From Calditrichia bacterium (lineage in GTDB: Bacteria; Calditrichota; Calditrichia; RBG-13-44-9; J075), in the NCBI GenBank assembly GCA_050633245.1, contig JBOEGD010000025.1:1-42106 (forward strand): a stretch of 42,106 nucleotides of DNA, read 5' to 3'. Both the position numbers and the translations under genes were made by a program. This document shows positions 1 to 42,106 of the stretch, piece after piece (position 1 is the stretch's first letter; every line of letters begins with the position of its first letter). Below the pieces are notes generated by a model. The model made no database searches. It worked only from the letters and a program-made list of their open reading frames with translations, and had not been told where the DNA came from.

Positions 1-51
1 GAGTTTTTATAATTAAAATGTGGCAAAATTTGGGGATATATGCAGAGGCGA

Positions 52-1506
52 TCAGATGATCATTGCCTCGCCCGCTCCCACGTTGCCATGGTTCATTGTG
101 CGCCAGCCATGCTTTTGTACTAGGTAGTAGTCTACTGTATCGGTGTAGTGTGGGGCGTGCTCTTGTGGGAAGCTGCGTATCTTCTCCTTACTCTTATCCT
201 TGGTGAAGTCGGGGCGCACCTGGGTGCTGTTCATTGCGATGATAACATCTTTGCAACTGTCCTCATTCCATCGCACCTTGGGGTAGGAGGGGTTTGATTC
301 TGATAGTACTTCATTTACAAAGGTGTGCCTATCCTTATGGTTGGAGGTGCGCCTACCTGGTGGTACTGCGATCTCTACTTGCCAGCCCTTTCGGTTGAAC
401 ATAGCCGTGAGGCTCTCATATATAGAGGGCGTCATAGGCTGCCGGTCGTGCCCCCTTGGCTCTCCCCATATACGTACAAACTTACGGTGGTGCCCTTTGT
501 ACTTATTGGCGAATAGGTCGATAAGATCGTCTAGCTTCTTGGATCCTTTTACGTGTAGCGCATCCTTACAATGCTCCTCGCCTTTAGACTCTTGCCATAT
601 CGTCACACAATTGAACCAACCAGAGAAATCGAATGATAGCTCAAGAAAGGTCTCCTTATCTACGTCCTTGGTGCCGGTGACGGTGATACCCCGCTCCCCC
701 TCGCCATACTCGTAGGTAGGGGTGTACCCGTGCTTGTCCTCGTCGAGTGCACTATAGAAGCCGTCCTCTACCTTAGTGATGCGCTTATTCATCACTTCTA
801 CCTGAAAGGCTAGGTATCCCATTTCTCGCTGCATGCGGTCTATGCCCTTTTGGGTAAGTATCTCTATATTATCATAGGCAGTAGATTCAATATAATAGTA
901 CTCGTCTGGGTATATCTTTGCTTTCTCCTCAAAGTCGAATATCCAAAAACCGCTCGGCTTCCACGGTATGGTGGTGTATAGGTTTACATTCTGGTGCCAA
1001 TGGGTGCGGAAGCGGTGCGAGTTGCCGCGAATAGAGGGTATTAGTATCTTTTGGAAGTCCTCACTATTGACTAGCGCGGCCTCGTCTATATCTCCACCAT
1101 CATAAGAGCCGCCCCTCGCTAAGTCGGCGCGGTCCATGCTCAGCATCTCTATACAATAGCCATTCATTAAGCTTATCACATTGGTATGATTGCGAGGAGG
1201 GGAGTAGGGGAGATCAAAGTGCTTGGGGGGTCTTTTTCCTACTACATAATGTATATCCTCTTGCATGCCCATCATTTGCCACATGTTTTCTATGGCGGGT
1301 AGTGTCTTGGTTAGTATTTGGTTATAGGTGGTGGAGGCAAAGAAAACTTTGGCGCGAGGCATTACTGAAGCTCGCATACGATTGACCACGCCGATACAAG
1401 TGGACTTGCCGGAGCCACGCCCACCGACAAAGCAGCGGGTTTTTTGCTGAGCGTTGATAAATCTACGCTGCTTGTTATTAAGAAATATTTTCTTCGTGCG
1501 GCTCAT
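52..1506 (-). CDS. terL: Terminase large subunit
   Basis: 484 aa. Q motif (NNKQ), Walker A GGRGSGKS, Walker B GGDIDEAA, and C-terminal RNase H-like acidic motifs (LSFDFS, HYTDTVDY). Confidence 0.92.
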   Translation of the reverse strand: MSRTKKIFLNNKQRRFINAQQKTRCFVGGRGSGKSTCIGVVNRMRASVMPRAKVFFASTTYNQILTKTLPAIENMWQMMGMQEDIHYVVGKRPPKHFDLPYSPPRNHTNVISLMNGYCIEMLSMDRADLARGGSYDGGDIDEAALVNSEDFQKILIPSIRGNSHRFRTHWHQNVNLYTTIPWKPSGFWIFDFEEKAKIYPDEYYYIESTAYDNIEILTQKGIDRMQREMGYLAFQVEVMNKRITKVEDGFYSALDEDKHGYTPTYEYGEGERGITVTGTKDVDKETFLELSFDFSGWFNCVTIWQESKGEEHCKDALHVKGSKKLDDLIDLFANKYKGHHRKFVRIWGEPRGHDRQPMTPSIYESLTAMFNRKGWQVEIAVPPGRRTSNHKDRHTFVNEVLSESNPSYPKVRWNEDSCKDVIIAMNSTQVRPDFTKDKSKEKIRSFPQEHAPHYTDTVDYYLVQKHGWRTMNHGNVGAGEAMII

Positions 1507-2080
1507 AAGTATCTATTTCGGCATCTTCAGCATGTTCTCCTACGGATAAGCTTAAGCTTTCAGTAAATTCTATTTCGGGTAGGGTGGTATCGATGTCTTT
1601 ATTTAGCTCGATCTTGTCGGCTTGGTCTAGGCTGATCAATGACTCATAGCACCGCCGCGCTTCTTTGAGGGCGCTAATAGCGTCGGCCTCATTGTCGGCT
1701 ATCTCTGCAATTTGCTCGGCTTTCTTAGCTAGGAGCTGTAGCTTATCTCGATATATACCGGCTTGCACTCGCTGGTTTACCTCCTCGAATCTTCCGTATA
1801 AGTCTTGACAATCTTTGATAATAGCGGTCGTGCGGTAGCTGGTACGGCCTTCAAGTCGTTCTCGTACGATGCGGCGAGACTCCCGAGTCGGTCGTCCTTC
1901 GCATATAATGCTATAGGCCTCAGTTAGTACTTTGAGGTATTCATCCTCACTATCTCGTAACTGATACCGGAAAGGGTCGAGCAAGTGCATATACATACGC
2001 TCTACTTTGGTTGCCTTTTTAAACTCGGTAAGCTCAAACAGCAATTTGGTTGATCTTCGCTTGGATGGCATCGCGTTCAC
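1478..2080 (-). CDS. Putative terminase small subunit
   Basis: About 200 aa, helical with an acidic tail; overlaps the terL start. Assignment is positional only. Confidence 0.45.
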   Translation of the reverse strand: MNAMPSKRRSTKLLFELTEFKKATKVERMYMHLLDPFRYQLRDSEDEYLKVLTEAYSIICEGRPTRESRRIVRERLEGRTSYRTTAIIKDCQDLYGRFEEVNQRVQAGIYRDKLQLLAKKAEQIAEIADNEADAISALKEARRCYESLISLDQADKIELNKDIDTTLPEIEFTESLSLSVGEHAEDAEIDTYEPHEENIS

Positions 2081-2633
2081 GTTCTAATTCTTTTAATTTG
2101 GTTTCGTAATCGCTTATTTTCAGCTTATCGGGGTGTCTTTCTGCTAATTTTGCTAATTGATCAATCTTACGCCGAGTGTAGCTGATGCTGGAGCGTTTGC
2201 TATTCAATATTTGTATTAATTGTATGCCATTATCGGGTAGCTGATCAGTAAGCGCGTGCTTTTCTTCGGGTAAAATTCCGGTGGCCTTATATTCGCCGAT
2301 GCGGGAAAATACATCTTTGATTTTACGCTGAATAAACTGTATTTCATCGCTCACACTCGCTCGCTCGGCATCGGATTGGCATTGGTGAAACTTGTTGCTC
2401 CACTTGGCCCTATGCGCGAATAAATCCGACTTTTCTCTACTTAATATGATCAATACTTTATCCTCGCCCGGTGGCGGGGTGTTTTCTTTGGGGCGGGGTA
2501 GCTTGTTGAGTGAATGCCGTAGGTATATGCAATTAATGTCAGAGTACCCCTTTTCAAGTGCCAAGCGTAGCGCATGATTGGGCATTACTTTTATGAGCCA
2601 TTCTAAACCGGCGATGTACTCGGGTTGTGTCAT
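2034..2633 (-). CDS. Hypothetical coiled-coil protein
   Basis: 199 aa ORF translationally coupled to the portal gene. Confidence 0.7.
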   Translation of the reverse strand: MTQPEYIAGLEWLIKVMPNHALRLALEKGYSDINCIYLRHSLNKLPRPKENTPPPGEDKVLIILSREKSDLFAHRAKWSNKFHQCQSDAERASVSDEIQFIQRKIKDVFSRIGEYKATGILPEEKHALTDQLPDNGIQLIQILNSKRSSISYTRRKIDQLAKLAERHPDKLKISDYETKLKELERERDAIQAKINQIAV

Positions 2634-3961
2634 TGCGTCATGATTTCATTGCTACCTGATTTGTCCTCATCCAGTGTTTTTATTTCAATGTCCTTAAATC
2701 CAAATTTGATCGATCGATCCCAGCCGTTTTGACGAGCTAGGAAGTGGATAGGCTTAAGTAGGATGCGTCGAGGTAGTGGGGTTTTTATAGCGACATAAAG
2801 CAAAAAAGCGTTGCGGATCTCGCTACCGCTAGATAGCTTGCCTTGTGTCTGTATATTGGCTAGTGTGGGGTGTATTCCCTGGGCGCTGGTATTGGCTTCA
2901 TTTGATTTGTCGAATAGGCCAAGCAAGGCCTCATCTTTGAGGTCGACTTTTAAGGGGGTGATCTTGATGCCAGGGAATTCTTTGCCTAATGCGCGGTTTA
3001 TTTCGTATTGGGTGACGATAGCCCGGCCTGATTTTTCTACACCCGCCAGAAATTTATTGAGGTTGTCGAGAAAGTTCTTTTTGGCCTCCTCGGCGGTTTC
3101 TTTGGCTTGCTTCACCTCGTCGGGGCTTAGCTGTTGGCTGGTATGATCGTAGAAGTAATCCTTTGGTACTTCTATGTGGTATCTGATGCTATAGCCGTGC
3201 TTGAGGTTGGCCTTGTGGAATTCCGGTATACAATTGGCTAGCTGAATCCAGTTCTTACTACCCCACCAATAGGGAGAAGGGTAATACTCATCCACCTGTA
3301 GCAGATCATCGAAGCAATGGTACATGAATTTCTTTTGCTTCCTGTTTGGGTCTGGATCATAATTGGGTATCGTGCTAATAGGGTAGTTGCTTTCCGCTAC
3401 ACGAGACTTTCGCCCGTCTGGCTTCCAGTTTCCCCGCCAATAGTAGTTGTTTATCCTGCCGTTTACGTCTTGTTGCTGTGCGCGTACGTGGCGGCACTCC
3501 AAGGCTTTCATGCTAACTATATCGTCGTTGTCAGCTGTACCTCTTAGAAACTCGGTAAAGGTATTAGCATGAAACAAGAGGTTGCGCGTAGCACACATGA
3601 GATAGCTATCAATGTCTACCTGATCGAAAAACTCAGCGGCTTGTGTGGGTATTTCTACTTGCTCTACAATCTTACTACCTTCCGAAAAACGCTCTCTATA
3701 GGCCATCAAGTCATGGCCAAGGGTAACGTCTCGCTTGGTGGCAAGTAAGGAGGGCACTATATTGTTTTCGGCGACCAATAGCTCGCGCTCGGTCGGTAAA
3801 TCGTTATTGGCGCCCCATTCTTTGATAATGATGTCACTATCGCCTTTAGCAGCGGCTAGGCTACCGTTGTTGTCTTGAATATCTTCTACACTGCTAAGTA
3901 CTACGATAGCTTTGCCATCGGTGAGGTGGTAGAGTGAATTGCCGTATTGCTGTACGCCCAT
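2630..3961 (-). CDS. Portal protein
   Basis: 443 aa upstream of the terminase genes. The WGxNNDLP, YYPSPYW and SGSEIRNA motifs are typical of Bacteroidota phage portals. Confidence 0.82.
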   Translation of the reverse strand: MGVQQYGNSLYHLTDGKAIVVLSSVEDIQDNNGSLAAAKGDSDIIIKEWGANNDLPTERELLVAENNIVPSLLATKRDVTLGHDLMAYRERFSEGSKIVEQVEIPTQAAEFFDQVDIDSYLMCATRNLLFHANTFTEFLRGTADNDDIVSMKALECRHVRAQQQDVNGRINNYYWRGNWKPDGRKSRVAESNYPISTIPNYDPDPNRKQKKFMYHCFDDLLQVDEYYPSPYWWGSKNWIQLANCIPEFHKANLKHGYSIRYHIEVPKDYFYDHTSQQLSPDEVKQAKETAEEAKKNFLDNLNKFLAGVEKSGRAIVTQYEINRALGKEFPGIKITPLKVDLKDEALLGLFDKSNEANTSAQGIHPTLANIQTQGKLSSGSEIRNAFLLYVAIKTPLPRRILLKPIHFLARQNGWDRSIKFGFKDIEIKTLDEDKSGSNEIMTQ

Positions 3962-4281
3962 TAGTGCCTTACTTTATACTGATTGAAGCCGATTACATGG
4001 CTGATCAGTGGGGTGAAATACTGGTTTTTCTCGGTATCGGTGAGCGGGAGTGTCCCCGCCGTTACGTGCTTGCTAGATTGGCGTTTTTCGCCGTTTTGGT
4101 TGGTGATGCGCTTGGTACTGCGATCATAGCCGCGAGGGCTGCCGTAGCGGGCTTTTGCTATGGTGCAAATGCTGCCTTTGGCCTTGCCGCCACTGCGTAC
4201 AAACCGGAGTATAAAAGTGTCGCCTTCCATCTCATCGCTACGGATAAGCGCCATGGCTTCTTGTATGCTTATTTCTTCCAT
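3961..4281 (-). CDS. Conserved phage hypothetical protein preceding the portal
   Basis: 106 aa basic ORF, coupled to both neighbours by TAATG overlaps. Confidence 0.65.
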   Translation of the reverse strand: MEEISIQEAMALIRSDEMEGDTFILRFVRSGGKAKGSICTIAKARYGSPRGYDRSTKRITNQNGEKRQSSKHVTAGTLPLTDTEKNQYFTPLISHVIGFNQYKVRH

Positions 4282-5123
4282 TAGGCATCAAATAAGGCAT
4301 CGCGAATGATGCGGTAGTTTTCTTTTTTTCTCAAATCCTCATTGGTAGGTAGGCCAAGGGCATGGCCCAGGCGTACGAGGCTACGCTCATAGAGTCGGCA
4401 AAGCTTTTTGGCTTCTTTTTCGTCTCTGAAAACGTCCTGTAGGATTTCTAATAAGTTGATTGGCGGCTCGGCTTCTTTTTCGGGGTAGACGTCGGCTGCA
4501 AATTCGATGTCGGTATCTGATAGGGTAGTATTCCATGGTGTCTCGAAGTCGTCGAGGGTCCATTCGGTGGGTATGCTGTACATCATAATACTGAGCGGGT
4601 CTACTTGGGTGCCGTTGATGCGGTCCTTGCTGTATTTGCGAAAAATATTGAATTCTATAGTATCAATATCCCAATAATTGGGCGATCCGCTAAGGTCTTT
4701 GATGACGGCCTCGCGGTTCCATTGGATACCGCCGTTGGGGTTTTGGTGCTCGTGGATCATGCCGAGGGTATGGCCAAATTCGTGCTCGCCTACGCCGCCA
4801 GAGGTCCAACCAAGATTCATGGTAGGCCTAGCGGTGGAAATATTGAGCAAATCACGCCCTACATAACTCCAAGCGCCGCCTCGGTCGTCAAATGAGATAC
4901 GTACTTGCCCATCGCCTCGGGTGATGAAGTCAAAAACGATATTGCACGCTTCCATCCAAGCTTGTGCGCTCTCGTAGGCGTATCTTTCTTGCTCGGTGGT
5001 AGCATCCATGAGGGAAACGGTAAGTACTTGGCCTGGAAGCCAAAACTTAGCCGACTCGCCAGCTAGTGCGGGCACATTGGGAGCTCCGCTAAACCGTTGG
5101 ATACATGTTTTTGATTTACACAT
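4281..5123 (-). CDS. Metzincin (astacin/MMP-like) zinc metallopeptidase
   Basis: Zinc motif HEFGHTLGMIHEHQ, Met-turn SIMMY, and the WSYVG/TMNLG motifs. Confidence 0.88.
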   Translation of the reverse strand: MCKSKTCIQRFSGAPNVPALAGESAKFWLPGQVLTVSLMDATTEQERYAYESAQAWMEACNIVFDFITRGDGQVRISFDDRGGAWSYVGRDLLNISTARPTMNLGWTSGGVGEHEFGHTLGMIHEHQNPNGGIQWNREAVIKDLSGSPNYWDIDTIEFNIFRKYSKDRINGTQVDPLSIMMYSIPTEWTLDDFETPWNTTLSDTDIEFAADVYPEKEAEPPINLLEILQDVFRDEKEAKKLCRLYERSLVRLGHALGLPTNEDLRKKENYRIIRDALFDA

Positions 5124-5433
5124 TAATTTTGTGGTTGAAAGATGCTTCTAAATGGTTTTTACCAAACAAGTCCTCATGTAAAAAGCCCGAAATAGGGTAT
5201 TCTTTTATTTCGCCCTCATATAGTGCTAACACCTTACCATCTATTGGATAATGACCTCTTAAATCGTAAAAACGGCTATTTATTTTGCATAAAAAATGCT
5301 CTCCGTTATAGTAAAGTTCTCCTCCGTATAAGCCTTGGAGGATTTTGGCGAATTTTCGGCATCCATGACTATGGGCGGGGTATTCTCCGAATGTTTCCCG
5401 TATGGATGCTATAAACTCCTTTGGCGTCATCAT
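5116..5433 (-). CDS. Hypothetical protein
   Basis: 105 aa ORF with a GC...H...YD pattern that could be a papain-like triad (unverified). Confidence 0.6.
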   Translation of the reverse strand: MMTPKEFIASIRETFGEYPAHSHGCRKFAKILQGLYGGELYYNGEHFLCKINSRFYDLRGHYPIDGKVLALYEGEIKEYPISGFLHEDLFGKNHLEASFNHKINV

Positions 5434-5579
5434 TCGTCAAAAAAATGCACTTTACCATTAAGCGTACACCAGTCTTTCCCGCTTAAATAAGCGTATTCTA
5501 ACTCGGGTACGCCAAAGTCGCCCGGTAGTACATCGTAATACCAACACATTTGGAAAATAGCCTTTTCTGCTAAGCTCAT
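5430..5579 (-). CDS. Small hypothetical protein (49 aa, MSLAEKAIFQMCWYY...)
   Basis: Translated by eye. Follows a GTCCTT promoter motif and has an ATGA overlap with the next gene. Confidence 0.6.
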   Translation of the reverse strand: MSLAEKAIFQMCWYYDVLPGDFGVPELEYAYLSGKDWCTLNGKVHFFDE

Positions 5580-5594
5580 ATGCTTGATTTTGAT

Positions 5595-5629
5595 GCAAAT
5601 TCAGCGTTTAATTAAAGGCCTAAAAGGAC
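5595..5629 (-). promoter_or_regulatory. Putative late promoter (GTCCTT-N20-TGAATTTG) for the packaging operon
   Basis: The same motif and spacing occur upstream of five late gene clusters. Confidence 0.55.
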
Positions 5630-5632
5630 ATA

Positions 5633-5665
5633 TTTGCATTTAATTAAAGTTTATGCGTATATTTG
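5633..5665 (+). promoter_or_regulatory. Bacteroidota sigma-A promoter
   Basis: TTTG (5633-5636), 21-bp spacer, TATATTTG (5658-5665). Confidence 0.75.
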
Positions 5666-5723
5666 GAGCGACAAACAACTACTCGTGCAATGTTCCATTT
5701 CAAAGAATCTTATTCAATAATAA

Positions 5724-5815
5724 GCCAGTATAGCCTTGAGCCCCCGGGAGGGGTAGCGGGAAACCGTCCGGACACGCTCCTTCGGAGAAGTTGTTTGTCA
5801 CTCCTAAGTACTGGC
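5724..5815 (+). ncRNA. c4-like antisense RNA (multibranch)
   Basis: Closing stem GCCAGTA/TACTGGC, with GAAA and C(UUCG)G hairpins inside. Segment 5789-5804 is complementary to 5665-5680 and to the downstream start-codon region 5833-5844. Confidence 0.6.
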
Positions 5816-5832
5816 CCTTTAATCTTAGTGTT

Positions 5833-6048
5833 ATGACAAACAGCGAACAGATTATCACCATTATTAAAGCAGCTCCGGCTAGCTCCAAGACCATGCTTTT
5901 TCATCTATCGAATGCCTTTGTAGATTACCTTACTACAGAAGGCCAAGAGGGTAGCAAGGATGAAGCATTTTACAGAGATACCAAAAGCACTTTCCAAACG
6001 CTATCCGGCCTGATATTAGAGGCCGATACGGCAGGGGATGAGCAATAA
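5833..6048 (+). CDS. Small protein under putative antisense control (71 aa)
   Basis: ATG at 5833. The only plausible plus-strand gene inside the late region. Confidence 0.6.
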   Translation: MTNSEQIITIIKAAPASSKTMLFHLSNAFVDYLTTEGQEGSKDEAFYRDTKSTFQTLSGLILEADTAGDEQ

Positions 6049-6076
6049 AAAAGCCGAGCAAAAAATTACTCGGCTT
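6047..6076 (-). terminator. Intrinsic terminator ending the head/tail-tube operon
   Basis: AAGCCGAG/CTCGGCTT stem followed by a T-run on the minus strand. Confidence 0.75.
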
Positions 6077-6104
6077 AACGCTCTCTGAAAGGAAAGTATA
6101 GACT

Positions 6105-6308
6105 TTATTCTTCCTGAAAATATTTTGCAGCAGCGGGATGATCCGCTAAGAGCTTATCGATAGCCTCGTCATTCATTTGACGGGGCTTTATCGTTGGTCC
6201 TTGGTGTAGGATTATTCCTTTGTTATAATCCGGTCCAATATAGGTCCATTTGCGCTTGGGTGTAGCCGCTGCTTTCGGCTGTTCGGTTGTTCTTGGTTTC
6301 TTAGCCAT
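6105..6308 (-). CDS. Small hypothetical protein, possibly virion-associated
   Basis: 67 aa, coupled to the tail-tube-like gene. Confidence 0.65.
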   Translation of the reverse strand: MAKKPRTTEQPKAAATPKRKWTYIGPDYNKGIILHQGPTIKPRQMNDEAIDKLLADHPAAAKYFQEE

Positions 6309-6841
6309 TATACGGTGATTGCTCCAGTGTAGAAGTAAGGCAAGTGATTAACGGTCCACTCAATAACTACGGGGTAGCCGTTGGCGTCGTTGGTTTGCTC
6401 ACCTACTTTGATGCTACAGCCGTCGTCGATGTCACCTACGAGTCTTTTTTGGCCGTTTTTGTCCTCTGCAATTACGATAAACTCTCCCCCTGTAGCGGAG
6501 TTGAGGATATAGCTCCTTGCGGGATCTATCTTATTGATAAATGCGTTTACCGTTACATTGTAGCTGATGTTCTCACCTTCTCCTACGGCCTCTACCGTCC
6601 ATGTACCATTGATCTTACTAATAGACCACTCTTTGAATGTACCGGCTGCTACTGCTGGCGGTCCAACGTCGGAGGCTCGCATAGTGATGTCTCCAGAGAT
6701 GGTAAGTGTGTCGGCGTCTGGTGCTGGGATAGTAATAACCTCATCAACACAAGCTACTCGGAGCTTGGTTTTTAGCCCGGGAGTGTTACCGCCCCCGCAA
6801 GCTTTCTCAATGGCGGCTAAGCCTGTGCAGCAATCTGCCAT
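6308..6841 (-). CDS. Putative major tail (tube) protein
   Basis: 177 aa, beta-rich, downstream of the capsid gene. C..GGNTPGL and FIVIAEDKNG motifs resemble Bacteroidota phage tube proteins. Confidence 0.55.
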   Translation of the reverse strand: MADCCTGLAAIEKACGGGNTPGLKTKLRVACVDEVITIPAPDADTLTISGDITMRASDVGPPAVAAGTFKEWSISKINGTWTVEAVGEGENISYNVTVNAFINKIDPARSYILNSATGGEFIVIAEDKNGQKRLVGDIDDGCSIKVGEQTNDANGYPVVIEWTVNHLPYFYTGAITV

Positions 6842-6880
6842 GATTTTTTGTTTTTGTGTTTATGAATGGGCGCGGAGGCC

Positions 6881-7187
6881 TTATTTTGTCTCTAGTACGT
6901 TGATACCTAGATCAATCAGCCGTTCGCAAAGTTTTTTATCCTTGGCCGCCTCTGTAGCGGTATACCTTTTACTTTCAAAAATGAAAGCGGGTACTAAAAA
7001 CTTATAGTTTTTACCGCCAATCTTCACGCCTGGAAGGTTAGCCAGAGGAGCTTTTTTAGTTCCCATACTTGGCAGCGTACGCAATGTCTTTAGCTCAGTA
7101 TTAAGGGCTTTTATCTCCTTTTGGGCTGTGATGAGTTCAGCTTCCAAGATTTCTATTTTTGCGGTTGTTTCGGCTTCTTTACTCATT
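6881..7187 (-). CDS. Hypothetical protein (coiled coil plus small domain)
   Basis: Track ORF 6881..7222; the likely start is MSKEAE near 7187. Confidence 0.6.
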
Positions 7188-7265
7188 GGTAGGTATTTGT
7201 AAGGCCATGACCCGAAGGCCATGGCTCATAAAAGCAATGATATATTCAAAAATAAACCCCAGTTA

Positions 7266-8228
7266 CTACGTTTGATCGTTTACGACTAAGATGCCGTCGC
7301 GCTTCATTGCCATCTGGACGCCAAAATTGAAGTCCATCCAGTATTTAAGCTCTCTTACGTCTTGTTGGAAATCCCAGGTAGACCAGTCCTCTAGGGCATC
7401 ATATCCATAGTATAGGTTTTCTCGTGGGCAAATAACTACACGGCCACTAGTGCCCATGCCTGCAACGGGTATGATAGTAGTCTTGCCTCCACCTAATTCA
7501 AAGTTTAGGCCCATGTAATCAGTGGTACCAATAGGAACCTCATTTGGATGGGTGCCAAACAGTGTTTTGTAGTGGATTCGGTAGAAGTCATAAACAGAGT
7601 ATGACATGAAAATATCAGTACCTCCGTCTTTGTATGCTGTATCTACTTGCTCCCACATCGTACGCAAGTTGGTCACTGCATTAGCACTCGTAAAAGCGCC
7701 TGTAGCTACCGGTGTGATAGTTGTAGCGGTGATCAAGTCGGCAATAATATGGAGTACACCGTCGATAGTCTGGATAAGATTATCGGTAGAAGCTGGAGAA
7801 GCCACTGCCTCACCTTGCCAAAATGCTGTTTCTAGCTCTTGATTGACTTTCTGAATGATAGAGTCTAGGATAAATGCTTCGAATGGGAAATCCGTAGGGG
7901 ATTGACCAGAGCGGCGCATGTGTCCTAAATAACTACCTTCGAAAAGTTGAGGAACAACTGAATTTTCGACCTTTTGAGTAACTACTTCGAGTACTAGTGG
8001 GTCAAATTTAACGTTGTCGGTGCCGGAAAAAGCCTGGGACCATCGCTTAGTAAGGTTGTCCTTTACTTGTAGCTCGGTCATTACCATTCGGCCTTTCACT
8101 CCTTCTACGGGAGTTGCAAGCTGAGCCGTTTTAAAGCCAAAAAAGAGTTGACGAAACAAGTCTTCTTTGATCTCTTCTACATAGGCCTTGTAAGCTTCGG
8201 CTGCTGAAAAATCGAGTCCTAAAGCCAT
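7266..8228 (-). CDS. Major capsid protein
   Basis: 320 aa after the protease and scaffold. E..FWQG..., DG....I and a C-terminal beta strand pattern fit the HK97 fold. Confidence 0.82.
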   Translation of the reverse strand: MALGLDFSAAEAYKAYVEEIKEDLFRQLFFGFKTAQLATPVEGVKGRMVMTELQVKDNLTKRWSQAFSGTDNVKFDPLVLEVVTQKVENSVVPQLFEGSYLGHMRRSGQSPTDFPFEAFILDSIIQKVNQELETAFWQGEAVASPASTDNLIQTIDGVLHIIADLITATTITPVATGAFTSANAVTNLRTMWEQVDTAYKDGGTDIFMSYSVYDFYRIHYKTLFGTHPNEVPIGTTDYMGLNFELGGGKTTIIPVAGMGTSGRVVICPRENLYYGYDALEDWSTWDFQQDVRELKYWMDFNFGVQMAMKRDGILVVNDQT

Positions 8229-8270
8229 TTTTTAAATGTGTTTATTCGTGGAATAATATGCTAAGGCCTA

Positions 8271-8675
8271 TTACTGGCCACGGCTATTTAAAAGTTTCTG
8301 ATTGACGGGGTTTCGAAGCCAGGGCTTATTCTTGTACTTTTCGTCCTGGTTGCTAGAGCCTTGCGTGTGCTTCTCTGCTGGTTGCTTTTTAAGCTCCTCG
8401 ATCTCGCCGGTTTGCGTATCGATTTGCTCATTAGCTTGGTCCAATTGCAGTTGCAGTTGATTGGCTTGCTCGGTGAGGGTTTCGATGTCGGCCTTGTAGC
8501 CGTCGATTTCCCCTTGCAGCTCCGCGAGAACTTCCGCTCTGATGGTGGCTTGCATGTCTTCACGCGTACCTAGATCAGACATGGCCTCTTGCACTTCTGC
8601 CTCGGTGGCGTCGCTGCCTAGATTCAACCATCCGGCTAGCGTCGATAAGATTTGGTTATAAAATTTGAATTGCAT
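8271..8675 (-). CDS. Capsid scaffolding protein
   Basis: 134 aa acidic coiled coil between the protease and the capsid gene. Confidence 0.65.
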   Translation of the reverse strand: MQFKFYNQILSTLAGWLNLGSDATEAEVQEAMSDLGTREDMQATIRAEVLAELQGEIDGYKADIETLTEQANQLQLQLDQANEQIDTQTGEIEELKKQPAEKHTQGSSNQDEKYKNKPWLRNPVNQKLLNSRGQ

Positions 8676-8677
8676 AA

Positions 8678-9598
8678 CTATTGGTTTTGTCGGCGTTTTA
8701 CATGTACGCCGAGCCGTTTGATTGCATGTTGAAAAGAGCCGATGCCGTCGATGAGTCCACGGCGCTTGGCTTTAGGCGCGTCGAATAGTTCCCCGCTGAG
8801 GGTGTTATCGATATTGCCTTTTAGCGGTCGGTACTGCTGTACATCATTGAGGAAATGCTCATTGGTACGGTTGACCATGGCTCGAATACCAGAGAGATCA
8901 CCATCGGTAATATACTGGCGAATCTCTTTGTTTTTGTTCGTGGATTTATCCGCATATATCTCTTGGAAGTTCCGCGAATACCATTCTCTAAATCCCTTGG
9001 AAAGCGTGATGTAGGTGCCAATGCTCCCGATCTCAGCCATTCGGCTGGAGGCGATAATCTCGTCACTCGGCAAGGTGCCCATCACGCCCGCGCTCGCCAT
9101 AAAGTGCGCGTAGGTGACTACGGCCTTGGGGCTTTGTTCTAGCGCTGACTTGAGCATCTGCCCGGCAGTAGCTTCTCCCCCGCCCGTATTCGTTTCTAAT
9201 AGAATGCCTTGAATATTGTCATTTTGGTAAGCGGCTTGTAGGCTATTGATAAGCGTGCCTACGCCCTGGTGGCTTGCCCCATCCTTGGAGCGCATGACGC
9301 CCTCTAGTCGAAGGTGCGCATAAGATCCCGCCGGGGTAAGTTCGGCATTGTTTAATAGCTCCGGGTCTTGGATGACTTTTGGGCCACTGATGGCCATCTT
9401 GATAATGCCAGGGCGAGCGGCGTGTCGTCGCTGTGCGATGCCTAGCTCGCTATACGGCACACCTATACCTATGAGCTGTAGCTCTTGTAGGTAGTCGGCG
9501 AGTTGTTGCATGCCCCACTCCTCAGCCATATGGAATTGGCCTTCGATAATGAGGTTGTCAATGTCTCGATTAGTGCGTATGTCGTTTGTTTGTGGCAT
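8678..9598 (-). CDS. S49 (SppA/ClpP-like) head maturation protease
   Basis: GILLETNTGGG, MASAG (catalytic Ser), IGSIG, NKN, and A...GLIDGIG motifs. Confidence 0.88.
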   Translation of the reverse strand: MPQTNDIRTNRDIDNLIIEGQFHMAEEWGMQQLADYLQELQLIGIGVPYSELGIAQRRHAARPGIIKMAISGPKVIQDPELLNNAELTPAGSYAHLRLEGVMRSKDGASHQGVGTLINSLQAAYQNDNIQGILLETNTGGGEATAGQMLKSALEQSPKAVVTYAHFMASAGVMGTLPSDEIIASSRMAEIGSIGTYITLSKGFREWYSRNFQEIYADKSTNKNKEIRQYITDGDLSGIRAMVNRTNEHFLNDVQQYRPLKGNIDNTLSGELFDAPKAKRRGLIDGIGSFQHAIKRLGVHVKRRQNQ

Positions 9599-9614
9599 AT
9601 GCGGCTTGTTGAGT

Positions 9615-9650
9615 GTAAATTTATAGGTGTGGGTGGGAGGGGGAAAGGAC
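9615..9650 (-). promoter_or_regulatory. Putative late promoter (GTCCTT-N21-TAAATTTAC) for the head operon
   Basis: Shared motif and spacing. Confidence 0.55.
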
Positions 9651-9675
9651 GGGGTTTAGTTATGGGGGAGTTTTA

Positions 9676-10587
9676 TTATTGTGAACTATTAACGTGATAT
9701 ATATATGCACTAGCCAATCGCAAGCCTAGCACCGCATAGCTGTCAGCGGTGTAATGAACCCCATCGAAAAAAGTCAAATCTGACGTTTCCACTAAATAGC
9801 AAAGACTCCTAGAGCCTGCATCTAATGTGACCACGCCCGTAGGAGAATAATTTATGCCGCATATAGCTTCTTGAGCACTTATGATAGTGCCATTATAAGC
9901 AGCTGCACCGCTATCAGATTTTAGCTTACCAATAAAAATTGGAAGATTTGCGTTTTGATGAAATGCCCTAATGCTATCAATTAATAACTCTAAGTTCACT
10001 TGATAAGCATTAGCATAAGTTTGATCAATTGCATCGTTTTCGCCTTGAATCCAAAAAAAAGCTTTCACTTCTGCCTTCTTTCCAAATCCCAACAGCTTGG
10101 GGCCAAGATCAGTGTAACCGCTTTTATATGTATCCCAATATTCCCCCACACTTTGCGGGTGCCAATCATCCCCCGTATCCTGGGCCAATCGAGTTCCACC
10201 AATCGAGTATTTATATAATGCAACTGTTTCTTCTTTATATTTTGCTAGTGTGTCAGAGAATGAAACCTCTACCCCAAAATCTCCAGATATTTGTCCCTGT
10301 ACGTTTCCAGGAATGACAGGTAAAAGATATGTACCAGCGGTATTAATGAGTGTGTTTTGAATCGTGTCGGTGTATTGATCGTAGGTAGGAGTTGACAAGT
10401 CTACTAAGTCCGCTCGGCCCACCATATTGCTTTGCCCTGCTAGTAGGAAAACATCTATATTAGGGTTTTGCGTTGGTAGATCAGATAGAAAAGAGTACTT
10501 AGGGTTCTTTAGGGAAACCCTATTTATCTTTGATTGCGAAACTAGTACACAAGGGAGCAGTAATAATATTACGGTTAATATTCTCAT
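9676..10587 (-). CDS. SGNH carbohydrate esterase (sialate O-acetylesterase/SASA, CE6-like) with signal peptide
   Basis: FLLAGQSNMVG, WIQGEND and DGVHY motifs; hydrophobic N-terminus MRILTVILLLLPCVLVSQ. Confidence 0.85.
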   Translation of the reverse strand: MRILTVILLLLPCVLVSQSKINRVSLKNPKYSFLSDLPTQNPNIDVFLLAGQSNMVGRADLVDLSTPTYDQYTDTIQNTLINTAGTYLLPVIPGNVQGQISGDFGVEVSFSDTLAKYKEETVALYKYSIGGTRLAQDTGDDWHPQSVGEYWDTYKSGYTDLGPKLLGFGKKAEVKAFFWIQGENDAIDQTYANAYQVNLELLIDSIRAFHQNANLPIFIGKLKSDSGAAAYNGTIISAQEAICGINYSPTGVVTLDAGSRSLCYLVETSDLTFFDGVHYTADSYAVLGLRLASAYIYHVNSSQ

Positions 10588-10595
10588 TTATTCCA

Positions 10596-11807
10596 TTATA
10601 AGCCCAGCGAAAACCGAGAGTTTAGGTAATCAAACATCTGTGTGCGTTCTGTTCCGTTCAAAGCTTTCGAGTGTAAGCTGATATAGTACATATCACCATC
10701 GAACCTCTGATTAGTGGTATCAGTAAACCAATTGCCAATAGATGAAAAAGTAAGCGCGGTAGTGTTTTGTGCTGCACTACCAATGAGTACATTGTCTTTG
10801 TAGTATGAGCAATTTGTACCATCGCAAACCAATTGAAAAACCTGGTTTCCTGTTGTTAGAGTTGTTGGGATGGTTGCACTAGCGCCAACGTATGTTGCAT
10901 TTCCGGCCCCCCTTAATGCCAAATAGGCATTTCCTGAAGCGCCACTATCATAACCGATCATGAAATTATCATCTGCAACAGTTGGATTGATTGCAATTGT
11001 CCAGGTATGTGCATTGCTTGAAGCTACAGTTATAGGAGAAGCGCCAAATGTTAACCAATCATAAGGAGAACTTACTCCAGACCCCGAAAAAGTAAGCCCG
11101 TTGCTACTTAAGTTTAATGTTGGTTGTGTGCCAGATGTCGGGTTACTAGCCGCAACACTTGATTTTCTATCCGTCCAAGTAGTGGTAGTTCCAGTTATGT
11201 CTAAACCAACTAGGCCGTCCCATTCAATAGAAAGATTTCCTATTTGATCGGCAATAGATTGCCCCCCTGATTCTTCTTGTTTAATGGTTGTCGTGTTTGT
11301 TGGGACACTCACGGCAACGCCGTATGGCGTATGTTCGAAATAAATCATATGAATGCCGTGTAATGTGTCTCCAGAAGCTATATTGTAAAACTGCACCGAA
11401 TCAAATGCCGCCCCTATAAAATTAATAGAGACACTATCAAAATCGATTCTAGCAATTGTATAAGCCCCATATTTACCGCCCGTAGTATCCGCCGTAAAGG
11501 TTATATCTGTATTTGCGGAGTAATTGGTATAGTATTTTGTATAGGTAAAAGATAGAGAGGTATCTAGTGTTTCGACCACTGGACGGGATAAGTTAGAAGA
11601 TAATAACCATTTATTATTATCCCTATCCCATTGGTAAATATCTCGGTTAAGTAGATTTATTACATACTCAGTACCATAGGTAGTATCCGGTGCTACAGTA
11701 GGCACCCCCCTGTCATATCTAATACCTGTACCTTTTACAAAAGCCTGAGAAAAAACCGCTGATGAAATTAAACATAAGATTAAGCAGGTGATTATTTTTT
11801 TAATCAT
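10596..11807 (-). CDS. Signal-peptide protein with a C-terminal LamG/concanavalin A-like domain
   Basis: Sec-type signal (..AVFS|Q). C-terminal FDGDMYYISLHSKALN.TER pattern typical of LamG-like domains. Confidence 0.65.
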   Translation of the reverse strand: MIKKIITCLILCLISSAVFSQAFVKGTGIRYDRGVPTVAPDTTYGTEYVINLLNRDIYQWDRDNNKWLLSSNLSRPVVETLDTSLSFTYTKYYTNYSANTDITFTADTTGGKYGAYTIARIDFDSVSINFIGAAFDSVQFYNIASGDTLHGIHMIYFEHTPYGVAVSVPTNTTTIKQEESGGQSIADQIGNLSIEWDGLVGLDITGTTTTWTDRKSSVAASNPTSGTQPTLNLSSNGLTFSGSGVSSPYDWLTFGASPITVASSNAHTWTIAINPTVADDNFMIGYDSGASGNAYLALRGAGNATYVGASATIPTTLTTGNQVFQLVCDGTNCSYYKDNVLIGSAAQNTTALTFSSIGNWFTDTTNQRFDGDMYYISLHSKALNGTERTQMFDYLNSRFSLGL

Positions 11808-12697
11808 GACATACGCCGTTTTTGTAGGCCACCCATAGGAGGGCCGATATGGTAAACATTTGAAGGTGATAAGGTGTATATGTCGCCAATAGAAACCCCT
11901 GCCGCCGCCGCAATCGCATCACTATCATAAGTAGTTACTGATTCGTTTATTCGGCGAACAATTGCAGAGTAAGCAATTGAATATATGTTGTTTTGCGCGG
12001 CGGCATAGCAAGTACCTAAAGTTATACCTCCGCTTTCCGCTGCTGCATCACTCACATAAGTAGTAGATGGACCTTTGATAAATACAATTCCTGATGGGTA
12101 GCCAAATACATTACTGCCTGATAAGTAGTAATACTCCCCATCTGATAAAGCACTTGCAGCACTTGGCCCGCTGTATTCACCTGATAAAGTAATGTCGCAA
12201 GAACCTACTTCTACTTCTTCAAGTTTGATAAAAGGCGAGCGCCGCCTACTACGCCCCACAAAAACAAACTTATTCCCATTAAAACTACTCAGCACATCGC
12301 CCGAGTCGGTCGAGTTGCGTTGTCGGAGGTTTTTAAGGAGGCGCTGCTTGTCGTTGCGGTCAACTATAACTGCGTGGATGCGGCGGTTGTCTAGGTTGTT
12401 GATGAAGGTGGCGACTTCGGCGCGGTCGTGGGTGATGTCGAAAGTGAGTGTTTGTTCGTAGTAATCGCCAGCGCGTTGGGTGATGAGCTTGCGCTCGGTG
12501 AATTGGGCGGTGAATCGGTCAAACTTGATCTCGTGGAAAGATTCGCCGCTATCGAGGGTAATGTCGCCGCTTAGGTTTGGAGAGCAATATTGTACGGGCA
12601 TACTATCCACAGCGCTATCTAGGAATAGCTTGATAGACTTGAGGCCGCCGAAGGTCTTGCCGCAATGTCGCTCTATAGTACTAAGTGCGCAACTCAT
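11804..12697 (-). CDS. Tail-tube-like paralog with three C-terminal repeats
   Basis: The N-terminal ~160 aa align by eye with the 6308-6841 protein. C-terminal repeats of the type YxSDAAAxxGGxxxGxxY. Likely start ATG 12697. Confidence 0.55.
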   Translation of the reverse strand: MSCALSTIERHCGKTFGGLKSIKLFLDSAVDSMPVQYCSPNLSGDITLDSGESFHEIKFDRFTAQFTERKLITQRAGDYYEQTLTFDITHDRAEVATFINNLDNRRIHAVIVDRNDKQRLLKNLRQRNSTDSGDVLSSFNGNKFVFVGRSRRRSPFIKLEEVEVGSCDITLSGEYSGPSAASALSDGEYYYLSGSNVFGYPSGIVFIKGPSTTYVSDAAAESGGITLGTCYAAAQNNIYSIAYSAIVRRINESVTTYDSDAIAAAAGVSIGDIYTLSPSNVYHIGPPMGGLQKRRMS

Positions 12698-12700
12698 GGG

Positions 12701-12736
12701 TGAAAATTGCACACTTACTAGAAACTATTCAAGGAC
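12701..12736 (-). promoter_or_regulatory. Putative late promoter (GTCCTT-N20-GCAATTTTC)
   Basis: Shared motif and spacing. Confidence 0.5.
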
Positions 12737-13519
12737 TTAGCTAGCTACGGATTGGACGCGGTGCATATCTATGCACTCTTTCATTATATTATTTAATGAT
12801 ATGTTTGATTGCAAATTTTTTTTCATCGCTCTTACACCATAGGAGTAGGTACGGCGAGGCACGCCGAATTTATCCACCATATATAAAGGTGGCCTTTTTC
12901 CGAACTGGTGAAAAATATACAACATGGAATGTTTGGAGAGCTTAACGGGCACGTAGGTAAGTATCTCTTGTGCCCTAGCCATAAAGTGTTCGTGAATCTC
13001 TGAGAGGTCTAAGTCGGAGTATAGACAAGCATATGATTTTAATCGTTGCCCTGGCTTGCCTTGGAATAAGATTCTTTTAGGGTATTTAGGGGCAAGTATT
13101 TCCCGTTTTTTTTCTAGGAATCTTGTCCAGTACCTGTAAGCGCTGTCTTGGTCGTAGTCATCCTCTGTTATATTGTAACTACTGTAAAACATTCTTAGCG
13201 CTTCTCGGGCCTCTCCTCCTAGCTGTGTTTGGCCTAGTACGTAGGTGGTCATTTGTGTCTTGTGAAAAGAGTATAGATAGCCACCTACTTGGAATAATTC
13301 ATTGGTAAGATGCGATCCAATCTTGTTATCACAAATGATAGTTATTTGCGAAGTTAAAACCTGTTGCAAGTGTTTCAAGTTGGTAGCATCTTGCACGCGG
13401 GAATAACTTAATTGATGGTAGAGGAAGTTGTGCGATGTTATTTTGATCGGCTCGCTGCCGTGCTCCGTAAGGAGGATTTTGCGGCTCATGGGGTGAACCG
13501 GGATTATAATTGAAATCAT
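12737..13519 (-). CDS. Putative transcriptional regulator with a C-terminal DnaA domain IV/TrpR-like HTH
   Basis: N-terminal IIIPVHP beta-helix-helix pattern, a YNITEDDYDQDSAYRYW motif, and a C-terminal MLYIFHQF...KFG...TYSYG helix pattern. Confidence 0.45.
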   Translation of the reverse strand: MISIIIPVHPMSRKILLTEHGSEPIKITSHNFLYHQLSYSRVQDATNLKHLQQVLTSQITIICDNKIGSHLTNELFQVGGYLYSFHKTQMTTYVLGQTQLGGEAREALRMFYSSYNITEDDYDQDSAYRYWTRFLEKKREILAPKYPKRILFQGKPGQRLKSYACLYSDLDLSEIHEHFMARAQEILTYVPVKLSKHSMLYIFHQFGKRPPLYMVDKFGVPRRTYSYGVRAMKKNLQSNISLNNIMKECIDMHRVQSVAS

Positions 13520-13554
13520 AGTTAGTGTGAATTTTGAACACTAATTTACAATTT

Positions 13555-15276
13555 TCACACCACACTAACAAGCTCGGCTTCGGTGGGCTGTATGCCTCGC
13601 ATGCTGAGCGTAACCCGCAACCGCTTCACTAGGTAGTTTTGATTATCAATTCTTACTTTGTCTTTGAAGTTAAATTGTATGATGTCTTTGGAGGTAAGTA
13701 GTAGTTGACGAGTAACTACTTTGCGCATCTGCAAAATATCAATCCAGTCTTTCCACCATACATTAAATAGGCTGGTGTCTAGGTGGTCATTCCACAGCAA
13801 GCTATAGTTCTCCCCTGCTATTGCATTATGATTATAATCATAAACATTATTGCTCGCCATTGGATAAGTGCCAGAGGGAGAGGCGGCTTGCATTCCTCGG
13901 TAAAATAAGAGCCGATCTTCAAACGGTTTGAAGGCTGATAGGTTTAAACCGTTGGCGTCAAAGATAAAGCTACCCTCCTCCCATACTTCAGGAACTAACC
14001 AACGTACATTAAACTCGCTTGTGCTCGTCTCCATAAGGATGGTCTTAAGCTTGCTTAGATATGGGTCGTTGCTGCTCTCTGGTATTAAGTAAGGAAGGTA
14101 TAGCTTGCTTTTCTTTGAGCTGATTTGAGAGTACACGGTGCCCTCTTCGGGGGTTGTCTCTACATCAAGCTCATTGTAGTATAGCGTGTCGGTCGTATAC
14201 TCATAGTAGTAACTGCTCGGCGCATCGTCGGCAATAGCATCTATGTCGGTGATCAATTGATAAGTAGGGGGATTGCTTTCAAACCAGAATGTAGGTTCGC
14301 CTTTACTGTACATGTCGTCGTACTGGAAGCCGCCTACTAGGTCCGGGTTCAATTCCTTTACGGTATACTCTTTAGCTGCTTTTTTGGTCCAGTCATGGCG
14401 CACGCCATTACCTATCAAACTTTTTAAGGGCAATAGCTCTACCTGTTTATTCCACTTATCCTCGAATGGTGCCAAGCAGAACAACCTAGAAAGGTTTTTT
14501 AAAAGCGTGCCGTAAGAGGTCGCCGGGTTGGCATGGTTGGATAAGTCGGTACTAAGCTCCCAGGCCGCGCCATTGTGGATCGATCGATTATTGTAAAGCA
14601 CTAGCCGCTTTAGCTCGTCGTCTACTTGCCAGTTATTCACCAAGGTGTAATTGATGGCGCTCAGGCCACCACTTAGCACATGATCAAGTTTCAGAAAAGG
14701 CACTATAGCCGTGGCTACTGTATCACTTACAAAAGATCCTGGTGAGGTATCATACCAGTTAATAAACTCATCTTTGCCGGTGCTCTCATCGTCGGCCTCT
14801 GTAAAGGCGTTATTCTTTACCGGAAAGAATATATAATTGTGGTTCTCTGGATTATCGGCGGTGTCTTTGGCGTGGGCGGTGGCTTCTGATTGATTGGCGC
14901 CAAAGGTGGCAGTGCCCAGGCTCGCCTCATTCATCATGATGTCTTTCAGGGCGGTAATGTCATTGATCAAAATGTACATTTTGGCCGTCGTCCTGGTAGC
15001 CTGTTGGATGGTAGCCTTGCCTGAGAATATGAGTGAGGTATTAGTCCATACCTCACAGTAGGTATTTTTAATAAATAATCTTTGGTTGTCTATTCTATTG
15101 GGATGGTATAGCGTGGCTTTGTTTTTGGAGGATAGCGGGATAGTAAAGGGGAAAGAAAAGCCGCCTTTGATACTGCCTATATCAGCACCAAAATAGCAAG
15201 GGCTATTCAGCTCAAAACTTATAGAAGTGTTGGGTGATAGCTCAAGGAAGCGGTCGTATATTTTTATGCCTATCAT
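13555..15276 (-). CDS. Tail tip/baseplate hub-like protein
   Basis: 573 aa. N-terminal GFSFPFTIP and C-terminal KVRIDNQNYLVKRL motifs typical of Bacteroidota siphophage tail proteins. Confidence 0.65.
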   Translation of the reverse strand: MIGIKIYDRFLELSPNTSISFELNSPCYFGADIGSIKGGFSFPFTIPLSSKNKATLYHPNRIDNQRLFIKNTYCEVWTNTSLIFSGKATIQQATRTTAKMYILINDITALKDIMMNEASLGTATFGANQSEATAHAKDTADNPENHNYIFFPVKNNAFTEADDESTGKDEFINWYDTSPGSFVSDTVATAIVPFLKLDHVLSGGLSAINYTLVNNWQVDDELKRLVLYNNRSIHNGAAWELSTDLSNHANPATSYGTLLKNLSRLFCLAPFEDKWNKQVELLPLKSLIGNGVRHDWTKKAAKEYTVKELNPDLVGGFQYDDMYSKGEPTFWFESNPPTYQLITDIDAIADDAPSSYYYEYTTDTLYYNELDVETTPEEGTVYSQISSKKSKLYLPYLIPESSNDPYLSKLKTILMETSTSEFNVRWLVPEVWEEGSFIFDANGLNLSAFKPFEDRLLFYRGMQAASPSGTYPMASNNVYDYNHNAIAGENYSLLWNDHLDTSLFNVWWKDWIDILQMRKVVTRQLLLTSKDIIQFNFKDKVRIDNQNYLVKRLRVTLSMRGIQPTEAELVSVV

Positions 15277-16823
15277 TAATAGTCGTGGTATGATCGATCA
15301 GTAGACGCCATGCTCATTTCAAATTCAAGAAAGAATAAATCTTGATCATCTTCTCGCAATCTAAAACTATTGGTGTCTATATTGACTCGTACAAACTTAT
15401 CTTTATCACGGTCTACTATCCAAGCCTCTGCGAGCAATAGCTGCCGTAGGTGCTCAATGTATTCATTTTCATAGTAACCGGTGTTACATTTCCAAACCTG
15501 TTGGCCCGATTGATTGAAGTGGGAAAACTCGCCCTCTTGGTCGGTGAAAGATTGCCCTCTAAGCACCTGTAAATTATCTCGGTTGGCTTGATACTCTAGT
15601 GCTGTCTTGCCGCGCAAATTAATAGTTTCGCAGCCGCCTAATCCATTGGAGAACAACAGGTATAGGTTCCAAGGGTGGCAATCACAATCTACCGAGTATT
15701 GTACGGTAGGATTTACTAGGCTCGTCTCGTCGTCTTTTATTAGTATCCAATCGTATGCTACGAGTTCTTTGTCGGTGGGCGTAGCTACTTCACTAGTTAA
15801 TCCCAGCTGTAAAGGCCCACTAGGAAACCAGTATACTTTGTATTGATCCAAATCAAAGGGAGTAGTAGATACCGCAACGTCGGCTTGTGTGCCATCGTCG
15901 TAGTAAGCTACCGCTTTTACCTTATAATCGGTCAAGTCGTTTTTGGTGAATACGTACACCCAATCAGGTTGATATGGGCTTACGGGCTTGCGGTAAGTGG
16001 TGCCGCTGGTTCTATAACTGTGTAGCACATATTGACCTAATGTAAAGCCGAATAGTGTCTCGTCGCTATCGCCTGGGCTGCCGCCATATATTGCGTAAAA
16101 CTCGCTACTCTTGAGTAAGCCATCAGCGGCGGCGGGGATGCCGTACTTGTCGGCATAGCGCAAGTAGTACTTGATAAAGGCATCGGTAGCGGCACCATAA
16201 GGATAACTGGCATTATAGTCGATACTAGCGGTACTAGGAAGGCCTGGCTTGAGGTCGAATACATCGGCTAAGTTAAAAGGGAGATTCCCGTCTTGGTCAT
16301 AAGCTCCATTGAGGGTAATCACTTCGGTGTTCTCTTCGTCGTCTATCGCTTTGAATACTTTTAGTATGCCGCTTAGGTTGTCCTGTAATACGGGGCCACT
16401 ACTATCGACAATCGTATCGGCTACATTGCTTAGCGAGTTGGTCGCGGTTATATCTACCGCGTCGTAGCTTTTGTAGATCAATTTGACGCCGCCAGAGCTA
16501 GGCAGACTTATATTAAAATCCTCTAGCACAGTCTCGTTCCGTTCAATATAATCAGCTAGGCTAGCGTGATACTCGTCTAGCGTGCCCGAGCTGAAGGTAG
16601 GTATTTCGGCGCCGCTATCATCTGGTGAAGCGGCTACGGTGAAAGTCACACTCTTATCACCCCATTCTATCTCTAGTGTCTGGGCGGCAGCGGGGCCGGT
16701 ACTGGAGACTACTAGCAAAACAGAGGCGCGTACGGCATTCACTTGATCGGTAGTGAGTACGGCCCAAATGTCATCTTTAGATAAGGCTATCGTCGGGGGT
16801 GTAGTGCTGAGTGTGGCGGCCAT
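15276..16823 (-). CDS. Tail protein (distal-tail-like)
   Basis: 515 aa. C-terminal F.N.LGG.ET..L.G, NTGY and LRQLLL motifs. Confidence 0.6.
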   Translation of the reverse strand: MAATLSTTPPTIALSKDDIWAVLTTDQVNAVRASVLLVVSSTGPAAAQTLEIEWGDKSVTFTVAASPDDSGAEIPTFSSGTLDEYHASLADYIERNETVLEDFNISLPSSGGVKLIYKSYDAVDITATNSLSNVADTIVDSSGPVLQDNLSGILKVFKAIDDEENTEVITLNGAYDQDGNLPFNLADVFDLKPGLPSTASIDYNASYPYGAATDAFIKYYLRYADKYGIPAAADGLLKSSEFYAIYGGSPGDSDETLFGFTLGQYVLHSYRTSGTTYRKPVSPYQPDWVYVFTKNDLTDYKVKAVAYYDDGTQADVAVSTTPFDLDQYKVYWFPSGPLQLGLTSEVATPTDKELVAYDWILIKDDETSLVNPTVQYSVDCDCHPWNLYLLFSNGLGGCETINLRGKTALEYQANRDNLQVLRGQSFTDQEGEFSHFNQSGQQVWKCNTGYYENEYIEHLRQLLLAEAWIVDRDKDKFVRVNIDTNSFRLREDDQDLFFLEFEMSMASTDRSYHDY

Positions 16824-17396
16824 CTATAGCGGTTTTCTTTGTAGAATGATGTCCAAAGGTGCCTTTTCGTTACCGCCAAACCAAGGCCATATTTCCCGAC
16901 TGTCTTGCGCCAGGGATATATTATACTTGAGTGAGTGCTCGGCGGTATTGGTGGCGGTGCTTACGCGCACTATTATGGTGCTGTCTGCTGTGTTGGGGAT
17001 AATCTCGGTGTAGAATGTATCATATACATTAATCTCCATTAATGGCAGGGTGTACACTCGTAGTTTGCTGATGTGGTAATAGGCATTTAGCTCAATGGTT
17101 TTTTTGTCTAGCCTATACCGCCACCCTACCATGGCACTATTGTAGTGGCTATTGAGCAGGCTATAACTAAGGCCGGTTAGTTTGTTCCAATCTAGTTGGT
17201 CATTGTCGCCAAGGTCATAGCGGGCTGATTCATCAAAGCGCCATTTATAACTAAGCCCGCTATGTTGCTTGTGTACGAGCTGCCAAGGAGCGCTACGGTG
17301 CTGCCCTTCCTTGATGGTCAATACTTCCCATCCTTCCTCTATGTTTTTGCTACACGAGGCGAGGAATAGAAGCAGTAAGAGGATATATTTTCGCAT
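16824..17396 (-). CDS. Putative lipoprotein
   Basis: Start MRKYILLLLLFLASC with lipobox LAS|C; C-terminal WPWFGGNEKAP. Confidence 0.65.
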   Translation of the reverse strand: MRKYILLLLLFLASCSKNIEEGWEVLTIKEGQHRSAPWQLVHKQHSGLSYKWRFDESARYDLGDNDQLDWNKLTGLSYSLLNSHYNSAMVGWRYRLDKKTIELNAYYHISKLRVYTLPLMEINVYDTFYTEIIPNTADSTIIVRVSTATNTAEHSLKYNISLAQDSREIWPWFGGNEKAPLDIILQRKPL

Positions 17397-17473
17397 AGTA
17401 TTTTCAATTAAAAAGAGAGCCTCCCTACACATATGAGGCTCTCGTACCTAAACCCCAAATGAAAACATAATTT

Positions 17474-17635
17474 TCACCGTTCTACCAGTGGTTGTATATT
17501 TTCTAGTGTAGTCAGTAAATCGGTTAACTCGGGGGAGGTTTGACTATTCACACTATTGTCTTTTAGTTCTTGTATCAATTCTTGCACACTGCTCGCGCTG
17601 ATACTTAGTATTATTTTATCTAGGGCTATTGCCAT
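17474..17635 (-). CDS. Small hypothetical protein (53 aa, MAIALDKII...)
   Basis: Translated by eye; overlaps the stop of the upstream gene. Confidence 0.5.
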   Translation of the reverse strand: MAIALDKIILSISASSVQELIQELKDNSVNSQTSPELTDLLTTLENIQPLVER

Positions 17636-18087
17636 ACCGCATCATTTACACAGTCATCAATAGGGGCTGTGATAGTAAAATCTACGCGCCACCCCCAATC
17701 ATTGTCACCGCTCCATTTCTCCTTGGGCATAAGGGCGCATTTTTCTAGCTCAAACTCAAATTGGCCATCCTCGCTATCATCATTCATTTTGGCTAGTATC
17801 TCGTAGCAATATTGCAATGCGGTATTCAGGTCGGCCTCTTCTCTGCTCCAGTCATCGGCGGGAGCGGGCAGAAGCACCAGGAAGGCGCTAGCGTATCGGC
17901 CCTTATAGCCGCCTTGCCAAAACATACCTATATCGGGGTATTCCAACCACAATAGCGGGTAGGTAAGCTCTGAGCGCTCCCTGCTGAGTATGCGCTCACT
18001 ATTACCTACCTCGAATGTAGCTAGGGAGGTGTGACTCGTCACCAAGTCACGAAAGTATTGTACAAATGAGTCGTAACTAGTGATCAT
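17626..18087 (-). CDS. Putative tail terminator/neck protein
   Basis: 153 aa acidic protein with YPLLWLE and GWRVDFTI motifs. Confidence 0.5.
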   Translation of the reverse strand: MITSYDSFVQYFRDLVTSHTSLATFEVGNSERILSRERSELTYPLLWLEYPDIGMFWQGGYKGRYASAFLVLLPAPADDWSREEADLNTALQYCYEILAKMNDDSEDGQFEFELEKCALMPKEKWSGDNDWGWRVDFTITAPIDDCVNDAVWQ

Positions 18088-18907
18088 TCTTTAATCTTTG
18101 AAATTCCATTTGGCGGCGCATGTCTTGCTCGGCCTTTTTCTTTTTTACCAAGTACATGCAAATGCTGTGAAAATTGGCTTGGTGCACTTGGTCTAGGTTG
18201 CCAAATACGCCCGCCTCGGCAATGTCCATATAGATACCCCACCAGCCAAACAAACTTGGCTCCTCTTGGGGTTCGTTGTTAGCGTCGGGGTCGTCATCGT
18301 CTGCCTCCGGCCTGGGCCACAACCACGGGCCGTATACTTTATCGATGTAGTGTTTTACACCCGACCAATACATAATAGCCAGGGTGGGTATTTCCGTAGG
18401 TAGCGCGGCCAATCGCTTGGCGCGGGCCTCTACTTCGGTACGCGTAAGGGGCTGATCGGACAAGCCAGGCTCTCGGCAGAGCGTAGCGAGCAGGAGGTAG
18501 AGCGGCTCCCGGTCTTCGCTGTTAAGAAACTGCTGATAGAATTCGTCAGCCATAGGATATTGCAATGACTTGCCGTTTTGGAACTTAGCGTGCAAGAAGT
18601 CGTAGCGGCGCATGCGGTGCCAGAAATGAGGCACTAGCGGCGCATCGTACGTATCTACTTGCATCCAATTCAAAGCGCGGTAGAGGTCGCCTATAGCGTC
18701 ATTGGACATGCCCAACACAGTGGCGCGGCGTACCTTCAGCAGTCGGCTAATGATGCGTAGCTTGGCCTGAGACTCGGGATAATTGACGAGATCGCGCACG
18801 CAAGCTATAGCGGCAGCACCCACCTCCTCCCAGGAGGTAGGCAACTGTCGCTGTAGGCGCTTGGGAGTGCCAAGCAAAGTAGTCGTGCTTATCTCTATAG
18901 GTATCAA
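18077..18907 (-). CDS. Phage structural or tail-assembly protein
   Basis: 276 aa with LPTSWEE and GWWG...A..GVFG motifs, located in the tail module. Confidence 0.5.
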   Translation of the reverse strand: MIPIEISTTTLLGTPKRLQRQLPTSWEEVGAAAIACVRDLVNYPESQAKLRIISRLLKVRRATVLGMSNDAIGDLYRALNWMQVDTYDAPLVPHFWHRMRRYDFLHAKFQNGKSLQYPMADEFYQQFLNSEDREPLYLLLATLCREPGLSDQPLTRTEVEARAKRLAALPTEIPTLAIMYWSGVKHYIDKVYGPWLWPRPEADDDDPDANNEPQEEPSLFGWWGIYMDIAEAGVFGNLDQVHQANFHSICMYLVKKKKAEQDMRRQMEFQRLKNDH

Positions 18908-18910
18908 TGC

Positions 18911-19201
18911 TTATAGCTTGAATCCTACAGCAGCCAAAGCGGCGGCAATGATGGTGCCTACCAAACCCTCGGGCAAGCGTACCTCGATGCGCTTACCCTC
19001 ACACTCAAAGGCAGTCTCTTTAATCTTGTTCCAAAGGATTTGTAGCAGGTTCTTTACGCCCGTAAAGTCTAGTACTACTACGCCCTCGGTGTTTTCTTCA
19101 AATAGCATATCTTCCACCTCGTCAGCTAGTTCGGCCACGTTGGCGGTATAACATTCTACTTTCTTGAAAATGGGGCGCAAATCTTTCTTGTCTTGATCCA
19201 T
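18911..19201 (-). CDS. Hypothetical protein with a hydrophobic C-terminus
   Basis: 96 aa; first gene after a GTCCTT motif. Confidence 0.65.
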   Translation of the reverse strand: MDQDKKDLRPIFKKVECYTANVAELADEVEDMLFEENTEGVVVLDFTGVKNLLQILWNKIKETAFECEGKRIEVRLPEGLVGTIIAAALAAVGFKL

Positions 19202-19230
19202 ACAGCGATGTATTTTAATGATTTAATACT

Positions 19231-19266
19231 CGCAAAATGCAGCGCCCTATATGCCAGTACAAGGAC
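19231..19266 (-). promoter_or_regulatory. Putative late promoter (GTCCTT-N20-GCATTTTGC)
   Basis: Shared motif and spacing. Confidence 0.55.
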
Positions 19267-19295
19267 AAAAAAAGCCCGACGTAATGCGACGGGCT
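19267..19295 (-). terminator. Intrinsic terminator of the moron operon
   Basis: AGCCCG/CGGGCT stem plus T7 on the minus strand. Confidence 0.7.
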
Positions 19296-19328
19296 GGTGC
19301 TACATGGAAGATTTATATTGGGAAATCC

Positions 19329-19571
19329 TTACCAATTTAATACTACTTTTTGACTATAGGTTTTTAATGGCCAATTGATGATAGGTGAATCAATACTACA
19401 ATCATGATTTATCAATACATGCTTTCCTGTAAGCTTATTTAGTCTTTCTGCATATGGTTGAAAGTGTCGGTACATCTGTTCCGTTTTTTCTGGCGTCTCT
19501 ACCATTTCAAACGGAACGGTAATAACAGGCTGCCAAAGTTTAAGTATTTTCTTTGCTTCTTTAATGCTCAT
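19329..19571 (-). CDS. Hypothetical protein (moron)
   Basis: 80 aa ORF in an AT-rich insert. Confidence 0.55.
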   Translation of the reverse strand: MSIKEAKKILKLWQPVITVPFEMVETPEKTEQMYRHFQPYAERLNKLTGKHVLINHDCSIDSPIINWPLKTYSQKVVLNW

Positions 19572-19573
19572 GA

Positions 19574-20062
19574 TTATCCGTTAATTTGAATTTCCAAAAA
19601 ATCAGCCTCCATTGTACCCAATCTATCAGATAGATTTTGCTTATCCTCTTCTGTCCATCCGTGTACAGTTAAGGCCATGGGCGTAGATCCTTGAATCCAA
19701 TTCAGTGTATTATCATCCCAGGTAGCCGACTTGTGTATTAGTATCCTATGGGGGCGGCTTGTGATATTATTGCACTCTATCTCGTGCTGCCAAAATTCGG
19801 GAATATCACAGTTGATGTTCATGATGTTTTTTTTATTGCTGAATTGAGATGGTTCAAATATATTTACATTTACATCCTCTTCTATTTCTTGATCTGTGGC
19901 ATACCTTCGCCAAAAAGCATCTCTAAACTCTATACTGTACTTATGATTACCTTTTAATATAGCTTTTTTTTTATCCATGGCAGCTACTCTATATGTTTCT
20001 ACTATGGTAGTAAAGCCTTTAGGTTGAAGAATAAACAATTTATGGTATACTTCGTCACTCAT
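19574..20062 (-). CDS. Hypothetical protein (moron)
   Basis: 162 aa ORF with an ATGA overlap. Confidence 0.6.
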   Translation of the reverse strand: MSDEVYHKLFILQPKGFTTIVETYRVAAMDKKKAILKGNHKYSIEFRDAFWRRYATDQEIEEDVNVNIFEPSQFSNKKNIMNINCDIPEFWQHEIECNNITSRPHRILIHKSATWDDNTLNWIQGSTPMALTVHGWTEEDKQNLSDRLGTMEADFLEIQING

Positions 20063-20289
20063 ACCTCAATATTTTCCGGTGAAACAATACTTTCTTTCTC
20101 CCCTATCGCCTCCGACAAAGCCCGATAAGTAATAAGCCAATCATCGGTAAATGGTTGCTCGGGATCATCGCATACCGCACCCTCTTTCATGCGCTTATAC
20201 GCATAGGTGAGGAATACCTCGCCGAGTATGTACTGCATACGCGCGGCGCTTAGGTCGGCAGATTGGATTGCATTTTCTTTGTTACGCAT
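20059..20289 (-). CDS. Small protein under putative antisense control
   Basis: 76 aa; its start region is complementary to the upstream RNA. Confidence 0.6.
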   Translation of the reverse strand: MRNKENAIQSADLSAARMQYILGEVFLTYAYKRMKEGAVCDDPEQPFTDDWLITYRALSEAIGEKESIVSPENIEV

Positions 20290-20309
20290 AACTTGAAAAT
20301 TTAAAAAGC

Positions 20310-20421
20310 TATAGGGCCGTAGGTGTGCGTAACAAAGTCTCTTGGTGGAGAAGTTATTTTAGGCCGCTTTCGCCGACGCCAGCACCTAAAGCCTATCCTT
20401 GCGTGCAAGGCTAGCCCTATA
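20310..20421 (-). ncRNA. Second c4-like antisense RNA
   Basis: Closing stem TATAGGGC/GCCCTATA and an internal CCTTG/CAAGG hairpin. Segment 20325-20337 is complementary to the start region 20277-20289. Promoter TATATTTG at 20473-20480. Confidence 0.55.
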
Positions 20422-20581
20422 TATCTTGAAATAATTTTAATCTGGAACATAAGAGTCTTTAATTACGCACCACAAATATAGAAAACATTCAACTAACAAA
20501 CAAGGGGTGACACATGGCCACCCCCTAACTATGAATATAACTATGATGATTCTCCCGAACATCACATACCTAAGTTTCCTG

Positions 20582-23500
20582 CTATGAAATACTAGACGCC
20601 TCCCTCACGGTATCTACATCTGCCTCTACCTCTTGGTAGTCGTCATATACTACTTTGGCTTTGAGCGTTCGGGGCATGGTGGCTATTGCCTGGGATAATG
20701 TTTGGACTTGCTCTAGCAGTGGGCTTAGGTCAGGAGCGGTGCCACCAGACGAGGCAGAGGCGACACTTATGCCGGTGGGGTTGGTATTAATGTCGGCTAC
20801 GCCTCCATTTTGGAAGTATACCGATCCTCCATTGCGCATAAGCGGTACGCCTCCCCCCGCCTGATTGAAAGCGGATAATGACCGAATGGCCCTACTACTG
20901 TTCTTATTGAGTATGTAAAAGTTTTCGTCTTTTTCTACCTCTATCTGTGTGCCATCGTCAAACACTCCTCGCGTACCTCCTTGGCTATGCGAACGCCCGC
21001 CAAAGGTGCCTACCTTGGGGCTACCCCCTCGGGCAAATTTAGTTTTTGATATTTTGCGTACAGCGGCGGCGGTTCTTGCGGCTGCTACAGCGGTTCTTAC
21101 CCCGCCGATAATGGGCCCCAATATAGGGCCAAACTGTGCGGCGGTGGCCCATACATCTTGCACCTCCTTGATACCGGCAGCTATTACTTTGCCCGTTTCG
21201 AATGTCTTGATAAATCCTGCATTCTTTTTTCGGGCGGCTACGTCGGCAGAAAGCAAATCGATCCCTACGCTGAGTGCATCTTGTGTAGTGGAGATGATAG
21301 CGTCGCTGATGCTACGCTTGGCTTCTTTCTCGCGCTCGGCGTTTTGTATGCGGGCGTTAGATAGCTCCTCTTCTACCTTGAGTAGCTCCTCTTGTTTTCG
21401 TGAGGCTTCTTGTATCTCGGCATCGCTACCTTGCTGTAGCAGTGCTATCTCTTGCTCTAGGGCTAGCTGCTTGGACTCTAAGCGCAATACGTCATACTCT
21501 TGCTCTAAGAGTATTCCTTGTACAAACTTTTCGCGTAAGAGGCTGAGCTTTCTATCCTCATCTGAATTGATTTGCTCTAATTCGACATTAATATCTCGGC
21601 GCTCCACCCCTCCTAAGCTGCTAGCTCCTATCTCTTCTAATGGTGCAAATGATTGTTGCGTGAGTGATTGATTAATCTCTATGATTCGATTTCGGGCGGC
21701 CTCGGCTTCTACTCCTTTATCCTTGTTGAACTGGTCGAATAATACGAGCTGCGCCTCGTACTGTTCGCGCTCAATCTCAAGGAGGCGCTTGCCGTGTTCG
21801 CTTTCGCTTACTTCTTTTTGTAGGAGGGCGCGGTCTACTATGATTTGTTCTATCTCGGCGCTGTTGTTGATCGTCTCTAGCTGTAATTTGAATGCTTTCT
21901 CTAGTGCCTTCTTGCGCTCTTGGCCCGCCTTTTCTATTTCTTGTGGGGTAAGTGTCGGCTTAGTTATGGCATCGTTTTGTGGATCATTGGCGGGGGCGGC
22001 GGTGCCTGTTTCAAATGTACCGCTGAGGATGCCTACGGCGTCATTGGTGGTTTGTATTTGCTTCTGTAGTCGCTCCGCATCGGCTTGTAGTCGTTTGATT
22101 TCCTCGCCGGTTAGTTGGAATTGCTGCGATACTACCCCCGCGGTCGTATTAAATTGCTGTGTGCGTACGAGATTACCCTCACTATCAAAATTATTAAGTG
22201 CCTTGTTGACATCTTCTAGTTGCTTTTGGTATCGGCCTAGTGCGCTGGTGTTCTCGTCGATGGCTTCGCTGTTACGCTGCTGTAGTAGCAATTGTTGGGC
22301 GGCTACAAAGTCGCGCACCTTGTCGGCACTAATGCCTATGGTTTTACCATATTCATCAAATTGGGTTACAGCAGTCGGTACAATCTCGCCGATCTGCTGC
22401 ATTACGCTCTTGAGTTCTTCTTGCTCGGCGGCGTTTAGATTCGTCTTGGTATTAAGCTCATCGTAGCGCTCAAGCAATGGACTAAGGCCGCGCTGGAGGT
22501 CGTCTACCTTTTCGCTTTGCTCCTGGAAGGCATCGGAGGCCGCGCCAGCTGGATCTACTAGGCTGCTTACACTATCGGCTACATCGTCGAAAAACCCTGT
22601 AACACTTTCCGCTACAGATATGAGTCGCTCAAATGCGGGTATCAATAGTGTAGCTATTCGCTCGCTTATCTCGGTGATACGAGCGCGGAGTCTTGCTAGG
22701 CGGCGTACATTACTATCGCTATTCTCTCCAAAGTTGGCTTGTGCATCGGCTGATTTCTCGGTAATAAGCTCTAGTGTAGCCATGGCGCGGGCTTGCTCCC
22801 TGGCGGCACCGGTTACTTTCTCCAGACCTTTGAGTTGGAGGCGGCGCTTTACGTCCTCCTCACTGATGACAATACCGAGGCTCTTTAATTCTTCGCGCTC
22901 TCCGGTAAGTGCTTTTATTAATGTGCTGGTGACTTCCTCGGCGGTCTTTTGTCCTCCGGTCCATTCTGATAGCGCACCTGATAGGTTGACTATCTCGCTG
23001 CTAATCTCGGCGGCCTCTTCACGTTGGAAGCGCATAGGCACGAGTATATCGCCGGCAGCGGTAGCCAGGTTGATATATTGTTGCTCGGTGAGGCCAAGGT
23101 CGGCGGCGGTTTGTTTGGCAAATCCTTCGACTATACTTTGTGCATCTTCAAATACGGTTTCCGTTTTACGGGCAAAGGCATCTTGTGCGACGCCAGTTTG
23201 AAACAATTGCTTTCCGTAATCAATTACTTGACTCGATAAGTTGGCTAGTGATATGCCCCCAAATACGCCGAGTGCTTTATTGGCTATACTGCCCAAGGCC
23301 GAAAAGGCGCGACCGGCACGGCTGCGCATATCATTGGCGGCATCTACTACCCCTTTGGTTTGCTTATTTATACTGAGTAGCTGAGAGTTTACGCCCTGTA
23401 GTTCATTGGCCAATACTTTAAACTGTGGGGCACTCTCGGGTATTAGTTTTAAAATCTGCTGTAGCTGCCGGGCACGGCTCACTAGTTGGCCTTTGGTAAG

Positions 23501-23701
23501 ATTGGATAGGTCAATGTCTTTAACCTTGGCCGAGCTTTTGGCAATGTCATCAACGACGCCCGAGAGCACCTTGCCCTCTTTTTGCGCTTGCTTGATGGTT
23601 TTAAGATAGTTCTGGGTATCTCCGATAGTCTTGGCGAAAGCGCGGCTTTCATCGGTGATAAAAGAGATATCTATCTGTACCTGATCTCTACGTACTGCCA
23701 T
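20582..23701 (-). CDS. Tape measure protein
   Basis: 1039 aa, Ala/Gln/Glu-rich coiled coil with a TMP core. C-terminal FARGG...GGRSHSQGG motif typical of Bacteroidota TMPs. Confidence 0.88.
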   Translation of the reverse strand: MAVRRDQVQIDISFITDESRAFAKTIGDTQNYLKTIKQAQKEGKVLSGVVDDIAKSSAKVKDIDLSNLTKGQLVSRARQLQQILKLIPESAPQFKVLANELQGVNSQLLSINKQTKGVVDAANDMRSRAGRAFSALGSIANKALGVFGGISLANLSSQVIDYGKQLFQTGVAQDAFARKTETVFEDAQSIVEGFAKQTAADLGLTEQQYINLATAAGDILVPMRFQREEAAEISSEIVNLSGALSEWTGGQKTAEEVTSTLIKALTGEREELKSLGIVISEEDVKRRLQLKGLEKVTGAAREQARAMATLELITEKSADAQANFGENSDSNVRRLARLRARITEISERIATLLIPAFERLISVAESVTGFFDDVADSVSSLVDPAGAASDAFQEQSEKVDDLQRGLSPLLERYDELNTKTNLNAAEQEELKSVMQQIGEIVPTAVTQFDEYGKTIGISADKVRDFVAAQQLLLQQRNSEAIDENTSALGRYQKQLEDVNKALNNFDSEGNLVRTQQFNTTAGVVSQQFQLTGEEIKRLQADAERLQKQIQTTNDAVGILSGTFETGTAAPANDPQNDAITKPTLTPQEIEKAGQERKKALEKAFKLQLETINNSAEIEQIIVDRALLQKEVSESEHGKRLLEIEREQYEAQLVLFDQFNKDKGVEAEAARNRIIEINQSLTQQSFAPLEEIGASSLGGVERRDINVELEQINSDEDRKLSLLREKFVQGILLEQEYDVLRLESKQLALEQEIALLQQGSDAEIQEASRKQEELLKVEEELSNARIQNAEREKEAKRSISDAIISTTQDALSVGIDLLSADVAARKKNAGFIKTFETGKVIAAGIKEVQDVWATAAQFGPILGPIIGGVRTAVAAARTAAAVRKISKTKFARGGSPKVGTFGGRSHSQGGTRGVFDDGTQIEVEKDENFYILNKNSSRAIRSLSAFNQAGGGVPLMRNGGSVYFQNGGVADINTNPTGISVASASSGGTAPDLSPLLEQVQTLSQAIATMPRTLKAKVVYDDYQEVEADVDTVREASSIS

Positions 23702-24216
23702 TATTTAAAGTTTTTCTTGATCTCGTCTGCCACTTGCTCGGGCATGTTGGCGGCCACTTGATTGAATAGCTCGGTAATGGCGGCACTTTTTGGCTTGTTA
23801 TACCATGCTCGCCTACGGGTGCGCGAGCGGCTACTTCGTTTTATGGCGATGCCCCAGGCGATCTGATTCAGCACCTTAGCGGGTACTTTCTTCAAGCGGC
23901 GGCGGCGCATGTATCTCCGTATGAATTGATCCTCTAGGCCTTTCTCTTTAATCCATTGTACCAAGCCCTCGATATAATCGCCTCCACCTTTGGGCGTTTT
24001 GAGTCGCTTCATGTCAATAAACCGCCCGTACTCCTCAAAGGCGAGCATAAGTGTAACGGCTCCCTTGAAAGTCTCGTTTCGAATCTCGTATTGCATAGAC
24101 CGTTCTAGGTCTTTGCTCGCCGATATTTTCCTACGACGCAAATAGGCCACCCTATCCTTTACGAATACAGCAGCCCAGGCGGCGAGTTCTTCTTGTAGGT
24201 AGTCCTCTATGATCAT
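23701..24216 (-). CDS. Putative tail completion/neck protein (HK97 gp10-like)
   Basis: 171 aa, Arg/Lys-rich, with a YGRFIDM motif. Confidence 0.5.
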   Translation of the reverse strand: MIIEDYLQEELAAWAAVFVKDRVAYLRRRKISASKDLERSMQYEIRNETFKGAVTLMLAFEEYGRFIDMKRLKTPKGGGDYIEGLVQWIKEKGLEDQFIRRYMRRRRLKKVPAKVLNQIAWGIAIKRSSRSRTRRRAWYNKPKSAAITELFNQVAANMPEQVADEIKKNFK

Positions 24217-24686
24217 TTTTTCAAACGACTAAGTATTGTTTTTTTCACCGCGCCTATTACATTGGTGCCGGTGATGGTACTAATGTTTTCAATGATGCTA
24301 AGAAACTCCGTAGAGGCAATATAAAACCCTACTATATAGGTTGTACCTGTAAGTATGGGGTAAATATCTTGCATCATTTGCGATAGCATAATAGCAAGCA
24401 TGTAATACACACTTTTATTTATGGTCTTTCGCAATCCTCTGCTAATGATGATCTCTTTACGGACCCTTGCGGCACTTACGCCGGTGATCCAATCAGCAAC
24501 CACTAGCACCGTACACGCTGCCATAAATGGAGAGACGGGTAGTATTTTCTGAAACAGAAAAGCCGCTACCATCGAAAGCCCTGCTTTGATTCCATGCGCT
24601 TTTGCTAGCGCAAGTATTAATTCGGTAAATGTCATTATAACCCGTCCGATTTGTTTAATAAATTGGGGGGACGTAGATAAGCTCAT
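24213..24686 (-). CDS. Holin (Phage_holin_4_1-like)
   Basis: Several transmembrane segments; DWITG, S.GLRKTINK and EFLSIIEN motifs. Confidence 0.82.
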   Translation of the reverse strand: MSLSTSPQFIKQIGRVIMTFTELILALAKAHGIKAGLSMVAAFLFQKILPVSPFMAACTVLVVADWITGVSAARVRKEIIISRGLRKTINKSVYYMLAIMLSQMMQDIYPILTGTTYIVGFYIASTEFLSIIENISTITGTNVIGAVKKTILSRLKK

Positions 24687-24778
24687 GACCTCTCGATTTT
24701 AGGGGAGTTAAGTAATGCTTGTCTATGTTCTATGGGATCATTACCTAACGGCAGGGGCAATACTTGCCCACCACCTCC

Positions 24779-24814
24779 GTAAAAGTGCACTGTAAGACGG
24801 GGACTAGAAAGGAC
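24779..24814 (-). promoter_or_regulatory. Putative late promoter (GTCCTT-N20-GCACTTTTAC) for the holin/TMP operon
   Basis: Shared motif and spacing. Confidence 0.55.
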
Positions 24815-24819
24815 AAAGA

Positions 24820-25050
24820 CTAAGGTGTGACTATCCGACTCGCCAGCTCGGCGGCTGATTCTTCGGAAAAGTCACGTACGAATGATTGCGCGTCTTCTGT
24901 CGTTGTAAAAGTAAACGTTTGGGAGTAAGTCAACTTAGTAGTATGAAAAAACACTACAGTAACTAAATCCACTCCTCTTTCAATTGATCTAAATACTAAA
25001 GTCGAGAGCGTAGAATGCTCTTTGCTCGGGCCTAATTCCTTTTGATCCAT
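24820..25050 (-). CDS. Hypothetical protein (76 aa, MDQKELG...)
   Basis: Likely start is ATG 25050; the upstream extension is just the translated (CA)n repeat. Confidence 0.5.
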   Translation of the reverse strand: MDQKELGPSKEHSTLSTLVFRSIERGVDLVTVVFFHTTKLTYSQTFTFTTTEDAQSFVRDFSEESAAELASRIVTP

Positions 25051-25061
25051 GAACGACTGCG

Positions 25062-25094
<33 letters not shown>

Positions 25095-25182
25095 TTCGAG
25101 TATAAAAGCAATATAACAAAATACATACATATTTAATATATGCTTTTTTGACTTTTACTTATGGTAAATTAACTTACGTCTT

Positions 25183-25554
25183 TTAGCGTATCAACCACCA
25201 TGCGACTACCCTATTGGCGTTATAGGTGTACTTCATGAACAATTCAGGATCAAAATCATTGCCGCCTTGTAGTACATTTCTAGCAAACGGCTCATTGATC
25301 ATTAGTGAGTCGTAGGTCGGCAAACCTTTGGCCTTTACGCTATATTTAACGGGCGCGGTATACAATACCTTCCAAATGTGATACACTTGTCGCTTTTTGA
25401 TTTCGCCGATGGTATCTACTTTTATATGGCTATCGGGCTGCATGACCACCCCATAAGCGGCGGGTGACTGCTCAGGGTTTCGAAGTAAAGTAAAGCCCGC
25501 CAATAGCATGGCGGCAATAGATACGACGAGGGTAATAATTTCTGTTCGCTTCAT
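25183..25554 (-). CDS. Hypothetical protein with an N-terminal TM or signal segment
   Basis: 123 aa with a hydrophobic N-terminus. Confidence 0.65.
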   Translation of the reverse strand: MKRTEIITLVVSIAAMLLAGFTLLRNPEQSPAAYGVVMQPDSHIKVDTIGEIKKRQVYHIWKVLYTAPVKYSVKAKGLPTYDSLMINEPFARNVLQGGNDFDPELFMKYTYNANRVVAWWLIR

Positions 25555-25560
25555 AATATT

Positions 25561-26274
25561 TTATTGTATAAATACTGTGGATTGTAAAACCTGTAGGCGA
25601 TAATCGCCTGTATTATTCACTAGATGGCCTTTGCTGCCTGGGTTGATCGTAATGCCGTAGTTTTGGCCGTAGGTATCGGTGTAGCCACTATAATGAATGG
25701 CATTCCCTTCTATCTTAAAATTATCAGTATTGCCTACCTGTATGGCATCCCAGGCGATACTAGAGAATGTATTGCCTATGATCTGCACATTGGATAATTT
25801 ATACTCGCTCGCAAAGTGTGGGCCGATATATACGCCCTCGTGCGATATATTGCGGAAGGTGCAATACAATATTCTTATATCTTGGTAAGCTTGATTTTGG
25901 TTGATGCGTATACCTGTGTGTGCGCCTACTATGTTCACCCCTTTTATGGTGAGATCCTTTGCCCCTTCCCATACACTAATAGACTGGTTGAGCGTAAGCC
26001 ATCCTTTGCCGTCGATGGTCACTTGCTCGGGATTGCGCAAGACGATGGCCTCCTCGGTGTGGGTGCTAAATATATTCACCTCCCCGAGTGCTTCTATGTG
26101 CACGCCCTTGGCATTGATGATGATCAACCTATCGCCCTGGTAGTCTCCAGTAAGCTGCACGAGCCTTTCGCCTTCCAAGTCGATGAGCGTGGTTTTAAGC
26201 TTGTCGAGCTTAATTTCTCGCCCCCACCCTACTAGGGGTATCAATAGTATTGTAAAAAGAAAAAGGCGCATCAT
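25561..26274 (-). CDS. Right-handed parallel beta-helix protein (pectin-lyase-like) with signal peptide
   Basis: Repeating I.GN.F / EGVYIG / DAIQVG beta-helix coils; hydrophobic N-terminus. Confidence 0.75.
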   Translation of the reverse strand: MMRLFLFTILLIPLVGWGREIKLDKLKTTLIDLEGERLVQLTGDYQGDRLIIINAKGVHIEALGEVNIFSTHTEEAIVLRNPEQVTIDGKGWLTLNQSISVWEGAKDLTIKGVNIVGAHTGIRINQNQAYQDIRILYCTFRNISHEGVYIGPHFASEYKLSNVQIIGNTFSSIAWDAIQVGNTDNFKIEGNAIHYSGYTDTYGQNYGITINPGSKGHLVNNTGDYRLQVLQSTVFIQ

Positions 26275-26436
26275 CTTTTTTTTGTAAAGATGTGCGCCTT
26301 TTATTGGGGGTGGTAGGACGGGGTTGGGGGTTAAAAAGGTGCTCGTCTTTCCGAGCCGTCAGGTTAATACTTTCCCCGTATTTATCCGCTATGTTTCCTA
26401 AGCTTCGAATCAACGCTACGGGTCGCGCGGCGGTCC

Positions 26437-26718
26437 TTATCCGTGTTCGTTCCGCAAGCCACCTAGCACGGATGGCGATTTCTTTGGGGGTGTTTTTATG
26501 TCGCTCATTTTTGGGGTTAGTTTAATAATTCTGCATAATCCAGATTTATCCATGTACCTCAGAGGGTTTTCATCTACGGCCTTATTGGCTGCTTCTCTCG
26601 CCTCTTCATCTGTCTGGAATTTAAGAGCAGATTCTATTTTCTTTGTTCTGCCCGGATCACCCTCCCAGTCAGCAAGGTAGTAAGGGTCACCTCTATTTAG
26701 GAATTTTACTACATACAT
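26437..26718 (-). CDS. Hypothetical cassette protein
   Basis: 93 aa with a W.GDPGRT motif. Confidence 0.65.
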   Translation of the reverse strand: MYVVKFLNRGDPYYLADWEGDPGRTKKIESALKFQTDEEAREAANKAVDENPLRYMDKSGLCRIIKLTPKMSDIKTPPKKSPSVLGGLRNEHG

Positions 26719-26744
26719 ATTTTTGGTCTATTTTTCGAAATGGT

Positions 26745-27068
26745 TTAATCTTTGTTTCGGTCGTAACATTCAACCATCGCAACGGCTACAGCCGCCACTT
26801 GAATTAGTTCTTTTCTATAGTCCTCTAGGTGCAGACTCTTTGATAGTTCTGTTTTAGCGGGAAACTCCCCGTGATTATAAGCACACCCAAAATGCGCCTC
26901 TAGTGCTGCTTTGTTCACTTCTCCGACCTCTTCACCAAGAATAGCACAGTACTCAATTGGTAAATGGTTCTGAACACCCCATTTTTCATCTTGTCTCGAT
27001 CTTTCTTTTGCAACTTCATCCAATACCTTAGAGGTGTCTAAATATTTGAATTCTTCTTCCTTATCCAT
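26745..27068 (-). CDS. MazG-like nucleotide pyrophosphohydrolase
   Basis: ERSRQDEKWG, ILGEEVGEV and KELIQVAAVA (EExxE...ExxQ) motifs. Likely start MDKEEE at 27068. Confidence 0.75.
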   Translation of the reverse strand: MDKEEEFKYLDTSKVLDEVAKERSRQDEKWGVQNHLPIEYCAILGEEVGEVNKAALEAHFGCAYNHGEFPAKTELSKSLHLEDYRKELIQVAAVAVAMVECYDRNKD

Positions 27069-27090
27069 AATAAGTGTCGAATTTTCGAAA

Positions 27091-27342
27091 TTATAAAATG
27101 TGTGTGTAGTCACTTTGTCTTTCAATATCTTCTGAAGTATATCCACCTGCTGAGCACCATTCACATTGCCCATCAATTAAGTCTTTATGAGGGCCAGTTT
27201 TGCAAGATCTACACACATCGGTATCTATCCCTAAATAACCTTTCACTTGTTCAACATCTTGCTTCCTCTCCTCTCCTTGCTCCGAGGCCCAAGAATCAAT
27301 AACTCGCCTTATTGCGTTAGCTGCTGCTTTTTCTCCATTCAT
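27091..27342 (-). CDS. Hypothetical protein with CxxC...CxxC
   Basis: 83 aa; CRSC and CEWC. Confidence 0.6.
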   Translation of the reverse strand: MNGEKAAANAIRRVIDSWASEQGEERKQDVEQVKGYLGIDTDVCRSCKTGPHKDLIDGQCEWCSAGGYTSEDIERQSDYTHIL

Positions 27343-27362
27343 GGCTTTAATTTTTTGGTGGT

Positions 27363-27644
27363 TTATTTACAGTTGTTTAAAATCAATAAAATTGCCGCCT
27401 GAAATCCAGCGGTAAAATGCTTTTCAGCCTCTCCCTTGATCTTTTCCGACTTGATCGGCTTATCGTTTTCAACAAAGTTTTCCTTATAGGACTCTAATGC
27501 CTCATCAAGTTTTTTGTCGTTCGGAATTAGATTCCAAACTAGATCAATAAACTTGGATTTGCTAACTGCCATTTCGGATAAGCAATCCTTAGTTGTACAT
27601 GTATAGCAATCAAAGTTGTTATCAAAGTATTGGTCTATGCGCAT
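27363..27644 (-). CDS. Hypothetical cassette protein
   Basis: 93 aa, bounded by junction sites. Confidence 0.6.
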   Translation of the reverse strand: MRIDQYFDNNFDCYTCTTKDCLSEMAVSKSKFIDLVWNLIPNDKKLDEALESYKENFVENDKPIKSEKIKGEAEKHFTAGFQAAILLILNNCK

Positions 27645-27650
27645 GGGTGG

Positions 27651-27926
27651 TTAAATTGAAAGATTTTGAAAGATTATAGATTCGTTTATTTCGCCACCTT
27701 CGGCTATACTTATTAGCAAGCTAATAGGTATATGATCATGATTACTTGATTCGGGCGTAAATCCAAAACCGTCCCCTTTTAGGTGGTCTACATGGCCAGC
27801 TACACATATAGTTTCTGTAATTACACTAGACAGGTTTCCCATCGTAGCCACAAATCTACCTTCGGCGGCTACAGCTTGTTTATATGCTCTTTTGATTTTT
27901 TGGACTTCTCTTTTAGATAATAACAT
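27651..27926 (-). CDS. Hypothetical cassette protein
   Basis: 91 aa, bounded by junction sites. Confidence 0.6.
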   Translation of the reverse strand: MLLSKREVQKIKRAYKQAVAAEGRFVATMGNLSSVITETICVAGHVDHLKGDGFGFTPESSNHDHIPISLLISIAEGGEINESIIFQNLSI

Positions 27927-27956
27927 AACTGTCGTTTAAATAAGGTTTAAAAATGT

Positions 27957-28265
27957 GGGGCCAACTTGCTACTAGCTTCCTCTTTCAATTGTTGAATTAG
28001 TTACACCTGGCTGCATTGTTTCGCGTTTCTAGATTACGGAACAACCGCTTTTTACCCCTTACCTCTTTCTTATTTTACATTGCAATTACTCTGAGTCCAT
28101 CCTTGCAAAGTGCCCCGCGAGTTATAAGCTCCTGGTCAGGCTAAGAAACGGAGTGGCGAGTTTTCTAGAATCCTCAAGCAACGTTGGATTCAAACCTAGA
28201 TAGCCGCTAAGCCCTTCGGATTATGCCCTCCATCAACAATCTAATCAATTCGGCCAGTTGGCCCC
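27957..28265 (-). ncRNA. Candidate ~310-nt structured RNA occupying a whole cassette
   Basis: Perfect 10-bp terminal stem GGGGCCAACT/AGTTGGCCCC with a nested ATTGTTGA/TCAACAAT helix; no ORF of 60 aa or more. Strand is inferred from the array orientation. Confidence 0.5.
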
Positions 28266-28318
28266 TTTCGTGTTGGTTATCTTAAGCCCCTACTTTTAGG
28301 GGTCGAATTTTCGAAAAG

Positions 28319-28495
28319 TTAAAAAAACCATTTTTTATGTTCTGTCGAATAAAATGGAAGTTCAGATGATAGCCCTTTTTTACTTCTCCTTACCATCCTT
28401 CGCCATGCTCTCTCGTTCCACTTTTCACCGACTATGGATTTTATTTGTTTTTTAGTGAACCCCTCTTTCCCCAAGGATTTTATTGCTTCTTCCAT
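28319..28495 (-). CDS. Small basic cassette protein (58 aa, MEEAIKSLGK...)
   Basis: Translated by eye; bounded by junction sites at 28301 and 28498. Confidence 0.55.
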   Translation of the reverse strand: MEEAIKSLGKEGFTKKQIKSIVGEKWNERAWRRMVRRSKKGLSSELPFYSTEHKKWFF

Positions 28496-28515
28496 ACCGT
28501 CTATTTTTCGAAAAG

Positions 28516-29022
28516 TTAAGAATTTTGATCGCCTAACGCTGCCACACCCGAATCCATCACGCCATTAACAACAACCATTGACGGAGCATAACCAGATTTT
28601 ATTGTCGCTAACCATTGGTCATAACTTGCGGTCATTCCTGCAAAAGCTGAAGCGTTGTTATCAACCAACCATTGCGCCAACTCTTCAGATGATTTCATTG
28701 GGGGGCTAATTGGTGATCCCTCAGAAGTATTTTCATACATTTGAAAGTGAGTCCTTTCGGATTCATCCCAATCGGGCATATAATCTTCTTTTTCCGGCCT
28801 TGCACCTTCCCACTCTTCCCATGAGTCGCCCCTGTATTCATTTTCTATTTCTATAATTCCGGCACCATATTTATTGCGCTTCCCCTTTAACCAAAGCGCC
28901 TTTCCTTCTTCCCATTCCTGAAGCCGATCACTAAAGCTGCCGCCAAGTAATGGCTGGTATCTTCCATTGTCTCTTTTTGGATGCTCCCAATTAGCGGGAA
29001 CCATTCTTAGTTCTCTTCCCAT
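28516..29022 (-). CDS. Phage hypothetical protein (Trp-rich)
   Basis: 168 aa; MGRELRMVP.NW.HP and QMYENTSEGSPISP motifs. Confidence 0.75.
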   Translation of the reverse strand: MGRELRMVPANWEHPKRDNGRYQPLLGGSFSDRLQEWEEGKALWLKGKRNKYGAGIIEIENEYRGDSWEEWEGARPEKEDYMPDWDESERTHFQMYENTSEGSPISPPMKSSEELAQWLVDNNASAFAGMTASYDQWLATIKSGYAPSMVVVNGVMDSGVAALGDQNS

Positions 29023-29041
29023 GATTTAAAATTTTGGTCGT

Positions 29042-29125
29042 TTATTTTGGTTCTTTATAGTCGCCAGCGTCATCTAACGCCTTTGCGATTAAATAAGCTA
29101 TTCCAATTGTTATTGCTCCAAGCAT
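29042..29125 (-). CDS. Micro-protein (27 aa, single hydrophobic helix)
   Basis: MLGAITIGIAYLIAKALDDAGDYKEPK fills the unit between two junction sites. Confidence 0.45.
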   Translation of the reverse strand: MLGAITIGIAYLIAKALDDAGDYKEPK

Positions 29126-29144
29126 TACTTTATGATTTTGGTCC

Positions 29145-29399
29145 TTATTGCGAAACCTCAAAGGCTTCTGGTTTTTTAAATAAAACATCTTTGTTCTGCT
29201 CTATAAAAAAAGCAACCGACGACTTGTCTTTACCTTCCATGCATTTCGGACATATGTCCAAAATCCTGCGACCCAAACGGAAAGAGTACCAACCTAAAAC
29301 ACTTAAGACAAGATGCCTACTTTGACGTATAGAATGCGCAGGGGATGCAACTTGAACTTTACTACACCAGTCACATTTTACCGCTTTGAAATATGCCAT
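29145..29399 (-). CDS. Zinc-finger-like cassette protein
   Basis: 84 aa; CDWC ... GW ... CPKC. Confidence 0.65.
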   Translation of the reverse strand: MAYFKAVKCDWCSKVQVASPAHSIRQSRHLVLSVLGWYSFRLGRRILDICPKCMEGKDKSSVAFFIEQNKDVLFKKPEAFEVSQ

Positions 29400-29426
29400 A
29401 ATTATTGTCGAATTTTCGAAAGTGAA

Positions 29427-29780
29427 TTAATGTTGATTATGGATGTATGCTTCTGTCGGGTCTTCATATAATTCTGAGCTTAATTTGCTAGTAAGTTGTG
29501 ACCAAACAAGACTTAACACGAAAACAAGATGTTGTTCCTGTTCTTCGCTTTTCAATCCAACATTCAATGCTATAGATTCAGGAGTCCTTTCAACAAGGAA
29601 TGACTTAAGTCGAGGCCAACAAGCATCAAAATATCGATGAGCTACTACCTTGTGAGTGGCAATAACAAGTCGGCCCTCATTTCGGGCTGTTTCCTCAATG
29701 TATATATTTACAAATCCGTGCCCATCCTGCACGGTGAATCTATATAGGTCGACTTTTCTAGTTTCAAGATTAAATTCCAT
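29427..29780 (-). CDS. Hypothetical cassette protein
   Basis: 117 aa, bounded by junction sites. Confidence 0.6.
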   Translation of the reverse strand: MEFNLETRKVDLYRFTVQDGHGFVNIYIEETARNEGRLVIATHKVVAHRYFDACWPRLKSFLVERTPESIALNVGLKSEEQEQHLVFVLSLVWSQLTSKLSSELYEDPTEAYIHNQH

Positions 29781-29812
29781 CTCTTTATTTTTTGGTCGTT
29801 ATTTTGGTGTTA

Positions 29813-29881
29813 AAAAATAGCCCCGTTAGCATATTTATACCGCCTCGCATTAGTGGGGCCAAACTCTCGCTTTGGCGGTGC
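29813..29881 (-). ncRNA. SAM-II-like H-type pseudoknot followed by a U-tract
   Basis: P1 ACCGCC/GGCGGT, P2 GGCCCC/GGGGCT, linker ATAAAT-AT-GCTAA. Confidence 0.35.
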
Positions 29882-29886
29882 TTTAG

Positions 29887-30051
29887 TTAGTAGTTAACAT
29901 TTCGGTTCTTATACCTCTCGACTAAAACTATAATCAAGAAGGCAAGAAAAGTAAACGGCGCAATCATTGGGAAAGGTGTTCTTGATTCTCCACTAAGGAA
30001 GGCCCACCCAAAGACTGATCCAGCCGTTAGTATTAATAGGAAATCCTTCAT
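29887..30051 (-). CDS. Small two-TM membrane protein (54 aa, MKDFLLILTAG...)
   Basis: Translated by eye; two hydrophobic segments. Confidence 0.55.
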   Translation of the reverse strand: MKDFLLILTAGSVFGWAFLSGESRTPFPMIAPFTFLAFLIIVLVERYKNRNVNY

Positions 30052-30062
30052 TGATCGGTCGT

Positions 30063-30503
30063 TTATTTGAGGTGTTTAAGAAATTGAAAAAACAATTCTA
30101 ATTCTGGATTTCTAAAGGCGTGAGTAAGGAATGTTTTAGGTTCTGAATAGTGATAGTGATTTAACTCTATATGCCTCTTAATTGCTTTCTCGCTAAAGAA
30201 TGCGTTTTTATAGACGTATTCATCCTTGTAATAGACCTTATGGAATTTATCTTCATCGAAGTCCTCTTCCACTGCATCTGGGTGGTAGGTTTCTTCACCA
30301 TCATGATTACTTACCCAAATAAAAAGGTCTGCATAATCATCATCCATTCCGTATATTCTTTTTTTCTCCATAATTTGGAAAAAATAAGGGGGTGCGGTTG
30401 CCCTATTATCTTGGGTTTCTACTTCCTTAGCAATAGTCTTGAGTTTTTCATAAACATCAATTGGTAATTCTATTGATACTGTTTTGACCAATGTATCTTC
30501 CAT
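30063..30503 (-). CDS. Phage hypothetical protein
   Basis: 146 aa; TQDNRATA.P.F and HIELNHYHY.EP motifs. Confidence 0.7.
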   Translation of the reverse strand: MEDTLVKTVSIELPIDVYEKLKTIAKEVETQDNRATAPPYFFQIMEKKRIYGMDDDYADLFIWVSNHDGEETYHPDAVEEDFDEDKFHKVYYKDEYVYKNAFFSEKAIKRHIELNHYHYSEPKTFLTHAFRNPELELFFQFLKHLK

Positions 30504-30551
30504 AATAAGAGTGGTATTTTTGAAAAGTTAAGAACAATAATCCGTACATAC

Positions 30552-30614
30552 ACCTAACAACAGCTATATGTCCATATTCCTATCGTCATACGGCACATAG
30601 CCAAACCATTAGGC
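30552..30614 (-). other. Integron attC-like site
   Basis: Minus strand GCCTAAT-ggtttggctatgtgccgtat...atatggacatatagctgtt-GTTAGGT: a 63-bp imperfect palindrome just after a stop codon, ending in GTTRRRY. Confidence 0.6.
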
Positions 30615-30621
30615 ACAATAA

Positions 30622-30884
30622 TTAAAGATACAGATGCGCCAGAATAACCAATGAAAACAAGCCTAATACTACAATCCACACGGGCAAAGCAATAAATAAT
30701 ACCTCAAAAAAAGTAATAGGCTCTGTATATGCGTTTTCATTTTCAAAATTAGAATTGTAGTATTTAGCCGCCCCTATTGAGCGGGCAAAACTCATGCGCA
30801 TAATGTCTCCCGCAAGAATTTTTCTTCTGAAATCAAATACAACAAAGTCAGTTCCTAAAAATCTAGTTATGGTAAATAGTTTCA
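30622..30884 (-). CDS. Hypothetical protein with a C-terminal TM helix
   Basis: Likely start MKLFT, overlapping the upstream stop (ATGA); start coordinate approximate. Confidence 0.55.
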
Positions 30885-31190
30885 TGTTGATGATTTTGGG
30901 TTGCAATCAATTTCTATACTATCCAAATATTCTTTGATTTTTAGGCTACGTTGAAGTGTGGGGTTGTTATCCTGTTGCCCATCATCAAAGGAAACTTCTA
31001 CACCCTCACTACTCCACCAAGAAAAGTAAAACACATGTATGCTTGTGCTTGAATCCAACCTATAAGCATCAGGAAGGACGGGGTGCGGTTCAGACATGAT
31101 CCATTTTCTTCTTTTGGTAAAAGATATTGGACTTACTATTTTTGCAATATGCTCGAACTCTTCCTTTGTTATTGTTCTTGGATACCTCAT
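30882..31190 (-). CDS. Hypothetical cassette protein
   Basis: Likely start MRYPRT at 31190, right after the junction site at 31196. Confidence 0.6.
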   Translation of the reverse strand: MRYPRTITKEEFEHIAKIVSPISFTKRRKWIMSEPHPVLPDAYRLDSSTSIHVFYFSWWSSEGVEVSFDDGQQDNNPTLQRSLKIKEYLDSIEIDCNPKSST

Positions 31191-31209
31191 TGATCGGTCC
31201 TTTTTTTTA

Positions 31210-31788
31210 CTACTCCCACCCAAGGCGAGTAGCTGTGTTTTTAAATATGCTGCAAATCTGTTCGCTGATTTCAAACCGATCTTTGTTTATTTCAATTGAT
31301 TTGTAAATATTTCCATCAGCATGGCGTTCAGTTGCCGCTTTCCAATCAAAAAACATTTCTATTAGATCAAATAAGTCAAATCCATTTATTCCGTTCTCGT
31401 AATGCTCAGGGTGATGACTATTATTTGCGTAATGATGATCAGTAGCAACCTTTAACTGCCTGAAGTATTTATTATACTCTTCACTTCCATAACTTAACCC
31501 TTTTAGCTTTGGTGTGAATTCATCAAATAGCTCCTTTTCTGGGCTTTCTAACTTAGAGTCATCATGACAATTAGCCCGTTTAATTAATTCACTAGAGGCA
31601 TTCGTGAGAAGCTCCGAGACTCGCCTGATGTGTTTTAGGGTGTCTGCTTCACTATCATATACTGTTGCCCCGATTTTCCTAGCTGTAAATGCTAAATTTT
31701 GCAAATATGTCTCTTCTGAAATGCCCCCCATTTTATAATCTAAAGACATTGAAATCAACATTTCTGCGTATTGTTTAATATCACTCAT
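31210..31788 (-). CDS. HD-domain phosphohydrolase-like protein (DUF5662-like)
   Basis: H...HDDSK, HHY..NSHHPEHY and EMFFDW motifs. Confidence 0.75.
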   Translation of the reverse strand: MSDIKQYAEMLISMSLDYKMGGISEETYLQNLAFTARKIGATVYDSEADTLKHIRRVSELLTNASSELIKRANCHDDSKLESPEKELFDEFTPKLKGLSYGSEEYNKYFRQLKVATDHHYANNSHHPEHYENGINGFDLFDLIEMFFDWKAATERHADGNIYKSIEINKDRFEISEQICSIFKNTATRLGWE

Positions 31789-31800
31789 TTGGTGGTTTCT

Positions 31801-31968
31801 TTACTCCTCATCGGTGAGGAGTGAATTATAAAATATACACCATCCACATTCAAAGCACATGCGTTCCTCACCTTCATGCCATTTTTCTTTCATTGGGCAA
31901 TCAGTTTCGAAGTTCCAGTCTGAGCAAGGAAAATCTTCATCGTCGTGAACTTCGATTAGCGTTGGCAT
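31801..31968 (-). CDS. Small acidic Cys-rich protein (55 aa, MPTLIEVHDD...)
   Basis: Translated by eye; bounded by junction sites. Confidence 0.55.
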   Translation of the reverse strand: MPTLIEVHDDEDFPCSDWNFETDCPMKEKWHEGEERMCFECGWCIFYNSLLTDEE

Positions 31969-32007
31969 GGGAATGGTCGTTATTGCGAAGCCTCGGAGGC
32001 TTCCGGT

Positions 32008-32214
32008 TTAGTAGTGAATTCTGGTTACTAAGAATTTTTCTGTGCAATTCTCGCACTCCAACTCTGCTTTGCAAGAATCTGTACTTAATGAGTATCTGTC
32101 AAAATACTCTTTTAACTCTTCTATTCGGTCTTGAGCAGAAGAGCAGTGAGGGCACTCAACCCAGACATTTAGATGCGTTTCTGCTGTTGTCTTTTTTATG
32201 GTTTCAGTTGCCAT
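32008..32214 (-). CDS. Zinc-ribbon protein
   Basis: 68 aa; CPHC ... CENC. Confidence 0.65.
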   Translation of the reverse strand: MATETIKKTTAETHLNVWVECPHCSSAQDRIEELKEYFDRYSLSTDSCKAELECENCTEKFLVTRIHY

Positions 32215-32222
32215 GATTTTGG

Positions 32223-32450
32223 TCAGTTTTGCGAAACTTCCGCTTCGGTGTTTTGAATTATTTCTAATATCTCAGATAGATACAACTGAAGGGCTTCTAA
32301 TTCTAAGGGTTGCAACGGTAATTCATGGCCAAACTCTTTAATGTCAGTCCAATGGGTTGGACTATTTATATCGTTAGTTTTCATCCAAAACTCAACCTGT
32401 TGTTTGACATATTTTAAAACCCTTAGCTGTGTTGTTGTGGGTTGTGGCAT
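32223..32450 (-). CDS. Hypothetical cassette protein
   Basis: 75 aa, bounded by junction sites. Confidence 0.6.
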   Translation of the reverse strand: MPQPTTTQLRVLKYVKQQVEFWMKTNDINSPTHWTDIKEFGHELPLQPLELEALQLYLSEILEIIQNTEAEVSQN

Positions 32451-32491
32451 GATTTGGTCAATTTTTCGAAATGATTAAATATGTAATACAC

Positions 32492-32671
32492 TTAGGAAGA
32501 AGGAAGAGACTTAAGCAAAACTGGGTCAATCTCATTTAGCAAGTCTGAAAGAGCCGCATGTTTCCCCTTGTCGTACCCCTCTCTAAATGTTGGCTTGTCA
32601 AAGTCGTGTAAATTTTTTCTCAACTTTTTTATCCTAGTAACTAGGTATTTCTTGATTTCTGAATCACTCAT
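32492..32671 (-). CDS. Small cassette protein (59 aa, MSDSEIKKYL...)
   Basis: Translated by eye; contains an EGYDKG motif. Confidence 0.55.
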   Translation of the reverse strand: MSDSEIKKYLVTRIKKLRKNLHDFDKPTFREGYDKGKHAALSDLLNEIDPVLLKSLPSS

Positions 32672-32695
32672 AATTACTGTCGTTTTTATGATTGA

Positions 32696-33043
32696 TTAAA
32701 ATGGTAAGTACACAAATTCAATGCGGGTACATAAATCGGTGGGCTTACATTTATTAGCCTTGCAATACAGTTGTATAAATTGATCGGTAGTCCAATCTGG
32801 AAAACCTTCTCTTACTACATCCTCTTTTGTAATTGCACTAATAGGCTCTCTGCTTACAGCCTTTACATGAAGCACATCTCGGCCTATCACCTTCTGCTTT
32901 TCTCCTTTCTTCAGCCCCATGCACTTTTCAACAGGTCGAATGCTGTCGAACTCCTTCAAGAATAGCCATCCTTTTCGGCGGGTTACAGTTTTAGTCTGGT
33001 TTAATATTTGGTTGGTTGTTAGAGCAAATGACATCCGTCTCAT
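32696..33043 (-). CDS. ASCH-domain protein
   Basis: MSF..T...ILNQTKTVTRR, ITKEDVVREGF and RIEF motifs. Confidence 0.75.
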   Translation of the reverse strand: MRRMSFALTTNQILNQTKTVTRRKGWLFLKEFDSIRPVEKCMGLKKGEKQKVIGRDVLHVKAVSREPISAITKEDVVREGFPDWTTDQFIQLYCKANKCKPTDLCTRIEFVYLPF

Positions 33044-33088
33044 GATCTATATTTTTTTTGATTTAATAATCTTCCTCCAATTCTTCCT

Positions 33089-33331
33089 CTAGTTTTGTTC
33101 ATCACATTCCTCTTCCATCGCTTCCTCTTCTAATTCCTCGGCCAATTCTCGTTTTTCCTGCCAAGACAATTGACTGGCTAACATGTTTACCAATGAAGGA
33201 TAATCCTCTTTGTCTACTTCAAGAAATAGATTTCCCTCTTTATGATTAAACTCAATGATTCTTTGACCTGCTGGAATTCTCATTGTTGATACTGATCGGC
33301 GGGTTGCCGTAGATATATTTAATCTTTCCAT
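33089..33331 (-). CDS. Hypothetical acidic protein
   Basis: 80 aa; first gene after the recombinase. Confidence 0.6.
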   Translation of the reverse strand: MERLNISTATRRSVSTMRIPAGQRIIEFNHKEGNLFLEVDKEDYPSLVNMLASQLSWQEKRELAEELEEEAMEEECDEQN

Positions 33332-33441
33332 GATTTTCGATTTAACGACCAGTTAGTTTATTACCTCTGAATTTCGAATAAATATACCAACCGGCCTATG
33401 ATGTTTCGTTAAAATATTTTAATAAATGATTTCACTTTACC

Positions 33442-34038
33442 TTATGTCGGAGCCTTTATTTGGTGTTCATTTGTCGACCATTTAAGGTATTTGTAGAAAG
33501 TGCTGGTAGACTTCACATCTAAGGCTTTCATGATTTCTCTAACAGACATTGCATCTGATGAATGAAGCTTAAAAATAGCGCGGGCCTTTTTCTTTGCTTC
33601 ATCACTTAATCCTTTTGGCCTACCCCCTATTCGCCCTTTTTTTCTTGCTTCTGCTAATCCCGCTTTAGTCCGTTCAGATATTAAATCTCTTTCTAGTTGG
33701 GCAAATGCGGCGATGATAGTGTAAAACATTCGACTCATTGCAGAATCATTGATGGTTAATCCATCTGTTATACTGTGGAAGCTAATTCCTTCTTTCAGCC
33801 AAAACTCCATTAAGTCAATTAGCTGTTTTACGGAACGACCTAACCTATCTAGCTTCCATACTATCACTGTGTCGCCTTCTCTTAAATGCATTATCATGCT
33901 ATCAAACTCCTTTCTTTGTTTTGCTACTCCAGAAACTTTCTCTTGAAATATTCGTGTGCAACCGAAGTTGTTTAATGCTTCAATTTGGAGGTCAAGGTTT
34001 TGATCCTCTGTTGAAACCCTTGCATAGCCTATTTTCAT
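33442..34038 (-). CDS. Small serine recombinase (resolvase/invertase family) with C-terminal HTH
   Basis: GYARVST.DQ (catalytic Ser), VWKLDRLGRS, ER.LISERTKAGL, GRIGGRP and a C-terminal HTH. Confidence 0.95.
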   Translation of the reverse strand: MKIGYARVSTEDQNLDLQIEALNNFGCTRIFQEKVSGVAKQRKEFDSMIMHLREGDTVIVWKLDRLGRSVKQLIDLMEFWLKEGISFHSITDGLTINDSAMSRMFYTIIAAFAQLERDLISERTKAGLAEARKKGRIGGRPKGLSDEAKKKARAIFKLHSSDAMSVREIMKALDVKSTSTFYKYLKWSTNEHQIKAPT

Positions 34039-34096
34039 CTCGCCTATTTTTATTAAGAAATAGGCTTAGTTGCTTTTGGATTTAAAGAAGAGGAAT

Positions 34097-34228
34097 TTAT
34101 TTCAAATCCCGACAATCCCCACACTTCAACGTAAATTCTTCAGGCAATTCATCTACCTGATTCACTTGCTTTGGAGTAGCACAGCTAAACATTGTAGCCG
34201 TGATAAGTATTGCTAAAATCCGTTTCAT
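34097..34228 (-). CDS. Small lipoprotein (43 aa, MKRILAILITATMFSC...)
   Basis: Translated by eye; signal peptide ending in FS|C. Confidence 0.5.
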   Translation of the reverse strand: MKRILAILITATMFSCATPKQVNQVDELPEEFTLKCGDCRDLK

Positions 34229-34253
34229 ATTATTTTTAAGTTGTGAATAGTCA

Positions 34254-34281
34254 AAAAAAGCCCAGGCCCAGAGCGGCCTGG
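34254..34281 (-). terminator. Intrinsic terminator after the replication gene
   Basis: CCCAGGCC/GGCCTGGG stem plus T7 on the minus strand. Confidence 0.7.
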
Positions 34282-34378
34282 GAATAACTCATAATCTCGA
34301 AAAAACATAGTCAATTGTAATCTTAATCTTGACGAACGATATAGTATAGTCCTACTACAGTTATTATTTTCCAAATCA

Positions 34379-35845
34379 TTATTCGGGGTGTTTTCTTTCG
34401 TACTTTGATCGGCCTAGTTGCTGGAATAGATCTACCTTTGCATTGCGTAGATACCTGTAAACTGTGCTTGAGCTCATATTACACTCTTTGCCGACCTTAA
34501 GCGCCATGTCTGTCGTGATGACCTCCTCCATGGGTAGCGTAATGTACCAAATCTTATGCTTGTCGGGTAGTTGCTCCACTGGCGATTGTAGGCGATTGAC
34601 TACTCGTAAGGCTGTTGTTTTAAAGTAGTTTACGACCTCAATGGCGCGGAACACTGACAACTCGCCGATTTCCCATTTCTCGACATCTTCGGGGAGGATC
34701 TCCTCTTTGTTGGATGGCCAATCTATCGCCCTTTGCATGATTTCCATAATCAAGGCGAATCTAAGGCAATAGGAATCAAACTTACCTAGCATTCCGTCTA
34801 TAACTTCATCTTCGGCGGCGTTGATCTCATCTACATTCTTATTGTAGAATTTTACATACACATCCTCGGCGGCCTTGCTTAGCTTCAAGGGGATGCTGGT
34901 TACATTCCAACTTCCTAGCTCGTCCCCTGGTTCTATAAACTCATTGGGTAGGCTGTCAATCCAATTGACTACATACTCCCACCATTGCAAATCATTGGGG
35001 TCGGGACGAGTCTTGGAGTAATACTTCTTTTTTACATTTTCAGGGTAAGCGAATAAAAGGCGGGCGAGGAACCCATCCACTTCTTTACCATCATCGACTA
35101 GCTTTTTTATCACAGCGGGTTGAATTGTTCCAATCACGCTACAAGATGGCTTTTCGACAAACGTCACGCCTCGCCCTACCCTATTCACCTTGACCAAACT
35201 ATTAGACCAGTTTTCCAAATAAAAACTCTCATCACCACCTTTACCGCCGTTGTACTTGTTCATCGATTGCACCCAGCCTTTTAGCTCATCTCTATAAAGT
35301 AATATGCCGCGAGGGTTTGCTTCCATAATACGGACTATTTCCTCGGTGGTGGCATCATTAATGAGAATTTGCTGCATACTCGGTGCATCTTCCTCGAGTC
35401 CTTCCTCTAGCACTTGCTTGTGTGCTCTCATTTTATCCTCATGCTCTCGGCGGTATCTCTTCTCAATCTCAAATAATGGGCGCAACATCATTTTAACTGC
35501 TGGCGTTTTACCGATTGACGGCTTACCCACGATAACGGAGTACAATATCGGGGCATGCTTCCCTCCTCTCGGCTCATCGACTACATAGGCATTACCCAGC
35601 AAAGACCCTGCGACGGTCAAAACAGTAGTTCCAAAATACTCGGCGGGCATACCATAGCACTTACTAAAACTCATAATCATAGAGCCAATCCTTTCTGGAA
35701 AAGCCTGTATAGGAAATTTTACTACTGTTCTAAGTTCGTACTTATCAATGCGAGTCTTGGCCTCTCTTAGCAACTTTTCTACATTGAAAGTTGCCTTCTC
35801 TGTCATCGTGTCGATGTCTTTTAAAATCGCCTGTGATTTAGTCAT
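34379..35845 (-). CDS. DUF3987 (YfjI-like) P-loop ATPase, putative replication helicase/initiator, with C-terminal wHTH
   Basis: FP...FP, GKPSIGKTP, DATTE, RDEL, GTIQP and DGFLARLL motifs. Confidence 0.82.
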   Translation of the reverse strand: MTKSQAILKDIDTMTEKATFNVEKLLREAKTRIDKYELRTVVKFPIQAFPERIGSMIMSFSKCYGMPAEYFGTTVLTVAGSLLGNAYVVDEPRGGKHAPILYSVIVGKPSIGKTPAVKMMLRPLFEIEKRYRREHEDKMRAHKQVLEEGLEEDAPSMQQILINDATTEEIVRIMEANPRGILLYRDELKGWVQSMNKYNGGKGGDESFYLENWSNSLVKVNRVGRGVTFVEKPSCSVIGTIQPAVIKKLVDDGKEVDGFLARLLFAYPENVKKKYYSKTRPDPNDLQWWEYVVNWIDSLPNEFIEPGDELGSWNVTSIPLKLSKAAEDVYVKFYNKNVDEINAAEDEVIDGMLGKFDSYCLRFALIMEIMQRAIDWPSNKEEILPEDVEKWEIGELSVFRAIEVVNYFKTTALRVVNRLQSPVEQLPDKHKIWYITLPMEEVITTDMALKVGKECNMSSSTVYRYLRNAKVDLFQQLGRSKYERKHPE

Positions 35846-35884
35846 TATCCCCTTTATTTATTCGTGGTTATAGTCTATCTAAAA

Positions 35885-36205
35885 CTAGACTGCTGTTACT
35901 TCCTCATAGTCAATATATTCACACTCTGATATATTTACCACCTCTGACGAGTAAGAGCACATCATGTAAACTGCATCCGAAAAGCCGCAACACTTGCTGT
36001 ATTTACTCCCTACACTATAAGAATCTAATACTCCTTTAATTACAAAAGCGGTATTAAACTGCGGGTCGGTTTGGCGAAGCAATACAGCCCCAATAGAAAT
36101 ACGATCTACAAAATCAACACTACATACAAAACCCAATCTATCTTGATCTTGAAACATGTGCATTATTGGATGAGCATTTCCATATAAATATCCTTGCTTT
36201 TTCAT
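35885..36205 (-). CDS. Hypothetical protein
   Basis: 106 aa ORF in the early operon. Confidence 0.55.
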   Translation of the reverse strand: MKKQGYLYGNAHPIMHMFQDQDRLGFVCSVDFVDRISIGAVLLRQTDPQFNTAFVIKGVLDSYSVGSKYSKCCGFSDAVYMMCSYSSEVVNISECEYIDYEEVTAV

Positions 36206-36216
36206 TTCTTTCTTTT

Positions 36217-36573
36217 TTAATAGAGGTTTGGAAAATCTTTTCTTGCCGATTCAATAGTATCATACCTACAGCCTTCTTTATCGAAGAACCGTTGATGAGT
36301 TAGAGACACAGCGCCAGAGTTTCTCTTTTCCAACTCTCTCCCCTTCTTTACTCCAGCGCTGTATGCCTCACTCCTATCATGTTCCAGTTCTGTCAATGCT
36401 TGCCCGGCGATCTTCACAAAGTCTACCAAACTAGATAGCCGTTCATGTTGTATCGCCAAGTATTTTGTATTATGGTCGGGCTTGGCCTCGTATCGCTCTA
36501 TGCTCTCTTTCATGTGACCCAAAGCCCGCACCGCGTTCTCGTATTTTTCTTGAAATACTATTAAGCCGTACAT
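36217..36573 (-). CDS. Hypothetical protein
   Basis: 118 aa ORF in the early operon. Confidence 0.6.
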   Translation of the reverse strand: MYGLIVFQEKYENAVRALGHMKESIERYEAKPDHNTKYLAIQHERLSSLVDFVKIAGQALTELEHDRSEAYSAGVKKGRELEKRNSGAVSLTHQRFFDKEGCRYDTIESARKDFPNLY

Positions 36574-37799
36574 GCTGTAATTTCTTCTTGGATGTTATCA
36601 ATTATGCCGCTCCATTTATTGATATGCCGCTCGGCTGTTTCTTTTTTTCCTTTCCCATTGTTCAACTTACTAGACCATGCTCTCAAATTGGCTTGAGCGT
36701 TTTTAAGCGCCAGTGTGAGCCGATCTACTTTTAGTTGCTCAACATCGCCAACCACTTCAGTTTCATCGGTTGCAACTCGGTTGCAACCGGTAGCAACCCC
36801 TTGCAACCCTTTAGACCAAGGCATACTTATCTGCATCCCTGTGTCTTGGTAGCTACCTTTCGCCATCAATTCGGTATTTCCTACTTTACTTGAGTTTTGC
36901 GATCCTTCGCTACTTAGTTGCGCTTTTAGTAGATCATGTTCAGCTCTCAACTCGTTGTAAGCTCGTACAACTTCTTCAGCTACGGAAGGGGAACGGGGGG
37001 AGGTGTTCTTCGCCATGGCTTGCTCTGCAAGTTTGAATCTATGGAAATCGAATTTGCTCATAAAGGACATACAAACCTCAAAAACAATCTCCAACAAAAC
37101 GGCAAGTAGGAGGGAGCCGTACTTTCTAAAACTTGCTTTTTCATATACATACCCCGAATCCTCAGTAGTAATAATTTCCTCGCCTTCTATTTTAGAGATT
37201 TTGCTCTTAATTACTTGCCTTTCTTTTCCTAACTCCTTAAGTGTTTCTTGACTATTCCAATAAATTTCTCCTTTCTTGTTTTTATTGGTTTCATGGGTAT
37301 TAATGCTCTCTTCTACCTTGGCCAACTCGGCCCGTAAGGCGGCGGCACCTGGATCGTTGTCTTGAGCATAAAACCAAACACCATAACCAGTACCAGCGAG
37401 AGACAAGCCAAACAATAGCACAAAATTGACCAAGCCACTTTTGATATCTACATGCCCACATGAGTGGTAGGTATCCCAAAACATATCACTGAACTTTCGT
37501 TTGAGATATTCGAACGAGACGAGGATAACGACAGCCAATACATAATTGACGTAGGGGATAGGTATAAAGTCGAGCATTATGATAGTGGCATAACTCAAGC
37601 CAAGGCAGCTTGCAATATTAGCTACATAGCTAAAGAACTCAGCTTTGTTCCTCCAATGTGCGTTTCGGACAAACCAAGGTTGGTTGTTATTGAACCTAGA
37701 CTTGAGCTTTTCATAACGGCTAGCCAATGCTATATTATCCTCTTCTTGTTTTTTTTGCGCCAGTTCCTCATCGGATAGCGTCTTTCCAAAAAAATCCAT
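36561..37799 (-). CDS. Multi-pass membrane protein with coiled coils
   Basis: 412 aa; about four hydrophobic segments separated by coiled coil. Confidence 0.7.
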   Translation of the reverse strand: MDFFGKTLSDEELAQKKQEEDNIALASRYEKLKSRFNNNQPWFVRNAHWRNKAEFFSYVANIASCLGLSYATIIMLDFIPIPYVNYVLAVVILVSFEYLKRKFSDMFWDTYHSCGHVDIKSGLVNFVLLFGLSLAGTGYGVWFYAQDNDPGAAALRAELAKVEESINTHETNKNKKGEIYWNSQETLKELGKERQVIKSKISKIEGEEIITTEDSGYVYEKASFRKYGSLLLAVLLEIVFEVCMSFMSKFDFHRFKLAEQAMAKNTSPRSPSVAEEVVRAYNELRAEHDLLKAQLSSEGSQNSSKVGNTELMAKGSYQDTGMQISMPWSKGLQGVATGCNRVATDETEVVGDVEQLKVDRLTLALKNAQANLRAWSSKLNNGKGKKETAERHINKWSGIIDNIQEEITACTA

Positions 37800-37919
37800 A
37801 CCTTTGTATTTGAGATAATTAAAAAACTTTTGCTAATGCCTCTGCCTTACGGTAGGGGCTTTTTTTGTGGGTAAAAACCTGCCGGGCACCCGCCCGGCAG
37901 TGTAAGGGGGACAAAAGCT

Positions 37920-38204
37920 TTAGGCCACTAGTTGTATTGTGCCTACGGTGTACCCGTCTTTTTCGGTAGCAAGTACTTGCTCTAGTTCGTCAATAGTCAC
38001 TTGCTCAACACCGACCTTGTACTCCGTAATCAACTCAGAAACTTTCACGTTTCCTAGATCAAGAGCCAAAGCAAACACTTGATCCAATCTTAAATTGGTG
38101 TAAGCTCCAAAATGGATAGCCCATTTAGTGTAGATCTCTGGCGAATAACCAGATATCAAAGCGGCTATTTTTTCATTTTGAGACTTTAGTCTTTCTCTTT
38201 TCAT
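37920..38204 (-). CDS. Hypothetical protein
   Basis: 94 aa ORF. Confidence 0.55.
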   Translation of the reverse strand: MKRERLKSQNEKIAALISGYSPEIYTKWAIHFGAYTNLRLDQVFALALDLGNVKVSELITEYKVGVEQVTIDELEQVLATEKDGYTVGTIQLVA

Positions 38205-38400
38205 TGTCTTTTTCTGTTGTGTGAATAATATTTAACAGCCATTCGAGCTCACTAGCTCTACCTTTTATTTTCTCACTGAAAATAGCAAGAGCAGGATCTC
38301 CTGGCAAAAAGTTTTCGGTTTGATCGTTTGGTATTAGCTTTTTGTGCCTTTCAAGTCGATCCCTTATTCGGGATACTAAATAGGGGGGCATCATGTTCAT
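38173..38400 (-). CDS. Hypothetical protein
   Basis: 75 aa ORF. Confidence 0.55.
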   Translation of the reverse strand: MNMMPPYLVSRIRDRLERHKKLIPNDQTENFLPGDPALAIFSEKIKGRASELEWLLNIIHTTEKDNEKRKTKVSK

Positions 38401-38436
38401 AGCATCGAGGTTGGTTACTCTTGCTATTCGTGAAAA

Positions 38437-38622
38437 TCATTGTTTGACTACTTCGACATGATTCTCTTCTAAATCTTTTATTACTAATTCCTCGATATAA
38501 TCGGCAAAGCTGTTTTTCCTCTTCGTAGTAACTACCTCAATAGCCTTCTTTAAGGCTTTATTGATTCTTATACTCAAAGAACCGTCTCTAATCAATTTGC
38601 TCTCTACTGTTACTTTCTCCAT
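38437..38622 (-). CDS. Ribbon-helix-helix (Arc/CopG-like) regulator in the Cro position
   Basis: LSIRIN..LKKAIE......NSFADYIEELV pattern; divergent from the XRE repressor. Confidence 0.65.
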   Translation of the reverse strand: MEKVTVESKLIRDGSLSIRINKALKKAIEVVTTKRKNSFADYIEELVIKDLEENHVEVVKQ

Positions 38623-38654
38623 TTTAACAGTTCGTTAATTTTTAAATGCCTTGC

Positions 38655-38761
38655 GTGAAAATTGCACACTATATGTTTGTGATTATCACACTTAATTTAT
38701 ATTTGTGTTGCATTTTGCACTACAAACATAGGGTATGTTTTTGAAACTTGCAATTTTTTCA
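38655..38761. promoter_or_regulatory. Lysis/lysogeny switch region with face-to-face promoters
   Basis: Plus strand TTTG (38676) and TATATTTG (38698-38705); minus strand TATGTTTG (38723-38730). TGAAAATTGCA / TGCAATTTTTTCA form an imperfect inverted pair. Confidence 0.6.
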
Positions 38762-38795
38762 CTCTTTTAGATTAAAAAAAATACACTTTTTTAGA

Positions 38796-39206
38796 ATGAA
38801 CACATATATACATCTGAATATCAAGACCTTAAGAAATGGGGCTAATTTTAGCCAAACTAAGTTTGGTAAGCTCTTAAGTAAAGCGAAAGAAACAATTGCT
38901 AGTTATGAATCGGGCAGGGCAGAGCCAAACATCCAATCGCTTCTTATCCTAAGTGACTATTTCCAAATATCAATAGACGATTTAATTAGGGCCGACATTA
39001 GTAAATGGGAAGAGATACCCACGATAGGGGAGGGAGGCAAGATATTGATGATCTCGCCACCACAACCTAAGACAAAAGCTTTTTCAGCAGAAGCGGAGAG
39101 GGGGCTGCATGTGAGATTGATAGAGCAAATGGAAAGAAGGATTAAGGAATTAGAGCATATTATAAGGCAGAATTGCCCCCAGGTCGCCGATAAACTTGGT
39201 ATTTAA
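38796..39206 (+). CDS. XRE-family HTH repressor
   Basis: NIKTLR...SQTKFG....TIASYESGRAEP....L..LSDYF.ISIDDL. Likely start ATG 38796; no S24 peptidase domain visible. Confidence 0.88.
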   Translation: MNTYIHLNIKTLRNGANFSQTKFGKLLSKAKETIASYESGRAEPNIQSLLILSDYFQISIDDLIRADISKWEEIPTIGEGGKILMISPPQPKTKAFSAEAERGLHVRLIEQMERRIKELEHIIRQNCPQVADKLGI

Positions 39207-39277
39207 AACAAAAAAAGCAGGCAAAAACGGCTTTTAATACAAATTGTGGTTTAGAATATGGTACTAAAACGGTTGTT

Positions 39278-39435
39278 TTTGACAGTTAGAAAGGCTCATT
39301 TGACAGTTAGAGGGGTGTATTTGACAGTTAGAGGGGTGTATTTGACAGTTTATGACAATTTATATATATAGTATAATGTATTGATTATTAGTATATTATT
39401 ATTATAGTATCTACCTATTTTTATACAAACTGTCA
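39278..39435 (+). repeat. Iteron-like array A (origin-like)
   Basis: TTTGACAGTT at 39278, 39299, 39320 and 39341 (exact 21-bp period), a half copy at 39353, an AT-rich spacer, and an inverted AACTGTCA at 39428. Confidence 0.8.
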
Positions 39436-39486
39436 CGATTTCCCACTTTTCTACCTCTTTCCCTCCCCAAATTGTTTTAATAACAC

Positions 39487-39670
39487 AGAGACACGCCCTA
39501 GAGACTAGCGACAAAATGAAAGTTCATAATCAATTGTAAATCAAATAGAAGTAGGGTTGTTTGAGGTTCTCGCCGTCTCCACAGAATACTTTAAGCATTG
39601 AGAGACAGTACTTTATGTAAATAGTTGCTGTCTCTCTTTGTCTCTTACCTATTAAATAACCCTACTTCTA
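39487..39670 (+). other. attP with a tmRNA/tRNA-Ala-like 3'-end core
   Basis: Core TCTCGCCGTCTCCACA (39568-39583). 17-bp inverted repeat 39546-39562 / 39654-39670. AGAGACA-type arm repeats on both sides. Confidence 0.6.
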
Positions 39671-39683
39671 CTATAAATGTCTT

Positions 39684-40718
39684 ATGGTAGAAGAAAAAAA
39701 ATGTTTGCCTGAGATCAAGGCATACTTTCCAGATGATTTAAGTAAGCGTTGGTTCCTGTACTATTATAGAGATGGTGACAGAATGAGAGTTTACGGGGAG
39801 ATTAATCGATACCATACTATAGCGGAACGTAAGGAATCCATGCGGAAATTAAAGCGTAAGCTTAAGATTGAATTGGCTATCCCTGTAGTAACCATTAAGG
39901 ATAAGTGCTACCAATACGTAGAGGATAATCGGCCTGTATGGAGAAAGAAAACCTACCAGACTATTAAGAGTAAGCTTAACATGATGTTTGGTAGATGTTC
40001 TAAGGAGCTTGAAAAAATGGAAGTAGAAGCTTTTTTTAAGTGGTTGAAGCATAATAGGCATAGTACTACCTATAGTAATTACTTGAGTAAGATACGTACA
40101 GTACTTAAAGCAATAGGAGAGGAGCATAGAGTAGAAGATATTCCCCACCTAAAAGAACATAGGCGACCGGCTAGGTATTTTCAACCTCACCAGATAGCTA
40201 GACTCAAAAAATATATATCTGCTAAAGATCCTCAATTATGGTTGTTTGTCCAGTTTATATATTACTGCTTTATACGCCCTGGAGAGTTGAGGCATTTTAG
40301 AGCTTCAGATGTACTACTAAGTGAAGAAAGTTTGATAGTTAAGAGTTCCATCTCTAAGAATCACAAGACAGAGTATGTAGCTATACCTAAACCCTTTTTT
40401 CCTCACCTTAAATACGTAAACACACTTAAACCTAATGAGTACCTCTTTCCTTCTTATAAAGATCATAGTAAACCCATCGGATTAAACACCATGAGTACCC
40501 GGCATAGGAAGATATTAAGGGAGCTAGGTTTTGGGGTAGAATACAAGTTGTATAGCTGGAAACATACCGGTGCAGTGATGGCCGCTAAGAGTGGGGTAGG
40601 GGTAAAGGAATTACAACTACAGCTTAGGCATCATTCACTTGATCAAGTCAATGAGTATTTAAGACAGATGGGGGTAAGTGATCTTGATAATTTGAAAAAT
40701 AAATTCCCAAAATTGTGA
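39684..40718 (+). CDS. int: Tyrosine integrase
   Basis: IRPGEL (R), SKN (K), YSWKHTG (variant HxxR), RHHS and a downstream Y (VNEY). Confidence 0.9.
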   Translation: MVEEKKCLPEIKAYFPDDLSKRWFLYYYRDGDRMRVYGEINRYHTIAERKESMRKLKRKLKIELAIPVVTIKDKCYQYVEDNRPVWRKKTYQTIKSKLNMMFGRCSKELEKMEVEAFFKWLKHNRHSTTYSNYLSKIRTVLKAIGEEHRVEDIPHLKEHRRPARYFQPHQIARLKKYISAKDPQLWLFVQFIYYCFIRPGELRHFRASDVLLSEESLIVKSSISKNHKTEYVAIPKPFFPHLKYVNTLKPNEYLFPSYKDHSKPIGLNTMSTRHRKILRELGFGVEYKLYSWKHTGAVMAAKSGVGVKELQLQLRHHSLDQVNEYLRQMGVSDLDNLKNKFPKL

Positions 40719-40738
40719 CATTAAATTCATCTTACTGG

Positions 40739-40918
40739 AAGTGTCATAATCATATATATAAGAAGAGATTTGACACTTTGACACTTTTAATTATAAATAA
40801 CTGGTTGTTAGCTAGTTGTAGGTTTTGAAAGTGTCAAGTAGTGTCAAATACTGCTCCTAAGTGTCAAATGACCCCTCTAAGTGTCAAATGATTGATAGTT
40901 TTTGCCACAAAGTGTCAA
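40739..40918 (-). repeat. Iteron-like array B (origin-like), mirror image of array A
   Basis: AGTGTCA-core copies starting at 40739, 40829, 40839, 40859, 40879 and 40910; opposed TTTGACACT at 40769 and 40777. Confidence 0.75.
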
Positions 40919-40969
40919 GCTTTGGCGCGTAATAAATAAATTATAATTGCGTATTTGTGACATGGTTAA

Positions 40970-42025
40970 TTAGAATATCCCCACTGCTCCAATACTGCTA
41001 TCAGATTGAGTTACCCCTCCCGTCTCGGTAGGTTCTACATAGTAGCCTCCGGCTTTCCAGGTAGCGTAATCATCGGCATTATCATACAAGAATCGGATTA
41101 AATCGGCGCGGTAAATTCGGGAATTTTCTTCGGCCTTGTACTTGAGCGCCTGTATGGCGTCCATGTGGTTTTTGTTGTTCAAATTACGCTTACTGTCGTA
41201 CTGGTCGGTACTACTTACAATTTTGAAACCATCCCCTTCTATTAGTAGAGATAGATGCGGGATAGCTTCGACTAAAGCAAATTCGGCCACCATCTTGCGT
41301 ATCTTAGGTAATAGCGTGGTATTCTCGGCAGAGAGATTATTACCCTTCAATTCGTCGCGGATCTCATTAAAGTAATCCTCTCTTAGAATAGGGTAGAGGT
41401 ATTGCTCCTCAGCCTTAGTAATATACTTGGTGAGCGCTACAAAGGCACGGCGACTATTGTTGATGTTTAGGTACTCGTCTAGCTCGCTGGTGTGCCTAAA
41501 AAAGTTACTCACCTTGACATTATAGGCTGAGGAGTTCTTGAATAAGTCGAAATAGGCTACTGAATCCTCTATTTGTTGCTCCAGGTAGGCGAGGAGTTGG
41601 TCGAGTATGTTATCGGCTTCTAGCAATGCGGTCCACCGGGCGAGCTTGAAGCTCCATTGATTGGTGGGGCTGCTATGTTCTGGCGTGTTTTGCTGCACTC
41701 CGGTATCAGCTAGCACAATGTTTTGATGTGGCATGGCATGATAAACGCAATAATAGGCCGCGCAATCCTGCAAAAGTTCTAGTGCTTCGGTTTGCTCATT
41801 GGTAAGCGAGTCGCCATTTTGGAACTTACTAGCCAAATCGTCGTAAATCTCTGTGCCTATATATGGCAAGATGTACTTTTTGATTGATTGGCGCACGTAT
41901 GGCTTTACGGTTTTCCATGCCATATTAGTGTGAGCACTAGGGTAGTGGTCCTCAAAATTGGTATGTTTGAGCCTTTCATTGTCTGAGCCGCTCGGAGTCG
42001 TAGTTACCTTGAAAATCAAGTCCAT
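40970..42025 (-). CDS. Bacteroidota phage protein (DUF6712-like), probable head-tail connector
   Basis: 351 aa with two internally similar halves (YILPYIG..IYDDL / YLYPILR..YFNEI). Follows terL if the genome is circular. Confidence 0.55.
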   Translation of the reverse strand: MDLIFKVTTTPSGSDNERLKHTNFEDHYPSAHTNMAWKTVKPYVRQSIKKYILPYIGTEIYDDLASKFQNGDSLTNEQTEALELLQDCAAYYCVYHAMPHQNIVLADTGVQQNTPEHSSPTNQWSFKLARWTALLEADNILDQLLAYLEQQIEDSVAYFDLFKNSSAYNVKVSNFFRHTSELDEYLNINNSRRAFVALTKYITKAEEQYLYPILREDYFNEIRDELKGNNLSAENTTLLPKIRKMVAEFALVEAIPHLSLLIEGDGFKIVSSTDQYDSKRNLNNKNHMDAIQALKYKAEENSRIYRADLIRFLYDNADDYATWKAGGYYVEPTETGGVTQSDSSIGAVGIF

Positions 42026-42106
42026 ATATAAGTAAATTATTAGTATATAATATACTGTGTAATAATATTATGTTAAGTAGAAAAAAATAGCCCACGTGGA
42101 CCACAT

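What the first reader, a model, noticed from the sequence alone, without database searches (positions are those of the whole stretch)
26432..34038. Serine-recombinase-associated, integron-like gene cassette array (top candidate for a new system)
Seen: downstream of the small serine recombinase, about 20 co-oriented units of 0.1-0.7 kb are separated by one 16-bp site. Plus-strand examples: GGTCTATTTTTCGAAA 26725, TGTCGAATTTTCGAAA 27075 and 29406, GGTGGTTAAATTGAAA 27646, GGTCGAATTTTCGAAA 28301, CGTCTATTTTTCGAAA 28498, GGTCCTTATTGCGAAA 29140, GGTCGTTATTGCGAAG 31975, GGTCAGTTTTGCGAAA 32221, GGTCAATTTTTCGAAA 32456. Ten weaker copies exist, which I identified partly by their GT, so they are less independent evidence. 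On the coding strand each site reads as a ~13-bp arm (TTTCGAAAA...) at or over the upstream stop codon, an invariant AC, then the next ATG 2-15 nt later, most often at exactly 7 nt. At that spacing the ATG aligns with the TCG of a mirrored arm. I did not see the motif at gene junctions outside this block. Known: Hin/Gin-type serine recombinases act on ~26-bp pseudo-palindromes with 12-bp arms and need an identical central dinucleotide. Integron cassette arrays use tyrosine integrases and folded attC sites. Inference: the recombinase captures, excises or reorders minimal promoterless cassettes at hix-like sites, a serine-recombinase analogue of an integron on a phage. An alternative is that the sites are operators or translation signals.
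Basis: partly seen in the sequence, partly recalled or inferred. Interest (0 to 1): 0.93.

Follow-up and report, generated by a model that had tools for sequence, protein, structure and literature searches.

The report
Start-linked repeat in phage ORFan array
A 16-letter one-way DNA signal sits just before the start of nearly every small gene in one block of a phage-like element, and relatives swap these genes at or beside it; it looks more like a gene-expression signal than a recombinase target.

Summary
The repeat is real. On the coding (minus) strand there are 9 copies of an asymmetric 16-nt element (TTTCGMAAWWNNGACV type). About 10 degenerate copies keep only its A-rich ...[CG]AC[CA] end. 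They lie 1-14 nt (mode 6) upstream of the ATG of 18 of 21 small ORFs and before one 374-nt non-coding unit, all between 26.4 and 33.3 kb, downstream of a Gin-like serine recombinase. Nine of the 14 best matrix hits in the 6.35-Mb genome lie here, on one strand.

The sites are not hix-like. No centre gives dyad symmetry (at most 4.8 of 12 arm matches, against 3.0 at random). Most junctions do not fold.

Contigs from four public runs show close relatives that keep the recombinase-helicase backbone but carry different arrays. Similarity breaks at or beside the junctions, repeatedly at 33335, and gene order differs.

The anatomy matches the start-associated sequences of Cluster K mycobacteriophages (function still unknown), L5-type stoperators and T4 PeSL cassettes better than any recombinase site.

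Best reading (0.45): an orientation-dependent expression signal that marks the 5' end of each ORFan module and also acts as a recombination hotspot. Recombinase-driven cassette exchange is not excluded (about 0.12).

The parts
33442..34038 (-). Small serine recombinase, 198 aa, Gin/Hin-like, catalytic N-terminal domain plus C-terminal HTH
   Evidence: Pfam Resolvase 4.6e-44 and HTH_7 6.5e-4. The best solved relatives are the DNA-invertase chains 4m6f and 3uj3. Conserved S9, R7, D64, R65 and R68 in the alignment with 7 viral relatives.
33335..33350 (+). Single motif copy in the opposite orientation, between the recombinase gene and the first ORF; boundary between conserved backbone and variable array
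   Evidence: TTTCGATTTAACGACC on the + strand. 36-nt inverted similarity to the 27646 junction (I1). The X3 contig starts matching at 33335 after 867 unlike letters; X1 joints 28300->33335 and 33061->33335.
33364..33378 (-). Possible degenerate direct copy inside the 110-nt spacer after the recombinase gene
   Evidence: Seen by eye only in the sequence (TTCGAAATTCAGAGG). Not scored.
32456..32471 (-). Strong motif copy, 5 nt before the ATG of the 75-aa ORF
   Evidence: 23.4 bits.
32221..32236 (-). Strong motif copy. It contains the TGA stop of the upstream ORF, is preceded by a hairpin, and lies 6 nt before the ATG of the 68-aa zinc-ribbon-like ORF
   Evidence: 20.8 bits. Hairpin read.
31975..31990 (-). 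Strong motif copy preceded by a 7-bp-stem hairpin, 6 nt before the ATG of the 55-aa ORF
   Evidence: 18.6 bits. 36-nt repeat D7. Fold z = -2.17.
29406..29421 (-). Strong motif copy, 6 nt before the ATG of the 84-aa ORF
   Evidence: 21.9 bits. The X2 contig starts matching at 29407 after 126 unlike letters.
29140..29155 (-). Strong motif copy. It contains the TAA stop of the upstream ORF, has a hairpin upstream, and lies 14 nt before the ATG of a 27-aa ORF
   Evidence: 19.2 bits. Repeats D4/D7. Loose ends at 29176.
28498..28513 (-). Strong motif copy, 2 nt before the ATG of the 58-aa ORF
   Evidence: 21.2 bits.
28301..28316 (-). Strong motif copy followed by a non-coding unit, not an ORF
   Evidence: Exact match; 23.5 bits. 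Joint 28300->33335 in X1.
27927..28300 (-). 374-nt non-coding unit that behaves as a cassette
   Evidence: No minus-strand ORF of 25 aa or more. No Rfam match. Fold no more stable than shuffles, z = +1.15. An X1 contig holds it with 13 listed differences in another context. No other copy in the genome or in GenBank phages.
27075..27090 (-). Strong motif copy abutting the upstream TAA, 6 nt before the ATG of the 107-aa ORF
   Evidence: 21.9 bits. The X2 contig starts matching at 27066 after 140 unlike letters.
26725..26740 (-). Strong motif copy, 6 nt before the ATG of the last ORF (93 aa)
   Evidence: 23.4 bits. X3 has a 36-nt junction-only match at 26731-26766.
27357..32688 (-). Ten degenerate copies that keep the A-rich tract and [CG]AC[CAT]. 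On the coding strand they end at 32678, 31791, 31196, 30510, 30057, 29794, 29036, 27930, 27646 and 27357
   Evidence: Anchored by me on AC. Profile. Extended similarity families D1, D2, D5, D10, D11 and D20 of 17-31 nt. 11-nt matrix ranks (the matrix was built from these sites, so this is circular).
26437..33331 (-). Array of 21 co-oriented small ORFs (27-192 aa) plus the non-coding unit, mostly ORFans
   Evidence: ORF list. 4 of 21 have any family hit, all of unknown function: DUF5662, phrog_5602, phrog_3205, phrog_2831; the 93-aa and 27-aa ORFs were not both run through Pfam.
34261..34282 (-). Terminator-like hairpin with T-run that closes the helicase operon upstream of the unit holding the recombinase and array
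34379..35845 (-). Primase/helicase (DUF3987 type), part of the backbone shared with relatives
   Evidence: phrog_2373 8e-45. Relatives at 88%, 53% and 49% identity. Contigs of X1-X4 cover it.

Best explanation
The 16-nt element is a start-associated cis-acting expression signal that belongs to the 5' end of each small accessory gene of this temperate, phage-like element.

It is an asymmetric two-block site. TTTCG and GAC(C) are separated by an A-rich tract, with the block centres about one helical turn apart. It is read in one orientation.

I think it most likely works on DNA. It would be the binding site of a phage-encoded sequence-specific protein that gates transcription through or into each unit of the long operon that starts after the terminator at 34261. 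This would resemble the operators and stoperators of L5-type phages, or a phage-specific promoter that gives very short leaders.

Every module carries the same 16-36 nt junction. The junctions therefore also act as patches of short homology, or as the only viable break points, at which modules are lost, gained and reordered among co-circulating relatives. PeSL cassettes play this role in T4-type phages.

Shown here: the motif, its enrichment, its orientation, its tight link to starts, its presence before a non-coding unit, and array differences between relatives with break points at or beside junctions.

Inferred: that a protein binds it, that it acts on transcription rather than translation, and how the exchange happens.
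For: - Enrichment and single orientation.
- A tight link to the next ATG: spacers of 1-14 nt, with 6 nt in 7 of 18 sites. The distance to the upstream stop varies.
- All 21 ORFs start with ATG.
- The information profile shows two conserved blocks with no symmetric partner.
- One strong copy precedes a 374-nt non-coding unit, so the signal is not needed only for translation.
- Two motif-like elements lie in the 110-nt spacer that heads the array.
- The motif is imposed on coding sequence: two unrelated ORFs end ...EVSQ(N)* inside it.
- Hairpin plus motif moves together with the downstream gene (break points 29176 and 32249).
- The anatomy matches published start-associated sequences point by point. 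Those are 13 bp, asymmetric, 11-19 copies, confined to the non-structural half, 3-7 bp before mostly ATG starts, with a single opposite-strand copy, and rare in the host (PMC3203893 passages).
- It also matches stoperators: asymmetric, intergenic, orientation tied to transcription (PMC9283540 passages).
- Another viral contig (L040) has 5 copies of its own 17-nt start-associated motif in the same kind of region.
Against: - No RNA data: no RNA holder was listed.
- No candidate binding protein, sigma factor or RNA polymerase was identified. The only DNA-binding domains found are the HTH_3 repressor-like protein at 38748-39206 and the recombinase HTH.
- No motif copy lies at the repressor/early-promoter region. 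No matrix hit of 10 bits or more lies above 36430. This differs from the L5 system.
- The motif does not match the recalled host-type promoter consensus, and sigma-70-like sites are not enriched (29 found, 35.8 expected).
- The junctions are short for homologous recombination (16-36 nt).
- The repeated, exact backbone boundary at 33335 in several contexts is what a site-specific event would also give.
- The function of the closest analogue (SAS) is itself unknown.
Confidence: 0.45

Rival explanations
1. RNA-level signal. The element acts in the mRNA as a translation-initiation or re-initiation enhancer, or as the site of a phage RNA-binding protein or endoribonuclease. That factor would set the 5' end or the translation of each cistron of the polycistronic transcript.
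For: - It sits where a ribosome-binding site would be, and orientation is strict.
- All starts are ATG.
- The array ORFs show no Shine-Dalgarno-like run (by eye). A crude survey of 1377 long host ORFs shows G enrichment at -12 to -7 and an SD-like 4-mer in 45%.
- The authors of the SAS paper favoured a role in translation (PMC3203893 passage).
Against: - One strong copy precedes a non-coding unit with no ATG within 14 nt.
- Most phage ORFs outside the block also lack SD-like runs and still lack the motif (by eye), so the motif is not a general substitute.
- I saw no complementarity to the 3' end of a same-family 16S rRNA (read by eye; the window's own assembly has no 16S).
- The junction RNA/DNA is not unusually structured.
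Confidence: 0.2
2. The Gin-like serine recombinase uses the site next to its gene (33335-33350) and the junction sites to capture, excise or reorder promoterless cassettes. This would be a serine-recombinase analogue of an integron.
For: - An intact recombinase lies directly upstream.
- A single oppositely oriented copy lies between it and the first cassette.
- In contigs of relatives the backbone ends at 33335 in several contexts: the window itself, the X3 contig, and X1 joints to 28300 and to 33061. One further joint ends at 33347 and one piece at 33333.
- Gene order differs between relatives. Examples are the 102-aa gene followed by the 68-aa gene in X2, and the 54-aa gene after the 118-aa gene at 36218 with its own junction of the weak type in X1.
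- A non-coding unit is carried like a cassette.
- By recall, the left block plus A-tract resembles the layout of invertase half-sites (major-groove block plus A-tract). This was not tested.
Against: - There is no dyad symmetry at any centre: best 4.8 of 12 arm matches, 3.0 at random. A dimer-binding crossover site is the defining feature of this enzyme class.
- Half of the junctions keep only the 3' part of the motif.
- The positions where a Hin-like geometry would place the crossover vary between copies.
- By recall, invertases need inverted sites in cis, yet 18 or 19 copies are direct.
- No strand-changing joint is among the 15 listed (8 more were not shown).
- Break points are not at one nucleotide: 29176, 32249 and 33096 lie upstream of the motif, 27066 at the ATG, and 26489 and 27553 inside genes.
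- Most joints have short sides (21-30 letters) at 80% likeness, and the tool itself flags these as unreliable.
- The tight 1-14 nt coupling to the ATG needs an extra explanation.
- 0 of 72 helicase-related loci hold such a recombinase, so no co-variation test was possible.
Confidence: 0.12
3. Recombination scars or junction copies without a function of their own. The junctions look alike because units were duplicated or copied together with their flanks. The recombinase has an unrelated job, such as inverting a segment flanked by the 17-bp inverted repeat at 30947/34117, or resolving multimers.
For: - Junctions fall into sub-families with 17-36 nt of extended similarity reaching into the spacer, the first codons or the end of the upstream ORF (D1, D2, D4/D7, D5, D9, D10, D11, D20).
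- A perfect 17-bp inverted repeat brackets the recombinase gene.
Against: - The flanking ORFs are unrelated while the motif is kept, also in relatives (junction-only matches of 36-37 nt in X3 and X2). This argues for selection on the motif.
- Orientation and distance to the ATG are too regular for scars.
- An inverted repeat of 17 nt or more arises in 13 of 60 shuffles of the window.
Confidence: 0.08

Closest known systems
Start-associated sequences (SAS/ESAS) of Cluster K mycobacteriophages (Pope et al. 2011, PMC3203893; passages read; follow-up PMC12699233, passages)
   Same: A short asymmetric repeat with roughly 10-20 copies. It is confined to the non-structural part of a temperate siphovirus genome and lies a few nt upstream of mostly ATG starts. 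It has one orientation plus a single opposite copy, is rare in the host genome, and sits in front of unrelated small genes. About a third to a half of copies have extra upstream elements. The function is unknown in both cases.
   Different: The sequence is unrelated. SAS contains the AGGAG Shine-Dalgarno core, and this motif has none. The host phylum differs (Bacteroidota-like, against Actinobacteria). Here half of the copies are degenerate, one copy precedes a non-coding unit, and close relatives differ in array content at the junctions.
Stoperators/operators of Cluster A mycobacteriophages (L5 gp71-type repressor; PMC9283540, passages read)
   Same: Asymmetric sites in short intergenic spaces, often at stop/start codons. 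Orientation is tied to the direction of transcription, with many copies per genome. A monomer with two DNA-binding domains explains an asymmetric two-block site.
   Different: L5 sites occur across the genome and also at the early lytic promoter. Here they are confined to one block, and none was found near the repressor-like gene. No stoperator-type repressor was identified.
PeSL mobile regulatory cassettes of T4-type phages (Arbiol et al. 2010, PMC2839356, abstract and sections 13 and 16 read; Comeau et al. 2014, PMC4122927, abstract only)
   Same: Repeated junction elements immediately upstream of ORFans in hyperplastic regions. Insertions, deletions and replacements between close relatives occur at these elements. 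Cassettes move together with their own expression signal and need no dedicated site-specific recombinase.
   Different: PeSLs are about 100 bp, with a sigma-70-type promoter, an AT-rich region, a stem-loop terminator and an SD. Here the junctions are 16-36 nt, sigma-70-like sites are not enriched, and only 3 of 19 junctions fold well. Mini-circles could not be looked for.
Integrons (tyrosine IntI, attI, folded attC; recalled, plus titles and abstracts listed)
   Same: A recombinase gene followed by a fixed proximal boundary and an array of co-oriented, mostly promoterless cassettes of unknown function. The array varies between close relatives, and starts lie close to the cassette boundary.
   Different: The neighbouring enzyme is a serine recombinase. 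The sites are 16 nt, unfolded and asymmetric. No evidence shows that the enzyme acts on them.
Invertase crossover sites of the Gin/Hin/Cin/Min group (recalled)
   Same: The enzyme family. An AT-rich tract flanked by a conserved block.
   Different: There are no inverted half-sites. Nearly all copies are in direct orientation. No invertible segment was shown.

Membership tests
Small serine recombinase crossover site (hix/gix/res site I type) | A cognate small serine recombinase with catalytic serine is encoded nearby | tested here: met
   Resolvase domain 4.6e-44. Gin chains are the best solved relatives. S9 is invariant in the alignment.
Small serine recombinase crossover site (hix/gix/res site I type) | The site is a pseudo-palindrome: two inverted half-sites of about 12 bp around a 2-bp core | tested here: not met
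   Scan of 26 possible centres: best mean is 4.8 of 12 matches for the 9 strong copies and 4.6 for the 10 weak ones. Random positions give 3.0, sd 1.5.
Small serine recombinase crossover site (hix/gix/res site I type) | Partner sites share an identical central dinucleotide, and products are joined there | tested here: inconclusive
   AC is invariant, but partly because I anchored on it. Break points in relatives fall at both motif edges, in the spacer, at the ATG or upstream of the hairpin. The alignment cannot place them inside a shared motif.
Small serine recombinase crossover site (hix/gix/res site I type) | For invertases: two sites in inverted orientation flank the segment, and inversion isomers exist | tested here: inconclusive
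   One opposite copy lies at 33335-33350 against 18-19 direct copies. No strand-changing joint is among the 15 listed, 8 were not shown, and only contigs were available, not reads.
Integron | IntI-type tyrosine recombinase next to the array | tested here: not met
   The adjacent gene is a serine recombinase. The only tyrosine integrase (39684-40718, phrog_1 1e-30) lies about 6 kb away on the other strand.
Integron | attC sites: imperfect palindromes that fold as single-stranded hairpins at each cassette end | tested here: not met
   60-nt junction windows folded as DNA: z of -2 or below in 3 of 19, and MFE weaker than -3.3 kcal/mol in 11 of 19.
Integron | Array of co-oriented cassettes that differs between close relatives, starting at a fixed proximal site | tested here: met
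   21 ORFs on one strand. The backbone is shared, the array differs, and the boundary is at 33335 in several contigs (contigs only, short joint sides).
Start-associated sequences (Cluster K mycobacteriophages) | Short asymmetric repeat, many copies, non-structural half only, a few nt before (mostly ATG) starts, one orientation, rare in the host | tested here: met
   compared with the description in PMC3203893.
Start-associated sequences (Cluster K mycobacteriophages) | Matches the consensus GGGATAGGAGCCC, which includes the SD core (as printed in PMC3203893) | tested here: not met
   The motif here is TTTCGAAAAWTNGACC-like, with no AGGAG. It is an analogue, not a member.
Stoperators (Cluster A mycobacteriophages) | The same site also serves as operator at the early lytic promoter and is bound by the immunity repressor | tested here: not met
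   No matrix hit of 10 bits or more lies between 36430 and 42106, where the HTH_3 repressor-like gene is. Binding is not testable here.
PeSL regulatory cassettes (T4-type phages) | Composite of a sigma-70-like promoter and a stem-loop terminator, about 100 bp | tested here: not met
   Promoter-like sites: 29 found against 35.8 expected in 25.5-40 kb. Junctions are 10-40 nt. Stable hairpins occur at 3 of 19.
PeSL regulatory cassettes (T4-type phages) | Sits upstream of ORFans, and indels or replacements between close relatives occur at the elements | tested here: met
   ORFan cargo. Break points at or beside junctions.

The most novel reading that the evidence does not exclude
This would be a serine-recombinase gene-cassette platform on a temperate phage. 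A Gin-family enzyme, a proximal site at 33335-33350 and asymmetric 16-nt sites at each junction together would allow ORFan cassettes, and one non-coding cassette, to be captured, lost and reordered. The same site would supply each cassette's expression signal. The several array variants seen on one backbone in public runs would then be the products of that system.
Probability: 0.12. Interest if true: 0.9.

Novelty: new variant of a known kind. Interest (0 to 1): 0.55.

Why it matters
Start-associated repeats are so far described for actinobacteriophages, and their function is still open after 15 years. An unrelated example in a Bacteroidota-type host, without a Shine-Dalgarno core and also placed before a non-coding unit, narrows the possible mechanisms. 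It argues against simple rRNA pairing.

The comparison with relatives adds that these junctions are where ORFan modules are exchanged on an otherwise near-identical backbone. That makes the block a natural system for studying how phages turn over accessory genes.

If the neighbouring recombinase proves to be responsible, this would be a new class of cassette platform.

Tried and rejected
Searches for complete relatives that found none usable:
- Megablast of 26-36 kb against GenBank phages: no match.
- DNA search in the family (16 genomes): only a 37-nt hit.
- Helicase protein in viral and genome contigs: none.
- Helicase in the order (37 genomes): none.
- Backbone DNA in the class (86 genomes): none.
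- Helicase alignment scans gave 28 metagenome, 2 genome and 80 viral loci. Only the helicase is shared (tblastx). The closest, L046 (87%), is 2.1 kb.
- The exact 15-mer in viral contigs gave 25 loci with one copy each and no clusters.
- The matrix found no clusters in 119 related loci, 1.5 Mb.

Ideas tested and dropped:
- Host-type promoter. A short recalled Bacteroidota promoter consensus is only weakly enriched upstream of host ORFs and does not fit the junctions (by eye).
- rRNA pairing. The window's assembly has no 16S gene. The 3' end of a same-family 16S shows no evident complement (by eye).
- The palindrome before the recombinase ATG as a full site whose half equals the motif. Its halves do not reach 8 bits with the 11-nt matrix.
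- A second pair of hix-like palindromes. There are 27 candidates and one similar pair (6063/32613, 20 of 26). I judged this to be chance.
- The 17-bp inverted repeat: not significant on its own.
- The TGTGCCAA repeats in L074/L075 are clustered, iteron-like repeats, not start-associated.
- A crude 6-mer test for start-associated motifs in 72 helicase-related loci lacks power. The window itself reaches only 8e-6.

Sequencing runs: no RNA holder was listed. Parts of the array without cover are not used as evidence, and neither are depths.

Supplements of the papers were not opened; the SAS site tables in them might refine the comparison.

Literature on novelty: two listings only. No title or abstract listed describes a serine-recombinase-linked cassette array on a phage, or a start-associated repeat in a Bacteroidota phage. 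This is a narrow search, not proof of absence.

Full report
**Setting.**
The window is a whole 42,106-bp contig (C25) of a 6.35-Mb, 59-contig assembly. Its ends do not overlap. Nearly all genes are on the minus strand. The contig has these features:
- a terminase large subunit (52-1506);
- a weak tape-measure-like hit (20582-23701);
- a tyrosine integrase on the plus strand (39684-40718);
- an HTH_3 repressor-like gene (38748-39206);
- a DUF3987-type primase/helicase (34379-35845);
- a 198-aa serine recombinase (33442-34038).

The recombinase's best solved relatives are the Gin invertase chains (4e-42). Gamma-delta resolvase scores 4e-30. Names attached to helicase relatives point to Saprospiraceae MAGs. 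I therefore treat the host as Bacteroidota-like.

**The observation.**
0.42 are expected, and 0 of 100 shuffles reach 6.
- A degenerate form occurs 11 times in the whole genome, 8 of them in this block. The reversed control gives 3.
- A 16-nt matrix from the 9 strong copies places 9 of the 14 best genome-wide hits in 26.7-32.5 kb. Leave-one-out scores are 14.9-22.4 bits.
- Of the five outside hits, only one has an ATG within 14 nt.
- On the coding strand the element reads TTTCG, an A-rich tract, then nGAC(C).
- Ten further junctions keep only the A-rich tract and [CG]AC[CAT]. I anchored these on AC myself, so they are weaker evidence.
- As an independent check, [GC]AC[CA] occurs within 20 nt of the start in 16 of 21 block ORFs and in 7 of 32 ORFs elsewhere in the window. 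The background is 0.20.
- The spacer to the ATG is 6 nt in 7 of 18 sites, 5 in 3, 1-3 in 4 and 13-14 in 4.
- The distance to the upstream stop varies from inside the motif to about 100 nt. The element is therefore start-associated, not stop-associated.
- One strong copy (28301) precedes a 374-nt stretch with no ORF of 25 aa or more on that strand.
- One copy lies in the opposite orientation at 33335-33350, between the recombinase gene and the first ORF.

**Are they recombinase sites?**
The defining feature of crossover sites of small serine recombinases is a dimer-binding pseudo-palindrome.
- I scanned 26 possible centres. Random positions give 3.0. This feature is not met.
- The junctions do not fold like attC sites either. 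z is -2 or below in 3 of 19, and 11 of 19 have an MFE weaker than -3.3 kcal/mol.
- All copies but one are direct.
- The 17-bp perfect inverted repeat that brackets the recombinase gene (30947/34117) is not significant on its own. Repeats of 17 nt or more arise in 13 of 60 shuffles.

**Relatives.**
No complete relative could be fetched. Contigs of four coded public runs were laid on 24-38 kb at 80% likeness or more. They show the following:
- The recombinase-helicase backbone is present at high identity in runs labelled with three different organisms. Examples are an X3 contig covering 33335-34352 with 11 differences and an X4 contig covering 33581-34564 with 11.
- The X3 contig matches only from 33335 onward, after 867 unlike letters.
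- In X1 the same boundary is joined to the non-coding unit (28300->33335, 7 letters between).
- It is also joined to the 115-aa gene, with the 80-aa gene missing (33061->33335, side 42).
- A further joint links 33347 to the motif of the 68-aa gene (side 22).
- The 54-aa gene also occurs directly after the 118-aa gene at 36218, preceded by 19 letters that form a junction of the weak type (side 30).
- In X2 the 102-aa gene is followed by the hairpin, motif and 68-aa gene (32249 joined to 30884). Gene order therefore differs, not only content.
- Break points at true piece ends lie at 29407 (motif edge), 27066 (the ATG), 32694 (the upstream stop) and 33333.
- Junction-only matches of 36-37 nt, flanked by unlike sequence, occur in X3 and X2.

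Against a single crossover point:
- 29176 and 32249 lie upstream of the hairpin plus motif.
- 33096 lies 53 nt upstream of a start.
- 26489 and 27553 lie inside genes.

Caveats: these are contigs, not reads. Most joints have sides of 21-30 letters, which the tool flags. Eight joints and 127 loose ends were not shown. An alignment cannot place a break inside a motif that both partners share. I did not use depth as evidence.

**Internal structure of the junctions.**
The junctions fall into sub-families with 17-36 nt of extended similarity. This similarity reaches into the spacer and first codons (D2, D5, D11) or into the end of the upstream ORF (D1, D7, D10). Two unrelated ORFs end inside the motif with the same residues. 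Selection therefore acts on the nucleotide sequence of the junction, and junction sequences have been copied between units.

**Comparison with known systems.**
- The anatomy agrees point by point with the start-associated sequences of Cluster K mycobacteriophages. Those are 13 bp, asymmetric and present in 11-19 copies. They are confined to the non-structural half and lie 3-7 bp before mostly ATG starts. They have one orientation with a single opposite copy, are almost absent from the host, and about half carry upstream extensions. Their function is unknown (PMC3203893, passages). It is still described as needing experimental verification in 2025 (PMC12699233, passages).
- The sequence here is unrelated and lacks the SD core. 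It is an analogue, not a member.
- L5-type stoperators share the asymmetry, the intergenic position and the orientation rule (PMC9283540, passages). Their site is also the operator of the early promoter, and I found no copy near the repressor-like gene.
- PeSL cassettes of T4-type phages are the known case of repeated junction elements that flank ORFans and mediate module exchange without a dedicated recombinase (PMC2839356, abstract and sections 13 and 16). They are about 100 bp and contain sigma-70 promoters and terminators. Neither is enriched here.
- Another viral contig (L040) has a serine recombinase 42% identical to this one. It carries five copies of its own 17-nt, SD-containing start-associated motif directly downstream of that gene. 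This shows that such arrays recur. Seven recombinase loci were screened for repeats and eight for junction sequences, with no control set, so no association can be claimed.
- None of the 72 helicase-related loci of 9 kb or more holds such a recombinase.

**Verdict.**
The cassette-like behaviour of the units is supported by relatives. The hix-like nature of the sites and the role of the recombinase are not supported.

I favour an orientation-dependent expression signal acting on DNA (0.45). The junctions would double as exchange points. An RNA-level signal (0.20), recombinase-driven exchange (0.12) and functionless junction copies (0.08) remain as rivals. The rest is unassigned.

The cargo is almost entirely ORFans. 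4 of 21 ORFs have a family hit, all of unknown function.

Noticed in passing
window 27927-28300 (-): A 374-nt non-coding unit sits inside the array. It begins with a 6-bp-stem hairpin right after the motif, and a 10-nt stretch near its 5' end is complementary to one near its 3' end (read). It has no Rfam match, folds no better than shuffles (z +1.15), and has no other copy in the genome or in GenBank phages. An X1 contig holds it with 13 listed differences, 11 of them transitions, in another context. It may be an RNA gene or a DNA element.
   Followed up: partly
window 30947-30963 and 34117-34133: A perfect 17-bp inverted repeat brackets the recombinase gene and the first eight units (3153 nt between the arms). 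Both arms lie in ORFs. After an inversion the 43-aa ORF would read on into a 29-codon alternative end on the plus strand (my reading). Repeats this long arise in 13 of 60 shuffles. An X1 contig spans exactly 33365-34105, 30 nt inside both 33335 and 34135, which may reflect assembly branch points.
   Followed up: partly
window 34041-34066: A 24-26-bp palindrome (9 of 12 arm matches, centre at 34053) ends 3 nt before the recombinase ATG. It is a candidate operator or true recombinase site. Its halves resemble the 3' part of the motif by eye but do not score with the matrix.
   Followed up: partly
window 34097-34228 (-): A 43-aa ORF with a lipoprotein-like signal sequence lies directly after a strong terminator (34261-34282) and before the recombinase gene. 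It has no Pfam hit.
   Followed up: no
window 35871-36306: This segment, which holds the 106-aa ORF 35885-36205, is absent or replaced in relatives: L046 and contigs of X1 and X3 (joint 35854->36307; pieces 35003-35870 plus 36307-36506). The break at 36307 lies inside the 118-aa ORF, not at a motif.
   Followed up: partly
L040:10563-12614: A viral contig from a higher-GC host has a serine recombinase (10001-10531) followed by five copies of a 17-nt motif ending in an SD core, 5-9 nt before ATG or GTG starts.
   Followed up: partly
L043:11390-13731 and L044:11380-14700: Arrays of small ORFs lie downstream of serine recombinases, with overlapping stop/start and a conserved ATGAGC or ATGACG start. 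L044 and L043 also carry 3-6 copies of a hairpin-containing repeat upstream of the recombinase.
   Followed up: no
L074:11913-12185 and L075:11426-11621: Clusters of TGTGCCAA-type repeats, iteron-like, lie downstream of the helicase homologue in two Saprospiraceae MAG loci.
   Followed up: no
window 31210-31788 (-): The DUF5662 ORF has homologues at 41-58% identity in phages of Bacillus, Lysinibacillus, Rhizobium, Mammaliicoccus and Microcoleus. It is a widely travelling accessory gene.
   Followed up: no
G000, all contigs but C25: A crude survey of 1377 long ORFs shows G enrichment at -12 to -7 and an SD-like 4-mer in 45%. Most ORFs of this element show A-rich upstream regions with no such run (by eye).
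   Followed up: partly
window, 13 places on both strands (e.g. 35646, 23014, 3096): The 8-mer CCGCCGAG and its neighbour occur 9 and 7 times (0.3 expected). As far as I looked they lie inside ORFs, as Ala-Ala-Glu-type codons.
   Followed up: no
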